NCBI GenBank assembly: GCA_014729085.1
Contig: WJKM01000004.1
Coordinates: 68,345 to 132,344, forward strand
Reading direction: 5' to 3'
DNA from: Candidatus Dojkabacteria bacterium
Lineage (GTDB): Bacteria > Patescibacteriota > Dojkabacteria > B142 > WJKM01
DNA length: 64,000 bases
Part shown: positions 1-64,000 of the stretch, piece after piece
How the letters are laid out: the number at the start of each line of letters is the position of its first letter
Numbering within the stretch: the stretch's first letter is position 1
The notes under the pieces: model-generated
The model's input: the letters and a program-made list of their open reading frames with translations, nothing else
Database searches by the model: none
Told to the model about the DNA's origin: nothing
Translations under genes and position numbers: made by a program

Positions 1-798
1 TAAAATAAAGACCATAAAGAATAGGAGGAATAACGCTAGAAAGGGTAATGCCAAAACTAAAAATGTTAGTATAGTAATTACCAATTTTAGTAAAAAAGTA
101 ATTAAAATTTCAGTAAAATTTTTAATAAAGTATCTCATGCCCTGATTTATTGAAGCAATGACCGATTGATCTTCTATGATCAACTTTCGTAAAGCAAAGG
201 GTTTAATACAACCTATAAAAATTGAGTACAAACCAAGAACCGCACATAATAAAATAACTATCAAACTTAGGATAATAGGGAAGCTACTTTCATCAAAAGA
301 TATATCACGGTTTGTATAAAAAATACTTATCATGCTTCCAAATATTATTAAAACTACAATAATAATCGGAAGAGCAAGTAGAACATTTTGCCCAAAAACC
401 TTTAACCAGTATTTATTTCCTAGATTCCAACTCTTCTTGAAATTAAGCTTTGAACCGTTAGTTATTTTTTCTGTAGCTTTGACCAATCCACTTTTTGCTT
501 TGTTTTTTATATATATTGAGATTAGTATCCATATAATTAACAAACTAATGCAGATTGCTCCTATAACTATCCACAGTTCCTCTGGAATGGACTTAATACT
601 TTGAACAATTGGGTCTAATTGTTGAGTCGCCTGGTCGAATCCATGTTCGACTTTACCTGGAAAATCAGATGATGAATCAAAGTCATTTCGAAAATTTGAA
701 CCACCACTGAAAAATGCAACAATCATCCCTAACAACCAAAGATATTTATGCTCCCACCAGAGCTTTACTGAATCTTTTAGGTTTTGTATATAATCCAT
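1..798 (-). CDS. hypothetical polytopic membrane protein, 5'-partial in window (the ORF runs off the window start)
   Basis: Reverse-strand reading frame is open from ATG (revcomp of 796-798) down to position 1 with no stop. Translation MDYIQNLKDSVKLWWEHKYLWLLGMIVAFF... contains several hydrophobic TM-like segments. It is absent from the ORF track only because there is no stop inside the window. The + ORF at 332-604 lies antisense to it. Confidence 0.45.
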   Translation of the reverse strand, partial: MDYIQNLKDSVKLWWEHKYLWLLGMIVAFFSGGSNFRNDFDSSSDFPGKVEHGFDQATQQLDPIVQSIKSIPEELWIVIGAICISLLIIWILISIYIKNKAKSGLVKATEKITNGSKLNFKKSWNLGNKYWLKVFGQNVLLALPIIIVVLIIFGSMISIFYTNRDISFDESSFPIILSLIVILLCAVLGLYSIFIGCIKPFALRKLIIEDQSVIASINQGMRYFIKNFTEILITFLLKLVITILTFLVLALPFLALFLLFFMVFIL

Positions 799-832
799 TG
801 AATTATTTTAAAATGTAAGAATATTCCTAAAA

Positions 833-2911
833 TTATAGAATTAAATCTCTTGACTGGAGTAAATAAATATCGCGATCTTTATTGATTGTCCATTCAACAT
901 CCTGAAGAGAATCAAAATTATCTTCTAACTTTGTATACATTGCAAACAATGCTCTTATTTCAACTTCAGATAAATTTATTTTTTCCTTTTTTCCTTCATC
1001 TAAAATTATTTTTTGAAGGAATTTATCTATTATAATCTTTCGGACTTCACCAGTTCCATCAACGACCTCAGATGCATAACCTTTCGTAGCCTCGATAACT
1101 ACCTGATCTCTTGTCTTCGTCTCAATGTTACCTCCAAAAATTACTCCTGAATATTTAGGCTTAATCATTTCTTGAATTACAACTGCCATCCTTATTGTTT
1201 TTATATCTAAACTTTTTGAGATTTGTTTTACATGGCTCGTTTTAGCAGATTTCCATACCTCAATAATTTTTTCTTTAAGCTTATCTTTTTTCACATTTAG
1301 ATAACTATCAAACTGTCCTGCAAAGGCGTTATTTTCATTATCCTCTACGTTAGCACTTGATCTAACTGCATATTTTTTAGCTGAGTCAAGTTCATCCAGC
1401 ATAGATTGGAACTCATCAGATTTAAAAAATTTCTTTTTATTCATTTTGTTTGATTTTATAACAAATCCTTGTGGTACGTTGTATCCAACTTCTATTAATT
1501 GACCAAGTCTAAATGCCTTACCTCCTACCTGTTCCACTGACTCAAGCGAAGCGCTATCAAGCCTGATTATATTTTCATCCTCTTTGATTCCGGTAAAAAT
1601 ACGAATTTTCGATTTTTCAGATGTTATTCTTACGTACTGACCATCCTTAAATTTCTTAGTCCCTACGACAAAGGCTCTATGCCCTGAATCTGTAAGTACT
1701 CTCATAGCATGAGCCGTTGCTGATGTTCCGGGATACAATATATTTAAATTTTCTCTAATTGAAGCCACCGAATTTAAAGTACCATAGTCCCTTGTTTTTA
1801 CAATATTATTAGAGATATATAAGATCTGACTCTTCTTCTTGGTAATTTTTGATATGTCTTCAGGCCCGTCAACTACTAATATCCTTCCCCTAATATTAAT
1901 ATCTATATCATTTTCTTCTTCCAACTCATAATCAATCACTTCGTTAAAAAATAATGATTCACCATCTGAGGAAAATTCAATTCTCTTAGGAAAGTCTGCA
2001 TATTTTGTACATTTATTACATACAAGCGCAGCCTCTAAGATTTCAAAGTCAGATAAAACTTGTTCAAACTGATGATGTATTGGAACTCTTATTTTCTGAT
2101 CTTGAGAGGTCTCTGTAGTACAAATAGCATAAAACTTCTGCGGTATTATCTTGTCTATTATTATCATTCTTTTTATATCAACTGTATATTCATCATAACC
2201 TTCTAAAGATTGAACACCTTCATGATTTCCATATACTGCTAAAACAGTAATGATATTTCCATGAATGTCTTTTGGTACAGCATAACCTCCTCTTGGAAAT
2301 ATCACATTATCCTTTATAGGAAATTTCAGCATTGGGGGATCTGTAAAAGGATAAAAAAAAGCCTCAATTTTACTTTTTGGCTTAAGATGATATTCTTGTT
2401 CAATTGCAAAATCATAAATTCCCTCTAGTGCTTTTAAGGCATCTTTAAATTCCTTAATATCCAGAAATCTAGGACCCGGAGGATTTTCAATCCCCGGAAC
2501 TACGTATGCCCTTCTAAATGCTAGTAGACCGGTTTTCGAGTTAGATAATAAAGATTTTACATTATTTTTTAAAGTTTCTAAAAAACTAGTTGCTAATTTC
2601 CCAGTTTTCTCATAAACTCTGAATTCTTCATCGGTAATAACCCTTGTTTCTTCTGATTTGGCAAATTCGAATTTCAAATCAGGTCTAATAGATTCAAGAA
2701 TTCTAATTCCATCAATACGTGGATTTGATGATTTATATTCGCTTGGCTTTAATATGGACATATGGAATAATGAATTACATCTTTCTGTATTATACAAAAT
2801 GAATAATAAATAGCAAGAATCATATACCTTATATATCTGAAAGATATACCGCCTGGAATTCATTTCTGAAATCAACTTATTTAATTCTATGTTTGAAAGT
2901 AATGAGATCAA
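833..2911 (-). CDS. PEP-utilizing / pyruvate-water-dikinase-like phosphotransferase, domain-permuted
   Basis: The C-terminal ~240 aa match the PPDK_N ATP-binding domain motifs (VGGKAFRLGQL, VPQGFVI, AVRSSANVED..AFAGQFDSYLNV, MAVVIQEM, SGVIFGG, VIEATKGYASEVVDG). Residues ~395-425 resemble the PEP-utilizer His-swivel motif (PGTSATAHAMRVLTDSGHRAFVVGT, compare GGRTSHAAIVAREL-GIPAVVG). The N-terminal ~380 aa are unassigned. An alternative start is the ATG at 2762 (MSILKPSEY...), which would remove the overlap with the divergent gene at 2889. Confidence 0.5.
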   Translation of the reverse strand: MISLLSNIELNKLISEMNSRRYIFQIYKVYDSCYLLFILYNTERCNSLFHMSILKPSEYKSSNPRIDGIRILESIRPDLKFEFAKSEETRVITDEEFRVYEKTGKLATSFLETLKNNVKSLLSNSKTGLLAFRRAYVVPGIENPPGPRFLDIKEFKDALKALEGIYDFAIEQEYHLKPKSKIEAFFYPFTDPPMLKFPIKDNVIFPRGGYAVPKDIHGNIITVLAVYGNHEGVQSLEGYDEYTVDIKRMIIIDKIIPQKFYAICTTETSQDQKIRVPIHHQFEQVLSDFEILEAALVCNKCTKYADFPKRIEFSSDGESLFFNEVIDYELEEENDIDINIRGRILVVDGPEDISKITKKKSQILYISNNIVKTRDYGTLNSVASIRENLNILYPGTSATAHAMRVLTDSGHRAFVVGTKKFKDGQYVRITSEKSKIRIFTGIKEDENIIRLDSASLESVEQVGGKAFRLGQLIEVGYNVPQGFVIKSNKMNKKKFFKSDEFQSMLDELDSAKKYAVRSSANVEDNENNAFAGQFDSYLNVKKDKLKEKIIEVWKSAKTSHVKQISKSLDIKTIRMAVVIQEMIKPKYSGVIFGGNIETKTRDQVVIEATKGYASEVVDGTGEVRKIIIDKFLQKIILDEGKKEKINLSEVEIRALFAMYTKLEDNFDSLQDVEWTINKDRDIYLLQSRDLIL

Positions 2912-3644
2912 CTTAATAATTTCTGGATGGTTGGGAAGCGGATCTACTGTTACTTCACTTATATTAGCCTATCTCCTTCAAAAAAAATTTATTTATGCAG
3001 GTGCAACTTCTAGATTTATCGCACAAAGATTGGGATATGATACTTCTTCAGAGAGTTTTACAAAATATGAAAAAGAATTCGGCGAACAATTTGATTTAAT
3101 TTGGGAAAAATATATTCTTTGGAAAATTCAAGACCAAAAAAATATTTTAGTTAACAGTAAAATTACAGGCTTTTTCATTGACGACCCTGCATGGCTTTTC
3201 AAGGCTTATATAATTTCAGATCTAGAAGTAAGACAAGATAGAGCAGAAAAAGATAATAGAAAAGAAAAGCTCCAAAATCGCGAATCTCAACTTGAATATA
3301 GATGGAAAGAAATATTTAATATTGATTATAAAAATATTGAAGAAATTAGAGAAAACTATGATTTCTTAATAGATAATACCAATCTGACCATTTCCGAAAC
3401 TGTATTCAAAATATATTCAGCTTTAAGAAAGGCGCTTGGTTTGCAAGATATCTTTCTTCTAAGTGATATTCAGAAAATAGAAACGATATTGGAAAAGAAG
3501 GGAAAAATATATTTAATAAATAAACTTAAGGCTAACGAATTATTTATGGACCCTAAATCTATTATTGATGAATGGAAAAACAATTTTGATGAAGTGCTTA
3601 ATCAACTAGATCCTGAATGGGTTAAAATTGTAAACAGCATCTAG
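2889..3644 (+). CDS. P-loop nucleotide/nucleoside kinase-like protein (cytidylate-kinase-like fold)
   Basis: N-terminal glycine-rich P-loop-like segment ISGWLGSGSTVTS in a 251-aa soluble protein. This is weak motif-level evidence only. Confidence 0.35.
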   Translation: MFESNEINLIISGWLGSGSTVTSLILAYLLQKKFIYAGATSRFIAQRLGYDTSSESFTKYEKEFGEQFDLIWEKYILWKIQDQKNILVNSKITGFFIDDPAWLFKAYIISDLEVRQDRAEKDNRKEKLQNRESQLEYRWKEIFNIDYKNIEEIRENYDFLIDNTNLTISETVFKIYSALRKALGLQDIFLLSDIQKIETILEKKGKIYLINKLKANELFMDPKSIIDEWKNNFDEVLNQLDPEWVKIVNSI

Positions 3645-3897
3645 ACCTATAACTAGATAAGTCTTTTTTGTACTTGCTCATATCTTTCTATCCTCGATTT
3701 CTTTTTCTCGCTTTATGTTACAGCCTACTTACTAATATTATAGAAAGTGTTAAGTATCTTTGACATTATATAAACCTTATAGTATAATTTGATATATTTA
3801 TTATTTAACATGTAACATATTTTTGGTATTTTCGTATATATAAATATACGATTATGCACTTATTTTACATTTATCATATTTTTTAAATATTTTAATA

Positions 3898-6800
3898 ATG
3901 TCAAAGAAAAAACTCTTTACAGGAATACTTAGCGTATTTTTTCTAATATTGACAATTCCATTTGGAATTATCCTCATTAAGGCAGCTGGTATTCCTTACC
4001 ATAACACTTATTTTATCAATTCAACACCTCAAGACTACGGCTCTGATCAAGTAAATTGCGCTGAATATACTAATCTCGAATATGTAAGACCTATTTGGAG
4101 TGATGTAGAACCAACTGTTCCAAGACGCAGATTTAGGTACGGACTTCAAATCAACGTCCCAGCTGACGGACAGGGATTCATCGACTATACAGTTGGAGCA
4201 CCATATAGATATCCAGCAGACAGCCCTTGGATACAGTTTACAAATGAAGGACAGTACAGAACCAGAGTAAGAACAGAAGAAAATGTAGATACCTCAGATC
4301 CTGATTACGAAGAAGTAAGTGCATGGAGCTCACCTGTATGCAATATTTATTACGACATTACCTCACCTTTAGTAACTATAACAAACCCTGTTCAATCTCC
4401 AACTAACGCACTAAATAGTGATATTTCGTATGATATTGACAACGAAACTTTAGAATCAATTGAGAGACTCAGAATTAGATTAACTGGAGATATGGACCAT
4501 ACATTATTTAATAGTAATAATACTGATGAATGGGGATTAACAGATCCTGCAAATTTAATTGGAACTTTAAATCTAGATCTTTGTGATTACAACCCAATAA
4601 ATGAAATGTGTAATATTCAAGAAGGAGAATATACCCTAAGAGTCATTGCTCTTGATAAAGCAGGAAATGAAAGGGGACTAGCAACTCAAACCTTAAAAAT
4701 TGATCGGCAAGCTCCACAGGTAACTAGAAATTTTTCAGATTACCCATTGCATTACAACCCAACAACCGGAAATTTTGTCTTTAGATTTACAGCTAACGAT
4801 ACAGGAAGAGGTGAATCAAGAATTACTGGAGCAACAGCTGTCGATTGGAATGACGAAACTACACCTCTAGGTACTATCACATTTGATAGCCCACTTGATT
4901 CACATATTGAAACCTTTGTTTGGGATCCAACAGGACTTGCAGATGGATTCTACACAATTAAACTATGTGCAAGTGATGAAGCTGGAAACAATGGAGAAGT
5001 TGATTACGATGAATGCGAAGTACTAGACATATATATAGATACTACAGCTCCAACTGACCTAAACTGGGGAGATGCTTGGGAGTATGCAGCTAATAATGGA
5101 ATAACTCTATATACAAAACAAGATGACAATATTAGAGTAAATTGGGAATATGCCGGACAGGATGTAGTAAGATATACTTATTACACAAATTATCCAGATT
5201 TCCCACCTTTTGCTGCTGAGACAAGAGAATGTTCAGATCTTCCATTTAAGGAAAGTTCTACTGCAAACTTAACTGATGAATATGGAAACAGCAAATGTAC
5301 TGTTAATGGAAATAGTGTACCTGTTAATCAGTACGAACAATATCTTTCAAGAACTGGAAACCATACTTTTGAAGTGACCGTAAAAGACCTAGCAGGAAAC
5401 GAGAATCCAAATGTATTAAATGGTTTAACCATATATCATGATCCACAAGATCCAATGATTAGTTACCTCTATAGCAATGTGCAGAATAGTACTACGAATG
5501 GAGTATTTGATGTAACAGTAAATTCGGAAGATAATGAAAGTGGAGTAAAACTAATAAATATACAAATAGAATCAATTAGTACAGGTGTAACAGTATTTGA
5601 TCAATCATACGATAATCCGAATGGACATGAAACAGATTATTCACTTACTGAAACAATGGATGTTGCTAATTGGGACGGTCAAATAGATGATGGTTTTTAT
5701 CAACTTTGTACCTATACAGAGGACCATGCAGATGACTTAATATCTGATCATATGTTCTCAGGAGATGGCGATACTGTTGAAAATGAACAAGTAGGTAATC
5801 AAAGCACACAACAATGTTTTGCTTTTTATCTAGATATAACTGGTCCTGAATCTTATGCTGAACTAGTTGAAGGTTATATAGATGAACCTGAAGATGATCA
5901 AGATGTTGGTAGTCTAAGAGTTGAAAACCAGGGATGGTTTAATGTCGATGAATTCTTTATTGACCCAAGAGAAGGTACAAGAGGATTTAACTGGCATGAA
6001 GATTACACTAAATTCCAAATAAGAGTTGACGACTATACAACAGGAGGATCGGTTTACTACAAAATTATTGAAAATATTACTGATCCAGAAGTAGCATGTG
6101 GAGATACAGGATATACAAATACAAACAACGATAAAGTATTGTTTACATGGGACTGGGAATATGCACAGCAACACCCCGAATACCATCTAGTATTTGAACC
6201 AGAATTTATGCGAACTGAAAATATGCATAAATTATGTTACTTCGCTGAAGATGAAGCAGGAAATCGAGAATATAAAACTAATTACGAGATATTCAAAGTA
6301 GATGATACGCCTCCTGATATTTCTGTAACACCAAATGCAGATGACCAAGAGGACAACAACGGGGAAGTAGTATATGTATTCGATGAAAGTCCAGCTCAAT
6401 TTTCAACTGGATTAACAGATCAAGGAGGTAATACAATAGCTGGTGTAAGAAAATTGTATTACGACGTATACTCACTTTACTCTGTAAACGATGAATGCAG
6501 ATATTCACAGAACAAAATAGTTGACTCGGAGACTGTATACCCAGATGACAGGCAGGAACCAAAAGACTGGGCTGCACCAACTAGTGTAAACGACACAGTT
6601 TCTGTTGATTTACAAGAAGGTTATTACTGTATAAAATTTGAATCCAGAGATGATGCTAGAAATAAATCCGAAGTTAGATGGTTCAAATTACTTATTGATC
6701 CGGATGACTTAGCACCAGTAATCACCGCTATGACACCTGAACTTTCATCTACAAGTACAGTAATCAGACCAGGAGATGAATTTGAATTTGATACAACTGA

Positions 6801-8250
6801 TACAGATAGAGGAGATAATGATGTTGTTTCCTTTGAAATAACACCAAGTATTGGAAATGTTTCGGCTAACGGACAGGAAGCTCCAGATAGAACATTTACA
6901 TGGACAGTATCTGATGCTGATCTTGGTACATACTCAAACGTAAGATTTTGTGCAAGAGATGCTAGAGATAATATTGGAATACCACCAGATTCAACAGACA
7001 TTCCAACAGGGGACTATCCTTACAATCAAACTCCTGGAGAAGAATGCTATGTAATATCTGAATTAGAAATTACTGACGACAATGAGGCGCCAATTATTAC
7101 TACTCAGATTAATCAAGCTTTTCAAAACGTACTCAATGGTGACCCTGTTGAAGAAGATGTAAACTATACATTTGTTGTAGACGATTCCACAAGAGGAAAT
7201 AATGACATTGCAAGAGTAACTATTGAATCAACATTTGCAAATCTTAGATTCATCAACGCAGGTGATGCATTGGATTCTCCAACAGAAGAAGTTGCCTGGT
7301 ATGTTCCAGATGGAGCTCTAGAAAACGTAGATCCAGGCACATACTCAATCAGGCTATGTGGAGAAGATGTACTTGGAAATGCTGGAGATGGAAATGATAC
7401 ACAACTTCCAACTGGAGACCCTGACACCGATGTAGAGTGCTTCTTATTTGATATAGTAGTACCAGAAGAGACTCAGTGTACACTGGTTCTTGTCGGTGGT
7501 GAATGGGTATGCGAAGAACAATTGACACGTAGTACCAGATATACACATATGAGAAATCATACACAGAATGATGTTCCTTATGAATGGATAGACCCAAACT
7601 GGAATGATAATTGGATGGATGCATATGTAATAGCGGAAAACAAGGAAGATGGTGAATGGAGATCATGTAACTTTATTCCAGACGGAGGAACAGCACCAAG
7701 TTATTGCTACAATCAGGATTCTGTATACAAATTCTTCAATAAAAACTTTGCTCAAATAATATCGGCTAGACCAAGTGTAAATACAGCAAGTATGACTAGA
7801 GACTTCTTCAGACAGCAATTTAACCTTGTTGAAGGAAAACAAGTAGCAAGTGCAAAACTATATTTTACAGGAGATAATGTAACAAAATTCTGGATAGATG
7901 GAAATCCAATTGCCGCGAATCAAAATGGGAATCTTACAAACGAAGGAGTTTGTGATGGTTCGGCACAAGGTAATGGACATTACGGAGGAAGTATAAATAT
8001 GATAGATGTAACCGATAAACTAAATCAGAATTTATCTACACATCTGATTGCCGGAAACATTTTGAATACAAGACCTTGTGGAAGCAACCATCCTCACGGT
8101 GTTCAGTTCTACCTTTGGATACAATACACTGATGGAACGATTCATCCAGGTTCTACAAATCCTGTGAACCCTGGTGGCGGATATTCAGGTCAACAATATG
8201 TCATCCAGAAAGGATATGGAACTGAATTTGGAACTAATCTTTATCTCTAG
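3898..8250 (+). CDS. giant secreted/surface protein with multiple Ig-like (Big-type) repeat domains, putative adhesin
   Basis: 1450 aa with an N-terminal signal/TM segment (LFTGILSVFFLILTIPFGIILI). At least seven recurrences of an Ig-like domain motif ending in D-x-AGN-x (RVIALDKAGNE, CASDEAGNNGE, TVKDLAGNEN, CYFAEDEAGNRE, ESRDDARNKSE, CARDARDNIG, CGEDVLGNAGDG). Rich in T/D/N/Y. Confidence 0.6.
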   Translation: MSKKKLFTGILSVFFLILTIPFGIILIKAAGIPYHNTYFINSTPQDYGSDQVNCAEYTNLEYVRPIWSDVEPTVPRRRFRYGLQINVPADGQGFIDYTVGAPYRYPADSPWIQFTNEGQYRTRVRTEENVDTSDPDYEEVSAWSSPVCNIYYDITSPLVTITNPVQSPTNALNSDISYDIDNETLESIERLRIRLTGDMDHTLFNSNNTDEWGLTDPANLIGTLNLDLCDYNPINEMCNIQEGEYTLRVIALDKAGNERGLATQTLKIDRQAPQVTRNFSDYPLHYNPTTGNFVFRFTANDTGRGESRITGATAVDWNDETTPLGTITFDSPLDSHIETFVWDPTGLADGFYTIKLCASDEAGNNGEVDYDECEVLDIYIDTTAPTDLNWGDAWEYAANNGITLYTKQDDNIRVNWEYAGQDVVRYTYYTNYPDFPPFAAETRECSDLPFKESSTANLTDEYGNSKCTVNGNSVPVNQYEQYLSRTGNHTFEVTVKDLAGNENPNVLNGLTIYHDPQDPMISYLYSNVQNSTTNGVFDVTVNSEDNESGVKLINIQIESISTGVTVFDQSYDNPNGHETDYSLTETMDVANWDGQIDDGFYQLCTYTEDHADDLISDHMFSGDGDTVENEQVGNQSTQQCFAFYLDITGPESYAELVEGYIDEPEDDQDVGSLRVENQGWFNVDEFFIDPREGTRGFNWHEDYTKFQIRVDDYTTGGSVYYKIIENITDPEVACGDTGYTNTNNDKVLFTWDWEYAQQHPEYHLVFEPEFMRTENMHKLCYFAEDEAGNREYKTNYEIFKVDDTPPDISVTPNADDQEDNNGEVVYVFDESPAQFSTGLTDQGGNTIAGVRKLYYDVYSLYSVNDECRYSQNKIVDSETVYPDDRQEPKDWAAPTSVNDTVSVDLQEGYYCIKFESRDDARNKSEVRWFKLLIDPDDLAPVITAMTPELSSTSTVIRPGDEFEFDTTDTDRGDNDVVSFEITPSIGNVSANGQEAPDRTFTWTVSDADLGTYSNVRFCARDARDNIGIPPDSTDIPTGDYPYNQTPGEECYVISELEITDDNEAPIITTQINQAFQNVLNGDPVEEDVNYTFVVDDSTRGNNDIARVTIESTFANLRFINAGDALDSPTEEVAWYVPDGALENVDPGTYSIRLCGEDVLGNAGDGNDTQLPTGDPDTDVECFLFDIVVPEETQCTLVLVGGEWVCEEQLTRSTRYTHMRNHTQNDVPYEWIDPNWNDNWMDAYVIAENKEDGEWRSCNFIPDGGTAPSYCYNQDSVYKFFNKNFAQIISARPSVNTASMTRDFFRQQFNLVEGKQVASAKLYFTGDNVTKFWIDGNPIAANQNGNLTNEGVCDGSAQGNGHYGGSINMIDVTDKLNQNLSTHLIAGNILNTRPCGSNHPHGVQFYLWIQYTDGTIHPGSTNPVNPGGGYSGQQYVIQKGYGTEFGTNLYL

Positions 8251-8276
8251 ATAAATTATTGTTAGATCCGAAAACT

Positions 8277-8314
8277 AAAAACCCTGCATCAAATAATGAT
8301 GCAGGGTTTTACTA
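8277..8314. terminator. bidirectional Rho-independent terminator between convergent genes
   Basis: Perfect hairpin aaaccctgcatca/aataa/tgatgcagggtttt, flanked by an A-run upstream and a T-run downstream. It lies between the stop of 3898-8250 (+) and the stop of 8343-9095 (-). Confidence 0.5.
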
Positions 8315-8342
8315 TAAAAATACTATCAAGATATTCGAAAAA

Positions 8343-9095
8343 TTAAACACCTAATGATTTTTTGATATATGCAGCAAAACGCTCCATAACAATTTCCGTC
8401 CTTTCATTATTCTTAAGTCCCGGTCTAGATCTAATAAACTGACTCAATTCATGTAGTTTGATAATCAACTCACCCATATATATATCATCTATTTTATTAA
8501 TCAGTTTCGAATAATTTCCCCAATTATAAAGCAATGTACGGTCTTTCAGTAATTTTTTATTTTTAATCTTATTATTCCAATTTTTAGCATCTTGTAATTT
8601 TTGCATGAATTTACTAATAAAATTTAATCTCTTATTAACTTGTTGAACAATATAGTCAACATCTAAAGTACCTGGACAACTAGTAGGCGAATCACTAATT
8701 TCCTTATGTAACCAGGCATTCACACCTCTTTTAAGGGTAAATCCGTGTTTTACGCATAGGTTAACACAAAGTTCAATACTAGTTTCATGACATGTGGTTG
8801 TAGGTTTTTTACGTTTTCCATCTTTTAATTGTCCACCCGCATGTTCAATTCCAATATACCTAATATTTGCAGAAGAATTACCTGCATGCCACGCAATATA
8901 TTCATCTTGTACATATTGATGAACCGCTCCTCTTGAACCGACACCATAATGAGCTGATGCTTTCCTATCTGGATCTTTAAAAGTTCTATCAGCACTGCTT
9001 AACTCGCCAACAATCCAATGAAAAACTATACCTTGTTTAGTTGATTTTGTCTTTGAATAATTATTTGGATCGGCAGGTACTTGTCTAATATTCAT
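8343..9095 (-). CDS. N-acetylmuramoyl-L-alanine amidase (Amidase_2/PGRP family) with C-terminal extension
   Basis: Motifs typical of Amidase_2/T7-lysozyme-like zinc amidases: HWIVGE, ASAHYGV, YIAWHAGN, IGIEHAG, and C..CPG near the domain end. The C-terminal ~100 aa are of unknown function. Confidence 0.7.
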   Translation of the reverse strand: MNIRQVPADPNNYSKTKSTKQGIVFHWIVGELSSADRTFKDPDRKASAHYGVGSRGAVHQYVQDEYIAWHAGNSSANIRYIGIEHAGGQLKDGKRKKPTTTCHETSIELCVNLCVKHGFTLKRGVNAWLHKEISDSPTSCPGTLDVDYIVQQVNKRLNFISKFMQKLQDAKNWNNKIKNKKLLKDRTLLYNWGNYSKLINKIDDIYMGELIIKLHELSQFIRSRPGLKNNERTEIVMERFAAYIKKSLGV

Positions 9096-9222
9096 TATTA
9101 ATTTTGATGGTAATATAAAAAGAATATCAAAATAAATTATTAATATCCAGTATCTTAATAGATAAATTGCCTTATTATTTTAAAAAATAATATAATACTA
9201 AGATTAAAGTTATTAATAAAAA

Positions 9223-9822
9223 ATGTTAAAAACCAAATTGTTAGTTTTAAAAGAAAATTTTGACTTTTATAAATGCATCTCATTTATATTTAATCCTATA
9301 TTTCTTGCATTTACTCTCTTTATTATTCTAGTATCTGAATACAACATAAGAACAAAACATATAGCAATCATCAGTTTCATACAAATTATTATTCCACTCT
9401 CATATTTTTTATACAGCCTAATCAAAAAAAAGATTGATTTTGATCTGACAGAAAGACAAAAAAGATTACCTTTTATGTTAGCGACATTAGGCACCAGTTT
9501 AATTTCTTCATATTTTTTACTTCAATGGAAATACTATAAAATCCTAAATATAACATTTCCTGTTATCATAATAATCGCAATCGCCTTACTAATAACATTT
9601 AAATGGAAAATCAGCCTACATTCCCTTACTAATACTATTTTTTTAATCGTATTAGGAAAATATTTTGATAAATATATCTACTTAGCAATACCTTTTGTAA
9701 TTCCTCTTATTTCAATATCAAGATATAAGCTCAAAAAACATACCATTGCACAATTAATTGCGGGTGTCTTACTAGGTTTTTCATATTTAATAATTAATTA
9801 TTATATCTACTTTAAATCCTAA
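9223..9822 (+). CDS. PAP2-like (type 2 phosphatidic acid phosphatase family) integral membrane protein
   Basis: Six hydrophobic segments. SLHS and SRYKLKKHTIAQ resemble PAP2 motifs 2 and 3 (PSGH, SRxxxxxHxxxD). Its stop overlaps the start of the next gene (TAATG at 9820-9824). Confidence 0.4.
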   Translation: MLKTKLLVLKENFDFYKCISFIFNPIFLAFTLFIILVSEYNIRTKHIAIISFIQIIIPLSYFLYSLIKKKIDFDLTERQKRLPFMLATLGTSLISSYFLLQWKYYKILNITFPVIIIIAIALLITFKWKISLHSLTNTIFLIVLGKYFDKYIYLAIPFVIPLISISRYKLKKHTIAQLIAGVLLGFSYLIINYYIYFKS

Positions 9823-11360
9823 TGAAGAACAAACTGCCTCTGTTCAATTATGCAATTCTTTTCTTGTTCATCTTCATTTTCCAGATTTTTACTCTTACTA
9901 ATAGTTATGCTCAAATATTTAACGATATCTCTTCAGATTACGAATTTTATAACTACATTGAAGACCTTAAACAAAGAAATATAATTGACGGGTATACAGA
10001 TGGAACTTTCAGACCAAATAACAAGCTAACACGCGGAGAACTTTCAAAAATAGTTACAAATGCATTTAGTCTAAAAGCAGACTCTAAAAGTAATAACTTC
10101 CTTGATTTAGAGGAAACAGATACATTCTACGACTATATTATAACTCTTAACCAATTAGGGATAATAAATGGATATTCAGATGGCACCTTTAGAAGTTATG
10201 AGAAAGTTACCAGAGGACAAGCCATGAAATTCATCGTTAATTCGGTGAAACTTAGCGATAACGAAAAGTTTGTAGAGGTACCTCAGTGGACTATCTTTCC
10301 AGATGTTGATGAATCTAATACTTTCTTCAACTATATCAATTCAGCTACTTCTATTAAATTAAATGACGGAACGCGAATTATTAAAGGTTACTCAACAGGG
10401 GAATTTGGAGTCAATAATAACATTACAAGGGCCGAAATTTCTAAGGTCATAAGTCAAACTTTGAATTATTATGAGAATGGAGGTACATTTGAACCCCCGC
10501 TCACATATCAAGAAGCTAATAATGAACTTGCTGGCGTTGACGAAAATAATGAAATACTTGCAATTTATTCTATAAAGACAGACTCAACAATTACAATAAT
10601 TAGAGAATATGAAAAAACTGATCTACAAGTTAACGAACAAATGTGGGGCATAATTACCAATGTAATTCCGGAAAACAGAATTCAAAACCTATCAAAATTT
10701 AACCTATTTACGGATGGCGAAAAAGAATCATTAGCTGGAATTTATCGAGATGCCTACAATTTGGAAAATTTCAATTTTATGATTGATTATTTAGATATAT
10801 ACCAAAATTCAACTATTAATGAAACTCTATTAGAATATGCAACTATACATGAATTAGGGCATATTATAAGTTTAAATAGTGAACAGATAACTATTACAAA
10901 AAGTTTATATACTGCTAAAACTATAGAAGAAATGGAAGAAATGAAGGGTATTGCAGAATTACTTTGCACAAACTACTATGCATTTGATGGCTGTAGTAAA
11001 GATAACTCATATATTAATTCATTTGTAAACACCTTTTGGACTGAAGAACAACTTAATAGGTTAGAAGAAATTTACAATGCAGATACTGACGAAGAGCAAA
11101 ATCAATTACTAAATGATTTTTACTGGGATTATGAAAACGACTTTGTTACTCTATATGCCTTATCTGCCCCAACTGAGGACTTTGCAGAAAGTTTTACACA
11201 CTTTATTACACATGAGAGACCTGAAGATACAACTTTCATCAAAGATCAGAAAACCGAATTTTTCTATAGCTTTCCCGAACTCGTTGATTTACGAAATGAT
11301 ATCAGAATACACATTTCTGAGGATACTAAAAATGTTGACATCCAATCTTATCTTCTATAA
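9822..11360 (+). CDS. S-layer-homology (SLH) domain protein with C-terminal HExxH zinc-metallopeptidase-like domain
   Basis: Signal peptide, then three SLH repeats (F.D....FY.YI..L....II.GY.DGTFRPNNKLTRGELSKIV; ...GYSDGTFRSYEKVTRGQAMKFIV; ...GYSTGEFGVNNNITRAEISKVI). The C-terminal region has HELGH. Confidence 0.65.
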   Translation: MKNKLPLFNYAILFLFIFIFQIFTLTNSYAQIFNDISSDYEFYNYIEDLKQRNIIDGYTDGTFRPNNKLTRGELSKIVTNAFSLKADSKSNNFLDLEETDTFYDYIITLNQLGIINGYSDGTFRSYEKVTRGQAMKFIVNSVKLSDNEKFVEVPQWTIFPDVDESNTFFNYINSATSIKLNDGTRIIKGYSTGEFGVNNNITRAEISKVISQTLNYYENGGTFEPPLTYQEANNELAGVDENNEILAIYSIKTDSTITIIREYEKTDLQVNEQMWGIITNVIPENRIQNLSKFNLFTDGEKESLAGIYRDAYNLENFNFMIDYLDIYQNSTINETLLEYATIHELGHIISLNSEQITITKSLYTAKTIEEMEEMKGIAELLCTNYYAFDGCSKDNSYINSFVNTFWTEEQLNRLEEIYNADTDEEQNQLLNDFYWDYENDFVTLYALSAPTEDFAESFTHFITHERPEDTTFIKDQKTEFFYSFPELVDLRNDIRIHISEDTKNVDIQSYLL

Positions 11361-11364
11361 AAAT

Positions 11365-11961
11365 TTATGATTGTAAATAATGTTTATATTTCTTATCTTG
11401 TTTCATTTCTTTTTCGATAAGTTTCCTAAGTATTTCTGACCTGCTTTTATTATATATAGATGAAGCCCAATCCAGATAGTATTTTTGTCTTTTATCCAGC
11501 ACAAAATTATACCTTCCAGTTCCTGACTCAATTTTACTATAACCAATAAAAGATTGAATTTTTTTCTTGAAATTGTCTCTTGAGTAATCTTCAATAGTAA
11601 GATGAGAAGAGGATAAAGCATCTAAATATGAGTCGTCATATAAAATGTTATCTCTTCTCCTTCTCATAACCAAAGTAGGCTTCCTTCTTAATACCGAATA
11701 GTTGATTTGATGGGATGAACTGAAATTTGGAACTGTATACTCAATAACACTGGCATCGGCTTCATTAATCGCTTTTATTATGGATTTATATATTTTCTTA
11801 ATATTCCTTTTTTGATTCCCTTTTTTGATACGCTTATCTACCTCATCTATCCAATCCCAAAGGATTACGCATCCTAACTCTACCAAGTAATCCCTAATCA
11901 AAAAATAATATTCTCTATTCTGCATCCATTCATAAGTTGTACATCCAAACCATATTTTCAT
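11365..11961 (-). CDS. hypothetical protein with C-terminal ribbon-helix-helix (CopG/Arc-like) DNA-binding domain
   Basis: The C-terminal RYNFVLDKRQKYYLDWASSIYNKSRSEILRKLIEKEM fits the beta-alpha-alpha RHH pattern. The gene is divergently transcribed from the MazG-MazG-NUDIX cluster. Confidence 0.4.
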   Translation of the reverse strand: MKIWFGCTTYEWMQNREYYFLIRDYLVELGCVILWDWIDEVDKRIKKGNQKRNIKKIYKSIIKAINEADASVIEYTVPNFSSSHQINYSVLRRKPTLVMRRRRDNILYDDSYLDALSSSHLTIEDYSRDNFKKKIQSFIGYSKIESGTGRYNFVLDKRQKYYLDWASSIYNKSRSEILRKLIEKEMKQDKKYKHYLQS

Positions 11962-12080
11962 AATTTAAAACATTAATAAGGTTGATTAATCTAAATTATT
12001 GTGTAAATTTTTTGAAAGTTGTGTAATGATTACATAATATAATTTTGGTATAGTTAAATCAATATTTCAAAATAAATACT

Positions 12081-12416
12081 ATGAAATCAAAAAATGAACT
12101 TAAGCTGCCTCCAAAAGCTACATTAAAAGATTACCAGAAATATGTTATGGACTTAGAAAAAAGAAGGGGTTTCTTGCAACAAACAGCTATAGAAAAATGT
12201 TTAATGCTTGGTGAAGAAGTTGGAGAACTTTTTAAAGCTGTTAGAAAAAAAGAAGGGTTAAAAGTCGATAAAAAAAATTCAAAATTTAAAGACATTCCTG
12301 GAGAACTTGCTGATATTTTTATCTTTATTCTCTCCATCTCAAATAAATTCGATATTGATTTGGAAAAAGCATTTATCAATAAGGAAGCAATAAATAAGAA
12401 AAGAATATGGAACTAA
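12081..12416 (+). CDS. MazG-like nucleotide pyrophosphohydrolase
   Basis: 111 aa. EEVGELFKAVRKKEG ... ELADIFIFILSISNKFDIDLEKA matches the MazG/NTP-PPase EExxE..E..D helical motif pair. Confidence 0.6.
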   Translation: MKSKNELKLPPKATLKDYQKYVMDLEKRRGFLQQTAIEKCLMLGEEVGELFKAVRKKEGLKVDKKNSKFKDIPGELADIFIFILSISNKFDIDLEKAFINKEAINKKRIWN

Positions 12417-12435
12417 CTTTATAATCATATTTATT

Positions 12436-12813
12436 ATGAAAAAACCATCTTTTACTACAATAATTAATCAAATTATTGAATTTAATGATAAACGAGGTTG
12501 GGATCCAGAACCAGTTGACTCTGCTAAGTCCATAGTAATTGAATCAGCTGAGCTTCTTGAACATTTTCAGTGGGATGCAACTGACCAACGTAAAGACGAG
12601 AAGAAAGACTGGACTGATATTGAGTTAGAAGTTGCAGATGTTTTCTGGTATTTACTTACATTTTGCCATAAAACCAATATAGATCCTCTTGGAGCTATAC
12701 AAAATAAAATTAAATATAATGAAGAGAAATATCCAGAAGATCATTTCAATGGAAAACACAATCAAAAATTTTATAAACAGAGAAAAATGGAATATAGAAA
12801 CAAAAATAAATAA
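12436..12813 (+). CDS. MazG-like nucleotide pyrophosphohydrolase (second paralog)
   Basis: 125 aa. ESAELLEHFQW ... ELEVADVFWYLLTFCHKTNIDP matches the MazG/dCTPase-like motif pair. Confidence 0.55.
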   Translation: MKKPSFTTIINQIIEFNDKRGWDPEPVDSAKSIVIESAELLEHFQWDATDQRKDEKKDWTDIELEVADVFWYLLTFCHKTNIDPLGAIQNKIKYNEEKYPEDHFNGKHNQKFYKQRKMEYRNKNK

Positions 12814-12828
12814 TTTTCTTAACTTATT

Positions 12829-13305
12829 ATGAGAGACGCAACTCTTTGTTTTCTTGTAAAAGAATCAAATAATAAAATTATACAAATTTGCTTAGCTAAA
12901 AAGAAAAGGGGATTTGGTACTGATAAATGGAATGGCGCTGGAGGAAAAGTAATGAACGAAACAATAGAAGAGGCAATGATAAGAGAAACGATAGAAGAAA
13001 TTGACGTTGTACCCTTGGAATACGTAAAAGTTGCAGAACTAACTTTTCAATTTAAGGAAAATCCAGCATTTAATCAAAAAGTCTATAGTTACTTAGCAAC
13101 TTCCTGGAAAGGGAATCCCTCAGAAAGTGATGAAATGAAACCAAGATGGTTTGAAGTAGATGAAATTCCTTACTATAGCATGTGGGATGACGACAAACAC
13201 TGGTTACCACTTGTTCTTAATAAAAAGAAACTTACAGGCAAATTCCTTTTTAACCAAAAGAATAAGATTATAGATCACAAAATTAACGTAGTAAACAAAT
13301 TTTAA
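12829..13305 (+). CDS. NUDIX hydrolase
   Basis: Nudix box GGKVMNETIEEAMIRETIEEID (G-x5-E-x7-REuxEExGu). Confidence 0.7.
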   Translation: MRDATLCFLVKESNNKIIQICLAKKKRGFGTDKWNGAGGKVMNETIEEAMIRETIEEIDVVPLEYVKVAELTFQFKENPAFNQKVYSYLATSWKGNPSESDEMKPRWFEVDEIPYYSMWDDDKHWLPLVLNKKKLTGKFLFNQKNKIIDHKINVVNKF

Positions 13306-13326
13306 AACATTTGTTATTCAATTTAT

Positions 13327-15006
13327 TCAATATCTAGTCCGATAGATTGTTCCTTGTGCGAGTTGATAAGGATCTTCATTAAAAACCTCTTCAAATTTAT
13401 CTTTTGCTAGAGCATATTGCAAATTCCAACTTTGCCAATTTTGATTTTGTTCTTTACTACGAAACTTTACGATATCAACCGCAATTGACTCTTTAATATA
13501 TTTTCTTATACAATTTTCAAATTTAACCCCTGAATATGGACAATCATCAACTATATATTTTTGTTCCGAATCCATGAGATATTCAAATTCCTTACTATTC
13601 ATATAGTTAAGTAATGCAATTGAACCCTCCAGTCCTAGGTCTTCAACAATATACTCTAAGTCTAGTTCTTTGCTATCTCCTTCAAATTGTTCTTCATAAA
13701 ACTTTTCAATATTATTTTTAACTATTGTCTTTTCCATACTAAACTGCGTGAATCCGACCAAAAAAACAATGGTAATTAAAAATGTCCCAATATTTAAGAC
13801 CTTTCTACGTAAATCATCTTTGAAAAAAATATTAATTCCTAATAAGAACATAATTAAAACTTCGAATATTAAAAAGGCATGGGGTATGAGTCGATCTACT
13901 GTAAAACCATAAACTTGTTCATAAAGAGCTATTCTCGAGTGAGAAGAGAATATCATCACTAAGCTTGAAAATATTGTAAATATATACAAAGGAGCTAATA
14001 TCAACTTAGACTTACGTGCTTTAAGAGAGAATCTGGTCTGGGCAACATATAAAAGACAATAGTTGATCAAAGTAACTATAATCATTTCCCAAAAACCTTT
14101 AATCGCATATTCTGAATAAATTAAACCTTGATTCCGAATGAAATTCTCACCTCCAAATAAGTATTGGAATTGGACTATTACAAACACAAGATAAATAAAA
14201 TTCAATGCTATAAAAAGTATTGAGGGAATAATCAAATCAACAGAAATCTTATCCAATATTGCAATATTCACTTTTGAAACTCTCATTCTCTTTGAGTGAA
14301 TAAAGCCTGTAAAGTATGACCAAATTAGAAATCCAACTAAAATACTAAAAGGTATCTTAAAAAAAGTTGATAATCTAAGATCTGGGACAACTAAATCAAT
14401 AAAATCACGAACATAATCTGAAAAAATAGGATCTGCAGAACTTAATAAGAGTAAAACGATAAATATAATAGGCAAAGTGACGAAAATACCGATCAAAACT
14501 TTGGGAAGCCAAGATTTTGCATTCCTTTGAATCTTTTCTTGTTTGAAGATATAAAGTGGAGCTTTAAAAATCGCTCCAAATACAGTACTCGCTTTAATTA
14601 ATTCCAAAAATTCTAGACCTGAAAATTTTCTAAAATAGTTAGGATTTGCAGATAAAATAAAATATAAAGGTAAAAGAAAACTTAAGTTACAAAAACTGAG
14701 AAACAATACAAATGAATTAGCCCTAATTGTATAAATAGATGAAAAATATATAATAAAAAGACCTAAGAAACTATATACAGACAATTTAATACCTTTGTTA
14801 TAAATGATTCTTGCAATTTCATAAGTGGTTATTAGAAACACATTAAATATTAATAGCTGTATTCCCCATTTCTTAAAAAGAAAAAACCAATTAAAAACAA
14901 GAGAAGTTATAATAAACAAAACAAATGAATAAATAATTAATGGTTTTGACATTTTATTCTTTCTTTCCTTATTAGAAGCTTGCGATGATGATTTGTCCTC
15001 AGTCAT
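13327..15006 (-). CDS. hypothetical polytopic integral membrane protein
   Basis: 559 aa with more than 10 hydrophobic helices and a soluble C-terminal ~130 aa. No recognisable catalytic motif. Confidence 0.4.
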   Translation of the reverse strand: MTEDKSSSQASNKERKNKMSKPLIIYSFVLFIITSLVFNWFFLFKKWGIQLLIFNVFLITTYEIARIIYNKGIKLSVYSFLGLFIIYFSSIYTIRANSFVLFLSFCNLSFLLPLYFILSANPNYFRKFSGLEFLELIKASTVFGAIFKAPLYIFKQEKIQRNAKSWLPKVLIGIFVTLPIIFIVLLLLSSADPIFSDYVRDFIDLVVPDLRLSTFFKIPFSILVGFLIWSYFTGFIHSKRMRVSKVNIAILDKISVDLIIPSILFIALNFIYLVFVIVQFQYLFGGENFIRNQGLIYSEYAIKGFWEMIIVTLINYCLLYVAQTRFSLKARKSKLILAPLYIFTIFSSLVMIFSSHSRIALYEQVYGFTVDRLIPHAFLIFEVLIMFLLGINIFFKDDLRRKVLNIGTFLITIVFLVGFTQFSMEKTIVKNNIEKFYEEQFEGDSKELDLEYIVEDLGLEGSIALLNYMNSKEFEYLMDSEQKYIVDDCPYSGVKFENCIRKYIKESIAVDIVKFRSKEQNQNWQSWNLQYALAKDKFEEVFNEDPYQLAQGTIYRTRY

Positions 15007-15213
15007 TTATATTTATATAAAAATTTAATTGTTGAACTCAATTGGTTGAGTTTAGGCACATAATCCTCGTAATACTTTCAAAATTATTGACCTTCATCCC
15101 GTCAAACGGTACTTCGACACCGTGTACGGAAAAATTTCAATTTATGACCTTTCAATTCCGGTTACAGTAAAGGTACCATATATATAGACGTATTTGAAGC
15201 TAATTTATTACAT

Positions 15214-15250
15214 TTTAAAATAAAAGAACGATACTTCATAATATCGTTCT
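15214..15250 (-). terminator. Rho-independent terminator downstream of the ACD gene
   Basis: Hairpin agaacgata-cttcataa-tatcgttct followed on the minus strand by a T-run (ttttatttt), 90 nt after the stop of 15336-17480. Confidence 0.45.
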
Positions 15251-15335
15251 TATGCTTTATGTATAGACATCTATACAAATCAGATCAGGCGTGAATACGG
15301 CCATAAATTTAAATTTAAGAGCATGTATGTCAATA

Positions 15336-17480
15336 TTATTTTTGTACAAATACTTTTAGATCAACTACGACAGCTCGATCATCAGTTACTATACCCGGAT
15401 TTAAATCCATTGATACAATCTCCGGATAACTTATTACCATACTTTGAATTTTATCAATCAAATCGTAAACCTTATCCATCGCTAAAGTACCGCTACTTCT
15501 GGCACCTTTAAGGACTTTTGATACTTTTGTTGCATCTACAATTTCTTCAATTCCCTGTCTAGATAAAGGTAACAATCTTGATGCTAGATCTTTATAGACT
15601 TCTGTGTAAATTCCACCTTTTCCAAACACAACCATGTGTCCAAAACCTCTATCATCAGGATTAGAATATACTTCACTTGTCCCGTCTCTATTTACACCTA
15701 CAAAAATCTCTTCCCCTCCAACTATATGTTCTTGAATTAAAATATCAGCTAAGTTCTTTTCGTCAACCATTTTATCTTTCAACCTTGCTATTGTAATTTG
15801 TAATTCATTGAAAGCTTTACGAACTTGATCTTCAGTCTTAAGATTCAAATACAGAGATTTTTCATCTGTTTTATGAATAATATCAGCAGTAGTTGCCTTC
15901 ATAACTATTGGATATTTATCCTGACAAAAATTTACAACATCTTCGATATTATTGGAGACCATTTGTCGCGGGACATCAATTTCAAACTCCTCTGCAAGCT
16001 TCACTACTAACTTCTCTGGAAGTGGTTGAGGCTCTTCTGTAACAATCTTTTCAACTTCATCCCTAGTATTATCTGAAACATTTACGTTTTCAATTGAAAG
16101 GTTAAGATGGCTGGCTTCTCGTTCAAAACTGTAATACTTATACATATGTGCCATTACTTCAATTGCCTCCTCAACATAATCAAAAACTGGTACATTATGA
16201 TCATATAGTCTTTCTACACCGCTTCGAACATATTTACCACCTAAGAAGGCTGCAAATATAGGTTTTTTCAATACACGGCTTTCGTTGATGATTAATTTCG
16301 CTGTTTCTTCTATCTGTGTAATAAGCTGTGGTGTTAAAATAATCAAAATACCATCTACATTTGGATCTTCTCCCAATATTCCAATAGGAGCAGCATATCT
16401 TTCAGCCAATGCATCCCCGATCACATCAATCGGATTAACTACACTAGCGGCTTTTGGAAGACTAGCTTTAATCTTATCTTGGGTTGAGGATGTCAATTCA
16501 GCAAGTTCAAGTCCTTCTGTAATAATTTTATCTGCTGCAATAATTCCAGGCCCACCGGCATTTGTTACAACAGCAATTCTTTTTCCTTTAAGTGGTGGAC
16601 TCCAGGAAAAAGCCATAAGCAAATTGAACATAGTGTTCATATTCTCAACAAGCATAGCCCCGCATTGCTTTAAAGCCTGATTTCTAACTTCTGCTGAACC
16701 TGCAAGAGATCCAGTATGTGAGGAAATAGCTAATTTAGCTTTTTCTGTCTTACCTGGAGTCAACAAAATAACAGGCTTGTTCTGTTTCTTTCTAATCATG
16801 TTATATAACTCTTGTCCATCAGTTATCTCTTCAATATATGAACCTACAACTTTTACATCATCAGATTCTAGAGCATATTCTATTAGATCTATTTCACTTA
16901 CATCAGCTTTATTTCCATAAGAGACAAATTGGGCAAAACCCATATTTTTCTTCTGAGCAATATCAAGAGCGGCTGTACAGAAAGCACCTGATTGAGAAGA
17001 AAAGAAAATATCTCCTGCTGGAGGAGATGAAGTAGCAAAGGATGCATTCAATCCTATACTTGTGTTAATAAATCCCAAACAATTAGGTCCTAGGATTCGA
17101 ACACCATATTTAGAAGCAATTTCAATAATCTCTTCTTCCTTCTTTTTTCCTTCCTCTCCAATTTCCTTAAACCCAGCTGAAATAATAACGGCACCTTTGA
17201 TTCCTTTCTGTTCAGCAGCTTCTTTCAATGCTTCAGCAATAAATTTGGCTGGAATTACGAAAATGACTATTTCAACATCGCCATCGATTGCTCCAACCGA
17301 AGGATAACATCTTTTATCAAATAGTTCTTCATATTTGGGATTTACTGCATAAAGCTCACCCTCATAACCTGAATCTATAATATTATTGTAGATAATAGCC
17401 CCTAATTTAGTTACATCTTTTGAAACACCGACTACGGCTATAGATTTTGGATTCAAAAGATTATTAATATTGTTTCTCAT
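15336..17480 (-). CDS. acetate--CoA ligase (ADP-forming), fused alpha/beta subunits (ACD)
   Basis: N-terminal CoA-binding/succinyl-CoA-synthetase-like region (PKSIAVVGVSKD..LGAIIYNNII..GYEGELYAVNPKYEE...IPAKF). The His-loop region is GSLAGSAE. The C-terminal ATP-grasp part has ...IVMKA...HKTD..GV. 714 aa, the typical length for a fused ACD. Confidence 0.85.
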   Translation of the reverse strand: MRNNINNLLNPKSIAVVGVSKDVTKLGAIIYNNIIDSGYEGELYAVNPKYEELFDKRCYPSVGAIDGDVEIVIFVIPAKFIAEALKEAAEQKGIKGAVIISAGFKEIGEEGKKKEEEIIEIASKYGVRILGPNCLGFINTSIGLNASFATSSPPAGDIFFSSQSGAFCTAALDIAQKKNMGFAQFVSYGNKADVSEIDLIEYALESDDVKVVGSYIEEITDGQELYNMIRKKQNKPVILLTPGKTEKAKLAISSHTGSLAGSAEVRNQALKQCGAMLVENMNTMFNLLMAFSWSPPLKGKRIAVVTNAGGPGIIAADKIITEGLELAELTSSTQDKIKASLPKAASVVNPIDVIGDALAERYAAPIGILGEDPNVDGILIILTPQLITQIEETAKLIINESRVLKKPIFAAFLGGKYVRSGVERLYDHNVPVFDYVEEAIEVMAHMYKYYSFEREASHLNLSIENVNVSDNTRDEVEKIVTEEPQPLPEKLVVKLAEEFEIDVPRQMVSNNIEDVVNFCQDKYPIVMKATTADIIHKTDEKSLYLNLKTEDQVRKAFNELQITIARLKDKMVDEKNLADILIQEHIVGGEEIFVGVNRDGTSEVYSNPDDRGFGHMVVFGKGGIYTEVYKDLASRLLPLSRQGIEEIVDATKVSKVLKGARSSGTLAMDKVYDLIDKIQSMVISYPEIVSMDLNPGIVTDDRAVVVDLKVFVQK

Positions 17481-17773
17481 TTTAAAATTTAAAATTATAA
17501 ATTATATATATCACTATTTTAGCCAGATAAATATATCATAAAAATATAATGACCTAAGTATAATAGCAAACTTATACAGAAATTTTTAGTTCCGCACCTA
17601 TTAAACTTCCACTCCTCGACGGGCTCATTATATGATACTGCAGATATTTTTTCTATACTTTATAATGTCCAATGTATTGAAGATCAAATAAAATTATTAT
17701 AATGAACTGGATCAAATATTACTTTAACCATATAAATAATTAAGTCCTTTACATTAATGCTTGAAGCAGAATT

Positions 17774-19102
17774 ATGAGTAAATCAATAGATAACAAAAAC
17801 AAAATTGCGATTATTGGGGGAGGATTAACTGGTTTGACAGCTGCATACTTTCTATCACAAAAGGGATATAGTATTACTGTCTTCGAAAAATCCGATAAAT
17901 TAGGGGGACTTGCTTCAACAGACGAAATTGCTAATTCACAAATTGAAAAAACTTACCATCATATTTTTCAAACTGACACAAAGATATTGAAATTGATTCA
18001 AAAATTAAAATTAGCCCATTTGCTCAGATGGGAAAACAGCTCAATGGCAATCTATTATAAAAAACGAATATTTCCATTTTCTTCTCCTATTGACCTATTA
18101 AAATTCAAACCACTTTCACCAATCAACAGAATAAGAACAGGATTAGTTATATTTTTTTTAAAAATCTTCAAAAATTGGAAAAAATTGAGTTCTGTTACAG
18201 CAAAAGAATGGTTAAGCAAATGGAATGGAAAGCAAGCATATAAAGTAATCTGGGAACCTTTATTAAAAGGCAAATTTCATAAATATTCTAACCAAATTTC
18301 GATGGCTTGGCTATGGGCTAGAATCCATATACGCGCGAATACACGAAATAAGACAGGAAACCAGGAGCTTCTCGGTTATCTTGAAGGAAGCTTCGGTGTT
18401 TTAATCCAAGAACTAGAAAATCAACTTTCCCAGAACGGAGTTAAAATAAAACTCACCTCTGAAATCAAATCATTAACTTCTAAAAAATGCAATAAAGTTA
18501 TACTACAATCAAATAATAAAACATTTAAATTTGACAAATGTATTGCAACAGTTCCTTCGGTTGTTTTTGCAGACCTCTTAAATACAAATAAATATAACTA
18601 CTACATCAATAATTTAAAAGATATTGATTATCTAGGTGCTGCTACCTTAGTATTCTCTTCTAATCAGAACATAGGAGATAAATACTGGTACAATATTAAT
18701 GAAATATCTTTTCCATTTTTAGCATTCATTAATCATACAAATTTCATTCACAAGTCATTCTATGATAGAAAACATATATATTATATTGGAGGCTATTTTC
18801 CGCATGATCATGAAATTTTTAGTAAGAATGAAAGTGAAATACGACAAATTTGGTTTACATCATTAAAAAAAATTTTTCCACAATTCGACGAAACCCAAAT
18901 ACATGAATCGAAAATATACAGATTCAAATTTGCCCAACATATTGTAAATAATAGTTATAAGTCTAAAATTCCGAAATACATAACACCCCTAGATAATGTA
19001 TATTTAGCAAATTTCTCGCAAATCTATCCTGAAGATAGAGGTATGAATTTTGCAGTAAGAGAAGGGGAGAATATTGCCAATATTGTTGCCATAGATATGT
19101 GA
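17774..19102 (+). CDS. FAD/NAD(P)-binding oxidoreductase (amine-oxidase / protoporphyrinogen-oxidase-like family)
   Basis: N-terminal Rossmann dinucleotide motif KIAIIGGGLTGLTAAYFLSQKGYSITVFEKSDKLGGLAST (GxGxxG ... E ... GG). Confidence 0.6.
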   Translation: MSKSIDNKNKIAIIGGGLTGLTAAYFLSQKGYSITVFEKSDKLGGLASTDEIANSQIEKTYHHIFQTDTKILKLIQKLKLAHLLRWENSSMAIYYKKRIFPFSSPIDLLKFKPLSPINRIRTGLVIFFLKIFKNWKKLSSVTAKEWLSKWNGKQAYKVIWEPLLKGKFHKYSNQISMAWLWARIHIRANTRNKTGNQELLGYLEGSFGVLIQELENQLSQNGVKIKLTSEIKSLTSKKCNKVILQSNNKTFKFDKCIATVPSVVFADLLNTNKYNYYINNLKDIDYLGAATLVFSSNQNIGDKYWYNINEISFPFLAFINHTNFIHKSFYDRKHIYYIGGYFPHDHEIFSKNESEIRQIWFTSLKKIFPQFDETQIHESKIYRFKFAQHIVNNSYKSKIPKYITPLDNVYLANFSQIYPEDRGMNFAVREGENIANIVAIDM

Positions 19103-19134
19103 TATAATTCACTAACATTTTATCCTATATTATT

Positions 19135-19680
19135 ATGGAAAGTCTTACAGATTATAATCCATTTGGAGACTACGACAATGATGGTATCAGTAATATAGAA
19201 GAATGGTTAGGAGTAAATATTGAAGGATATGGACATATTACAACTAATTGGAGAGAAGAAGATACGGATAAAGATGGATTAAATGATGGAGAAGAGCGAG
19301 ATCTTGGGACTAACCCTAGAAACCCAGACAGTCATTTAAGCGGTATTCTTGATGGATATCAAGGAGGAAAATTTGGTGAAATCGATATTGATAAATATAA
19401 CCAATTTACTCAAATAACTATTGAGGGCCAAACATATTCCGAGTTCGCAGCTGAATTAATCTCAGAAGAATCCTTAAACTCACCTTTACATCTATCCAGA
19501 AGTGATTCTGGAATAGAGTCAGGTATACAAACCATTGATCCAGTAGCATGTATTGCAAATAATGGATTTACTGATTTATGGGAAATATGGGCCAATCAGG
19601 ATGGTGGTAGATATATTGATAAGTTTGATTTTAATGGAGATGGAGAAGTAACTATTGAGGATTTATTTACCGATTATTAA
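19135..19680 (+). CDS. hypothetical protein with calcium-binding-type D-x-D-x-DG repeats
   Basis: DYDNDGISNIEE, DTDKDGLNDGEE and DFNGDGEVTIED resemble thrombospondin-type-3 or dockerin-like Ca-binding loops. Its 3' end overlaps the convergent gene by 14 nt. Confidence 0.35.
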   Translation: MESLTDYNPFGDYDNDGISNIEEWLGVNIEGYGHITTNWREEDTDKDGLNDGEERDLGTNPRNPDSHLSGILDGYQGGKFGEIDIDKYNQFTQITIEGQTYSEFAAELISEESLNSPLHLSRSDSGIESGIQTIDPVACIANNGFTDLWEIWANQDGGRYIDKFDFNGDGEVTIEDLFTDY

Positions 19681-21763
19681 AAGCTTGAGCTCTCTTAGAA
19701 TACGCAATGATTCTAATCTCTTCATTTGAAAATACAACCTCCCCTAAGTCTGTAATCTTGTCTATTTGAAGAAGATCGCCGTATCTTGTCCTCTCACTTT
19801 GTCCTAGAATTATGTAATCAATTTCATAATTATTCAACAATTCAACTTTCTTATCCATCTCCAACCCAGTAAAAAATTGCCTTACATCTTCTTTCCTACT
19901 TCCTAGATTCTCATCGCTTCCTTGCCATGTCCATTCATGTCCGTACCATCCAAGCGGAGTAGGCCAACCTAAGAAAGTCGAAAAAAAATTATTATCTTTG
20001 AAGCTATCTCCCTCTGCTTCCATTATATGACGAACTTTATCATCTGAAGGAAGCTTATGCCTTACTTGTTTTAAATAAAGGTAACCTTCAAAATCTTCTG
20101 GATATTTATTCTTCCACCAATCCAACCCCCTGCTTATTCCTATAAACTCTTTGGAAGGAGGATAAGCCTGCTCAACAGCTTTGATTGGATATAAGACTTG
20201 TACGACAGTTACAAACCATAATATGATTATAGATAAATAACCCCAGATTTTTTTATATTTCTTAACAATAAGTATTATTGCCAAAGGTCCTAGTGTTAAC
20301 CCCATCCATAACCAAATTTGGATAGAAATTTTGTTATATGTATTTGCACGAAAATGTTCTCCTTCGGTTAAGATATCTTTAACATAAAAAATCTCCATAA
20401 AAATCCAGAAAAATAAAGATAACAGAAAAATAAATAAAGGAAACAATTTAATATTAGAAAGCTTTCCTTCTTTGATATATTTATATACAATTTTTGGATA
20501 ATTCAAGAAGTAGACAATGAATAAAAGTAGAAACGGTCCCCATAGAGCAAGCCATTTTAAAACTGGAGAAATTTTCTTTACAATACCAAATCCACTAATA
20601 GGGGCTTTGAAAAAAATAGACCATGGTAAAGTTAAACCATATGAAAATATAATCATAAAAATTAAAGTCAGAAGAGATTTCAATACATTTTTTCTAATAG
20701 ATTTTCTATATCTAATTATCATGGAACTAACTAGTAAAGCTCCAATTGTCACTACATCCCAAGAATTAAGCATATAGGAAATTCCCAGTACAAAACAGGA
20801 AATATAAACATATTTGTTTTTTAAATCAAAGTTTCTTACTCTATCTATCCAAATATGAATACATATAGATACACCAAATATACCTGTAAGAAGCCCCCAG
20901 ACTTGAGGGTGAAGATCTGATACTAAAAAACCATAAAACGGCATTTCATGAATTGCTCCGGGTATAAATCTAGTAGGATCTGCGTACCAATATGAAGGCT
21001 TCGAATAATTTAAGAAAAGATATTGGAAATAAGAATAAAGCCAAATTAATGTGTGAAAACTACCCGCAAACATCACAAAAAATATACTCCCCACACCAGC
21101 CAAACCAGCCTTTAAATTACTAGCTGATGATTTTTTGTATAAATATTTAAATAAATCAAAACCAAACCTATATACATTAATTCCAACAATTCCAAATATC
21201 CAAATTATAAGTACAAAAAACCCTGGTACCGTAGGAATAAATGTCAATGATAGGACAACATAGCCAATATAATGTCCAAAATAATAATAATTTAAAATTT
21301 CACCTCCAAACCATATATCATAAAGGGGTAGCTCATTTGTATTAAACAATGATTGAATAAATCCGAAATCCATAAATCTTTCAATTTGGTATATTTCGCT
21401 TCCATGCCCTCTGACCCAATATAAAAATCCAATTAATAGTAAAAAAAGTATTTGAATGAAAGCTACTTGATGCCAATTTATTTCAGATATTTTGATATTA
21501 TTAAACTTTTCTTTAATCAATAAATTAATAAATAGCCAAAATACAACTATCAATAAAATTGAAAATAATGTATTGGGTAATATTTTTAAAGATACTAAGA
21601 AAAATGCAATATAAGAAATTGCTATCCAACCAAATATATGGGAAAGACTATATCCATTATCTGACAACTTACGGAAAAAGAGGTTACTTATAGGCCAACT
21701 AATTAAGCCAACAATAAAATTTACAAAGAAAAGTGAACCTAAATATACTATATCTAAAATCAT
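19667..21763 (-). CDS. large polytopic membrane protein with C-terminal extracytoplasmic domain (possible GT-C-fold glycosyltransferase or DUF2298-like)
   Basis: 698 aa. About 14 TM helices are followed by a ~180-aa soluble C-terminal domain. This architecture recalls ArnT/PMT/oligosaccharyltransferase-type proteins. No motif-level proof. Confidence 0.4.
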   Translation of the reverse strand: MILDIVYLGSLFFVNFIVGLISWPISNLFFRKLSDNGYSLSHIFGWIAISYIAFFLVSLKILPNTLFSILLIVVFWLFINLLIKEKFNNIKISEINWHQVAFIQILFLLLIGFLYWVRGHGSEIYQIERFMDFGFIQSLFNTNELPLYDIWFGGEILNYYYFGHYIGYVVLSLTFIPTVPGFFVLIIWIFGIVGINVYRFGFDLFKYLYKKSSASNLKAGLAGVGSIFFVMFAGSFHTLIWLYSYFQYLFLNYSKPSYWYADPTRFIPGAIHEMPFYGFLVSDLHPQVWGLLTGIFGVSICIHIWIDRVRNFDLKNKYVYISCFVLGISYMLNSWDVVTIGALLVSSMIIRYRKSIRKNVLKSLLTLIFMIIFSYGLTLPWSIFFKAPISGFGIVKKISPVLKWLALWGPFLLLFIVYFLNYPKIVYKYIKEGKLSNIKLFPLFIFLLSLFFWIFMEIFYVKDILTEGEHFRANTYNKISIQIWLWMGLTLGPLAIILIVKKYKKIWGYLSIIILWFVTVVQVLYPIKAVEQAYPPSKEFIGISRGLDWWKNKYPEDFEGYLYLKQVRHKLPSDDKVRHIMEAEGDSFKDNNFFSTFLGWPTPLGWYGHEWTWQGSDENLGSRKEDVRQFFTGLEMDKKVELLNNYEIDYIILGQSERTRYGDLLQIDKITDLGEVVFSNEEIRIIAYSKRAQAFNNR

Positions 21764-21860
21764 ATAAATGTAGAGTTTAATATTTCAAGTCAGGAAAAAA
21801 ATTCAAAGCTATAAAATTATTTAATATTAAAAACTGCAAATCAAAAATATAAAATAATAA

Positions 21861-22346
21861 TTAAGGCACTGGCATACTAAATCCATTGTCAGAGCCCTCA
21901 AGCTCAATTAGTAGTTGTTTATGAATTCTATCATAGCATATACTAAGCTCTTTCGGATTTGTCTCTCTACTAGTAATTGGATTACATGTACCAGAAACTG
22001 GATTAATTTTTCCTCTATTATCTGCAGTTCCAACTAAACGAAAATATTTTGTATCAAATTTCGCTACAAAATCACCTGTACAACAGCATCCAGAGATGGG
22101 TCCCATGTATATCGATATATGACCCCTAACACCACTTGAACCAAAACATTGGGGTGTTTGCATTGTATTTGCCTGTGCATCTGCCATAACTAATATTATG
22201 TCCTCCACTGCTTTTCGTCGTTTTGTGTCCCTTGCATTTCTTTGCACGATATTTATTCCATATGCTGCAATAGAAATCAACACAGCAATTATTGCCATCG
22301 CAACTAAAAGCTCTACTAGCGAAAAAGCTTTCTTAGTAAGTTTCAT
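21861..22346 (-). CDS. type IV pilin-like protein (prepilin-type N-terminal cleavage/methylation domain), Cys-rich C-terminus
   Basis: MKLTKKAFSLVELLVAMAIIAVLISIAAYG is a class III signal (G/F-S-L-V-E). The start was set at the internal ATG (22346) rather than the ORF-track start 22418, because the upstream 24 codons lack support and the paralog starts at the equivalent ATG. The C-terminal region has 8 Cys (..SGCCCTGDF..). Confidence 0.7.
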   Translation of the reverse strand: MKLTKKAFSLVELLVAMAIIAVLISIAAYGINIVQRNARDTKRRKAVEDIILVMADAQANTMQTPQCFGSSGVRGHISIYMGPISGCCCTGDFVAKFDTKYFRLVGTADNRGKINPVSGTCNPITSRETNPKELSICYDRIHKQLLIELEGSDNGFSMPVP

Positions 22347-22465
22347 TTTATTAATAAAATAATTGTTTAGTAAAATATAACAAAAATTTCGTACTTTGCT
22401 ATTTGACGAAAAATCCAAGCACTTGAGCAGAAATCAGTGCCTGGACTCAACTTTTTCTAATGTAA

Positions 22466-22590
22466 TTCTACTCGAAAATCTCTTTGATTATATTTACCGT
22501 TTTTTCTTTGTCTTTATGAGGATTTTCAACTCAATCACTCCACCTGTACTATATTTTTGAATCTCTTTAACTAATCTGATACTCTCAGTA
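22466..22590 (-). pseudogene. decayed fragment of the htrA 3' end (PDZ C-terminus), carried in the tandem duplication
   Basis: About 80% nt identity to 23180-23300, the 3' end of the HtrA gene. It includes the duplicated terminator hairpin at 22415-22444 and has no upstream ORF. Confidence 0.55.
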
Positions 22591-22594
22591 AATT

Positions 22595-23056
22595 TTAAAG
22601 ACTGACTACATAACCATATCCTCCTAGTTCAGATGCTTCTAATCTTGCACAAATTAATAAATTCTGAAAATCCATCCCAATAGCAACATTATCTCTGCTT
22701 GGTCTCTTAGATAAGAAATCTCCTTGATCGGAGCATTCATTACCTGAAGTTCCCGCTCTAAACCATTGCAGGTCCATACCCTTTACTTCATATTCAGCAA
22801 CTTCCTGGCCTTGAATATAGAAAGTAATTGAATTTTCGCTCTCACTTTTAGTTGCGTTATCAGGATACATGAAATGGTTGGTTTGTATATCATGTATTGT
22901 TAAGATGAGATCTTCAACAATTTTTTTTCTTTTAAGATCACGAGCATTACGTTGAACAATTTGAATACCATACGCAGCAATGGAAATTAAAACCGCAATA
23001 ATTGCCATTGCAACCAAAAGCTCCACTAATGAAAAAGCTTTCTTAGTAAGTTTCAT
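22595..23056 (-). CDS. type IV pilin-like protein (prepilin-type N-terminal domain), paralog 2
   Basis: The N-terminal 40 aa are almost identical to the pilin at 21861-22346 (MKLTKKAFSLVELLVAMAIIAVLISIAAYGIQIVQRNARD). The C-terminal region is divergent. Confidence 0.7.
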   Translation of the reverse strand: MKLTKKAFSLVELLVAMAIIAVLISIAAYGIQIVQRNARDLKRKKIVEDLILTIHDIQTNHFMYPDNATKSESENSITFYIQGQEVAEYEVKGMDLQWFRAGTSGNECSDQGDFLSKRPSRDNVAIGMDFQNLLICARLEASELGGYGYVVSL

Positions 23057-23118
23057 TTTATTAATAAAACATTTTATTTAATAAAATATAACAAAAATTT
23101 CAGTACTTTGCTATTAGA

Positions 23119-23157
23119 CCAAAAATCCAAGCACTTGAGGAGAAATTAGTGCTTGGA
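23119..23157 (-). terminator. Rho-independent terminator of htrA; a duplicated copy lies at 22408-22446
   Basis: Minus-strand ccaagcact-(12 nt)-agtgcttgg followed by attttt. The copy at 22415-22444 has one G-U pair (ccaggcact...agtgcttgg). Confidence 0.5.
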
Positions 23158-23179
23158 CTCAACTTTTTCTAATTTAATT

Positions 23180-24382
23180 CTACTCGTAAGCCTCCAAAGT
23201 AACATTTACGGTTTTTTCTTCGCCTTTATGAAGAATTTTCAACTCAACCACTTCGCCTACACTATATTTTTGAATCTCCCTATCTAATCGGGCATTCTCA
23301 TCAATTTTTTTTCCATTAATTTCAAGAATAATGTCATTTTCTTGAATTCCAGCTTTATCTGCAGGACCACCTGGAATAACTGCCAACTCTTCTGGAGTTT
23401 CTCCACGTATTACAAGAGCTCCATAATCTACCTTTAGATTATTTGCTTCTTGCAATTCCGGTGTTACCGGAACATATCTTACACCTATATAAGGCCGGAC
23501 AATTTTTCCATGCTCTTTGACAGATTCGACTACCTTTTGAACACTATTTGAAGGAATTGCGAATCCTATATTTTCAGCTTGAGCCATTGCAACATTCATA
23601 CCTATTACATTTCCAGAAAGATCGAGTAGAGGACCGCCTGAATTACCAGGATTAATTGAAGCATCTGTCTGGATTACCCCCGTCAAAGTTTCTGCTTTTC
23701 CAGTTGTTCGGGATCCTGCTGTAATTGATCTAGCAAGTCCGGAAATAATTCCTGAACTTACCGAATTCGAAAATTGGCCAAGTGCATTTCCAATTGCTAC
23801 TACTTTTTGTCCAACCTTAAGATTATCCGAATCACCAAAACTAAGGTAATTTAAATCATTTCGGGCAACCTTGATGACAGCAATATCCATAAGCGGATCA
23901 CGTGCTAAAATCTCTGCATCGATTTTATCTCCATCATTAAAAACAACTGTATAAGAAGCTTCCTCGTCTTGTACGACATGTTTATTAGTAACAATGTATC
24001 CGTCGCTTGATACAATAAAACCAGTCCCAGCACCTACCTCTTGCTCTTCCTCCCCAATTTGTCTTCGGCCCTTTCTCCGAAAAAAATAATCAAAAAAATC
24101 ATCTCCAAACGGAGAAGGATTGTAGTAAAATTCTTCATAGACAGGTAAATCTTTTGTGACAATTATACTCACAACAGCATCTTGGGAATTTTCTACTACT
24201 TCTACAACTGCATCATTACTATCTACAATTTTTAAATCTGTTGAAAGGTTACCATTTTCACCGTTTCTATTCATTTCATATTTTGTATATGCTACACCTG
24301 CGATAAGTCCGGAAAACCCAGACACAAAATTTGTAACAAGAATAACTATAACTAGAAACAGTAAATACTTTTTTTTCTTCAT
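23180..24382 (-). CDS. htrA: HtrA/DegP-family serine endopeptidase with C-terminal PDZ domain
   Basis: Signal/TM anchor, then a trypsin-like domain: GTGFIVSSDGYIVTNKHVV (His region), a D-containing segment, and GNSGGPLLDLSGNVIGMNVA (catalytic Ser). The PDZ region is ...GALVIRG...GGPADKAGIQENDIILEINGKKI. Confidence 0.85.
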   Translation of the reverse strand: MKKKKYLLFLVIVILVTNFVSGFSGLIAGVAYTKYEMNRNGENGNLSTDLKIVDSNDAVVEVVENSQDAVVSIIVTKDLPVYEEFYYNPSPFGDDFFDYFFRRKGRRQIGEEEQEVGAGTGFIVSSDGYIVTNKHVVQDEEASYTVVFNDGDKIDAEILARDPLMDIAVIKVARNDLNYLSFGDSDNLKVGQKVVAIGNALGQFSNSVSSGIISGLARSITAGSRTTGKAETLTGVIQTDASINPGNSGGPLLDLSGNVIGMNVAMAQAENIGFAIPSNSVQKVVESVKEHGKIVRPYIGVRYVPVTPELQEANNLKVDYGALVIRGETPEELAVIPGGPADKAGIQENDIILEINGKKIDENARLDREIQKYSVGEVVELKILHKGEEKTVNVTLEAYE

Positions 24383-24576
24383 ATAAATTCAGATTAATAA
24401 GTAAACTATTAAAAATAATTTAAAAAACTACTTTAATAAAATTATTTTACTAGTAATAATTTTTAGGTTAAACTTTTTATGTACTATTTATAATGATAAA
24501 TTTGTTATTAAACATTAACTCAACCTATCAAGAGTTAAATATTTTTATAACTATATCATTCTGATATGAAAATAAT

Positions 24577-25215
24577 ATGAAACTACTAAAAGGAACAGAA
24601 AAATTAGGACAATATAATAACAAAGTGGTTTGCATTAATTGGGACAACTTTCTGAATGATTTTGAATCCAGATTCAATTCCTATCAGTTTAAAAAATCAC
24701 TTTGTAAATTTACTCTACTGATCTCTATTATCTTATTATGTCTATTACTTTTCTTAGAGATCACTACCGGACGGATTATTTTTATTCAAGGAGAAGCCTT
24801 TACTTTTCAGAATAGTCTAATATTAATTTCGATAAATCTTCTACTGTTTTCGATTTATTTTAATAATAAAGTACACACTCCAAAAAATTTATTGACATTA
24901 TCAGCTCATAACGAGCAGGTTGTAAATTTGGAAAAATTTATAAATATTTCCGCTAATAAAATCATCTCTGAAATTTATAATTCGATCACTGGTGAGGAAA
25001 TTAACCTATTGAAACAGTTGGTTAGTCAAGACTCTAAAATACCATATTCAATTAGAAAGAAAATTCAAGGATTACCTTTGCATAGAATAAATGATCGAAG
25101 TCTATGGCTTAAACAGCTCCTACTGGTGTGCTATAAAACTGCCTTAGAAAACAAATTAAACCACATTGATCAGTCAGTGCTTGCTTTCAGTTTACTTAAT
25201 CATCAAGAGTTGTAA
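24577..25215 (+). CDS. hypothetical membrane protein
   Basis: 212 aa with two or three hydrophobic helices and no recognisable motifs. Confidence 0.3.
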   Translation: MKLLKGTEKLGQYNNKVVCINWDNFLNDFESRFNSYQFKKSLCKFTLLISIILLCLLLFLEITTGRIIFIQGEAFTFQNSLILISINLLLFSIYFNNKVHTPKNLLTLSAHNEQVVNLEKFINISANKIISEIYNSITGEEINLLKQLVSQDSKIPYSIRKKIQGLPLHRINDRSLWLKQLLLVCYKTALENKLNHIDQSVLAFSLLNHQEL

Positions 25216-25323
25216 CATATTCACCACATATTCGTATTTATATTGTATATAATATCTGATCTCGTACTTTTTGCTAGATTTAGCGCCTAGAAATTCAAGG
25301 TTTTTGCATTCGCATTCTTTATT

Positions 25324-26826
25324 TTGATAGGGTATAATTCAATAATTCACAAAATGAAACCAAAAATTAATCAAAATAATTCAAAATCAAGTTTTTGGAG
25401 TAGGTATTCGCGTCTCATCATACTATTAATTACTTGCTCGCTACTAATTGCAAGTATTTATTTTACCTATATTCAAAACAATACCAAAGTAGAAAAAATC
25501 CCTTCTACGGATATTCCTATACCTGTCGAAACAATAATTATTGGAGAAGAAGATATATATACAAAAATTATTGGAACGGCTGATAATAAAAACATAGTCG
25601 TCATTAAATCACTCACAAAAGGAATTGTAAATAAAATTAAACCGGACTTAGGAGACTCTGTTAAGAAAGATCAAGAGTTAATTGAACTAACTGAGACATA
25701 TACCGGAAATGAAATATATGATGCTAAAATCGAAATAGCAGAGAAAAAAGTCGAACAAGCTAAGGATTACTATAATTTTTTGGATAAGATTGAAGATGAA
25801 AAGACCGATAGGGAAGAAGAAATCCAGGATAATTTTGAAGAACTACAAGACTTAAAAGAAGATAAACTAGAAAGTTACAATACTCAAATTGAAACCATCG
25901 AAAATATTATAACTGATATTGAAAATATCTTAGATTCAGGTAGTACAAATCTGGATCAAAAGATAGATTTGACCCAAGAACTATATGATTTAAAAGAACT
26001 GAGGTTTGAAATTAATTTACTCGAATATGAAACAGACAGAAGGTATCCGGGTACCGAAATAGCAGACCTTGAGAATGAAATAAATGAAAAAACCATACGC
26101 AATGAAACTGACCTTGCTGAACTTGATTACGAACTGGCCAAACTATATCTTGATTTACTCCTAATACAAGCAGATCTTCGTACCTTGAGTTCACCTATTA
26201 ATGGAACTATAGAACAAATCCTTTATCCAGAAGGCTCGGCAGTCCAGTCAGGAGATGAATTATTAATTATAAATGGTGAACAGGATACTATATTATTATC
26301 ACATGTTTCATCACAACTTGCAAAAAATATCGATATTAAACGAGATGCATTAATAGATATTGATGGCAATACTTACGAAGGAGATATTGAATTTGTATCA
26401 AAAACCCCTGTGAAAAACTCGCTATATGAAATTATTATTGAACCTGATAAAGCAATACGAGATAACTTGCAAATAGGGGCTTCCTTTTCAATCAGCTTAC
26501 CAATCAAAACTAAAATTGAAAATATTGATATGGAAATTGAAGATAAAATCTATATTCCAATAGACAGTGTTTATAAAACAAATCAATATTCTTATGTCTT
26601 TGTACTTGAAGGTGATCGCGCAATGATTAAAGCTGTCCAAACTGGGAAGATAACAGGCGGAGATCAAATCGAAATCGTATCCGGACTAGAAGAGGGGGAA
26701 ATTTTGATTTTGACAAAAAAAATAGTTCCAAATCAAAAAGTAATAATTCAGAAAGTGGAAGAAGTCAAAGAAGAGAAGGATGTTGAGATCCAAACTGTTG
26801 AACCAACTGAATCTCAGGGTGATTAA
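25324..26826 (+). CDS. HlyD-like periplasmic adaptor / membrane-fusion protein
   Basis: N-terminal TM anchor. Two lipoyl-like half-motifs flank a long coiled coil (..VIKSLTKGIVNKIKPDLGDSVKKDQELIEL.. and ..LSSPINGTIEQILYPEGSAVQSGDELLII..), then a beta-barrel-like region. It sits immediately upstream of a very large membrane transporter. Confidence 0.55.
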   Translation: MIGYNSIIHKMKPKINQNNSKSSFWSRYSRLIILLITCSLLIASIYFTYIQNNTKVEKIPSTDIPIPVETIIIGEEDIYTKIIGTADNKNIVVIKSLTKGIVNKIKPDLGDSVKKDQELIELTETYTGNEIYDAKIEIAEKKVEQAKDYYNFLDKIEDEKTDREEEIQDNFEELQDLKEDKLESYNTQIETIENIITDIENILDSGSTNLDQKIDLTQELYDLKELRFEINLLEYETDRRYPGTEIADLENEINEKTIRNETDLAELDYELAKLYLDLLLIQADLRTLSSPINGTIEQILYPEGSAVQSGDELLIINGEQDTILLSHVSSQLAKNIDIKRDALIDIDGNTYEGDIEFVSKTPVKNSLYEIIIEPDKAIRDNLQIGASFSISLPIKTKIENIDMEIEDKIYIPIDSVYKTNQYSYVFVLEGDRAMIKAVQTGKITGGDQIEIVSGLEEGEILILTKKIVPNQKVIIQKVEEVKEEKDVEIQTVEPTESQGD

Positions 26827-26848
26827 AATTCAAATAATCGTGTAACTA

Positions 26849-29800
26849 ATGAATAAAATATTAATTAAATCAAAACAAACTTTTCTTTATAAAATTTTAC
26901 AACTATTTAACAATCTTAAATTTTCGAGTTTCCTCATTATAATACTCTTGCTTCTCGGTCTATTTTCTTTTATACGTATTGATAAAAGCATCTACTTTTT
27001 TACCTCTGATCCATTTATAGACCTAAAAATTGAAACAACAAATAAGGATAAATTGGAAATAGAAAAAAAAATTATACAGCCTCTAGAAATATTTTGTTCA
27101 AATAATAAAGGATTTATAGATATATACTCCCAAATTCGAGATTCAAAAGCCGACGTCACTATCAAACTTTCAGAAACCACAAACTATAAATCACAGTATA
27201 ATAAACTCCTGAATTTCATTGATTTAAATAATCTTAACAGTTCAGATATAACAATTGAATTAAGAAACTCTTGGGAATCATCTCCTGAATATGCAGAACT
27301 GCTCATATACAGTAACTTGGATATATTTAATTTAAGCCAAATTAGCAAAAACCTAGCTTCTGAATTAAGTAACAATCCAGCTTTTGAACGTATTGACACA
27401 AAAGGTACTGTATATGAAAAAGTAAATGTTTCGCTTAATCTTAACAAAATCCAACAATTAGGAATAAAACCTCAACAATTAGTTGATGCAATTGAGGATA
27501 ATATAACAAATTATAAACTGGGAAAATTTGAAATTGATGATTATGTCTATTCTTTTGAGCTTGAAAATCCTTATAACTCAATACAGGATATTAGAAATCA
27601 GATTATCAAAATTGATGGCAATATCATCAAACTAGGAGAAATTGCTGACGTACAAATGGAGTTAAATCCTAATTCCAAGCGTATTTATTTCCAAAAAAAA
27701 GGACAAGCCCAATTAAATGCAATCAAGCTTAGTATATATAAAAACAAAGATGTAAATACTAATAAAGCATACAGTGAACTAAACTCAATAATCTATCAGT
27801 ATAATGAAGAATATCCTCAACTAAAAACTACTTATACTCATAATGATTTCCAATCTAACCATCAGTGGACATTAGGAGCCCTAATTTTTGCAATAATATC
27901 AATTCTGCTTATATTCTTATTTTCAAGTCATAAGAATCAAAATGGAAACATTCTTCTATCTCAGATTTTAGGCCTGTTTACTTACTTTTCAATCTCTTTT
28001 ATCTGCTTAAATTATTTTAACTATATTTTCGACTTAAAACTACTTCTTTATATTATTTCAGGACAAATCGTTTGTCTATTTTTATCTAATAAATTTCTAC
28101 ACAATGGACATGCAAATAATTCACTAAGGAAATTTTCATTTGAAGATACTAGTATTTCCGATGTTTATAAAAAGTTTAACAAATCATTAACCTTTCCATT
28201 AATAATTATTAGTCTTTTTGTTTTTGGACTGTTTACTTCTATCTCGTTGAACATTTCCTCCAAATGGGCAGAATCGTTAGGGGCAATAATCTTTATTCTC
28301 TGCTCAATTTTAATCAGCCTTGTTCTAATTTGGCCTTTTTCTAACATAACCAAAAAAATCAATTTTAAGAAATTGACTAAATTATCTATTCCAGGTACTA
28401 TTTTCATCATTTTCTCTTATATTAACTTCTATTATCTTGTACTAAATCCATTCGAAATTCAAAGAAGTAAAATCTTTAACCTGTTCTCAAATCGAATATT
28501 TTTACTTAACTCTCTTACATTTGTTTTTATAACGATAATCTTGGGTTATCTCATATTGAGAAAAAAAATATTCCAAAAATTGACTCCCCAAATTAAGATA
28601 AATAATATTGGTCTTATTGAAAAAATTAACATATATGTTACAAAAACGTACTCTAAAATATCAGTTTCCTATTCAAGTTTTGTCAATAAGCTCATTAAAA
28701 AAGACGAAAAATCATTAATAGTTCTTACTTTTATTTTTACCGTGGGAGTATTAATTGTTAATCTTGTTTTTCTTAGATTTACTCAACAGAATTTAAAACT
28801 AAGGTTTAAATCCAATACTATTTTTGTGAATCTGGAAGCTCCTACTGGATGGAGTCAAAAAAATCTAGATAATAAAGTGAGCAAAGCAATAAATCTTATT
28901 CAGCAAACAACGGAAACCGATTCATTGATAATCGAATATGGATCTCAGATTACCTTAAATAAAACTATTCAAAGTGGAAATAAACAAGCATATATTGCTG
29001 TTCAATTAATCCCCTCAAGCCAAAGAAAAAGAAGTTTCGAAGTAATAAAAAACGAACTTGAAAATGGACTAAATCGTATTGAAGAAATATCAGTAGAGGT
29101 TTTCCAACCCAATAAATATAATATCTTAGATACCAACTTTGAACTGTATATCCATGGAGATGACTATCAAGTTTTAGAAAATTTTAGAAAAGTTGTTGAA
29201 ACAACATTAGTTAACCACAATGAGTTTATTGAATATTCAACTCCACCAACAAATGATTATAAACAAATTGAAATCAAACCAAACTATATAGAAATGACCA
29301 AAAGAGGAATTTCCCTAAAAGATCTTGAAATCTTTTTTAATACTTTGCAGAAACAGTATTCTCTATCTGAGATATCTGGAAAAAGAGGAAATGGTATAGA
29401 AATTTCAATATCCCCAGATACTGACATGACACTTGATAGTATTGAGAATATGATAATCCCGACTTCCAATGGGGACTATACACTAAGTCAAATTGCTGAA
29501 CTTCATCTTATTGATAAACCTGAAATTATTTATAAATCCAATCAGCGCTATGTCCTGCCATACATTATCAAGTTTAAAGATAGATTTGATAGTAAAATAT
29601 ATAAATCAATTGCAAATCAAATAAATACAATCAACAATAGAGTAGGTTACACATACACTTTTCAGAAACAAAATCAAATTGAAAATTCTGATCTAGCACA
29701 ATTAGCTAAAACAGTTATTAGTATTGCAATTATATTTGCTTTGACTTTTGTCGCAAGATATAAATCATATAAAAAAACTATAATCAATTTATTTGGAATG

Positions 29801-30139
29801 ACATGCCTACTACTTTATTTTCTAATAGGACATCTTGTATTTGATATTAGTTACTCAGTTGGTATTCTTTTCACAGAACTTCTATTTATCTTGTTCTATA
29901 CATTGGTTGCAACCTACTTTATAGAAGTCCTCCAGGATACTAAAGACACGGAAATTCTAAAGAGCTACTATAATGTATTCACAAAACAAGTATTAGTGAC
30001 AGGTTCAACTCTTGCTCTAATAATTTTCTTGTTTCCTGCAATTACAGACATTAATCTACTCTTGTTTTTTGGGTTTAGTACTGTATCATTCATTTCATTG
30101 CTATTGAACTCCCTTTATTTAAAACTTAGTCAAAAATAA
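26849..30139 (+). CDS. RND-superfamily-like transporter permease (highly divergent)
   Basis: 1096 aa. Topology: TM1, a ~300-aa loop, a TM bundle, a ~350-aa loop, then a C-terminal TM bundle. A loop segment (LNKIQQLGIKPQQLVDAIEDNITNYKLGKF) resembles the AcrB porter-domain signature (..[23 protein letters not shown]). It is paired with the adaptor gene. Confidence 0.45.
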   Translation: MNKILIKSKQTFLYKILQLFNNLKFSSFLIIILLLLGLFSFIRIDKSIYFFTSDPFIDLKIETTNKDKLEIEKKIIQPLEIFCSNNKGFIDIYSQIRDSKADVTIKLSETTNYKSQYNKLLNFIDLNNLNSSDITIELRNSWESSPEYAELLIYSNLDIFNLSQISKNLASELSNNPAFERIDTKGTVYEKVNVSLNLNKIQQLGIKPQQLVDAIEDNITNYKLGKFEIDDYVYSFELENPYNSIQDIRNQIIKIDGNIIKLGEIADVQMELNPNSKRIYFQKKGQAQLNAIKLSIYKNKDVNTNKAYSELNSIIYQYNEEYPQLKTTYTHNDFQSNHQWTLGALIFAIISILLIFLFSSHKNQNGNILLSQILGLFTYFSISFICLNYFNYIFDLKLLLYIISGQIVCLFLSNKFLHNGHANNSLRKFSFEDTSISDVYKKFNKSLTFPLIIISLFVFGLFTSISLNISSKWAESLGAIIFILCSILISLVLIWPFSNITKKINFKKLTKLSIPGTIFIIFSYINFYYLVLNPFEIQRSKIFNLFSNRIFLLNSLTFVFITIILGYLILRKKIFQKLTPQIKINNIGLIEKINIYVTKTYSKISVSYSSFVNKLIKKDEKSLIVLTFIFTVGVLIVNLVFLRFTQQNLKLRFKSNTIFVNLEAPTGWSQKNLDNKVSKAINLIQQTTETDSLIIEYGSQITLNKTIQSGNKQAYIAVQLIPSSQRKRSFEVIKNELENGLNRIEEISVEVFQPNKYNILDTNFELYIHGDDYQVLENFRKVVETTLVNHNEFIEYSTPPTNDYKQIEIKPNYIEMTKRGISLKDLEIFFNTLQKQYSLSEISGKRGNGIEISISPDTDMTLDSIENMIIPTSNGDYTLSQIAELHLIDKPEIIYKSNQRYVLPYIIKFKDRFDSKIYKSIANQINTINNRVGYTYTFQKQNQIENSDLAQLAKTVISIAIIFALTFVARYKSYKKTIINLFGMTCLLLYFLIGHLVFDISYSVGILFTELLFILFYTLVATYFIEVLQDTKDTEILKSYYNVFTKQVLVTGSTLALIIFLFPAITDINLLLFFGFSTVSFISLLLNSLYLKLSQK

Positions 30140-30154
30140 TTAAGTAGATTTATT

Positions 30155-31033
30155 ATGAATCAAATTTATATAGCTATAATTTTTGGGGTTGTATGTATGA
30201 TTGGCTGGGGTGTAACTGACATTTTCAATAAAAACGTTATAGACAAAATTGGTAGCTACAAAACTTCAGTTTATATTAATGGACTTGCAACGATAATGTC
30301 ATTCCCGATATTGCTTATTGATTGGTCCTTTCCAAAGCTAACGTTCTTAAATATAATCTACCTGTTAATATTCAGTTTCCTTGACTTTTTAGGATTTTAT
30401 TTTTTATATAAAGCTTATCAGCTTGGAAAGGTAAGTATATTAAATCCTATTACTTCAAGTTATGCAATACTCACCTCTTTTCTATCGTATATATTTTTTG
30501 CAGAAAATTTTCCTCCTCTTAAAATAGCAGCTGTTTTTGTGACTATCATTGGCATTTTATTAACTTCAGTAAATATAAACGATTTAAAAGATGGACTGCA
30601 AACTAAAGATCTTGTAAAAGGTGTACCACAGGCTATCATTGTATTCTGTATCTACGGAACAATTCTCCCATTTTGGGATAGATACCTAGACCAGGAAGGC
30701 TGGATCTGGATTTCAATACTGGCAAGATTCCTTACATTTATTTTTACATTAATTTTTGCTACTGTTATCAAAAAACAATCCATACAAATTCCATCCAAAG
30801 GTTTAATGAAACCACTTTTTTGGGGAGCCTTGTTCATTTCAATCGGAAATTGGGGCTTCAATCTTGGCTTAAAATATACAAATCAGACCAGCATCATTGC
30901 CGTTCTCGCTTCAGCATATCCACTAGTACTTCTTATTTGCGCCTATATTTTTCTAAAAGAAAGAATAGCAACAAATCAATATTTCGGTATTTTCCTGATA
31001 GTTGCTGGTATTGTTATTACTTCATATATATAA
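30155..31033 (+). CDS. EamA/DMT-family (drug/metabolite transporter) membrane protein
   Basis: 292 aa with about 10 TM helices arranged as two 5-TM halves. Confidence 0.5.
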   Translation: MNQIYIAIIFGVVCMIGWGVTDIFNKNVIDKIGSYKTSVYINGLATIMSFPILLIDWSFPKLTFLNIIYLLIFSFLDFLGFYFLYKAYQLGKVSILNPITSSYAILTSFLSYIFFAENFPPLKIAAVFVTIIGILLTSVNINDLKDGLQTKDLVKGVPQAIIVFCIYGTILPFWDRYLDQEGWIWISILARFLTFIFTLIFATVIKKQSIQIPSKGLMKPLFWGALFISIGNWGFNLGLKYTNQTSIIAVLASAYPLVLLICAYIFLKERIATNQYFGIFLIVAGIVITSYI

Positions 31034-31111
31034 TTTTTCCTTTAATAGAAATTTTAAATAGTAATTCATATTTATTATTATGTATATACATTTATCAACA
31101 AATTAATAGAT

Positions 31112-32017
31112 ATGATCAAACTTCAAAAAATTACACTCAAAGAATTGAATATCAAAAAAGAGAAGGCTGTTGCCCTCTTGAACCCATGTGTGGTTTGTCC
31201 TAGGGAATGCAGAGTTGATCGCATAAAAACACAAGAGGGGTATTGTAAAACTAAAAATAAACCCAAAATCCATTCAGCTCAACCTCATTTTGGTGAAGAA
31301 TCTTGTCTAGTGGGTATAAAAGGATCAGGAACAATCTTTTTCTCGAGTTGTAATCTATCCTGTGTTTATTGTCAAAATTGGAAAATCAGTCAGATGAAAA
31401 TGGGGGAAGAGATGGAAATATCTCAGCTTGCATCATTAATGCTATATCTTGAAGCTAAAGGTTGTTCAAACATAAATCTTGTATCTCCCTCTATTTGGGT
31501 TCCTCAGATAATCGAATCACTGATTTTAGCAAAAAAGAAAGGGCTGAATATTCCCCTTGTTTTTAATACCGGAGGCTATGATCGCCTCGAGACTCTAAAA
31601 TTATTAGATGGAATTATCGACATCTACTTACCAGATATTAAGTATTCTACAAATAAAATGAGTCAAAACTACTCAAATGTTTCTGACTATTGGGTGAGAG
31701 TTCAACGGGCTGTATGGGAAATGTACAAACAAGTCGGAGACTTGAAAATCAACAAAGAAGGGATAGCTGAGTCGGGACTTCTAGTAAGGCATCTAATTCT
31801 TCCAAATAGACTAGCTGGAACAGCAAAAGTAATGAAGTTTATTTCATCTGTATCAAAAAATTCATATATAAATATAATGGACCAATATCAACCTTGTTTT
31901 AAGAGTAGAAAATTTCCAGAACTCAATCGTAAAATAACAGACCAAGAATTTAAACAGGCAGTTGGAATTGCCAAAAATGAAGGACTGTATCGTTTTGAAC
32001 ATCTGCAAAGAAAATAA
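31112..32017 (+). CDS. radical SAM protein, PflX-like (COG1313, pyruvate-formate-lyase-activase-related)
   Basis: N-terminal CVVCPRECRVDR..GYC cysteine motif plus the radical-SAM cluster motif CNLSCVYCQNW. Confidence 0.65.
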   Translation: MIKLQKITLKELNIKKEKAVALLNPCVVCPRECRVDRIKTQEGYCKTKNKPKIHSAQPHFGEESCLVGIKGSGTIFFSSCNLSCVYCQNWKISQMKMGEEMEISQLASLMLYLEAKGCSNINLVSPSIWVPQIIESLILAKKKGLNIPLVFNTGGYDRLETLKLLDGIIDIYLPDIKYSTNKMSQNYSNVSDYWVRVQRAVWEMYKQVGDLKINKEGIAESGLLVRHLILPNRLAGTAKVMKFISSVSKNSYINIMDQYQPCFKSRKFPELNRKITDQEFKQAVGIAKNEGLYRFEHLQRK

Positions 32018-32021
32018 TTTT

Positions 32022-33509
32022 TTATTTTTTCTTCGCAAGGACTTTTCTTTCGATAAATATAAATATCAAAATAGAAGCTATACCTATCCAACCAATAAAA
32101 TCTCCAAATCTTGTATAAAAAGTCCCGCTTTGTGGAATACTGATTTTAGATATTACAACTTTTGTAACTGGGATTTTAGAAATATTTTTTTCTAAAATTT
32201 CACCGTATTCATTAATGATAACTGAATCATAACCTCCATCTGCTTTAATTATCGAAACTTTATTTTCCAATGCACGAAATACTGTATGCGCATAATGTCT
32301 GTCTGCAATCTCAGGCCAATCAAGTGAAGGGACTGCAAGTATTTGTGCACCGTTAGAAACTGCAAAACGCGTACTATCAGTAAAATCCTGATCATAACAA
32401 ATTATTACTCCTAATTTACCATATGGGGTATCTATAACTGGATAATTGCCTAATCCAGTATTCTTTTCCCCACCGAAAAGAACTGGATGTTGTTTTCCAT
32501 ATCTTCCAGAAAATTTACCATCTGGAGTTATAGTTACAGCTTCATTTCTCCAAGTACCATCCTCATTTGCGACAATATAACCAGTAGTTAAATAAATATT
32601 ATTCTTACTTGCCAAATCAGTGAGCATCTCTGTATCTTGAACTTGAGGATCAAAAGCTAATGCTCCTTCCGGCCATACTACAATTCTAGCGCCATTAGCT
32701 ACTGCCTTTTCAGTCAAATCTATGAGGGTATTAAGTATGTTTTCTTGAATTTCTGGGGTATCATCATACCCGCCATCTGAGGTTCTTCTATTTATACTCA
32801 CAGCAGCGACTTTCACTTCAGTTCGTTTTTGTTCTCTTGTCTGACTTAAAACAATACTTAATAATCCCCAACCTATTAAGACAAATCCAACAATTATTAA
32901 AGAATACTTTACAACAGACCAAGATCTACGAATCTCAGAAATTTCCTTTTTCCTGTTACAGTAATCATAAATCTTAATAGCTAACAATCCTAATGTAAAA
33001 TTAATTGAAATTATTAACAATCCAAGTCCCAAGATACCAAATATTGATACAGGAAGTATTAAGCCATTCTGTCTATATAAAGCATATGCTATAAAAGCCC
33101 AGGACCCCATTATTGGTATAAAAAGCCTTATCATTTCAACCGCAGTCCACGCAAGAGACTCTTTTACAACGAAATATTTATAATCTGTTTTTTCATGGAA
33201 CTCTACATTATTCTTCTCAGTTAGAAATACAACTAAAACTAGAATAATAGGTAGATAAATCATATAAGTGCCTGAGCTAGCAAAGATATCAATAAAAAAT
33301 ACACCTAACCAAACAGCATTGTATATAGCAGGAGCCAAACTCGAAAATTTCTTAGGCATAATTCGATACTGAGCTAAAATACTTGGAACTAAAGCTATGA
33401 ATATACAGTACCAATATTTGCCCGGAGGGAGGGAGATAATTAGCAAAATTGCAGATAGCAATGAAAATAAAATACCAATTAAAATTTTAGATATATTCTT
33501 ATTTAACAT
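32022..33509 (-). CDS. lnt: apolipoprotein N-acyltransferase
   Basis: 495 aa. About 7 N-terminal TM helices are followed by a carbon-nitrogen-hydrolase domain (VAAVSINRR..., VVWPEGA, GVIICYDQDF with the catalytic Cys). This is the typical Lnt architecture. Confidence 0.65.
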   Translation of the reverse strand: MLNKNISKILIGILFSLLSAILLIISLPPGKYWYCIFIALVPSILAQYRIMPKKFSSLAPAIYNAVWLGVFFIDIFASSGTYMIYLPIILVLVVFLTEKNNVEFHEKTDYKYFVVKESLAWTAVEMIRLFIPIMGSWAFIAYALYRQNGLILPVSIFGILGLGLLIISINFTLGLLAIKIYDYCNRKKEISEIRRSWSVVKYSLIIVGFVLIGWGLLSIVLSQTREQKRTEVKVAAVSINRRTSDGGYDDTPEIQENILNTLIDLTEKAVANGARIVVWPEGALAFDPQVQDTEMLTDLASKNNIYLTTGYIVANEDGTWRNEAVTITPDGKFSGRYGKQHPVLFGGEKNTGLGNYPVIDTPYGKLGVIICYDQDFTDSTRFAVSNGAQILAVPSLDWPEIADRHYAHTVFRALENKVSIIKADGGYDSVIINEYGEILEKNISKIPVTKVVISKISIPQSGTFYTRFGDFIGWIGIASILIFIFIERKVLAKKK

Positions 33510-33670
33510 ATAACTTGTACTTAATAAATAGTTGTCTATTATAACTAATATCTGAAATGACTTTAATTATTTTAAACAACAAAATAAATATAATAAATTT
33601 CATAAATATTGTTTTCCATATATAGTTATGATATAGTTCTAAAATACTTTTCTATATTAATAAAAAACAA

Positions 33671-34635
33671 ATGAAGGCATTGTTACTAGAAAATATACAT
33701 AAAATTGCTATTCAAAATTTACAAGAAAAAATTTTGAAGTTATTTCCAAAGACTGTGCATTTACAGAAAACAAACTCATTGAACAAATTAAAGATATAGA
33801 AATACTTGGTATTAAATCCCGAACTAAAATAACCAAAAAAGTCCTATCTCATGCTAAAAAACTTAAAGTTATTGGAACTTTTTCTGTAGGCACTAAACAT
33901 ATTGATATAGATTCATGTAGCAAATATAAAATCCCAGTCTTTAATGATCCACAAAGTAGTACTAGAAGTGTTGCAGAATTAGTAATTGGGAACATAATTG
34001 CTTTATCTAGGGGAATTTTTCATAAATCAAACGATGTACATAATGGGATCTGGGAAAAGAATTCTAAGAAATCCTATGAGATCAGTAATAAAATTCTAGG
34101 TATCATTGGTTATGGAAATATAGGATCTCAAGTTTCTCTGTTTGCTGAAAATCTTGGAATGAAAGTCCTTTTTTTTGATATTGAGGACAAAGATCCTGTT
34201 GGCAAAGCCACTAAATGTAACTCTATGAAGCAACTTCTAAAAATCGCAGATATTATTACAATACATGTCGATGGAAGAGAAGAAAACACAAATCTAATCG
34301 ACTTTGCAGAATTGGAACTGATGAAAAAAGGCGCAGTTCTTATTAATACAAGCAGAGGACATGTAGTAAACTTTCCTGCAGTACTAGACAATCTCAAATC
34401 CGAAAAATTACACAGTGGCGCATTTGATGTGCATCCAGACGAACCAAATTGCTATAAAGGTAAATATACTTCCGTACTTCAAAAACTTCCGAATGTAATT
34501 CTTACTCCTCATATAGGAGCTTATACTGAAGAAGCCCAATATAATGTTGGAAATTCTGTATCTAATAAAATAATCAGATATATTTCAAAAAATAATCCTG
34601 AAGATTGTGTTAATGAATCCGCATTACGTTACTAA
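33671..34635 (+). pseudogene. D-3-phosphoglycerate dehydrogenase-like (SerA-like) 2-hydroxyacid dehydrogenase, frameshifted
   Basis: Frame 1 from the ATG at 33671 gives MKALLLENIHKIAIQNLQEK and then hits a stop at 33797. A second frame, +2 relative to the first, continues from 33736 as EVISKDCAFTENKLIEQIKDIEILGIKSRTKITKKVLSHAKKLKVIGTFSVGTKHIDIDSCSKYKIPVFNDPQSSTRSVAELVIG..GIIGYGNIGSQV... into ORF 34159-34635 (SRGHVVNFPAVLDNLKSEKLHSGAFDVHPDEP). The similarity to E. coli SerA extends from the N-terminus. The shift lies in the run gaaaaaatttt (33725-33735). There is no ACT domain. Confidence 0.55.
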
Positions 34636-34719
34636 GCCTGATTATCAAAATCAAATATAGATGCTGTTTATCCAATTGTAATACTTTCTTAAAATCAATA
34701 TCTATTATTTAATATCAGA

Positions 34720-35475
34720 TTGAGCATATATATTAATGCTTGTATAATTAGTTTCACAATATCTTATATCCACGATTTTTGTATGAATAAAATTGGAAAA
34801 GGTCCTAATTTAATATTTTTCCATGGAGGCGGAGTACGTTACAACTCATATCTACCTTTAATGAAGGCCTTATCTTCACACTACACAGTATATTATTTTG
34901 ATCTACCTGGCCATGGATCCGAAATGACTAATGGGAATCCTATAGATGCGGTAAACAAGTTGACACAAAAAATTAAAAATTATTCAATTGGAAATCCAAT
35001 TCTTTTAGGCCATTCGTTTGGAGGTTTTTGTGCATATGAAGTCAGCAAAAATCTTGAAGATATCAACCAAGTAATACTTTTAAATCCATTACTCATTGAA
35101 TCCAAAAAAAACTTTCTTTATCTCCTGTTTAGGTTTCTTATTCTAAAAAATATTCGTTCAATAATAATGAAACCAATGATTATAAAATTTTATATAAAGG
35201 CTTTTATGGATATTTTGATTAATATATTTTCTCAAAATATAAATCTCGTAAATACAATTAAATTGCTACTCAACTCTACTTACTGTACTAAAACCCCTCT
35301 TAATCAATCTAATCCCAAAACTGTAATCTTACATGGAAAGCATGATTCAATTATTCCTTACAATAATTTTCAAGATGGCTTCAAAAAAATCACAAATCTG
35401 GTAGATGGAGAACATGATTGGTGCATGAATAATGTAGAAGATACTGTAAGAAAAATTTTAAAAGTTGCTACTTGA
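34720..35475 (+). CDS. alpha/beta-fold hydrolase
   Basis: LIFFHGGG oxyanion motif and the nucleophile elbow LGHSFGG. An alternative start is the ATG at 34783 (MNKIGKGPNLIFFHGGG). Confidence 0.6.
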   Translation: MSIYINACIISFTISYIHDFCMNKIGKGPNLIFFHGGGVRYNSYLPLMKALSSHYTVYYFDLPGHGSEMTNGNPIDAVNKLTQKIKNYSIGNPILLGHSFGGFCAYEVSKNLEDINQVILLNPLLIESKKNFLYLLFRFLILKNIRSIIMKPMIIKFYIKAFMDILINIFSQNINLVNTIKLLLNSTYCTKTPLNQSNPKTVILHGKHDSIIPYNNFQDGFKKITNLVDGEHDWCMNNVEDTVRKILKVAT

Positions 35476-35490
35476 ATGATTACTATGAAT

Positions 35491-35564
35491 TCAGGCCAGG
35501 CGGACTTGAACCGCCGCTCTCACGGCCCCCAGCCGTGCGTTTTAGCCAACTAAACTATGGCCTG
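35491..35564 (-). tRNA. tRNA-Pro (anticodon GGG)
   Basis: The revcomp folds as a cloverleaf. Acceptor CAGGCCA/TGGCCTG, D-stem GTTT/AAAC, anticodon stem CACGG/CCGTG with loop CTGGGGG, T-arm GGCGG-TTCAAGT-CCGCC, discriminator A. No encoded CCA. Confidence 0.8.
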
Positions 35565-35646
35565 AAATTTATTTGCTCTCTATAAATGAACAATAAAAAT
35601 AATATAAGTATTTTATAAAATCACAGAAAATTTGTATAGCTTGAAA

Positions 35647-36036
35647 TTAAGAGATCAAGGTATAAGCAATATAAATAACTTCTCCTATAATTGCCAAAAT
35701 AAAAACAATAGTCATTATCTTGGAAATTGGCAAGGTTTTCTTTTCACTCACTTGCTGTTGAGGCATTTGTTGTGGGGGTTGTACTACTGGAGGTTGTTGG
35801 ATTTGTACAGGAGGCTGATTTGGATTCTGAACAGGGACATTTGGAGTCTGTGGAACTGGATTAGGCTGTGTCTGAGTTTGAGGCTGCTGTTGTCCAGGTA
35901 CATTTCCTACTTGTGGTGAGGGAACCGCAGGCTGTGTCTGTTGATTCGGCTGCTGAGGTTGTCCTGATGAATTTGGTTGATTGGGTAGAGGAGGTAATCC
36001 TCCGGGATTATTTTGCTGTTGGGCAGGATTTTGCAT
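35647..36036 (-). CDS. proline/glutamine-rich low-complexity protein with C-terminal TM anchor
   Basis: 129 aa. It is about 75% P/Q/N/V repeats (QPQQPNQQTQPAVPSPQ...), with a hydrophobic tail TIVFILAIIGEVIYIAYTLIS. The upstream region and 5' end are duplicated at 37630-37823. Confidence 0.4.
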   Translation of the reverse strand: MQNPAQQQNNPGGLPPLPNQPNSSGQPQQPNQQTQPAVPSPQVGNVPGQQQPQTQTQPNPVPQTPNVPVQNPNQPPVQIQQPPVVQPPQQMPQQQVSEKKTLPISKIMTIVFILAIIGEVIYIAYTLIS

Positions 36037-36137
36037 ATCTTCAAAATTCTCAAATTAATCAGTTTATTATGCCTTCTTTAAGAAATGAGGTCAAGATAAA
36101 GTCAGTTGTCCGTCATACATTCAACCCCTGCTTGTTT
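35941..36137. repeat. ~195-bp direct repeat, copy 1 (copy 2 at 37630-37823)
   Basis: About 85-90% nt identity between the copies. Both copies contain a 3'-terminal gene fragment (..QAG.EC.TDN*), an intergenic leader, and the 5' end of the PQ-rich gene. The gene is intact here but stop-truncated in copy 2 (MQNPAQKQNNPGGFPPLPNQPNSSFQPQQPNQ*). Confidence 0.6.
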
Positions 36138-36186
36138 AAAATCGATGAAATGATAAAACTACAAAAGAGGGTCAATTAGAAATCTA

Positions 36187-37275
36187 CTATAATAACTCAA
36201 AATACCATACCTCCCCATGTTCTAATGATTTATATCTTAGATAAAAGTCTTCTAAATGTTTTTCTTGAGCTACTTTAAAAGTCAGTATATTATTACCATT
36301 ACTAAGATATAGAGTCTCATTTGTCGCCTCGAAATACTTCTTGCTATGCTTTTCTATTAAGGAAATATAATAAGTTTCCAATTTTTCATCATAATCATCA
36401 TCGTTCCTCTCTATATGTAAAGACACATCAATTTCCTTTTCTGCATTTTCGCTTTTAATCTCAGCATGATTAACTGACATTTTCCAATAAGCATCTGACT
36501 TCTCGTCATTTATTTTTACAATCTCAACATCCTGATCATCCTGGAAAAAATGATCTTTATTTTTATTAATTCTATACCTTAAAGGCTCAACAATTATTTC
36601 CCATACTAAGGCAGAAAAAATAAGCGTAAGTATCAAAATTATTAACAAGTAAAACGAATTAACGAAAATTTTATTGAAAAAATTCTTATAATTATCTTCT
36701 ACACCTTCCACTTTAATTCCCTGCAAAAGTTCTGCAGGATTATTTTCAAATTTTCGTTGGAGTTCATCACTATATCCCACAGAACTCCTCTCATTCAAAG
36801 ATCCAAATATGTCCATATACTTTGGTAAATCGTCTTCGTTGACTCGAATGGCGATTTTCCTGCCTTCTATAGTTCCAAGGACTATAAAATTGATAACAGC
36901 TCTTCTGAAGTTAGGATTCTTAACTGTACGCATCCAATAATTTGCGAGCCCAATTTTTCTATTATAAACCCATACTAAAGACCTTGGTTTATTTTTAATT
37001 CTATGGGTCAACCAAAAGTTTTTATAACTACGATATGTATAAACATCTCTTAATCTTAAAAAAAGATTTACAAAAAGAATAAGCAGACTTATTATCCCAA
37101 CTGCAAAAAATAATATATTTTCACTTTTAATAACATAAATATTTGAAAGAATTACTAGCAAAATTGATGAGATTATAATTAATATAGATTTAACAGCTTG
37201 GTTTTTCTCCTGCTGAATAAACCTTTGTAAAAATAATAATGCTTCTTCTTTTTTTGTTAGCTGTCTATTACTCAT
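36187..37275 (-). CDS. hypothetical membrane protein, flanked by the ~195-bp direct repeats
   Basis: 362 aa with two N-terminal TM helices and another near residue 200. No motifs recognised. Confidence 0.4.
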   Translation of the reverse strand: MSNRQLTKKEEALLFLQRFIQQEKNQAVKSILIIISSILLVILSNIYVIKSENILFFAVGIISLLILFVNLFLRLRDVYTYRSYKNFWLTHRIKNKPRSLVWVYNRKIGLANYWMRTVKNPNFRRAVINFIVLGTIEGRKIAIRVNEDDLPKYMDIFGSLNERSSVGYSDELQRKFENNPAELLQGIKVEGVEDNYKNFFNKIFVNSFYLLIILILTLIFSALVWEIIVEPLRYRINKNKDHFFQDDQDVEIVKINDEKSDAYWKMSVNHAEIKSENAEKEIDVSLHIERNDDDYDEKLETYYISLIEKHSKKYFEATNETLYLSNGNNILTFKVAQEKHLEDFYLRYKSLEHGEVWYFELL

Positions 37276-37629
37276 ATTTTCCAGAAGTAAATCTAAAGAA
37301 TTATATCCTAAATTTTCAGAATCAAATTATCAACTTTTTAGTAAGATATTAAATTTCTGTCTCTTGTAACTGAACTTATTGTATGTTGATTTTGTATTAT
37401 AATTTTTGACAATAGTAATTTCGCATCCTTATACAATCAATCCTATATCAAATTTACAATTTATTCCACTTTTTTTTGGTGGAACCTCAAATCATGATAG
37501 TTTTAAGACAATTAAACTCAAACGAATCTTTTAAAACTTGGTAGAATTTTAAGATTACCAACCTAAATTTAGAAGAATTCCTTTTTTTTTATAATTAAAA
37601 TAGCCGAAGGAACTGTAGGTTGTACTTAC

Positions 37630-37823
37630 TGATTCGGTTGCTGAGGTTGAAATGATGAATTTGGTTGATTGGGTAGAGGAGGGAATCCTCCGGGATTGTT
37701 TTGCTTTTGGGCAGGATTCTGCATATCTTCAAGTTATTCAATCATTTTATTATGCCTTCTTTAGGAAATGAAGCCAAGATAAAGTCAGTTGTCCGTCACA
37801 CATTCAAGCCCTGCTTGGTCTAA
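37630..37823. repeat. ~195-bp direct repeat, copy 2
   Basis: See copy 1. This copy overlaps the true 3' end of gene 37785-39047 and carries a truncated 5' pseudo-copy of the PQ-rich gene. Confidence 0.6.
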
Positions 37824-39047
37824 ATAGCCAATATAATTTTGAAATAAAGGATCTGGAAAATCTACTCCATGTTTTCTTCGTAAATCATTGTAATAACCTC
37901 CTTCTTCAAAAAGTTTAGACATTTGCTCACAATCAGATTGATAAACCATCATTGGTAACTCTTGACCGTCCAACATAGCTTCTGTATACGATACTACATA
38001 AGGAAGACTTAAACTATCTGTCATAAGATTTCTCTTTGCATTATAATAAGCAGCTTCACTAACGTCGCTGTAGTCAGAATCAAAATTTCTCATATCATAA
38101 ATTCCATTATCTGTTTCTATAATGTAATCACCATCATCTATCAATTCTTGAAAATAAAGATCTACAACTTCACGAACAAGATTTTCTTTAGCCTCGTAAT
38201 CATAAGCTGCTGGTTCTTCAATATCATACTCATCCATTATTCTTTGAACTTCATTCTCCAAAAGACGGTTTTCTATAAGTTCTTCATATAATACCCCCGA
38301 ACGAGCAATACTTGCTAATTCTGGGACTGTCAAATCTTGAATATCTTCAAATGATATTCCTCTTACTTGCCATAGATTACCTAAATTAGAAACATTAAAA
38401 TTCATTGCCTCATCTGGAAAACTATATCCTATTCGACCTAGGTCATCAGTAACTCTAGGCCCGTATTTGAGCATAGTAAAAATGAACATATCTCGATCAC
38501 TTCCTGAAATATCAAAAACAATTTCGGGTTGTATAATATCAAATCCTTCTGCCTCAAGTAATTGACACCAATTGCATCCGGTTCTATACTGACCTTCAGT
38601 AAAATTCATGAAAATATGATCAAAATCATATTCAACTCCTGATTCTTCTTCAAATATATTAAGTCGAGTACGTAAAGCTTCTGGAGCAAGCATGAAATCC
38701 GCTTCATGTGGATTATTTACATGCCCATAAATTGTCCTTTCTCCAAAAGGAAATTCAAAATGTGCCTGAGGTGATCCTACATCTTGATTTGTGTTACTCA
38801 AATCAAAGGAAGTATATTCTCCCTCTAATTCCAAAAATCCTAGCTCTGGAAGACGATCTAAATTACCATCTCCATTAAAATCCAAATCAAACAAATCTGG
38901 AATACCATCTCCATCCATATCTGGATTTGAAGCTTCTACCGTAGACGTAGGTACAGGAGTAGCTGTAGGATCAATTCCATCAGGATCTGGTACCGGTGTT
39001 TCGCTTGGGTCTACTTCTGTATTAACTGCACCTCCACAACCTGTCAT
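37785..39047 (-). CDS. hypothetical secreted (possibly lipo-)protein with Asp-rich Ca-binding-like N-terminal region
   Basis: N-terminal DMDGDGIPDLFDLDFNGDGNLD. The in-frame upstream sequence encodes KRYGPLLLAVTLMTGC, which is signal-peptide plus lipobox-like, but there is no canonical start codon upstream (see findings). Confidence 0.45.
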   Translation of the reverse strand: MTGCGGAVNTEVDPSETPVPDPDGIDPTATPVPTSTVEASNPDMDGDGIPDLFDLDFNGDGNLDRLPELGFLELEGEYTSFDLSNTNQDVGSPQAHFEFPFGERTIYGHVNNPHEADFMLAPEALRTRLNIFEEESGVEYDFDHIFMNFTEGQYRTGCNWCQLLEAEGFDIIQPEIVFDISGSDRDMFIFTMLKYGPRVTDDLGRIGYSFPDEAMNFNVSNLGNLWQVRGISFEDIQDLTVPELASIARSGVLYEELIENRLLENEVQRIMDEYDIEEPAAYDYEAKENLVREVVDLYFQELIDDGDYIIETDNGIYDMRNFDSDYSDVSEAAYYNAKRNLMTDSLSLPYVVSYTEAMLDGQELPMMVYQSDCEQMSKLFEEGGYYNDLRRKHGVDFPDPLFQNYIGYLDQAGLECVTDN

Positions 39048-39296
39048 TAAAGTGACAGCTAGTAATAGTGGGCCATAACGTTTTAAAAAATTCTCTTATT
39101 CCATAACGAACATTATAAGAAAAAATTTTATCCCGATTATATCAACTCATAGTGTAAGTTTCTAGTATTTTATCTGATTTTTATATGTAGTGAAGAATCT
39201 ATAACGCGTACCAAACAGTTTATGCTAATTAATCCTCAAGGAAGATTTAACCAAGCAAATTATGGCACTGTATATGCAGAAAAATGAATGTTTTAA

Positions 39297-40373
39297 TTAC
39301 TCAACTTTCTTCCACTTAACACATATTGATTTTTGACACTGTCTATACAAAATATCTTCCTCTAAAAATACTTCATGTGTTTCGCCCTCAGAGTCAACCA
39401 TAGTAACATTTCCATTATTGTAGGTATAACTTGTGAATTGAATTGGACCTTCATTTTGGCAGGTTGCTCTATGCCAACAATGCTCCGCAGTTCCATCTTC
39501 TTTAAATAAATAATATGAACCTTCATACATGGTATCTGTCAAATCAGTTGTACCAAGATATTCATAAATCAGCCACTTTCCAACTAGATTAATTTCTGGA
39601 GACTCTTCTGGTTCCTGTGTTTCTTCCACAGGCTCATACTCATTCAAACCAAATTCACTAGCATCTATTGTTGGGGTGGATTCTTGTTGAGTATCTAAAT
39701 CTGAGATAGAGTCTTCTGCATCTCCTAGTAATCTACTCTTAAATTCTTTATCTTCATTAACTATCTCTGCCAATTTTTCTTCTACTTTTTGGTAATCTAC
39801 CTCTCCACGTTTCTCCTGCTCCTCCAGTTCCTTAAGTTCCTTGTATTTAGTCTCTACTTGACTCCCTACTTCCTCCATCTCTTTTCTCATTGCTCTTGCT
39901 TTTGCAATTAATATTGCAATATCTGCATCACTTCCTGTATTCGCCATATTTCTCCACATCTTCATATCCACTCCTTCTTCTTCACCAGCTGAAGCTTTTG
40001 CTGCCATTACTGTATCCTGCACTCCAGATACTACTCCATCCAAATCTTTTGCTCCTGGCACATCCGGAGTTAGCAATCCTGTACCAAGATTAAATGCTTC
40101 CTCGGAAAGTTTTCTATTGTATGAACTTTCATTTAATTGTGATAAAGTCTGTTCTGTCTGACTAAGACTTTCTGCTATCCTAAGCTTTGCACGCTTTCTT
40201 TCCAGATTTGCTTCCTTATCAGCTTGATTTTGTAAAATCGTTGCTTGATTACGCATATCCATAAGCGACTCATCTATAACGCTTTTATCGTGAATTGTCC
40301 CAGCAGTATTTGCTCCTGCTGTGATCAATCCCATTACTGTCATTGTTGTTACTATTGTTGTAAATATTGCCAT
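39297..40373 (-). CDS. hypothetical secreted protein with N-terminal hydrophobic segment and coiled-coil region
   Basis: 358 aa. The N-terminal TM/signal is MAIFTTIVTTMTVMGLITAGA. The central region is heptad-rich and charged. The C-terminal region has 4 Cys. Confidence 0.35.
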   Translation of the reverse strand: MAIFTTIVTTMTVMGLITAGANTAGTIHDKSVIDESLMDMRNQATILQNQADKEANLERKRAKLRIAESLSQTEQTLSQLNESSYNRKLSEEAFNLGTGLLTPDVPGAKDLDGVVSGVQDTVMAAKASAGEEEGVDMKMWRNMANTGSDADIAILIAKARAMRKEMEEVGSQVETKYKELKELEEQEKRGEVDYQKVEEKLAEIVNEDKEFKSRLLGDAEDSISDLDTQQESTPTIDASEFGLNEYEPVEETQEPEESPEINLVGKWLIYEYLGTTDLTDTMYEGSYYLFKEDGTAEHCWHRATCQNEGPIQFTSYTYNNGNVTMVDSEGETHEVFLEEDILYRQCQKSICVKWKKVE

Positions 40374-40397
40374 TTTCGATTGATTAAAAAAGTATAT

Positions 40398-41480
40398 TTA
40401 AGTTAAACCAGGAAAAGTTCCACCCGGCACATAAAACGATTTTAAGATATTAGCTCTGCTCAACTCCTCTGGAATAGAATCAGCTCCTATATCTCCGTTT
40501 GGAAATGATATTTCATAAAACTTTTCATTTAAGTTAAAACCTTCTTCGTCAACGCCTTCACTCGTCATATCCATGTCAATAAATTCGGTATCTGGAGCAT
40601 TCATAACGTTCTCTGTATACTGTTTTCTATTCATGATACTGATTGTAAACAATGGTATTCCTTCTGTTCCACAAATTGAATTCTCCATTGCATCATCGGT
40701 TTTGTAGCAATAATCATAAGAGTCAAGTGCCCAATCAACTTCATCATGTTTTTCAATAATCTTATCTTTATTATTGCCGACTTTAAAAGTAAAACTGTAT
40801 TTCTCGTTCATAAATATATCTTGCTCTTGATCATCGCCTGCGCCTACTTCAGCGTTATTTATCTCAGAAGTAGGTTTCTCAGCCTTTTCAGTGAAAGCTT
40901 TTTGATCTATAGAAACTATAGTACCATCCAACTCAGCGGCATGGAGCCATATACCGTATTCATAGTATTTCGTACCTCCACCTAGTATAGATTCATCGAT
41001 TGTAGTTGTAGCTGAGGGAGCAGTTCCTAATATTCGGTCCAAATCCTCTCTAGTCTCAACATCATAGAAATCCTTAGGTTCAAGGTTAAGACTGTAAACT
41101 TCAACACCATCTACATCATCAAAATAATAATGTTTTCTGCCTATAAATTCACCATCATTAAACGTAAAGATCTCGTCTATATCAACGTATTTCCATACCT
41201 CTATTCGCGTTTGTTCTTCAAATTCATTGTCAATAGTGATATTATATGAATCCGGTAGACCAAATTCATCTATAAATTTTTTCTGATCTTTAGAGTAAAT
41301 ATTTGATACTGTACCTATTTGACCGAGATCTCCAAAATCAAAATTTGGAAATACAAAAATTATGGCAAAACATATACATAAACAAAACACAGAAAAAGCA
41401 GCAAATAATAAAATAATGCCTTTCTTTTTCTTGGAGTCTTTGTCTAAGGGAGTAGGGGACTGAGAGTTTGTGTCCATCAA
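40398..41480 (-). CDS. hypothetical membrane-anchored protein
   Basis: 360 aa with a single N-terminal TM (ILLFAAFSVFCLCICFAIIFVF) after a K/S-rich tail. The rest is acidic and soluble. Confidence 0.35.
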   Translation of the reverse strand: MMDTNSQSPTPLDKDSKKKKGIILLFAAFSVFCLCICFAIIFVFPNFDFGDLGQIGTVSNIYSKDQKKFIDEFGLPDSYNITIDNEFEEQTRIEVWKYVDIDEIFTFNDGEFIGRKHYYFDDVDGVEVYSLNLEPKDFYDVETREDLDRILGTAPSATTTIDESILGGGTKYYEYGIWLHAAELDGTIVSIDQKAFTEKAEKPTSEINNAEVGAGDDQEQDIFMNEKYSFTFKVGNNKDKIIEKHDEVDWALDSYDYCYKTDDAMENSICGTEGIPLFTISIMNRKQYTENVMNAPDTEFIDMDMTSEGVDEEGFNLNEKFYEISFPNGDIGADSIPEELSRANILKSFYVPGGTFPGLT

Positions 41481-41575
41481 AAATTTCTAAAAATTATTAC
41501 TTTTATAGATTAACACAAAACAATTTTGAAATTAAATTTGGCATATCTCTTAATTTTATTAAAGTTCTAAGCTTC

Positions 41576-42511
41576 TTATGGCTGAAGAATATCGTTGCTT
41601 TCATTGTTAATTGAGATGATTACTTGATTTACGGTCGGGAACTGTTTTAAGGTCTGTGAAATTTGTGAGCGAATACTTTCAACCCTGCAGGATCCACCTA
41701 CCTGGTAATCAAGCTTCTCGTTAAAATCAGCATATGCAATATCATTCTCGATTCTAAGGCTCTGCAAGACAACGCCTTCAGGAATTGATGTACTATATCC
41801 ATCATCTACTTCATCTTGTTCTGGGCCTTTCAACAATTCGTTTATAGCAGCTTTACCCATAGCTTCCGTCTTCTTTATCTCTCTTTTCACTGGATAGACT
41901 TTTGAACAATCCAACATGTTTGGATCATTTTTTGTATTATAAAAAAATACTTCTATAATTGAGTTTTCTTGGGGAACGATGGTAAGGGGAATTTCAATTT
42001 TATCATCAAGTTCTCTTTTATCACTAACATTTGATTTATAGAGAGTCATTACGACTTTTTGTTTTGTTTTAAATGTACAGTCAATAGTTGCTTCAAAATC
42101 TACAAACTCATCAGTCATCCATTCCTCATCTGTGTGTGCAGATACTCTCATTAATTCATTACCTTGTTGATCATTTATACCAACTGGAAAACTAGCTTCA
42201 AAAAACCAATAACCAGGAATTTCTCCTTTTACCTCGAACGGGCAACTTACGGAATCATTTGAAAAAGGTGTAATTAGTTTATAAGGAGTTCCTTTTTCTG
42301 AAGTATCCAAGGAATCATCAACTGTAGGAATTGCAGTTGATTGATCTATATAATCGGTTGGAGACACAGCATTATCCAAATCATTGGAGTTCGTTTGGTT
42401 TTTCCTATTGCTATTTTGAAAAGCTAAATAAGCAATAAGAGAAATAGCTGGGATTATTACAATAACTAATAATAGAATAATTGGTAGTTTGTTTTTATTT
42501 TTCATATTCAA
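41576..42511 (-). CDS. membrane-anchored protein with Gmad2-like and GerMN-like domains
   Basis: N-terminal TM. A central region (..SCPFEVKGEIPGYWFFEASFPVGINDQQGNEL..) is Gmad2-like. The C-terminal ...ADFNEKLDYQVGGSCRVESIRSQISQTLKQFPTVNQVIISINN matches the GerMN signature (GGSC ... Q.P.V..V.I.ING). Confidence 0.4.
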   Translation of the reverse strand: MNMKNKNKLPIILLLVIVIIPAISLIAYLAFQNSNRKNQTNSNDLDNAVSPTDYIDQSTAIPTVDDSLDTSEKGTPYKLITPFSNDSVSCPFEVKGEIPGYWFFEASFPVGINDQQGNELMRVSAHTDEEWMTDEFVDFEATIDCTFKTKQKVVMTLYKSNVSDKRELDDKIEIPLTIVPQENSIIEVFFYNTKNDPNMLDCSKVYPVKREIKKTEAMGKAAINELLKGPEQDEVDDGYSTSIPEGVVLQSLRIENDIAYADFNEKLDYQVGGSCRVESIRSQISQTLKQFPTVNQVIISINNESNDILQP

Positions 42512-42803
42512 ATTGATTAAAGAATTAAAATAACATACCTATTTCATTATATAATATATATTCCAGATACCTTAATTCATTCTTCATGAGTTTCCCTAAT
42601 TTAATAAGTGATTATTTTCCGCCAATATAAGTAATCGACTCAATAGCTAATTTGAGTTCATTTGATGTGGATTCTCAAACTTCGACATTAATAAAACCCT
42701 TTAATACAAATTCAGTATCAATTTAACTAATGGTTTTGCTGCACTTCGTTTACAAAGCCAAGACTATCACCTGCCTACCAAAGTACTTTGTACGGCGGGC
42801 AGG

Positions 42804-42876
42804 TTGTCGATCTGGTTTCCGGTTCTCGCCTTTCAATTCATACCAAAAATAAAAAATTCCACCTTTCGGTGGATTT
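42804..42876. repeat. ~73-bp repeat R75, copy 1 (other copies at 46956-47027 and 50106-50168), containing a bidirectional terminator hairpin
   Basis: ttgtcgatc(y)ggtttccggttctcgcctttca(w)ttcataccaaaaataaaaa(a)ttccacc(t)ttcggtggattt. It contains hairpins ccgg-ttt-ccgg and ccacc-tttc-ggtgg, flanked by A-runs and T-runs on both sides. Confidence 0.6.
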
Positions 42877-42935
42877 AATTAGAGGAAGCGACCTGCCTTC
42901 TCCTTCGCAAGTTCAGGATTGTTTTCAATAACAGT

Positions 42936-42966
42936 GGAGCCAAGTACTGGGCAAAGTCCGAACTGA
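42936..42966. repeat. direct repeat S, copy 2 (copy 1 at 46148-46176), flanking the DUF4297-HerA cassette
   Basis: ggagc-NNNN-tactgggcaaagtccgaact, 29/31 identical between the copies. Both copies begin with the same ggagc pentamer that starts the tRNA-Gly-derived core. Confidence 0.6.
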
Positions 42967-42986
42967 GTATTTAAATAAAAATACGC

Positions 42987-44744
42987 TTATGTAACGTTTT
43001 TCCAGTCCTTTGTTACATTTTCAAAATTAACATCTTTCCATTGTTTTTTCCAGATGTCTAAATAATCAATGTCCGGTGATTTTGGTTCTTGGTTGGGCAT
43101 GTGAATTTTAACCAATGAAGGCAAAATGATAGATTCCCCTATCAAAAGTGCTTCCCCAGCTTTCAATGTTGGCAAATAATTGGTTAAATCACCCAATGTA
43201 TCCGGAAGCAATTTCCTAACATAGTTTTGATCATCTGGATTTGTCAGTCTCATGGCAATAAAGTTATTGCATTGAGAAAAAATTGTTTCAGAAATTTCAG
43301 CTGGTCTTTGACTGACTATTCCAAGTGTAATTCCATATTTTCTACCTTCTTTTGCAATTCTTTCAATAGCTGTCCTTGAAGCCCTATACTTTGTTAAACC
43401 ACTTCTTGGAACATATTTGTGAGCTTCTTCAAAGATTAAAAGTAGTGGTGTATCACATTCAGATGAACCATCTAACATTTTTTTGTAATAGTATCCGTAT
43501 TCAAACAGTATTCTTGAAATAAGTGAAACAGTAACACTAAGAACTTCAAAGGGAATTCCAGAAAGATCAAATATTGTTACATTTGCCTTGCTTTTGGTAT
43601 AGCCTATGAATTGTTTTAACACGTCTTCAAGTGTAAGTGAGTCTGCATTTTCAAATAAAAACCTGAGTCTGGGATTATTCCTTGTTATATCAAGTCTTAA
43701 AATAAACCTTTCAAAATGACCCTTGAATGGTCCAGGACCAGCTTTTGTCGCCTTTGTTCTTGACTGTTCACAGAAATCAATATCATCTGTGAAGTATTTA
43801 GGAATTCTATCCGGAATCAATTCTCCACTAATTGATTTGGGTACGTTTTCACCTTCTAACTTCCCGATGACCTCATTATTCACATTTTTTATATATCTTA
43901 TTACTTCATCAATATTAAATCTAAAAGGGGAATCAAAGTAAATATTCTTAGAATCAATATCTGGATTTGTATGTTTTTTGTTTTCTGTAACAGCATATCT
44001 GAACTGTGAAACTTGATTATGTGAATTATCTTCGTTACTTTCAATAAAAAGATCCCCAAGCTCATCACTATCAAAAAGCCAATAGGGAATCTTTATATTT
44101 GAAGAATCAATGATGTTAGCATCAGGGAATGCTTCCCTATATTCTCCGCCTATATCAAAAATCACTATATGAGAATTGTTCAAATCATCATAACTACCAT
44201 TTTTTTCTTGTATTGCCTTTTGAATTATGGAAGCAACTGAATGTGACTTTCCAGATCCAGTTGACCCAACAATTGCAAAATGCTTGTTGAATAGTTTATT
44301 ACCATTCACTGGTACTGCAATAGCATTATTTTGTGCAAGGTCTGAAAACACAAACTTTTCTGAATCTTTCAATTTACATGAATATATCTTGTTAAAATCT
44401 TCATCTGATAATAGTTCTATTCCATTGTTAGGTGGAAGCGGTATCCCATGTGCACCACGTTCAAACTCAACTTTACCTTCTGACAATACCCTATATGATC
44501 CAATCAGTTCAACTTCAATAATAAATTGATTTTCACCCGCAGGCGTATCAGGATCTGTTGAATCTAAGTTTTTAATTTTGTAGTTCTTGATCACACCTAT
44601 AATGAAGTCACTTGAATCACTTTGGAAGGGAATTTTTATATAACTTCCAATATTAAAGTGATTATCAAATTGCTTTGAATCAAGGATTTCAATTGATACT
44701 ATATCCCTTGTTACACCTATTATCTTGAAATTTTCTGGGTCCAT
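42987..44744 (-). CDS. HerA/FtsK-superfamily ATPase (HerA-like helicase, DUF87-type), candidate antiphage defence component
   Basis: 585 aa. Walker A is FAIVGSTGSGKSHSVASII. Walker B is LLLIFEEAHKYVP. Further downstream are GITLGIVSQRPAEIS, a sensor/arginine-finger-like region, and an N-terminal HerA-type barrel. The gene abuts the upstream DUF4297-like gene. Confidence 0.65.
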   Translation of the reverse strand: MDPENFKIIGVTRDIVSIEILDSKQFDNHFNIGSYIKIPFQSDSSDFIIGVIKNYKIKNLDSTDPDTPAGENQFIIEVELIGSYRVLSEGKVEFERGAHGIPLPPNNGIELLSDEDFNKIYSCKLKDSEKFVFSDLAQNNAIAVPVNGNKLFNKHFAIVGSTGSGKSHSVASIIQKAIQEKNGSYDDLNNSHIVIFDIGGEYREAFPDANIIDSSNIKIPYWLFDSDELGDLFIESNEDNSHNQVSQFRYAVTENKKHTNPDIDSKNIYFDSPFRFNIDEVIRYIKNVNNEVIGKLEGENVPKSISGELIPDRIPKYFTDDIDFCEQSRTKATKAGPGPFKGHFERFILRLDITRNNPRLRFLFENADSLTLEDVLKQFIGYTKSKANVTIFDLSGIPFEVLSVTVSLISRILFEYGYYYKKMLDGSSECDTPLLLIFEEAHKYVPRSGLTKYRASRTAIERIAKEGRKYGITLGIVSQRPAEISETIFSQCNNFIAMRLTNPDDQNYVRKLLPDTLGDLTNYLPTLKAGEALLIGESIILPSLVKIHMPNQEPKSPDIDYLDIWKKQWKDVNFENVTKDWKNVT

Positions 44745-44753
44745 TTCGTTAAC

Positions 44754-45938
44754 TTAAAATTTAATTGCTTCATAAATTTGCTTAGTTGACAATCCTTCTA
44801 CACAAACTGATGGCAGTGATTCAAAACGCTCTGGAATGTTATGATCAAATGCATATATCATCTGTGGGGTATTTTGATAGTCAACTATACTATCGAAAGT
44901 AGATTCAGAAATTAGTCTCATTTCAAAAGAAATTCTTTCTAACGTTTCTGTAGCACGTCCATTACTTAAAGTTTTCTTTTCTTTTAGTGGTTTTTCAAAA
45001 AAGATGGAAGAATTGAAACTAATATTTTCATAGCCATCATTAAAATTTACATCATATCCAACTATCACTTTCTTTGCTTCTTCAACATGATCATCTGGTA
45101 CTACAAAGGTAATTGGATTTATGTCAATCTGTGGTTTCTTCCCTTTATAGTCTTCTACTACAGCTAATATAAGTTTCCCCATGTTATATGACGGATCATG
45201 TTTTACTTTTCCCAACATTACTAAATTTTCTTCTTTCCGTATGATTTTGCTAAACTTCTTTTTAATAAATGCCAAATACTTTTCTTCTCCTTTGAATTCT
45301 AGAAATGCTGAGTTAAAAATAATATTTTTACCAGATTTGACGTAATCCATTAGTTCCTTCCTATTTATTACCCGGTCTTCTGGATTTATTGTTTTTGTTA
45401 TTTTTTTTCTAATATAGTCAACTATATTAGAATAATAAAAGATTGCTTCATCAGTATTTGATGCTAAACCGAGTTCTTCATCCTGAAGCTTCCTAATTAC
45501 TTGTTGAAACTGCTGTTGGAAATCCGGTGCAAAATCTAAGACAAACTTCTTTATAAAGTCATTCTTTATTTTTTTACTGAACTGATCTTTCTTATTTCCA
45601 AGAATTTTGTTCAGGTTTTTTAATGAAAGGTGCCTGTCCTCACCTACAAACTTTTCATATCTTTTATATGAAGCAAATGAGGCATAAAGAAAGTAGTTCT
45701 TTTCATTATCATCCCGAAAATTATTCAGTAGATTGATTACAGGGGTTTTGATTTTTGAGGGCGTAAACGCTTGAGTTTCTTGGTATTTTACCTGAATCAC
45801 AAAATTTTTCGATGATATATCTTCAATAATTTCAACCCCAATAGGGTCTGTTTCATTAGTAGATTCAAGAATTTCAAATACAGTTTTGTCTATTTGATAT
45901 TCAAATCCTTTGATTGCATAATATCCACCATCGGTCAC
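44754..45938 (-). CDS. DUF4297-like (Cap4-type PD-(D/E)xK nuclease-like) protein, candidate partner of HerA in a DUF4297-HerA defence system
   Basis: 394 aa, within the 368-411 aa range typical of DUF4297. The N-terminus is GGYYAIKGFEYQIDKTVFEIL...IGVEIIEDISS..FVIQVKYQE (GxxYQ plus E..D...Q.K). The gene is co-oriented with the HerA gene and overlaps it by spacing. Confidence 0.5.
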   Translation of the reverse strand: MTDGGYYAIKGFEYQIDKTVFEILESTNETDPIGVEIIEDISSKNFVIQVKYQETQAFTPSKIKTPVINLLNNFRDDNEKNYFLYASFASYKRYEKFVGEDRHLSLKNLNKILGNKKDQFSKKIKNDFIKKFVLDFAPDFQQQFQQVIRKLQDEELGLASNTDEAIFYYSNIVDYIRKKITKTINPEDRVINRKELMDYVKSGKNIIFNSAFLEFKGEEKYLAFIKKKFSKIIRKEENLVMLGKVKHDPSYNMGKLILAVVEDYKGKKPQIDINPITFVVPDDHVEEAKKVIVGYDVNFNDGYENISFNSSIFFEKPLKEKKTLSNGRATETLERISFEMRLISESTFDSIVDYQNTPQMIYAFDHNIPERFESLPSVCVEGLSTKQIYEAIKF

Positions 45939-46010
45939 GAGTAAGTTCTAAGAATTATGATAAGTAATTATCTCAAAGAATTATTCCAACTTACAAATAA
46001 TATTTGATTT

Positions 46011-46152
46011 GGTTCGAACCAGCCAAAATCACTATCATTACTGGTAGGATGGAAGGTAATCACGGTAGGGGGTATCAAAAATTCGGTTTTAGCTCGAACC
46101 AATATGAATTATATTTGAAAAGGGTTTCGGGGTTTTTATGAGAAATTGGAGC
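46011..46152. repeat. ~140-bp conserved cassette leader, block A copy 1 (copy 2 at 49861-50002)
   Basis: About 85% identical between copies. Each ends in ...gagaaattggagc, immediately 5' (on the minus strand) of the first gene of a module (DUF4297 or the ATPase). It contains tataat and ttcaaa hexamers and a short hairpin attac...gtaat. Confidence 0.6.
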
Positions 46153-46262
46153 ACCCTACTGGGCAAAGTCCGAACTAGATTTTTGGAAATTCACTTTAAT
46201 TCTTTTGTTATAATATTATTAATCACTTTAGTTAACTATTATAATAAATAAACTACTTAATT

Positions 46263-46796
46263 ATGGTACCTACTGTTATTTTTAGTATAATAATATGTTT
46301 TTCGTTATACATATTTATATTCTCCTTACTTTCAAAAATAATATTAATTATTCTCAAACGTGTATTTCAATTATCACCAAAAATAAAAAAAATAATCTCA
46401 ATAATTGATATTATTTTAATTATAATTCTTATTCTGTGTATTCCGGCTATATTTATTTCTATTTTTATGGGTGGATGCTACACATCCTCACTAAAAACTG
46501 ATCAGATTTGTATTAATGAACCTGATAGTTATGGATGCTGGATTTGTGATAACGATGGAAATTATAACTATCAAAAAAATTCAGGTAGTGATATCAAAGG
46601 AACAGATCTTTGTGAGTTGTGTAATAAGGATGAAAACACGGGAATAAAAATTCAGACTGAAATTGCAAATATAACAGGCACAGAACTAACTTGTAATCGA
46701 ATAGTAGGTTCAAAAAATACGAATGATGGCATAGGGGTAGAACAAACTGAAAAAACAATTAAATGCATTTTGATAAAGGGAGAGAAAAATTGTTGA
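46263..46796 (+). CDS. small Cys-rich membrane-anchored hypothetical protein
   Basis: 177 aa. Two N-terminal TM helices are followed by a 100-aa domain with 10 Cys (CINEPDSYGCWICDNDG ... CELCNKDENTG ... CNR ... C..C). It lies between repeat S copy 1 and the tRNA-derived core copy at 46859. Confidence 0.35.
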   Translation: MVPTVIFSIIICFSLYIFIFSLLSKIILIILKRVFQLSPKIKKIISIIDIILIIILILCIPAIFISIFMGGCYTSSLKTDQICINEPDSYGCWICDNDGNYNYQKNSGSDIKGTDLCELCNKDENTGIKIQTEIANITGTELTCNRIVGSKNTNDGIGVEQTEKTIKCILIKGEKNC

Positions 46797-46858
46797 AAAT
46801 TTCGAGCAAATGGTAAGGAGTGTTTTGAATCAGGTTAATTTTATTGGAATTAGAGGGT

Positions 46859-47040
46859 GAGCGATGGACCGGGCTCACGTGGATTTGTAGACAAATCCAG
46901 TATCAATTCAGGTAAGTTCACTTCCTCATTTCATTCGTCGTTCACTAACCCTTCATTGTCGATCCGGTTTCCGGTTCTCGCCTTTCAATTCATACCAAAA
47001 ATAAAAAATTCCACCTTTCGGTGGATTTTTATTTTTGGAG
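46859..47040. repeat. ~175-bp block B, copy 1 (copy 2 at 50003-50170); begins with a tRNA-Gly 3'-end-derived core and ends with R75
   Basis: The first 18 nt, gagcgatggaccgggctc, are the revcomp of the last 18 nt of tRNA-Gly (GAGCCCGGTCCATCGCTC). The remainder is about 95% identical between copies. The ORFs in the track (46857-47105, 49988-50170) are translation artefacts of this repeat. Confidence 0.65.
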
Positions 47041-47189
47041 TCGTGCCTTCGCTAAAGCTTCGGCAGACTCTCGTACTTCAATCAATATTTCAGTACATTC
47101 AGTAATCGACTTGCTATACGAAACAAAATTGAATGTAATGAAATTTTGTGAAGTATGGAGCTCTCTGATAGAGGAAGTTAGAACTAATG

Positions 47190-47870
47190 TTAGATTGATT
47201 CAGTAACTTTGTATATCCCAGTACGACTAAAATCAGGACTAGGATTTAGTATCCATTTACCAAAAGAGACTTTATCTTTATCTGGACAATAATGCTCAAC
47301 ACCAATAGACAGTTCTTTGTCATCATCCACGCTAAGTAGCCAATACGATTTAAATCGATCATTCTTACTTTGGCAATCCACTTGAGGAATCAGGAGATCT
47401 TTATCAATCAGCCAGCCATCAATAAACAGTAAAAGATTCCTATTAAATGGAGAAACTTCTTTATCAATTTTATGACTCAAGGCCTTCTTAACTCCTTTCT
47501 CAAGATCAAGACCATAAAATTTCTTACTATTTTTGTTCTGGACAAAAGCAGATGTCTGCTCCAAAGCGTAAGCAAATCGGTCAATATAAACAAATCCATC
47601 ATCCAACTCTGTAAATCCCTGTTTTCCTTCTTGAAAACCAAATCTCACATCCTTATTATTTAAATTATTCTGTAGGATAACAAAAACGGAGAACACTCCA
47701 AGCATTTCATATAAAGAAAGATTAAAAGGATCAAGCTTTGAAGAATTGTATAAAGATTCAATCTTATTAAAATGATCTTTTAATGAATTAATAAGGGGAG
47801 AATACTGTTTCAAAGTTTTAAATGACCCATATGGGGGACTTTTAATAAATTTCGCCGAATATCCATTCAT
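47190..47870 (-). CDS. hypothetical protein, third gene of the ATPase module
   Basis: 226 aa with no recognisable motifs. It is co-oriented with and 17 nt downstream of the 127-aa gene. Confidence 0.3.
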   Translation of the reverse strand: MNGYSAKFIKSPPYGSFKTLKQYSPLINSLKDHFNKIESLYNSSKLDPFNLSLYEMLGVFSVFVILQNNLNNKDVRFGFQEGKQGFTELDDGFVYIDRFAYALEQTSAFVQNKNSKKFYGLDLEKGVKKALSHKIDKEVSPFNRNLLLFIDGWLIDKDLLIPQVDCQSKNDRFKSYWLLSVDDDKELSIGVEHYCPDKDKVSFGKWILNPSPDFSRTGIYKVTESI

Positions 47871-47887
47871 CCATTCCCTTTGAGATA

Positions 47888-48271
47888 TTAGTTTGGAGAG
47901 CTTCGCTCTCGTACAAATGATTCTATCATATCCTCGATCAGTTTCAGATGACTAAAAAATTTCTCACCCCAGAAGTCACAATCAACTTTCTTAGATACCT
48001 CACTCAATTTTTGTTTCAATTCACTTTCAAGAAACACCCCGGGTTTATAATTGTAAAGCCACAAACAAAACATGACCATCTCAACACTAAGTCTATACTC
48101 CTGGAAATAAAACATATGTATTGAATCAATGATAAAAATTTCAATAACCTCTGGTTCAAATTCTATCTCTTGATTTGGATCAGAAGATCCATGTTTAAAA
48201 TCATTATAATCCTGGTTAACAATATCCTTAAATCGTTTCACTGATGTATTACTTTTTCCATATCTCTTCAT
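47888..48271 (-). CDS. hypothetical small protein, middle gene of the ATPase module
   Basis: 127 aa with no recognisable motifs. Confidence 0.3.
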   Translation of the reverse strand: MKRYGKSNTSVKRFKDIVNQDYNDFKHGSSDPNQEIEFEPEVIEIFIIDSIHMFYFQEYRLSVEMVMFCLWLYNYKPGVFLESELKQKLSEVSKKVDCDFWGEKFFSHLKLIEDMIESFVRERSSPN

Positions 48272-48403
48272 GAAGTGTTCCTTATGATATTGTTTTAATA
48301 CATCCCTATTTAGATGTTCATCAGCTTTTTCAACAAAATATGATAAATGAATAAATAATATTACTGCTAATTACAATATTTAAAAGAAATTTTTATAAAA
48401 AAC

Positions 48404-49795
48404 CTATTTTTTAGTTTTCTTTGATTTTACTATCTTAATCATTTCCGTTATTGATTTTTTAAATTCGTTTTGCGAATATGTCTTATTGGCTGTATTTTCC
48501 GGGTGATGTATTGAGTGTCTTATATAAGTTGATAATGAAACTGATTCGTTACGTTTCTTTTTTTCGTTATACCAAGTTTTAGTTTTTGGTAGTTTTTTTA
48601 AGTCTGTCCTATACTTCCCTTCTATATACCCGTATAACTCATTATGAAATTCTACTGTAGGTATGTCAAACGCGTAATAATTCACTTCTCCCCAAGATGG
48701 GCTCCAAGGAAATAAATTTTCCTGTGTATCTTTGATATTCTTATACTTAATGATGCCCTTACTATCCTTTGAAAGTAAATATATTACTGTATTATCATCT
48801 TGAAGATGTTGCTTGAATAAATATGGAGAATGTGATGCCATAAAAATTTGCCCGTTTTGTTCTCCTTTTTGATCATTAAGTAGTTCTTTGAAATAATTGA
48901 GTAATTGAATTTGAGTTTGTGGATTTAAACTTTTTTCAGGTTCATCTATAGATACTATTACTCCTTCTGAAAATTCTTGATTCTGAAGAACTTGTATAGT
49001 CCTGTGTACCAAACTTTTTTCTCCTGAACTTAGATTTTCTAAACTTGAATCTTTCCCATTCTCTTCAAAATAAACTTGCCAACCATCTTTAGTTTCCCGA
49101 AGTTCTTTAAGATTCTTACCATAGGGAAGAATCTTTTCAAACGCTTTGCGTAATCTATTCCACCTTTTATCAATTACATCTTTAGGTATCTTCTTTTTAG
49201 GATGATCTATAATCCAGTTTCGAAGATCTTGATTATCGTGAAATTGTGTATTTATTAATAGTTGATGATTCCGAGCACCTAATTGACTATCATGGCTCAT
49301 AGCTGTAAAATTTTCTTTATCAAAAGAATCCTTTGTAATGCTAGAAACTTTCTTCAATCTATAATTAGGCTCTGCTCCAGAAAAAATGAATTTAAAATTC
49401 TGAACAAATTCTCCACTAATCCTTCCAAGATCAAGGTCAGTGTATTCATGAGAATTATCGTTGCTGAAAGAAATTTTTCTTCCCTCATTAGACATAATCA
49501 GCTTAATTGTTTTACCTTTAATTCCCTTATGAAACCATCCAACCGTTGTGATATTTTTCAAATTTTCGCTCTCATGCTTATTTAATTGGAATTCATACAT
49601 TCGTATTTCATCGCTAGCCGTAGGTATACCATTGTGCAAGAATCTGTCTATTATGTTTTCAAATAGATATGTCTTTCCAACACCATTATTGCCTATAAGG
49701 AGTACATTATCTGCAATTTTCCCATTAAAATTGAAATCAAGGTCCAGATCTCCAATAACGGGATTATTTTTAACTTCAATTTTTGAAATCTTCAT
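48404..49795 (-). CDS. ABC-type / AAA_15-21-like ATPase (OLD/Gabija-GajA/ABC-3C-type N-terminal ATPase), candidate defence ATPase
   Basis: Walker A is LLIGNNGVGKTY near the N-terminus. The ABC signature is LSSGEKSLVHRT. Walker B is VIVSIDEPEKSLNP. The D/H-loop region is IFMASHSPY. About 130 aa at the C-terminus are unassigned. Confidence 0.6.
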   Translation of the reverse strand: MKISKIEVKNNPVIGDLDLDFNFNGKIADNVLLIGNNGVGKTYLFENIIDRFLHNGIPTASDEIRMYEFQLNKHESENLKNITTVGWFHKGIKGKTIKLIMSNEGRKISFSNDNSHEYTDLDLGRISGEFVQNFKFIFSGAEPNYRLKKVSSITKDSFDKENFTAMSHDSQLGARNHQLLINTQFHDNQDLRNWIIDHPKKKIPKDVIDKRWNRLRKAFEKILPYGKNLKELRETKDGWQVYFEENGKDSSLENLSSGEKSLVHRTIQVLQNQEFSEGVIVSIDEPEKSLNPQTQIQLLNYFKELLNDQKGEQNGQIFMASHSPYLFKQHLQDDNTVIYLLSKDSKGIIKYKNIKDTQENLFPWSPSWGEVNYYAFDIPTVEFHNELYGYIEGKYRTDLKKLPKTKTWYNEKKKRNESVSLSTYIRHSIHHPENTANKTYSQNEFKKSITEMIKIVKSKKTKK

Positions 49796-49860
49796 TTTTT
49801 AAGTATTAAGAGTTGTTTTGATTATAACTTACCTATTTAGAGAAAAACAAAATTAAACTT

Positions 49861-50002
49861 GGCTTGAACCAGCCAGAATCACTATCATTACTGGCAGGAC
49901 GAAAGGTAATCACGGTAGGGGGTATAGGAAATTCAAATCTGACTCGAACTAATATGAATTATATTTGAAGAGGGTTTCGGCGTTTTTATGAGAAATTGGA
50001 GC
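49861..50002. repeat. block A, copy 2 (cassette leader)
   Basis: See copy 1. It abuts the tRNA-derived core at 49998-50016. Confidence 0.6.
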
Positions 50003-50170
50003 GATGGACCGGGCTCACGTGGATTTGTAGACAAATCCAGTATCAATTCAGGTAAGTTCACTTCCTCATTTCATTCGTCGTTCACTAACCCTTCATTGTC
50101 GATCCGGTTTCCGGTTCTCGCCTTTCATTTCATACCAAAAATAAAAATTCCACCTTCCGGTGGATTTTAA
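50003..50170. repeat. block B, copy 2, directly adjacent to the tRNA-Gly 3' end
   Basis: See copy 1. It is followed by aatttttggagc and then the tRNA. Confidence 0.65.
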
Positions 50171-50174
50171 TTTT

Positions 50175-50251
50175 TGGAGCGATGGACCGGGCTCGAACCG
50201 GCGACCTTCACTTTGGCAAAGTGACGTTCTAGCCAACTGAACTACCATCGC
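50175..50251 (-). tRNA. tRNA-Gly (anticodon GCC), CCA encoded
   Basis: The revcomp GCGATGGTAGTTCAGTTGGCTAGAACGTCACTTTGCCAAAGTGAAGGTCGCCGGTTCGAGCCCGGTCCATCGCTCCA folds as a cloverleaf. Acceptor GCGATGG/CCATCGC, anticodon loop TTGCCAA, T-arm GCCGG-TTCGAGC-CCGGT. Confidence 0.85.
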
Positions 50252-50378
50252 ATCAAATTGAACTCATGTATTATAGTCATTATTTTAGATTGTTTCAATA
50301 TTTTATTTTATTGTTTCAAAAACTCGTTATATTGCATAATTGTCTTAAATGAGGTTATAATAGCAATCGTAAAACTTT

Positions 50379-50455
50379 GGGTGCTTAGCTCAACTGGCTA
50401 GAGCATCTCGTTTACACCGAGAAGGTTTGGGGTTCGAGTCCCTAAGCACCCACCA
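50379..50455 (+). tRNA. tRNA-Val (anticodon TAC), CCA encoded
   Basis: GGGTGCTTAGCTCAACTGGCTAGAGCATCTCGTTTACACCGAGAAGGTTTGGGGTTCGAGTCCCTAAGCACCCACCA. Acceptor GGGTGCT/AGCACCC, anticodon loop TTTACAC. Confidence 0.85.
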
Positions 50456-50500
50456 TCAAATTCTTCAATTAGTACTTATCTTTTAACCTCGTATTTAATA

Positions 50501-51307
50501 ATGAAATCAGTAGGATTAGCCTTAAGTGCAGGTGGATCAAGAGGAATTGCCCATATTGGAGTTATTAAGTGTCTGGTTGAACATGATATCCCAATTGATA
50601 TGATCTCGGGAACTAGTGCAGGTGCACTAATAGGCGGATTGTATGCTTCAACAGGAGATATTTCAAAAGTTGAAACGATATTTAAAAATTTAAACAAAAG
50701 AGAAGTAATAAGTTTATTTACAGATCCTTCAATTAAAGCTGGATTCATTAAAGGAAATAAAACTGAGAATTTTTTGAGAAGACATTTTGAGCAAAGCGAG
50801 ATTAGCAAATTTCCAATAAAATTTCAGGCAGTAACAACAGATATTAATACTGGTAAAACAGTTAGATTTTCGAAAGGAGATGCTGTTGAGGCAATTAGAG
50901 CAAGCATTTCTGTCCCTCTTATATTTAAGCCTGTTGTGATCAATGGTAGACTCTTAGTTGATGGTGGCGTTACCGAACCAGTACCAGTTCACACATTAAC
51001 AAAAATGGGAGCGGATATTAGAATAGCAGTCAATTTAAATAATTCAAAGAGTATTGAAAAAATTGAGAAACAAGATTATAGAAAACCATCCATGCTTTCC
51101 ATTCTTCGTTCTACTATCTTATTACTCATCAATAATCTTGCGGAACAATTAGAAAAAGAAGCAGAGATTATTATCAAGCCCACTGTACCATTTGAAGGAT
51201 ATCTTCCAAATTTGGTTAAGTATATTGATAAATTTGAAGAAGTTGAGCAAGAGGGGTATAACAAAACGTTAAAACAAATTGAAAAAATTAAAAGTTTACT
51301 TAGATAA
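50501..51307 (+). CDS. patatin-like phospholipase
   Basis: Oxyanion GGSRG (LSAGGSRGIAHIGV), nucleophile elbow GTSAG, and the catalytic Asp in LLVDGGV (DGG). Confidence 0.8.
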   Translation: MKSVGLALSAGGSRGIAHIGVIKCLVEHDIPIDMISGTSAGALIGGLYASTGDISKVETIFKNLNKREVISLFTDPSIKAGFIKGNKTENFLRRHFEQSEISKFPIKFQAVTTDINTGKTVRFSKGDAVEAIRASISVPLIFKPVVINGRLLVDGGVTEPVPVHTLTKMGADIRIAVNLNNSKSIEKIEKQDYRKPSMLSILRSTILLLINNLAEQLEKEAEIIIKPTVPFEGYLPNLVKYIDKFEEVEQEGYNKTLKQIEKIKSLLR

Positions 51308-51386
51308 TTAAGTGGGACAAGAATCCAATTGTAGTAACTTTTCATGTTATACTTTTTTAAATTATTTAAGCATCTCACCATACACA

Positions 51387-52373
51387 ATGGATAAAGTACA
51401 CTTCCTCAAAAATTTCGAAGATTTGTACTCACATAGTAAAAATCTTCTAAAAAATACTTACAAGCCTCACTCTAAGATACTTGTCAAACTTCACTTTGGA
51501 GAGCCAGGAAATAAGACCGCATTTAAACCAGAAGATGTAAAACCAATTATTAAAGCTTTAAATGAATTAAAACTTGAACCAACATTAATCGATTCACCTG
51601 TTGCATATAATTCTCCGCGCGGAACTGTAGAAGGCTACGAACAGTTTGCTAAACAAAAAGGTTTTAACAAACTTGCACCATGTCTAATTTCCAATAATGG
51701 TAAAAGGGTTGAAATGAAAGACATTCCAATCGAAGTAATTAAAGAATTAATTGAAGCAGAAAATGTCTTGGTTCTATCACATGTTAAGGGACATGGTTGT
51801 GCAGGTTTTGGAGGAGCTATTAAAAATTTGGGTATGGGTGGAGTAACAAAGGAATCAAAATCCAAAATCCATGGATTATGCAAGCCCAAATTTATCAAAG
51901 AATGTCAGGGGTGTGGAACTTGTGCAAAACTTTGTCCAGCCCATGCAATAAAAATGACAGATGGAAAAGCTGAATTTGATTTGAATGCATGCTACGGCTG
52001 TTCCATTTGTGAGATTGAATGTCCCTTTAAGTGTTTAGCTCCAATTAAAGCAATATTTGATGATCTACTTGCACAAGGTGCAGCAGCTGTTATTAACAAC
52101 TTTCCAGAAAACACATTCTATATTAATGTAATTAAAAATATTACCGAAGGATGTGATTGCCAATCAAATGCTGGTCAAATTCTTTCAGATGATATCGGAG
52201 TTTTACTTAGTAAAAATCCCGTTGCTATAGACCATGCAAGTATTGATCTAATTAACAAAACGAACGAAAAGAATATATTCCTAGAGCATACACACAAAGA
52301 TCCCTTATTACATGTTGAATATGCAGCTAAATATACTAACTGGGAAGAAGATTATGAGATTGAAGAACTATAA
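51387..52373 (+). CDS. DUF362-type protein with two 4Fe-4S ferredoxin motifs
   Basis: CQGCGTCAKLCP and CYGCSICEIECP clusters. The N-terminal region is DUF362-like (..KILVKLHFGEPGN..). The start was set at the internal ATG at 51387 (MDKVHF...) rather than 51312. Confidence 0.55.
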   Translation: MDKVHFLKNFEDLYSHSKNLLKNTYKPHSKILVKLHFGEPGNKTAFKPEDVKPIIKALNELKLEPTLIDSPVAYNSPRGTVEGYEQFAKQKGFNKLAPCLISNNGKRVEMKDIPIEVIKELIEAENVLVLSHVKGHGCAGFGGAIKNLGMGGVTKESKSKIHGLCKPKFIKECQGCGTCAKLCPAHAIKMTDGKAEFDLNACYGCSICEIECPFKCLAPIKAIFDDLLAQGAAAVINNFPENTFYINVIKNITEGCDCQSNAGQILSDDIGVLLSKNPVAIDHASIDLINKTNEKNIFLEHTHKDPLLHVEYAAKYTNWEEDYEIEEL

Positions 52374-53720
52374 CTATAGTTTATTAACCTGCCCAATAAA
52401 GAAAATTTCTCCGCTTTCTGCATCCTGTATAACAAAAACAAATGGTTTATCCATAATCATATAAAATGGATCTTCTACTGTTTCTGGAACAGCCTTGAGA
52501 GCCATTTCGACACTAGTTGCAGCAGAGGCCTCAGTTCCTTTCTCATTTATCTCTATAAAAGCCTTATGTCTGACTTCACTAATATATAAATCGTTTTCTT
52601 CGCGCATTAATGAAAAATCAGCACCTGGTGTAAAAGCCACTTCCATACCCATATCCTGAAGCATATTATTCAAACTTTTTGAATAGTCCATTTTAAATCT
52701 CGGCAAAATAATTTTTCCTTTACTTTTTTCGAAAGAATCCGTAAACTCATTGAAACTTTTAATAGAGAAGGAATCGAGAAAAGCATCCATTTCGTCTTTT
52801 GGAAGAACTATAATCATTTCTACTTTTTCTGTTTCACCGTACTTAAGACTAACAACTTGAATTTCTTCATTTTCAAAATACTCAAATTCCTTTTCAAGCT
52901 GCATCATAGGAACTTGAGACTCGGAACCATCAGTATTTTTAAATGATTTATTTTCTGTTAATTCGCTATTAAATTCATACTTCCAAATCCCCTTAAAATA
53001 AACGGCATTAATTAGATACATAATTACATCTGACTCAATAGGGAATTCAACAATTTTCTGGATTTTATTATTCGTATTCTTGTCTACCCAACTATTAATT
53101 AGCTCAACTGCCTGTTCTGAATCAAAGTTAATACTTGCTACTTCAGCATCAAAATTTTCTTGGTTTACATCCAAAAATTTGTTGTTGATTTTATATCCCT
53201 CCCTAATCCAGATCGAGTTGGCAATAGAGATATCAATATCTGCTTGTTTTTGTAAATAATCAATGATTTTTTTGCTTTCCTTGTTTATTTCTTCGGACGT
53301 TAATTGGGTCATAGCCAAAACATCCAAAATGGTTTGTCTTGTCTCTCCTTGAGCTCCATTTAATGGCATAGACAGAGCTAATGAAATACTTAGGGGAGAA
53401 ACAAATATATTCTTATTCTGTGCGGAATCTGTCAATTTTTTAAACAAGTTAAAGGCAAAAGCTGAGTGTGAAGTAATCAGTAAATTTTCATCTAGCGGAG
53501 AAGGCGGTATCATTTCTTCGATATCAATTTCAGAATGAGTCTCAGTTGGCTCAACAGTAACTGTAGGCTTTCCATTTTCTATTTCTATTTGAGAAGATTT
53601 ATAGCGATTAATAAATAATAAACCTAAAAAGAGAAAAAAAAGTAAAACAACAAAGACAGCAATTGCCATTGTAGTGGAAGAATTTCCTTTAGCAGGACTT
53701 TTTTTATCAATAAATTCCAT
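52374..53720 (-). CDS. serpin-family serine protease inhibitor with N-terminal membrane anchor
   Basis: N-terminal TM (MAIAVFVVLLFFLFLGLLFI). Serpin motifs: NIFVSPLSISLALSM, NAVYFKGIWKYEF, a reactive-centre-loop hinge EKGTEASAATSVEM, and C-terminal PFVFVIQD...IFFIGQV. Confidence 0.8.
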   Translation of the reverse strand: MEFIDKKSPAKGNSSTTMAIAVFVVLLFFLFLGLLFINRYKSSQIEIENGKPTVTVEPTETHSEIDIEEMIPPSPLDENLLITSHSAFAFNLFKKLTDSAQNKNIFVSPLSISLALSMPLNGAQGETRQTILDVLAMTQLTSEEINKESKKIIDYLQKQADIDISIANSIWIREGYKINNKFLDVNQENFDAEVASINFDSEQAVELINSWVDKNTNNKIQKIVEFPIESDVIMYLINAVYFKGIWKYEFNSELTENKSFKNTDGSESQVPMMQLEKEFEYFENEEIQVVSLKYGETEKVEMIIVLPKDEMDAFLDSFSIKSFNEFTDSFEKSKGKIILPRFKMDYSKSLNNMLQDMGMEVAFTPGADFSLMREENDLYISEVRHKAFIEINEKGTEASAATSVEMALKAVPETVEDPFYMIMDKPFVFVIQDAESGEIFFIGQVNKL

Positions 53721-53885
53721 AGCAAGTTACTTAATATATACTACTTAATATAATGACTTAAAAGTTAGCTCATTTCAAGTTAATTATTATTATTCTTGCC
53801 TAAAAAATTTCAAAAGTGTAAAATCGTGAAGTATAATAAAAGTACTTAAAACGAATTTAATTGAAAAATTAATTAGCACTTTTAT

Positions 53886-53958
53886 GCCGAGATAGCTCAG
53901 TTGGTAGAGCACACGACTGAAAATCGTGGTGTCGCCGGTTCAATTCCGGCTCTCGGCA
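53886..53958 (+). tRNA. tRNA-Phe (anticodon GAA)
   Basis: GCCGAGATAGCTCAGTTGGTAGAGCACACGACTGAAAATCGTGGTGTCGCCGGTTCAATTCCGGCTCTCGGCA. Acceptor GCCGAGA/TCTCGGC, anticodon loop CTGAAAA. No encoded CCA. It is followed by a T-run. Confidence 0.85.
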
Positions 53959-54201
53959 CTTTTTTTAGATGAAAAGAATAAACTATAGATTAGTATTTTT
54001 AAAACATGCTAATCTGTCGAAAACGAGTTTTATAAATTATAGGCATGGTCTGAGCTTATAAATCATCCCCAGTTTATTTTAAAAATGAACTTTAAATAAA
54101 AAGCTACATGTAACTCTCCATTTCACTTAGATTAATTACATAAAAATATAAAAACTTACAAAATCATGCTATAATACTATCGGATATATTATAATGTACT
54201 A

Positions 54202-55035
54202 ATGAACCAAGAAACAAATTCACAAGAAAGTAAAATAAAATTCACATACGATAAAAGTGGCCTAATTGATGGAACAATAGGACGAATTGGGCAACTTCTT
54301 ACTCATTTGAAACTCGGGACACTAGATAATATGCTCGAAGACTTCCCTGAAGAAAACATTCCTAAATTAGAGGAAAGATATAAAGACTTAGAACTGGAAG
54401 GGAATATTGAAGTTTATTTGAATCACTCTCCTTTATTTAAAAATCTCAAAAGACTTTTTGAAAAGGGAAGACGAAATAATTTATTTGCAAGAGTATTATT
54501 TGGAATTCCCTACACTATTGGACAGTGGCTAGGAGGGCAAATAACAAGAGCAGATTCTTATAATCCATATACAGAAACTGCACAAGTTTATCATCCAAAC
54601 GAAACCGTAGCTATGCACGAAATAGGGCATGCAGAAGATTTTGATGCTTCGGAGCATCCAACTATAAGATCACTCATTTACAGTATTCCATTTATAAGAT
54701 CAAAACTTGAATGGAATGCCTCCAAATATGCCATGGAACATATGACTGAAGATGAAAGAAAACAAAACTCAAAAATTTTGGAACCTGCACTTGGAACATA
54801 TCTTGCATTTGATACTGCGGAAACTGCCGTTAACGCTGCATTACTTGCAGGAGCTACCATTTCATCACCTGCGATCTCATTGATACTTAATGCTGCACCC
54901 TGGGTTGGAGCTGGTTTAGGTCATCTGTATTCAAGGGTCATAAAGGATCCTGATACAAATGTTTTCATTTCAAATAGTAAACAAAGTTATTTAGATGAAC
55001 CATCTGGAAGAGAGCCTGCCTTGTCTACGATCTAA
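54202..55035 (+). CDS. putative zinc metallopeptidase-like protein (HExxH) with C-terminal hydrophobic region
   Basis: MHEIGHAEDFD motif and a C-terminal Gly/Ala-rich hydrophobic stretch. Otherwise unassigned. Confidence 0.35.
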   Translation: MNQETNSQESKIKFTYDKSGLIDGTIGRIGQLLTHLKLGTLDNMLEDFPEENIPKLEERYKDLELEGNIEVYLNHSPLFKNLKRLFEKGRRNNLFARVLFGIPYTIGQWLGGQITRADSYNPYTETAQVYHPNETVAMHEIGHAEDFDASEHPTIRSLIYSIPFIRSKLEWNASKYAMEHMTEDERKQNSKILEPALGTYLAFDTAETAVNAALLAGATISSPAISLILNAAPWVGAGLGHLYSRVIKDPDTNVFISNSKQSYLDEPSGREPALSTI

Positions 55036-55036
55036 C

Positions 55037-56404
55037 TTAAATATTATCCAGTACCATAGCTAACTGTGAACCTCCAATTAAGGTTGGGGCTTTAACAAAA
55101 AACATATGATTATCTTCAATTAACATATCAGTTACTTCTCTTGCCTTTTCCATGATTTTTTCACTCTCCCAGAAGACTTTGCCATCAATTGGGATAAGTT
55201 TTGTCCCATTCTTATAACCAGCAGCTTTGGTAACACAAGCTATAGTGGCACCAATTGATTGTCCTGCCTGTATGGTAGCTCTGTAACTGCACTCTTTAAT
55301 TACTTTATATATGTAATGAACTTCAAAACCATCTAAAAAATTATTTAAATCTAATTTTATGAATTTCTTAAATCCAATCTTATCATCTGTAAAATATGAA
55401 AAGAAATGTTCATCTGGTTGATCAATTATCCACTCAACGATACTTTTCGACATCACTTCATTATCCGAAAGCAGAGAAATGGCTGCGGCAATTCTATATC
55501 TAATATAATCCCCACCCGTCAGATGCTCAATAAACTTTTTCTTAGTATGAATTAGATCAAGATCCATCATTTTTTGATGAATAAGTTCTGCAAGACCAAA
55601 TCTTTCTGGTCTAATAAATTTACTAACCTCTAAATTCAAATCTCGTATTGCTGCATTTGAACCATTGCTAAATACGAAACCAACAGGAAGCTTTTCAATA
55701 TCTTTGTGTTCATTATCCGAGGGTAGAAAGCTAACCACACAGGAAGTATCGTTTATTATATAAACATTTTTGAAATTAAAGCTAAAACTTTTATCTAACA
55801 AGTTTTTCCTTAATAAATTTCCTATATAACTTGGATATTTATATTCACCAAAATCTATAATATTCCAAGATTTGGGTAATTTCCTCCTAAGAAAATATGC
55901 ATCAATTCCATCATCAATAAGTTTATTCTGAACTGGAAAAGCAAGTGATAACAATACCGTGATATCTTGATTCATGGATTTATCCCATACTCCATCAACA
56001 ATCTTTAAGATTCTTAGAATAAACTGACGGAAAGTGCATCTTCTTTCTTTTCTAGGCATTACATATTTTTTTTCTTTCTGGACTTCCAAAACACCGCTCT
56101 TGGTTTTACTAATTACAGAAGATTTCCAAATTGTTCCACCTAAATTACAAGCAATTATTTGCTCCCCAACAGGTACTTTCTCAAATTGCTTGGATTTTAT
56201 CTGAGGTATATCTGTCTTGATAATATCAATCTTTGAATCTTCATCTACTCCCTCTACTTTAGATCTAATTGAATTAAGAACTGCTTCGTAAAACTCAGGG
56301 GCTAATACTCTTTTGATCTCAACATCAGTAAAAGGCCGAAGACCAAAACTATCCAACATTTGCTTTACATAATTCATATAGTCTGATGAGGAATTCGTTT
56401 GCAT
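55037..56404 (-). CDS. hexokinase-family (eukaryote-type hexokinase/actin-fold) sugar kinase, paralog B
   Basis: IIACNLGGTIWKS (compare LDLGGTNFR), LSLAFPV (GFTFSFP), YIINDTSCV (NDTVGT), GFVFSNGSNAA (GTGTNACY), and C-terminal IPIDGKVFW (VAVDGSLYK). Confidence 0.5.
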   Translation of the reverse strand: MQTNSSSDYMNYVKQMLDSFGLRPFTDVEIKRVLAPEFYEAVLNSIRSKVEGVDEDSKIDIIKTDIPQIKSKQFEKVPVGEQIIACNLGGTIWKSSVISKTKSGVLEVQKEKKYVMPRKERRCTFRQFILRILKIVDGVWDKSMNQDITVLLSLAFPVQNKLIDDGIDAYFLRRKLPKSWNIIDFGEYKYPSYIGNLLRKNLLDKSFSFNFKNVYIINDTSCVVSFLPSDNEHKDIEKLPVGFVFSNGSNAAIRDLNLEVSKFIRPERFGLAELIHQKMMDLDLIHTKKKFIEHLTGGDYIRYRIAAAISLLSDNEVMSKSIVEWIIDQPDEHFFSYFTDDKIGFKKFIKLDLNNFLDGFEVHYIYKVIKECSYRATIQAGQSIGATIACVTKAAGYKNGTKLIPIDGKVFWESEKIMEKAREVTDMLIEDNHMFFVKAPTLIGGSQLAMVLDNI

Positions 56405-56416
56405 TTAAAAATACTA

Positions 56417-57778
56417 TTATTTTACATATGATTCTTGGACCATAAGAAACTGGGCTAAACCAACTACACTAGATGCCTTTATCATACTAATATTATTTTC
56501 TGGAATTAATAAATTTATTACTTTTTGTGACTGCTCCTGAATTCCATAACCTTTCCAATATACTGCTCCTTCTACCGGAACAGCAATATCTCCTGTATTG
56601 TATTCAGCTGACTTGAGGACAGATGCAATCATTACTCCAATAGTTTGCCCTGCTTGAATTAAAGCACGGGTCGAACATTCTTTTAATATTACATAAATTC
56701 GACGTGCCTCGGTTTCTTCCTCCACTAAATTAAAGTCGAGGAAATCATCATAGGACATATCACCACTTGCTAAACGACTTACAATACTTGCATCTTCTTG
56801 CTGTATCATCCATTCAGCTATTCTATTTGAAATTATCTTATCTTCGGAGAGTATCGAAAGAGCTGATGCAATTCTATATCTAATGTAGTCACCTCCATGA
56901 AAATGCTCAATAAATTTCTTCTGGGTATGTACCAAACCAAGTTCGATCATTTTTTCATCTATCCTTCTGTCCAAATCTAACTCTTGAGGCATAATAAACT
57001 TGCCGGCTTCTAAGTTCCATTGTTTCAATGCTGCATTTGATCCTGTTCCAAAAACAAATCCCACCGGGTATTCACCAAACTCATCTTTACCTGGTAGTTG
57101 TTGAGCTACCGAATTCGCATCATTGAGAAAATATACATATTTTATATTTGGAAGAGAGTAGGTTGTTAATAACTTTTCCAAAAACAATTTACCAATCAAA
57201 CTGGGAAAAGGTAGTTTATGAAAATCTCTAACAATCCATGATTTAGGCAATTTCTGTCTTAGAAAGTAAGCATCTATTCCATACTCTGTTCTTACATTTC
57301 TATGAGGAAATCCTAAAGAAATACCTACGAATTGAAATTCATCCTTATCTTCTTCTTGCAGTATATTGTAGATTTGTTCTGCCATTTTCAAGATAAAATC
57401 CTGGAATCTGATATTTCGCTGTTTACGAGGTATATATATCATATTTTCTTTGTATATCTCTGTTTTTATATCATCCGTCTTTCGTACCAAAGATGTAACC
57501 CAATTAGTTCCTCCATAAGAACACGTAATTACTTTTTTCCCAACAGGAACGTTTTGGAACTGCTCCTTTGTAATCAACTCGACATCAGTAGGAATAGCAA
57601 GTAGGCCACCGTCTTCATTAGTAGGATCTCCATGTCTATTAATACCAACGTTTATCGCATGTAAATATTTAGGGAAAATAATATCGCGAAGTTCATATTC
57701 ACTAAAAGGACGCAATCCTATTTTATCCAGATTTATATTTATTTCTTTAATGAATGAATCTAATGACTCTTCCTGCAT
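56417..57778 (-). CDS. hexokinase-family sugar kinase, paralog A
   Basis: VITCSYGGTNWVTS, GISLGFPHR, YFLNDANSVAQ, GFVFGTGSNAALK, VPVEGAVYWKG. It is about 35% identical to paralog B, with the same motifs in the same order. Confidence 0.55.
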   Translation of the reverse strand: MQEESLDSFIKEININLDKIGLRPFSEYELRDIIFPKYLHAINVGINRHGDPTNEDGGLLAIPTDVELITKEQFQNVPVGKKVITCSYGGTNWVTSLVRKTDDIKTEIYKENMIYIPRKQRNIRFQDFILKMAEQIYNILQEEDKDEFQFVGISLGFPHRNVRTEYGIDAYFLRQKLPKSWIVRDFHKLPFPSLIGKLFLEKLLTTYSLPNIKYVYFLNDANSVAQQLPGKDEFGEYPVGFVFGTGSNAALKQWNLEAGKFIMPQELDLDRRIDEKMIELGLVHTQKKFIEHFHGGDYIRYRIASALSILSEDKIISNRIAEWMIQQEDASIVSRLASGDMSYDDFLDFNLVEEETEARRIYVILKECSTRALIQAGQTIGVMIASVLKSAEYNTGDIAVPVEGAVYWKGYGIQEQSQKVINLLIPENNISMIKASSVVGLAQFLMVQESYVK

Positions 57779-57908
57779 ATATCTAGTTTAATATATTCTA
57801 ATCTATTTATACTAAATTTTAATAAAGATTAAAAATTCAAATTGACATTTATATCGTATATATATTAATATATTTTGGTTATATAAAATTAGTTGCACTT
57901 TAAATTAA

Positions 57909-58163
57909 ATGGAAACCGGCAAACCACTTATTATCCCCCCAAATCTACTCTCAACATGTCAAAAAATTCAAGGAAAACCCTGTACCGCTCTTGAATGGTC
58001 ACAAAATGGAAGGCAGGTACCAACTTGTGTAGCTCCAGATTCCTGTCACTGTATTAATAGAGAAAGACTCTTAATCCAACCAGATTCAGGAGATACAACT
58101 CATACATTAAGGGTTCATACTAATCCTCTAATTCATGTCGTATCCGGTCTATGGCCTTTTTAA
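57909..58163 (+). CDS. small Cys-containing hypothetical protein (doubtful)
   Basis: 84-aa ORF in a locally GC-richer intergenic region between the hexokinase-like genes and trxB. No homology recognised. Confidence 0.2.
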   Translation: METGKPLIIPPNLLSTCQKIQGKPCTALEWSQNGRQVPTCVAPDSCHCINRERLLIQPDSGDTTHTLRVHTNPLIHVVSGLWPF

Positions 58164-58235
58164 ATATATATTTTCACTTTGCATAAACATCCTATAATAT
58201 TTTATAATATATAGTATAAAATTTATTACGCATAG

Positions 58236-59171
58236 ATGGAAACCCTCAACAAACATACAACTCAACAACCGAGCAAAAATGATCTTCTTATACTTGGTTC
58301 GGGGCCAGCCGGGCTTACAGCTGGAATTTATGCCGGCAGAGCTGGATTAAATACGAAAATCATTGCTGGCAGAGAGCGGGGAGGACAACTTACAGGCAGT
58401 TCTAAAGTTGAAAATTTCCCTGGCTTTCCAGATGGAATAAATGGATTGGAACTAATGGATCGTACAATTAAACAGGCTGAACTAAGCGGTGCTGATATTA
58501 TCTACCAAGATGCAACATCAGTTGATCTAACCTCAACTCCCAAATGGATACAAACTGAAAATGGAGATAAATACGAGGCGGAACAAATTCTAATCGCAAC
58601 AGGCTCAACGCCAAAACGACTAGGAATTAAAGGTGAACAAAAATTCTGGGGTAGGGGAGTCTCAACCTGTGCTACTTGCGATGGCCCGTTATATAAAGAC
58701 AAAGACGTTGTAGTTGTTGGAGGAGGTAATAATGCATTTCATGAAGCACTTCATCTTGCACGAATGGGAGCCAAGGTAAAATTAGTACATAGAAGAGAGG
58801 AATTTAAAGCCGATGAAACCTTACAGGAAGAGCTTTTTTCACATCCTAATATCGAAATTTTGACTAATTCCGAATTGAGTTCCATTCAAGGAGAAGAAAC
58901 TGTTAAAAGTGTTTCAATACTCGCTAAAGACCAAGAAGATGAAAAACAGATTAAAACTGATGGAGTATTTATTGCTATTGGAACAGTTCCTAATACAGAT
59001 TTATTCTCCAATCAATTAGAACTAGATGAAGCAGGTCACATTCTTACGGATCAAAATTTAAAAACAAGTACTGACAAAGTCTACGCGGCAGGTGATGCGC
59101 GAGATTCAAGATATAAACAAGCAATTACTGCAGCAGCTGAAGGCGCAATGGCCGTAATGAATCTAAAATAG
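58236..59171 (+). CDS. trxB: thioredoxin-disulfide reductase
   Basis: FAD motif LILGSGPAGLTAGIYAGRAG. Redox-active CATCDG. NADPH motif VVVGGGNNAFHEAL. C-terminal GDARD. 311 aa. Confidence 0.85.
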   Translation: METLNKHTTQQPSKNDLLILGSGPAGLTAGIYAGRAGLNTKIIAGRERGGQLTGSSKVENFPGFPDGINGLELMDRTIKQAELSGADIIYQDATSVDLTSTPKWIQTENGDKYEAEQILIATGSTPKRLGIKGEQKFWGRGVSTCATCDGPLYKDKDVVVVGGGNNAFHEALHLARMGAKVKLVHRREEFKADETLQEELFSHPNIEILTNSELSSIQGEETVKSVSILAKDQEDEKQIKTDGVFIAIGTVPNTDLFSNQLELDEAGHILTDQNLKTSTDKVYAAGDARDSRYKQAITAAAEGAMAVMNLK

Positions 59172-59243
59172 TCCAAGCTTTCAATTCAAATCTTCGAAGA
59201 AATTCTATATACTATAAATATCTTATTCGGTTTCAAAATAACT

Positions 59244-62072
59244 ATGGAAGATTTTCTCGTTCTATTAATTTGCAGTTCACCCTTTCTCTTTTTGTTTGCT
59301 ATTGTTTTCCTTCTTTTCTGGTTTTTATCCAAAAAGAATTCGGAACAGAGAAAAGATACCAATACCCTTAACAAACAAACCTTAATAAGGTGGTTAAAAC
59401 AACAAAAAAAGGCAGGTCTAATAACTATAGATGATCTACTAACAAAAATTGAAAGATCAAAACATGCAACAAAACAAGATAAATATAAAACAACAAAGCA
59501 AACTCTTGTACATAAAAAAGAAACTCAAAGTAATGAGATCGAAACTAAATCTACCAAGAAAAAAGACTCTGCAACTGATATAATAAAAAAGCAATCCTCA
59601 AATGCCACTTTACTTTTATATATTGGGGCAATTCTAGTTATTTTCTCTGTATTTATTTTTACTGCATTCAATTGGGAAACTTTTTCAGGACTTATCAAAA
59701 GCTTTATTCTAATCGGCTTGACTCTATCTTTCTATATTTCGGGTATTATAATCTACCAGTTCAAGTCAATTAAAAAGGCTGGGATTACTTTTATTACGAT
59801 TGCCTCTATCGGCCTTGGCTTTACAGGAATTGGTCTATGGAAATTTCTCCTCGAAAATACCTGGACACTAAATTTCTCTACATACTGGTTGGGATATTCA
59901 ATCTTTATGACGCTGGTATACTCTGTAAGCCTTTACCTTTTTAATCTTAGAAAATACTTCTATTTTTTACTTATATCTATCTATAGTTCCATCCTATCTT
60001 TTGCCTTTACTCTTACAACTGAAATTGAATACAGGGTTGTAGTAATATTAATACTTAATCTGCTCTTTTATTTCTCAGATGGAATTCTAACTAAGTTCAC
60101 AAAAGAAATTCAATTTTCTTCCAGATTAATCAACCAAATTCTCAATGTTCTAGGTATCCTAACCGTAATTATTGGATTAGACACAGGATTGATACATTCC
60201 AACATAATATATCTAATAACGCTTTTCGTTCCAACTGTTTTTTCAGTCATTACTTGGTTTAAACAAAAATATAAGGTTGAAACCCTTATTTCATTATTAC
60301 TAACCCCAGTGAAGATATTTATTGCCTACTTTGTACTTGACCTTGAAAACCCTAATCCAGTTCAACTGACTCTTGTGGTTACTATTTACACAATATTAAA
60401 TACTATCCTAGCCGAAATTATATTTGATAAGAAACATAAATTACTACATGCAATCTCTACTTTTGTTTCAGGGGGACTCATATTTATTACAACGCTGTTT
60501 TACATATTGATGTCCGCAAGTAATTCGTCCTCATATATTTTCTCTACTGATGCTAAACTTTTTGTATTAATCGTTAATTCTTCTTTATTAATATTGCCTC
60601 ATCTTGCTAAGAATCGACGTATCATTTTTGCAATTGGAATTAATTATTTGATCTTTTCCAGTTATCAAATACTTGCCATTCTCAATGAAAATTTTAGACC
60701 TATACACTTAATTATTCTTCTGACTCTAATTGAAACCTTAGGACTTCTACTGCATTATTTAATTCATAAGAAGAAGATTAAAAATTTCTATTATTCCCTT
60801 CTACCAATAATATTAATTTCAGGAATAATATCAATAACTATCGGTTTAGAAGAAAAACCTTTAGACAGATTGGTGTCTTTTACAATTTTAAGCATCGTCT
60901 TAACTATTATTTCCAGACTTCATAAAATCAAATTCATTGATTTAGTAACAATTCCTATAAATCTTGTTGCCTATGTTTCATTTTTTAAGTTTCTTGAAGC
61001 AGAAGCAGCGATTGAGATACAAATGCATCATTATGGAATGATTTTTTTAATTCCAGTTCTATTTTATCTAATAAAATTCGAAATAAATAAAATAAATCAA
61101 AAATACATATATCCGTTTATAATTGGAGCGTTGTTTTTCTGGATAATTAGCATTTTCTTGACAATAAAGAATAACAACTTCCTGCTTATAAGCCTGATAA
61201 TATCATTGACCTACTGGATTTATGCGCAATTTAGATTTAGAAAATCATTTATAACTTATCTAATTTATCTTTTCTCAAACCTAATAACCTGGCAGATATT
61301 AAACATTCAAAATCAAGATGTCGATATCTATATCTTATCAACCTCCCTTTTAACAATAATGTTTACAATCGTAAGTTATATTAAATCTAAATCACCAATT
61401 TTAAAACTAGAAGACAGAACAAGGAAACACTTCAGCTTAAGTACAATAATCTCAACAACGATACTATTTCCAATAATCTTTGTCCTTGTAATAACAGATC
61501 CAAGTAATGCAACAGTATTGGCTGCTCTTGCTTTAGGATTAAATCTCGCAATTGCTTCCAGAAGATATTCCTTTCTTGCAGACTTCGCAGGTATAGGGTT
61601 AGTTTTAGCATTGTGGAATTATATATTTCAGCTTGATTTTAATAGTTTGGTAACCCAATTCATCTTTCTTCCAATAACCCTTTGGATACTAATTCTTTCA
61701 TTTAAATACTATCTAAAAAAGAAGAAAAGATTATCATTGATTTTAGAAAGCGGAGGATATATTCTACATTCTCTAATACTTCTTTCCCAATCCGTATTTC
61801 TTTCTGAAGAAGAAAATATATTATATGGCATCATATTGATAGGTGTGAGTATATTAATCCTTCTTTGGGGTGTATATAGAGACAAAAAAGCATTGATTAT
61901 AATTTCTATTATATTTTTAATTACTGAATTAATTATCAGGTTATATATTATACTTATTGATACTCCCTGGTACATATATGTCTGCCTCTTTGGTATGATA
62001 CTTCTGGGAATTGCTATTTATATCATGTGGAGAATTGGACGATATTCCTCTGAAGAAAAACCTAAAAAATGA
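59244..62072 (+). CDS. very large polytopic membrane protein (more than 25 predicted TM helices) with N-terminal cytoplasmic K-rich linker
   Basis: 942 aa. A TM helix is followed by a ~100-aa K/T/Q-rich soluble stretch and then continuous hydrophobic helices to the C-terminus. This resembles DUF2339-type proteins. No catalytic motif. Confidence 0.4.
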   Translation: MEDFLVLLICSSPFLFLFAIVFLLFWFLSKKNSEQRKDTNTLNKQTLIRWLKQQKKAGLITIDDLLTKIERSKHATKQDKYKTTKQTLVHKKETQSNEIETKSTKKKDSATDIIKKQSSNATLLLYIGAILVIFSVFIFTAFNWETFSGLIKSFILIGLTLSFYISGIIIYQFKSIKKAGITFITIASIGLGFTGIGLWKFLLENTWTLNFSTYWLGYSIFMTLVYSVSLYLFNLRKYFYFLLISIYSSILSFAFTLTTEIEYRVVVILILNLLFYFSDGILTKFTKEIQFSSRLINQILNVLGILTVIIGLDTGLIHSNIIYLITLFVPTVFSVITWFKQKYKVETLISLLLTPVKIFIAYFVLDLENPNPVQLTLVVTIYTILNTILAEIIFDKKHKLLHAISTFVSGGLIFITTLFYILMSASNSSSYIFSTDAKLFVLIVNSSLLILPHLAKNRRIIFAIGINYLIFSSYQILAILNENFRPIHLIILLTLIETLGLLLHYLIHKKKIKNFYYSLLPIILISGIISITIGLEEKPLDRLVSFTILSIVLTIISRLHKIKFIDLVTIPINLVAYVSFFKFLEAEAAIEIQMHHYGMIFLIPVLFYLIKFEINKINQKYIYPFIIGALFFWIISIFLTIKNNNFLLISLIISLTYWIYAQFRFRKSFITYLIYLFSNLITWQILNIQNQDVDIYILSTSLLTIMFTIVSYIKSKSPILKLEDRTRKHFSLSTIISTTILFPIIFVLVITDPSNATVLAALALGLNLAIASRRYSFLADFAGIGLVLALWNYIFQLDFNSLVTQFIFLPITLWILILSFKYYLKKKKRLSLILESGGYILHSLILLSQSVFLSEEENILYGIILIGVSILILLWGVYRDKKALIIISIIFLITELIIRLYIILIDTPWYIYVCLFGMILLGIAIYIMWRIGRYSSEEKPKK

Positions 62073-62324
62073 AATACTCCGGCTTAAAAGCGGGAACATT
62101 TTGTTTAACACTATCTTACCTCCGACAAGCAAGCCTTATGATTCTAGTTTTATCACCATCATACTTACCCACCCCTGGTGGAAATGTTGGTGCTTTTGCT
62201 ATCTTGAAATAAAAAAAGCAACATGCTTCTCATTAGAAACTCATGATATCTTCAACTCAATCTTTCATCCTATAATATTGACAAAATAGCTTAACTTTGT
62301 ATATACTTAATATATAAGATTAAT

Positions 62325-62531
62325 ATGGAATTCTTCACATGTAGTCAACATGCAGAACAAAGAAGACAATTAGCAGAGGCAGTAATAAAATGGACGGAAC
62401 TTCAAGGACAATTGTTGAACCATCGTTATATGGATAGACCTACAGTTTGTCGGGTTGTTGGCCACATCTTGACCCACTTAGAATCCAAGCTGATCAAGCA
62501 AGGGATGCATGGAATGACCTTCAATATTTAA
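62325..62531 (+). CDS. small hypothetical protein (doubtful)
   Basis: 68-aa ORF. The local GC is higher than the surroundings. No motif. Confidence 0.2.
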   Translation: MEFFTCSQHAEQRRQLAEAVIKWTELQGQLLNHRYMDRPTVCRVVGHILTHLESKLIKQGMHGMTFNI

Positions 62532-62857
62532 AAACTCAAATACTAAACTGATTTTAAATCTAAATAAGAAACCGATTTAAATATTGTAAAAAAATATTAG
62601 ATTCAATTATAATATATTATCAAACAGCAAATGGGGGAACTATAAAAAATCAGAATTATAGTTAACTGAAAACCCAAGTTTAAATTTGGAAGTAAAACTT
62701 AATACTATATACAAAGATGTCTCTCTAAAACATTAGAGAGGAAGAAAGGTGGAACCGTCTTTTATCCAACATATGATGAAAAGATCCTAATCAGAAACTT
62801 AGACAAAGTTTTTGATTAGGATTTTTTTATTTATATTAAATTTTAAAATTCTGCTCT

Positions 62858-63403
62858 ATGTTTAATATAAAAATAGAAGATAATTTACAGCTAAATTATT
62901 TAAATCAAAAATATGCTAAAGAAATTTTCGATCTTATAGAAGTAAACCGTGCATATCTTAGACAATGGTTGGTTTGGGTTGACCAAACTAAGCAAATCGA
63001 AGATACAAAAAAATGGATACAAAAATCATTAGATGATGGAGCAAAGGGGAAAGCACTCCAAACTACAATAATGTTAAATGATAGTATTGTAGGTAACATT
63101 GGTTTTAATAAAATTGACAAATTCAATAAAAAGGGAGAAATAGGATACTGGCTTTCTCAAAACCAGCAAGGTAAAGGAATAATGAGCAAATCGGTAAGTG
63201 CATTACTCGATTATGGTTTAAACTTTTTAGAGTTAAACCGAATTGAAATAAAATGTGCAGTTGAAAACAATAAAAGCAGAGCAATCCCTGAAAGGTTAGG
63301 CTTTAGACTTGAAGGTATCCTAAAAGAGGAAGCATGGCTTAATGATAGATTTGTAGACCATGCTTTATATTCTTTATTAAAATCTGAATATCAAGACTCA
63401 TGA
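62858..63403 (+). CDS. GNAT-family N-acetyltransferase (RimJ/RimL-like)
   Basis: ..IGYWLSQNQQGKGIMSKSVSALLDYGLNFLELNRIEIKCAVENNKSRAIPERLGFRLEG.. matches GNAT motifs A/B (Q/RxxGxG/A). Confidence 0.65.
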   Translation: MFNIKIEDNLQLNYLNQKYAKEIFDLIEVNRAYLRQWLVWVDQTKQIEDTKKWIQKSLDDGAKGKALQTTIMLNDSIVGNIGFNKIDKFNKKGEIGYWLSQNQQGKGIMSKSVSALLDYGLNFLELNRIEIKCAVENNKSRAIPERLGFRLEGILKEEAWLNDRFVDHALYSLLKSEYQDS

Positions 63404-64000
63404 AGTTTTCAACAATAATTTTTGACATGGATGGCGTAGTTGTAGATACAGAACCAATCTGGAAAAAAGCAACAATGAAATTTTTACAAAGAAGGGGTAT
63501 AACTCAAGATATAGATAAAGATAAACATAAATGGATAAGCAAATCTCCTGTTGAAATAATGGAAATAATGAAGGATCTTTACGAATTTGAAGGCGATCCA
63601 ATGGAGCTTCACGATGAAAGAAATGCCATTGTAGATGAGATTTATCAGGACGAACTTCAGTATATTAAAGGTTTCGAACCCTTTATTAAAAAAGTTAAAG
63701 ATTCAAACTTAAAAACCTGCATTGCAACAAGCTCCTTTAAAAAACATATTGATCTAATCGATGAGAAGCTAAATATCACGGCCAAATTTGGCCAGCATAT
63801 TTACAGTATTGCAGATGTAGGTAATATTGGAAAACCAAATCCTGATTTATTTCTTTTTGCAGCTGAAAAATTAAATTCAAGTCCTAGTGACTGTATAGTT
63901 ATCGAAGATTCGCCAAACGGAGTGCAAGCAGCTAAAAATGCAGAGATGTTCTGTATAGCACTTTCGCAACAGGATACTGAGGAACACAAACGAAGACTTC
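63400..64000 (+). CDS. HAD-superfamily hydrolase (subfamily IA, beta-phosphoglucomutase-like), 3'-partial in window
   Basis: The start ATGA overlaps the stop of the GNAT gene. Motif I is IIFDMDGVVVDTEP, motif II is CIATSS, motif III/IV is GKPNPDLF ... IVIEDSPNGVQAAKNAEM. The frame is open to the window end. Confidence 0.65.
   Translation, partial: MKFSTIIFDMDGVVVDTEPIWKKATMKFLQRRGITQDIDKDKHKWISKSPVEIMEIMKDLYEFEGDPMELHDERNAIVDEIYQDELQYIKGFEPFIKKVKDSNLKTCIATSSFKKHIDLIDEKLNITAKFGQHIYSIADVGNIGKPNPDLFLFAAEKLNSSPSDCIVIEDSPNGVQAAKNAEMFCIALSQQDTEEHKRRL

Follow-up and report, generated by a model that had tools for sequence, protein, structure and literature searches.

A Repeated Block Upstream of Two Unrelated Defence Modules as a Candidate tRNA-Proximal Arm of Integrase-Less Cassettes in Candidatus Dojkabacteria

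Two unrelated anti-phage modules in the 64-kb stretch of DNA analyzed here (the window) are preceded by the same block of about 145 nt, designated block A. With moderate probability, block A represents the tRNA-proximal backbone arm of CIME-like defence cassettes that lack an integrase and have accreted at a tRNA-Gly gene; it may double as an upstream regulatory region. As read from its sequence, the region between 42.7 and 50.2 kb consists of cassettes and remnants arrayed end to end, with the hexamer TGGAGC at the joints.

Results

Two Copies of Block A

Block A is present twice, at 46009-46152 (A1) and 49859-50002 (A2), on the minus strand in each case. They align without gaps and are identical at 126 of 144 positions (87.5%, E 2e-42, blastn). 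The earlier note on this DNA had placed both copies correctly and had put their identity at about 85%. Weak similarity continues in the direction of the genes for another 14 nt, to 45995 and 49845, respectively. No third copy was detected in the window by nhmmer with a profile of both copies.

Both copies share the terminal sequence AAATTGGAGC. The TGGAGC end of A1 is located at 46147-46152, and A1 lies upstream of the DUF4297-HerA pair (blastn, alignment). The last 6 nt of A2 (TGGAGC) are shared with a copy of the tRNA-Gly 3' end, designated O2, which begins with them. The previously described ggagc ending was seen in both copies as TGGAGC; its correspondence to the tRNA-Gly 3' end (GCTCCA), of which GGAGC is the reverse complement, had not been recognized. 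In the minus-strand sense, A1 is separated by 71 nt from the start codon at 45938, and A2 by 64 nt from the start codon at 49795. With these distances and with unrelated cargo behind them, the location of block A upstream of the first genes of two unrelated defence modules is confirmed. The spacers between A and the start codons are non-homologous between the cassettes.

The differences between A1 and A2 are patchy, and 8 of the 18 fall in one 17-nt stretch. Four runs of 18-23 nt each are perfectly conserved (46027-46044, 46053-46075, 46101-46119, and 46132-46152). The G+C content of A and B, a second repeated block described below, is 39-42% (39-40% for A), compared with 32% in the window and 19-21% in the start-codon spacers. 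A motif resembling the T-arm of tRNA, GNYNNGAACY, is present on the same strand in A and in the intact tRNA-Gly, and the related GTCCGAACT was spotted by eye in repC, a site described below. The conserved runs and the T-arm-like motif in A, compared between two copies only, suggest constrained boxes, like the arm sites of recombinases.

Two shorter elements had been described inside block A. TATAAT is present in both copies on the minus strand (46113..46108 and 49963..49958). ATTAC-N14-GTAAT is likewise present in both (46037-46060 and 49887-49910), with loops that differ, as had been described, here at three positions. As a hairpin it would have a stem of 5 bp around a 14-nt loop, and the fold energies of block A equal those of shuffled sequences.

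The possibility that A is a gene or a clear pseudogene was considered and rejected. The sole reading frame shared by both copies (...NQP.SLSLL.G.KVITVGGI.NS.L.RTNMNYI*, on the plus strand) is without a start codon in copy 1, and the mismatches are distributed evenly, as 6/5/7, over the three codon positions.

tRNA-Gly 3'-End Copies and Block B

An intact tRNA-Gly(GCC) gene is located at 50175-50251 on the minus strand (ARAGORN; 66.1 bits with the Rfam tRNA family), 172 nt beyond A2. Its 3' end, ...GAGCCCGGTCCATCGCTCCA, is directed towards the array, which adjoins it. This gene is presumed to be the primary attachment site. [quoted passage not shown] Another copy, O3 (46857-46876, minus strand), matches the tRNA-Gly 3' end at 18 of 20 positions, with GTGAGC for TGGAGC, and is found at the start of the second copy of block B. 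Both O2 and O3 are on the strand of the tRNA-Gly gene and are direct repeats of the 3' part of the tRNA. Next to each of them is a copy of block B, which measures roughly 160 nt and includes a terminator-like hairpin.

Block B copy 1 (B1, 50017-50174) is positioned between O2 and the intact tRNA-Gly, directly downstream of the tRNA, and includes a two-way terminator-like hairpin (TCCACC-N4-GGTGGA, 50149-50164). Copy 2 (B2, 46877-47040) ends with TTGGAG, and together with O3 it is 97.8% identical to O2 plus B1. Copy 3 (B3, 42706-42880; nhmmer E 1.2e-23, alignment) is 98.6% identical to B2 in its right 73 nt, while its left part is diverged with insertions; no recognizable tRNA fragment adjoins B3. 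B2 is a mosaic: from 46862, the first 126 nt of O3-B2 are the same as O2-B1, and the last part is identical to B3 at 72 of 73 positions. Such an arrangement could have arisen by recombination between copies of B or, alternatively, at an assembly joint.

TGGAGC Junctions and repC Sites

At A1, TGGAGC is followed by ACCCTACTGGGCAAAGTCCGAACT and not by a tRNA fragment. The site composed of TGGAGC-N19-GAACT at this position, designated repC (46147-46180), directly abuts A1 (blastn, 92.9% over 28 nt). A site of the same composition, repC' (42935-42968), was found just past the stop codon of HerA at the distal end of cassette 1, and it is the same as repC except for a 5-nt patch. Together, repC' and repC thus form an imperfect 34-bp direct repeat that encloses cassette 1 and A1. 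The third site, repC'' (47156-47189), is more diverged and lies just past the last gene of cassette 2; it was an independent match in a 150-nt target region.

All junctions between 42.9 and 50.2 kb contain TGGAGC or a near copy. The pattern TGGAGC-N19-GAACT is observed 3 times in the window against 0.03 expected, and TGGAGC-N5-ACYGGGC, which covers the tRNA end too, 4 times against 0.03 expected; the occurrences of each pattern are on one strand and all within 42.9-50.2 kb, and these counts overstate the significance since the patterns were partly drawn from the sites themselves. Derivation of repC from the 3' end of another tRNA was also considered and rejected: no T-arm plus acceptor could be assembled by hand, and no pseudo-tRNA was detected. 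A transposon-like organization was likewise rejected, as the cassette ends share no inverted repeats beyond chance.

Cargo Genes

The cargo of cassette 1 (42987-45938, minus strand) is a pair of anti-phage genes, DUF4297 and HerA (PADLOC, Pfam, and NCBIfam). The DUF4297 gene (44754-45938) was recognized by PADLOC (1.9e-28) and by NCBIfam DUF4297_antiphage (3.9e-37, 128 bits, which does not reach the curated cut-off of 300), and it has no Pfam match. The protein encoded at 42987-44744 corresponds to anti-phage HerA (1.4e-211, 704 bits, which does not reach the curated cut-off of 850). The cargo of cassette 2 (47190-49795, minus strand) consists of a PtuA-like AAA_15 ATPase (48404-49795) and two proteins of 127 aa and 226 aa, neither of which has a family match in Pfam, PADLOC, PHROGs, or NCBIfam. 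The matches from PADLOC and NCBIfam, and those to AAA_15 and PtuA-like proteins, uphold the gene identities assigned earlier (DUF4297 at 45938 and ATPase at 49795).

ORF177 (46263-46796, plus strand) lies in the 700-bp segment which parts A1 from O3. It encodes a Cys-rich protein with a membrane-spanning N-terminus, and no family match was found for it. None of the ORFs with 120 aa or more in the window matched a recombinase, integrase, or transposase family, and no such domain was recognized in the cassette proteins with Pfam, PADLOC, PHROGs, or NCBIfam.

Organization of the Array

On the minus strand, the tRNA half of the array is composed of tRNA-Gly, B1, O2, A2, cassette 2, repC'', GCTCCA, a 115-nt linker, CTCCAA, and B2. 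It continues from B2 with O3, the ORF177 segment, repC, GCTCCA, A1, cassette 1, repC', GCTCCA, a 47-nt linker, B3, and the host genes. This layout indicates two units with one backbone (A ... repC-GCTCCA-linker-B) and different cargo. Only the ends are common to both units (A with 87.5% identity, the repC-like sites, and B), and the cargo is unrelated. The unit from A2 to B2, called the younger one here, has tRNA-end repeats on both sides.

The two copies of A differ at 18 of 144 positions (12.5%), whereas the adjoining O-B sequences differ at 4 of 179 (2.2%). This is a sixfold difference (Fisher p = 2.8e-4), and the change sits exactly at TGGAGC. The unequal divergence implies that the two sides of TGGAGC have different histories. 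The earlier note had allowed that, if no further copies existed, block A would be simply part of one duplicated segment. No further copies were indeed found in the searches made, but a single segmental duplication fits neither the unequal divergence of A and O-B nor the unrelated cargo.

The history of the array requires at least one extra event, since A1 abuts TGGAGC-repC and the 700-bp ORF177 segment comes before O3. B1 alone, with 158 bp between two tRNA-end copies, is too small for an element and is thus counted as a remnant. More than one detailed insertion history would fit the array.

The source of the sequence is a metagenome-assembled genome (MAG). An exact repeat of 140 nt in O-B could have caused the assembler to join two strain variants into an apparent tandem, and the breakpoint in the B2 mosaic could be such a join. 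If so, the cassettes would be alternative occupants of one site; cassette exchange would be strengthened as an explanation, and the reading of block A would be unchanged.

Searches for Relatives of the Repeated Blocks

The conserved 21-mer GGTAATCACGGTAGGGGGTAT, used as an exact word, had 0 matches in species-representative genomes and 0 in IMG/VR viral contigs, and in JGI metagenomes it had one chance match on a high-GC contig. Three more words from A, B, and repC revealed only two chance 18-mer matches in viral contigs. With blastn, the A1 region (45940-46260) matched nothing among phages, and the region including A2, B1, and tRNA-Gly (49800-50260) matched plasmids over tRNA-Gly only. A chimeric peptide joining the stop-free translations of A, O, and B in six frames, meant to pick up spurious ORFs on related DNA, matched nothing at E<=10 among 5.8 billion called proteins.

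The gene neighborhoods of relatives were also compared. The patatin gene flanking the array assigns the DNA to Candidatus Dojkabacteria. For this gene, the nearest other sequence shows 89% identity and comes from a 1,069-bp contig which does not carry the locus. More distant Dojkabacteria (43-47% for patatin) show no synteny and have neither A nor B. Homologues of DUF4297 are at most 51% identical and are found in unrelated defence-island or Prim-Pol settings, with no A, B, or tRNA fragments nearby. As these were exact-word or limited searches, which covered only the window of the source genome, the absence of further A or B copies is weak negative evidence.

Discussion

Block A as an Arm of Integrative Elements

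Elements that integrate site-specifically into tRNA genes usually leave repeats of the tRNA end at their junctions. Among the functions that had been suggested for block A, the arm of an attP site fits the data best: A ends exactly at the tRNA-Gly 3'-end copy or at TGGAGC, and the history changes there. Block A would then function as an attP-type arm in a small family of integrase-less integrative elements, piled up in tandem at the 3' end of tRNA-Gly. The B-O-A sequence at 49859-50174 would be a reconstituted attP, the junction that forms anew when related elements insert in tandem. The cassettes would be moved by a recombinase whose gene lies elsewhere or has since been lost, and which would bind A, the core, and B or repC. 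Later insertions would displace earlier ones away from tRNA-Gly. Besides the remnant B1, the ORF177 segment between O3 and A1 would represent a further insertion.

Several properties expected for tRNA-targeted elements are seen at this locus. The array is located at the 3' end of the tRNA gene and contains direct repeats of the 3' part of the tRNA, while no integrase was found in the window. The unit from A2 to B2 also corresponds to a CIME in that attL and attR are kept without recombination genes, provided that the repeats function as att sites. Each cassette has a promoter-like element that starts at the inner edge of A, and A may therefore also hold upstream regulatory sites. The role as an arm and the role in regulation are compatible.

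There is also a more specific and rather improbable version, in which A, TGGAGC, and repC together would form the recombination site of an undescribed cassette system of CPR bacteria served by a recombinase in trans. Single-operon defence cassettes of ~3 kb with their own promoters would be captured and shuffled at the CCA end of tRNA-Gly and at secondary sites resembling tRNA ends. Such a system would resemble an integron in which a tRNA gene takes the place of attI/attC, nested within ordinary tRNA-targeted integrations. If the cassettes are mobile, under this version or the broader one, a vacated site would read linker-TGGAGC-GATGGACC..., or would have B joined straight to tRNA-Gly.

Alternative Interpretations of Block A

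Block A could instead be a shared cis-regulatory region of the unrelated cassettes, either a set of operator or activator sites or a promoter with a 5' leader, its position at the ends being incidental or secondary; this is doubtful but has the most to be said for it among the alternatives. Both copies precede the first gene in the same orientation and at similar distances (64-71 nt), and a variable patch parts conserved boxes of 18-23 nt. TATAAT within A is conserved on the coding strand, although no recognizable -35 element accompanies it. At the gene-proximal edges of the block, promoter-like pairs were recognized by consensus match only, TTGTAA-18-GATAAT for cassette 1 (45967-45996, minus strand) and TTGTTT-18-TATAAT for cassette 2 (49821-49850, minus strand). 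In both, the -35 element falls within the margin of A where similarity is weak, and 26-29 nt separate the -10 element from the start codon. If used, these pairs between A and the start codon would place A upstream of the promoter, at about -36 to -180, and A would not be transcribed with the operon. Regulators often bind in this zone. Promoter-like matches, however, are not enriched in this AT-rich DNA (35 against 38.6 expected), and the two cassettes have no regulator gene in common. Two copies are too few to judge the conservation of binding sites. Regulation also leaves unexplained the exact coincidence of the end of A with the tRNA 3'-end copy or TGGAGC, and the switch in divergence at that point. 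These two observations are accommodated if A is an arm. They also weigh against the view, which is unlikely, that A is a functionless leftover, be it an old tRNA trailer, what remains of a deleted integrase region, or homology left by segmental duplication or by cassette swapping through homologous recombination, with the tandem possibly being an assembly join. The lack of relatives in the collections searched agrees with a leftover, as does the lack of structure, Rfam family, or coding signal in A, and the breakpoint of the B2 mosaic in a MAG is a possible assembly joint. Nevertheless, a single duplication predicts equal divergence of A and O-B, against which stands p = 2.8e-4, and A holds 39-40% G+C and long perfect runs next to spacers with ~20% G+C and no similarity. 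The exact boundary of A with the tRNA-end copy is not expected from a leftover either.

The earlier note had also suggested a small RNA or a cis-acting sensor, which could be looked for in Rfam. A function as a small RNA or as a cis-acting RNA sensor or riboswitch, including a variant with a plus-strand RNA that spans A and the tRNA-end copy as far as the terminator in B, is very unlikely. In A1, 46009-46017 could pair with 46095-46103 over 9 bp, and two plus-strand G-U wobbles preserve part of this pairing in A2; the terminator-like hairpin in B is bidirectional. One of the three changes in this long-range pairing breaks it, however, and the predicted folds differ between the copies. The minimum free energies of the RNA on both strands (z -0.58, +0.98, -1.83, and +0.39) are in the range of shuffled sequences, and the same is true of the folds as DNA. 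Covariation has no power with two sequences. No Rfam family was found on A or B at the gathering score in the window or at E<=10 in 42600-50300, so the proposed Rfam search returned nothing for block A, and the suggestion is not supported. An integron-like system, in which A, TGGAGC, and repC would be attC-like and the tRNA-Gly 3' end attI-like, with the recombinase in trans, is hardly credible. It would account for cassettes facing the same way, a short common core (TGGAGC) with conserved flanks, unrelated cargo, and the absence of a recombinase within the cassettes. Against it, the window encodes no IntI-type or other recombinase, and A has no attC-like palindrome or hairpin (DNA-fold z -0.25, +0.78, -0.35, and -0.25). 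The only internal inverted repeat in the A1 region (45991-46017 / 46094-46120, 74%) is lost in copy 2. No GTTRRRY/RYYYAAC boxes were seen by eye at the junction, A is located 5' of the genes rather than 3', and the cassettes apparently have their own promoters.

Comparison with Known Systems

Among described cases, tandem islands at small-RNA genes, with their integrase-less members, come closest to this array. CIMEs have lost the genes for integration and transfer but keep attL and attR, and they are found in tandem with incoming elements (PMC5704250). Like the CIMEs and ICESt1-related elements of Streptococcus thermophilus, the array described here has attL/attR-type junctions without genes for integration or transfer, and its units follow one another at the 3' end of their target gene. 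It also shares with CIMEs the attP-like hybrid junctions between neighbors and the decay of older members. Unlike CIMEs, the elements here are ~3 kb in size, each with a single defence operon, and reside in a CPR host; the second, inner layer of TGGAGC-repC junctions is absent from the description of CIMEs. Also in contrast to CIMEs, no related autonomous element is known for the array. Since no cognate integrase is known either and the mobility is presumptive, strict membership in the CIMEs is not established.

The ssrA islands of Dehalococcoides are multiple and in tandem downstream of a small RNA gene, with extra conserved sequence around each repeat (PMC3146451). For 15 islands that lack an integration module, it was proposed that they may be CIMEs moved by accretion (PMC3146451). 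The repeat in the present array is similar in being 20 nt long, starting in the T-loop (TTC|GAGCCC...) and having conserved flanks (A and B). The target is tRNA-Gly here and tmRNA in Dehalococcoides, the cargo is anti-phage genes here and dehalogenases there, and no DsiB-type serine-recombinase module was found here. The conserved flank is ~145 nt here, compared with a 15-bp motif in Dehalococcoides.

The tycheposon islands of Prochlorococcus are adjacent to tRNA genes and consist of successive integrations separated only by partial tRNAs, where newer ones push older ones inwards (bioRxiv 10.1101/2020.12.28.424599). Degenerate remnants and extra partial tRNAs are common in them, and their cargo includes defence genes (bioRxiv 10.1101/2020.12.28.424599). 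By definition, a tycheposon carries a tyrosine or serine recombinase and a replication module of its own, neither of which was found in the window. There is no sequence relationship between them and the array, and their hosts belong to a different phylum; only the tandem architecture with partial tRNAs is common.

Integron cassettes, including integrase-less attC clusters, resemble the present cassettes in forming an array in the same orientation with unrelated cargo, a short common core, and no internal recombinase. They differ by their IntI and their attC fold, of which no counterpart was seen here, and by the position of the conserved block, which is 5' of the genes here. Each cassette of the present array has its own promoter-like element, and the junction core is the tRNA 3' end, unlike in integrons.

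Implications for Defence in CPR Bacteria

The genomes of CPR bacteria such as Dojkabacteria are very small, and to our knowledge, little is known about their mobile elements and about the route by which they obtain phage defence. Structures of the kind seen at this locus are known, but the lineage that carries it, Candidatus Dojkabacteria, has been little studied. What sets it apart from the described cases is the very small single-operon units, the long arm of ~145 nt, the inner TGGAGC-repC junctions, and the CPR host.

If A were a mere remnant, the locus would be one more tRNA-linked defence island. If A is an arm as proposed, the DUF4297-HerA pair and the Septu-like ATPase module would move at a tRNA hotspot as minimal units of one operon each, with ends in common and no recombinase aboard. 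A, TGGAGC, repC, and B would then provide a sequence handle for following the turnover of cassettes and for finding the missing recombinase in CPR metagenomes.

Promoter-like and terminator-like elements

A promoter-like -35/-10 pair on the minus strand was recognized for each of the two defence cassettes: TTGTAA-18-GATAAT at 45967-45996 for cassette 1 (DUF4297 and HerA), and TTGTTT-18-TATAAT at 49821-49850 for cassette 2 (the PtuA-like ATPase and two further proteins). The two pairs occupy matching positions: each begins at the gene-proximal edge of block A, the repeat upstream of both cassettes, and the distance from the end of the pair to the start codon is 26-29 nt. A near-consensus promoter for tRNA-Gly (TTGAAA-17-TATAAT, 11/12; 50270-50298, minus strand) was also found in the short divergent spacer between tRNA-Gly and tRNA-Val (50379-50455).

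The hairpin TCCACC-N4-GGTGGA is common to all three copies of block B, the ~160-nt repeat (50149-50164 in copy 1, 47010-47025 in copy 2, and 42858-42873 in copy 3), and is flanked by T-runs on both strands. This hairpin is a bidirectional terminator-like site, at which transcription from tRNA-Gly would stop, as would that of the cassette operons at copies 2 and 3.

Mosaic structure of block B copy 2

The stretch containing block B copy 2 (46862-47040) shows no differences from copy 1 (50002-50179) in its initial 126 nt, and 4 differences in its terminal 53 nt. The end of copy 2 is identical to copy 3 (42804-42876) at 72 of 73 positions. Copy 2 is a mosaic of copy 1-type and copy 3-type sequences, which was generated either by recombination or gene conversion between the repeats, or by a metagenome-assembly joint through the repeat.

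ORF177, encoding 177 aa, lies between the first copy of block A and the tRNA-end copy O3 (46263-46796), on the plus strand, opposite to the cassettes. The N-terminal half of its protein is hydrophobic and the C-terminal half is Cys-rich. Nothing was matched in Pfam, PADLOC, or NCBIfam, and the best PHROGs result was a marginal membrane-protein match (E 0.089).

Other repeats in the window

A second pair of direct repeats, ~220 nt each and 85-90% identical (35918-36142 and 37606-37825), closely adjoins tRNA-Pro (35490-35565, minus strand). The surrounding genes encode low-complexity proteins without a family match. Fragments of tRNA-Pro were not found in the rest of the window. The tandem repeats at 22191-22596 and 22901-23309 (76-83% identity) correspond to two neighbouring paralogous genes (21861-22418 and 22595-23056), both with N-terminal methylation (pilin-like) motifs. 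The genes at 55037-56404 (455 aa) and 56417-57778 (453 aa) also look like tandem paralogues, because a 168-nt repeat with 71% identity (55411-55578 and 56791-56958) falls inside these two neighbours; one of them shows a weak hexokinase-like match.

Follow-up and report, generated by a model that had tools for sequence, protein, structure and literature searches.

A probable one-protein ABC-ATPase/HEPN-like defence gene followed by two orphan genes in a tRNA-Gly island of Candidatus Dojkabacteria

The 463-aa protein encoded in a defence island of Candidatus Dojkabacteria is read here, at a probability of about 60%, as a self-contained sensor and effector of the ABC-ATPase/HEPN class with the architecture of PrrC and RloC, on the basis of sequence comparison and a predicted structural model. 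In the window, which denotes the whole 64,000-nt stretch of contig WJKM01000004.1 that was analyzed, the 463-aa ORF (49795..48404, minus strand) is followed on the same strand by a 127-aa ORF (48271..47888; NCBI GF362_00915), which is an orphan with AAGGA upstream of its ATG, and by a 226-aa ORF (47870..47190; NCBI GF362_00910), a putative protein of a very rare family. A sequence-only reading of this stretch had described the three co-directional ORFs, which we confirm, and had taken them for a three-gene ABC-3C/OLD/Gabija-like system. The latter proposal is not supported, as no TOPRIM, HNH or helicase partner, no SMC-like coiled coil and no conserved small partners are found. Nothing ties the two small genes to the ATPase, which suggests that the locus is probably a one-protein defence gene accompanied by two orphan passengers.

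The ABC ATPase head comprises residues 1–355 (48731..49795, minus strand). The Walker A motif GNNGVGKT lies at residues 35–42, as initially described, and is followed by the signature LSSGEK (residues 255–260), the Walker B motif IVSIDEPE (residues 280–287) and the H-loop ASHSP (residues 320–324). This order of Walker A, signature, Walker B with the catalytic glutamate, and H-loop is that of the SMC/Rad50/OLD-like branch of the ABC ATPase superfamily. N37, G40, K41, S257, G258, D284, E285 and H322 are invariant in an alignment of 27 sequences. The top PADLOC match of the protein is PtuA (6.6e-27), and the highest matches in a profile search of the PDB are retron Ec83 PtuA, PtuA, AriA and OLD. 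A fold search also retrieves defence ATPases as the structural matches of the head, with PtuA the best over residues 1–355. By sequence comparison, the head groups with the defence ATPases, PtuA being the best match, followed by AriA, OLD and GajA. The PADLOC match, the PDB ranking and the defence-island setting bear out the original assignment to the defence-type ABC ATPases.

That assignment was to be given up if the protein grouped with housekeeping ABC transporters or RecF/RecN, and no such grouping is seen. A housekeeping identity of the ATPase, whether as transporter ATPase, RecF, RecN or SMC, has a practically negligible probability. Its generic ABC motifs do produce weak NCBIfam and Pfam matches to ABC_tran and SMC_N, but the NCBIfam transporter score is 26.1 bits against a cut-off of 261 (transporter cut-offs are >200) and the Pfam SMC_N score is 20.5 bits against a cut-off of 40; both identities were rejected. 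No permease or binding-protein genes adjoin the ATPase gene, structural and profile searches both place defence ATPases first, and the homologs show a patchy distribution linked to mobile elements, exemplified by their presence in 10 of 5426 E. coli genomes.

The C-terminal domain (residues ~360–463 and the stop codon; 48404..48718, minus strand) is HEPN-like and contains the motifs SPSWGEVNY, FHNELYGY and YIRHSIHHPEN, the last of which bears R426-x4-H431. The domain is kept in >100 homologs of ~485 aa, and E370, Y373, L387, Y388, R426, H431 and P432 are invariant across 27 sequences. Within the pattern R426-H/N-x-I-H/D-H431, the arginine and the histidine are invariant in alignments of 27 and 31 sequences, and the residue that follows R426 is polar (H or N). 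The acidic residue E386, which is located in helix 2, the helix before the motif helix, is conserved at ≥90%. The R-x4-H motif is present in 112 of 124 proteins, a set made up of 120 ATPase hits, two relatives of the 226-aa protein and two self-hits. The AF2 model has pLDDT values of 92–97 over residues 370–460 and predicts a four-helix domain (residues 368–376, 381–394, 421–430 and 442–462), in which a hairpin (residues 406–419) falls between helices 2 and 3.

The HEPN criteria used are a C-terminal fusion to an ABC ATPase, an Rx4-6H motif and a polar residue after the arginine (PMC3710099), and the domain displays the fusion position, the motif and the polar residue. Its topology and motif placement agree with the HEPN description in the same source, as read from secondary structure and not from superposition. 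Neither Pfam nor a PDB-sequence profile search gives a significant match to a known HEPN domain, and the whole-model fold searches are dominated by the ATPase head; in the libraries searched the domain has no Pfam model, PADLOC model or solved structure. A kinship to AbiTii was dismissed as chance, because the PADLOC match occurs in only one of 31 family members. A TOPRIM, HNH or other nuclease fold in the 226-aa protein and the ATPase C-terminus had been proposed as something to look for. The ATPase C-terminus does hold a candidate domain, but it is HEPN-like; for all three proteins, searches of Pfam, NCBIfam, PHROGs and PADLOC reveal neither a TOPRIM or HNH domain nor another known nuclease. 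The conserved motif and the predicted fold suggest that the C-terminal domain is probably the RNA-cutting HEPN-like effector of the 463-aa protein.

The genomic contexts of the homologs point in the same direction. Published fusions of an ABC ATPase with a HEPN domain, listed as PrrC/RloC/APECO1_4465 and ERFG_01251, are placed in restriction-modification (R-M) operons, beside Fic/Doc and RhuM genes, and in prophages (PMC3710099). The contexts of the present family are the same and were counted in favour of the ABC-HEPN reading. Type I hsdM/S/R flanks are confirmed by Pfam in four loci, HsdM neighbours occur in 6/56 loci and Fic-motif neighbours in four, and a RhuM fragment adjoins the homolog in one (L117). 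The E. coli homolog (WP_233618192.1) is a single gene beside a prophage integrase, the Klebsiella plasmid homolog stands alone between two ISNCY transposases, and the C-terminal domain is found on 22 IMG/VR viral contigs. The APECO1_4465 and ERFG_01251 families (Anantharaman et al., 2013), which were compared by description only, share these contexts. Clustering of 273 neighbours from 56 loci reveals no constant neighbour, but only the R-M, Fic, RhuM and mobile contexts together with SbcD-like genes.

A same-strand gene is nevertheless located ≤150 nt downstream in 29 of the 56 homolog loci. These genes belong to unrelated families and include an overlapping 121-aa ORF (L114/L115) and an HD-motif protein (L116 and L072), each directly downstream of the ATPase gene; no similarity is detected among the small genes that follow the homologs in L005, L001, L114, L116 and L117. 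Such downstream genes still allow a model with variable partners, in which the C-terminal domain is non-catalytic and serves oligomerization or partner docking as in PtuA, while the effector is the adjoining gene, here the 226-aa gene and elsewhere HD, SbcD-like or HsdR genes. The closest solved relatives, the PtuA proteins, have no effector of their own and dock a nuclease encoded as a separate protein, which is consistent with this model. However, the same invariant R, H and E persist across loci with wholly different neighbours or with none. An active site explains this pattern better, since a docking surface would co-vary with unrelated partners, and we regard a purely docking role as improbable.

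In PrrC, one of the closest known systems, a single chain joins an N-terminal ABC-type NTPase to a C-terminal HEPN-class RNase with essential R and H residues (PMC3710099), and the 463-aa protein shares this arrangement, with the RNase predicted. PrrC is the E. coli anticodon nuclease within the EcoprrI type Ic R-M operon, which keeps it latent; like prrC, the genes of some homologs lie inside type I hsdM/S/R operons. In contrast, the window locus has no R-M genes, and no PADLOC or PDB entry comes closer to its ATPase head than PtuA, AriA and OLD. Apart from the chance AbiTii match, the C-terminal domain has no PADLOC match, which indicates that the protein is not a close PrrC relative. RloC similarly combines an ABC ATPase with a C-terminal HEPN nuclease, and it can function independently of an R-M partner. 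It has a long coiled coil of the Rad50 type that bears a zinc hook, whereas the window protein is 463 aa long, contains no cysteine anywhere, and shows no long or SMC-like coiled coil in its AF2 model.

Septu PtuA and retron type I-A PtuA are the best profile and structural matches over residues 1–355, but the window locus has no PtuB HNH gene, no reverse transcriptase and no ncRNA; the PtuA alignment omits the C-terminal domain, with ≤319 residues aligned in the fold search. OLD, Gabija GajA and PARIS AriA fall, together with the window protein, into one broad clade of defence ABC ATPases. Unlike in OLD and GajA, no TOPRIM domain is fused or adjacent (Pfam), the PADLOC GajA and Old models align to the ATPase part only, and the AF2 model of the C-terminal domain shows helices and a single hairpin. 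No GajB helicase gene adjoins, as it would in Gabija, and no AriB TOPRIM/DUF4435 partner is detected among the neighbours with Pfam and PADLOC, as it would be in PARIS. The three-gene layout with an ABC-type ATPase at its head resembles Lamassu and ABC-3C systems, but neither an LmuB-type SMC-like coiled-coil insert nor a conserved middle component and effector is present.

If the protein works as its architecture suggests, a phage cue would cause two ATPase heads to engage or release in an ATP-dependent manner, and the state of the heads would control whether two HEPN domains pair to form an active site. The C-terminal domain, which may be a metal-independent HEPN RNase, would then cut RNA, possibly tRNA anticodon loops by analogy, upon which translation would stop and the infection would abort. 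The useful result would in this case be a widespread single-gene ABC-ATPase/HEPN-like family, not a three-gene system, and the family would range from CPR bacteria to prophages of E. coli and plasmids of Klebsiella. The libraries searched hold no dedicated model for this family and we found no experimental study of it; defence-finding tools would label its members only "PtuA-like" or "AAA family ATPase". The family shares the niches of PrrC, namely type I R-M operons, prophages and positions beside Fic/Doc toxins, which suggests that it may commonly serve as a second-line RNase for abortive infection. Through its E. coli copy, the family is open to direct testing.

The two small proteins show little conservation. 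The 127-aa protein retrieves only itself from 5.8 billion clusters and has no significant match in Pfam, NCBIfam, PHROGs, PADLOC (0 families at E≤1) or PDB sequences. An exhaustive HMMER search of 1.8 billion representatives yields only two homologs of the 226-aa protein (P0123, 5.8e-18; P0124, 8.3e-14), one of which was re-found in a metagenome scan that added no further relatives. The 226-aa protein likewise has no PDB, Pfam, NCBIfam or PHROGs match and 0 PADLOC families at E≤1, and the description of both proteins as lacking recognisable motifs stands in these family and PDB searches. The three-sequence alignment of the 226-aa family reveals conserved E88-x-D90-D91-G92, S175-Y-W-L178 and H193-Y194, and the AF2 model built from it is unusable (pLDDT 34.6). 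Pfam gives a faint HEPN_Apea match for the 127-aa protein (E 0.11). The idea that the small proteins are dead-HEPN partners akin to the ATPase C-terminal domain was rejected (hhalign probability 0.4%).

One homolog of the 226-aa protein is encoded on an archaeal-type contig, and the other adjoins a serine recombinase and a type I R-M system where an integrated element ends; no ATPase or 127-aa-like ORF is found near either. Conversely, no relative of the 127- or 226-aa protein occurs within 5 kb of the ATPase homologs at any of 84 loci, even with unfiltered phmmer. The sequence-only reading had accepted that a module would be doubtful if homologs of the small genes were never adjacent to ATPases elsewhere, and this is what is observed, in a very small sample: the 127-aa protein has no homologs, and neither 226-aa homolog has an adjacent ATPase. 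The 127- and 226-aa genes are probably lineage-specific orphans, which we treat as passenger or independent cargo, with no evidence for a role as required partners. Orphan neighbours of a defence ATPase that lack conservation should not be taken for system components.

The layout of the locus can be read in more than one way. All three ORFs show a coding-type GC pattern across codon positions and match the neighbouring genes in composition. The three genes are preceded by a single leader block and followed by a single strong terminator-like hairpin, as expected of an operon, and the ATPase gene and the two small genes are probably transcribed together in the same repeat-bounded cassette. This arrangement favours a three-component system with the ABC ATPase as the sensor of infection, which would act together with the 127-aa protein as middle component and the 226-aa protein as effector. 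The 17-nt spacing of the two small genes, the Shine-Dalgarno-like sequences upstream of both, and the unrelated small genes directly downstream of other family members (L114/L115, L116 and L072) also fit such a system. Against it stand a 132-nt AT-rich gap that parts the ATPase gene from the 127-aa gene, the lack of a nuclease or other effector signature in either small protein, the occurrence of ATPase homologs as isolated single genes, and the homolog searches described above, in which no 127-aa homolog, no ATPase or 127-aa-like ORF near the 226-aa homologs and no small-protein relative at the ATPase-homolog loci were found. A three-component system is quite unlikely.

The same spacing would suit two genes that form a module of their own, for instance a toxin-antitoxin-like pair or an independent defence gene with a small regulator, and that merely share the cassette with the ATPase gene. 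A promoter-like site (48384..48355; 9/12 match) lies within the 132-nt gap, in front of the closely spaced pair, and the 226-aa homologs occur without an ATPase, one of them at the edge of the element with type I R-M and a serine recombinase. But this AT-rich region shows no excess of promoter-like matches over shuffled sequence (35 found versus 38.6 expected), and the 226-aa homologs have no 127-aa-like neighbour, which indicates that the 127/226 pair is not conserved either. A separate module is possible but unlikely, and the two genes are better regarded as orphans beside a one-protein ABC-ATPase/HEPN-like gene.

The ATPase gene is part of a defence island, in which it directly adjoins a DUF4297-HerA system (PADLOC). 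The island neighbours are DUF4297-HerA, an orphan ORF and tRNA-Gly, with no hsd genes, and no integrase is found among ten ORFs tested at 32–54 kb. The island is anchored by a tRNA-Gly(GCC) gene (50175..50251, minus strand; ARAGORN; Rfam tRNA 66.1 bits). A leader block before the module and tRNA-derived cores at its bounds had been noted from the sequence, and both are confirmed. An 18-nt core of the tRNA-Gly 3′ end occurs in three exact copies in the window (46859, 49999 and 50177), with 0 expected by chance; two of them form the promoter-proximal (49999..50016, minus strand) and distal (46859..46876, minus strand) edges of the cassette. The distal core lies in a 149-nt repeat that is 99% identical to 49999–50147. 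The GC-rich hairpin (47010..47025), which has T-runs on both strands and resembles a bidirectional terminator, is located ~165 nt downstream of the 226-aa gene, and no other strong terminator-like site follows the three genes. The hairpin belongs to a 73-nt repeat (D4) with other copies at 42804–42876 and 50096–50168.

The tRNA-Gly island of this candidate-phyla-radiation bacterium could be an array of exchangeable defence cassettes, each of which would have the same leader and terminator and be bounded by short GCTCCA-ending repeats that resemble tRNA 3′-end cores. The ATPase cassette would then be a genuine unit of three components, and the orphan 127- and 226-aa proteins would serve an ABC-HEPN nuclease as lineage-specific regulators or co-effectors. 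We hold this combined proposal to be improbable; if true, it would present a combination of partners that no known ABC defence ATPase has been seen with. The leader block (158 nt; 49845..50002, minus strand; repeat family D2) is located directly upstream of the ATPase gene. As an RNA it has no Rfam match and no significant structure (fold z −0.86), and it is absent from IMG/VR. A copy with 85% identity (45995–46152) is located upstream of the DUF4297-HerA operon, and both copies begin immediately after GCTCCA.

The three co-directional ORFs described in the sequence-only reading are confirmed and lie on the minus strand of the window: the 463-aa ABC ATPase gene (49795..48404), a 127-aa ORF (GF362_00915; 48271..47888) and a 226-aa ORF (GF362_00910; 47870..47190). 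The gap between the ATPase and 127-aa genes is 132 nt, and that between the 127-aa and 226-aa genes is 17 nt. All three ORFs show coding-type GC by codon position, and their composition matches the surrounding genome. Self-matches assign the sequence to a Candidatus Dojkabacteria bacterium.

The ABC motifs of the 463-aa protein were re-read position by position and lie at the residues previously named: Walker A GNNGVGKT (residues 35–42), the ABC signature LSSGEK (residues 255–260), a Walker B ending in IDEPE (residues 280–287) and the H-loop ASHSP (residues 320–324). None of these positions varies when the protein is aligned with 26 homologs, and the catalytic motifs of the head are intact. 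The protein matches AAA_15 and AAA_21 in Pfam. Its top PADLOC model is PtuA (6.6e-27, residues 1–356), followed by AriA, mad3, AbiLi, HEC-01A and GajA. Searched against PDB sequences, the family profile retrieved retron Ec83 PtuA (3.5e-23), PtuA 8ee4 (1.9e-22), AriA and class 2 OLD, with all matches confined to profile positions 1–355. A transporter assignment was rejected, the NCBIfam transporter models scoring an order of magnitude under their cut-offs. We place the protein among the ABC ATPases of the defence clade and not with transporters, RecF or RecN, in agreement with the head type first proposed. The affiliation suggested alongside was not recovered for any named system: the PtuB feature of Septu (PtuAB) is absent, there is no TOPRIM domain as in OLD and Gabija, and Lamassu/ABC-3C fails for lack of an SMC-like coiled coil and of conserved partners. 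AriB of PARIS is likewise absent at the window locus.

None of these matches extends into the C-terminal ~100 residues of the ATPase, although conservation within the family is highest there. This domain carries the motifs SPSWGE(I/V)NY, FHNELYGY and (Y/F)(I/V)R(N/H)xI(H/D)HPEN, and E370, Y373, L387, Y388, R426, H431 and P432 are invariant in the family alignments. The R-x4-H motif is present in 112 of 124 proteins (120 ATPase matches, two relatives of the 226-aa protein and two self-matches). In the AlphaFold2 model (27-sequence alignment; mean pLDDT 83), the domain reaches a pLDDT of 92–97 and consists of helices at residues 368–376, 381–394 (which contains E386), 421–430 (with R426 to H431 at its end) and 442–462, together with a β-hairpin at residues 406–419. 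HEPN folds are four-helix domains with a polar residue (N, D or H) after the motif R, an acidic residue in helix 2 and frequent inserts between helices 2 and 3 (PMC3710099). The fused domain has each of these features, in both its HEPN-type motif and its predicted topology. Statistical support is the weak side of this HEPN assignment: neither Pfam nor the profile search of PDB returned a match to a known HEPN. A link to AbiTii, indicated by a single PADLOC match, was reproduced by one of 31 family members and was discarded.

A domain of this kind might serve as a docking surface instead of a catalytic one. The same R, H and E are invariant beside many different neighbours or none, so an active site is the more likely function, and a non-catalytic domain appears improbable. 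This constancy, whatever the neighbours, is our main argument for an effector built into the ATPase itself.

PrrC and RloC are ABC-ATPase/HEPN fusions, and two further ABC-HEPN families, APECO1_4465 and ERFG_01251, occur in prophages, in R-M operons and as neighbours of Fic/Doc and RhuM genes (PMC3710099). The 463-aa protein may belong to one of these two families, which were named in 2013. By analogy with HEPN enzymes in general and with PrrC and RloC, whose architecture it probably shares, it probably works in a similar manner. Upon a phage-derived cue, two ATPase heads would engage or disengage with ATP and thereby control whether two HEPN domains come together as a composite RNase site that needs no metal; tRNA or another RNA would then be cut, which would halt translation and abort the infection. 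Despite the probable common architecture, the protein is not PrrC proper, because R-M genes are missing from the window locus and no similarity between the nuclease domains is detectable. RloC has a long Rad50-like coiled coil with a zinc hook. The 463-aa protein has no coiled coil and zero cysteines for such a hook, and is therefore not RloC.

The family is widespread, with a defence-island and mobile-element distribution, and its C-terminal domain has no dedicated model in the libraries searched. We fetched 80 genome loci by patterns from the ATPase alignment, plus contigs of close homologs, and clustered 273 neighbouring genes from the 56 loci whose ATPase retains the C-terminal motif. Only three neighbour groups recur: type I R-M (HsdM at six loci, HsdR at five, HsdS at three), Fic-motif proteins (four loci) and SbcD-like proteins (four loci). 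At four Pfam-confirmed loci (L052, L053, L057 and L058; ~4000–5800 in each), the homolog lies between hsdM/hsdS and hsdR, the same placing as prrC inside a type I R-M operon. On a Klebsiella plasmid, the homolog stands alone with an ISNCY transposase on either side, and the C-terminal domain is also encoded on 22 IMG/VR viral contigs. The E. coli homolog (WP_233618192.1 / WP_227474036.1, annotated 'ATP-dependent nuclease'; 5998–7446 in loci L089 and L090) is found in 10 of 5426 complete genomes, and its C-terminal domain is shared at 32% identity (E 6e-28). Through this member the family is easy to test. The homolog is a single gene in a small prophage-like element, next to the integrase. In both loci its neighbour on the other side is a major capsid protein gene, and the prophage- or satellite-like element adjoins rcnR.

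Each of the two small proteins is its own sole match in 5.8 billion protein clusters, and the 127-aa protein has no family or PDB match. For the 226-aa protein, exhaustive HMMER searching of 1.8 billion representatives gave two relatives (224 and 225 aa, ~30% identical). One is flanked by unrelated small genes on a contig of archaeal type, and the other borders an element that carries a serine recombinase together with type I R-M genes; a metagenome scan gave no further relatives. Searching 87 loci with both small proteins by tblastn returned these two relatives only, and phmmer against genes downstream of ATPase homologs returned nothing. Profile searches of PDB with the 226-aa protein found nothing, and its AlphaFold2 model is unusable (pLDDT 34.6). 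Aligned with its two relatives, it has the motifs E-x-D-D-G, S-Y-W-L and H-Y in common with them, in an α/β pattern.

The sequence-only reading proposed that the three genes may be an undescribed system in which the ATPase, 127-aa and 226-aa proteins act together. The three genes do have one leader and one terminator-like hairpin in common within one repeat-bounded cassette, and a variable partner could be envisaged, since 29 of the 56 homolog loci have some unrelated same-strand gene ≤150 nt downstream of the ATPase, such as an HD-motif protein gene in L116 (2291–3428) and L072, or a 121-aa ORF that overlaps the ATPase end by 8 nt in the Falkowbacteria contigs L114 and L115 (6418–7203). However, the partners are not conserved beside ATPases: the 226-aa protein has just two relatives, and neither lies next to an ATPase or to an ORF like the 127-aa one. 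On this small sample, the outcome is the one that the sequence-only reading had named as refuting it, and an undescribed three-gene system is not supported. We consider joint action of the three proteins unlikely, if somewhat less so than a non-catalytic C-terminal domain. In L116, two overlapping ORFs of 126 and 272 aa together make up the HD-motif protein, perhaps as the result of a frameshift; these sizes superficially resemble 127 and 226 aa, and the sequences are unrelated. In L114 and L115, a gene with a Pfam Tad4 match follows the 121-aa ORF; upstream of the ATPase homolog, one contig carries GmrSD and R-M genes and the other an IS (rve).

The module lies beside tRNA-Gly(GCC) (50175–50251, minus strand), and 18-nt copies of the tRNA 3′ end, none expected by chance, flank it at 49999 and 46859. 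A 158-nt leader block (49845–50002) directly precedes the ATPase gene, and an 85% identical copy (45995–46152) precedes the next operon along, a DUF4297-HerA defence pair (394 and 585 aa; 42987–45938, minus strand; PADLOC 1.9e-28 and 1.5e-204) that adjoins the module. GCTCCA immediately precedes both leader copies. After each cassette there is a 73-nt block whose hairpin resembles a bidirectional terminator (copies at 42804–42876, 46956–47028 and 50096–50168). The repeat-bounded position by the tRNA gene and the neighbouring DUF4297-HerA pair indicate that the module is cargo of a small defence island attached to this gene. The island (42804–50251) comprises minus-strand cassettes with common ends, as if related mini-elements with different defence cargo had inserted one after another in a site-specific manner. 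No integrase was found among ten ORFs tested across 32–54 kb of the window. The DUF4297-HerA cassette is flanked by a different 30-nt repeat (42935–42964 and 46147–46176) that likewise ends in GCTCCA. Between the two cassettes, the opposite strand carries a 177-aa orphan ORF (46263–46796) that has no family match; its product has hydrophobic segments at the N-terminus and a tail rich in Cys. Two more direct-repeat pairs in the window, 35918–36142 / 37606–37825 and 55411–55578 / 56791–56958 (85–90% and 71% identical), probably mark paralogous genes and are unrelated to the module.
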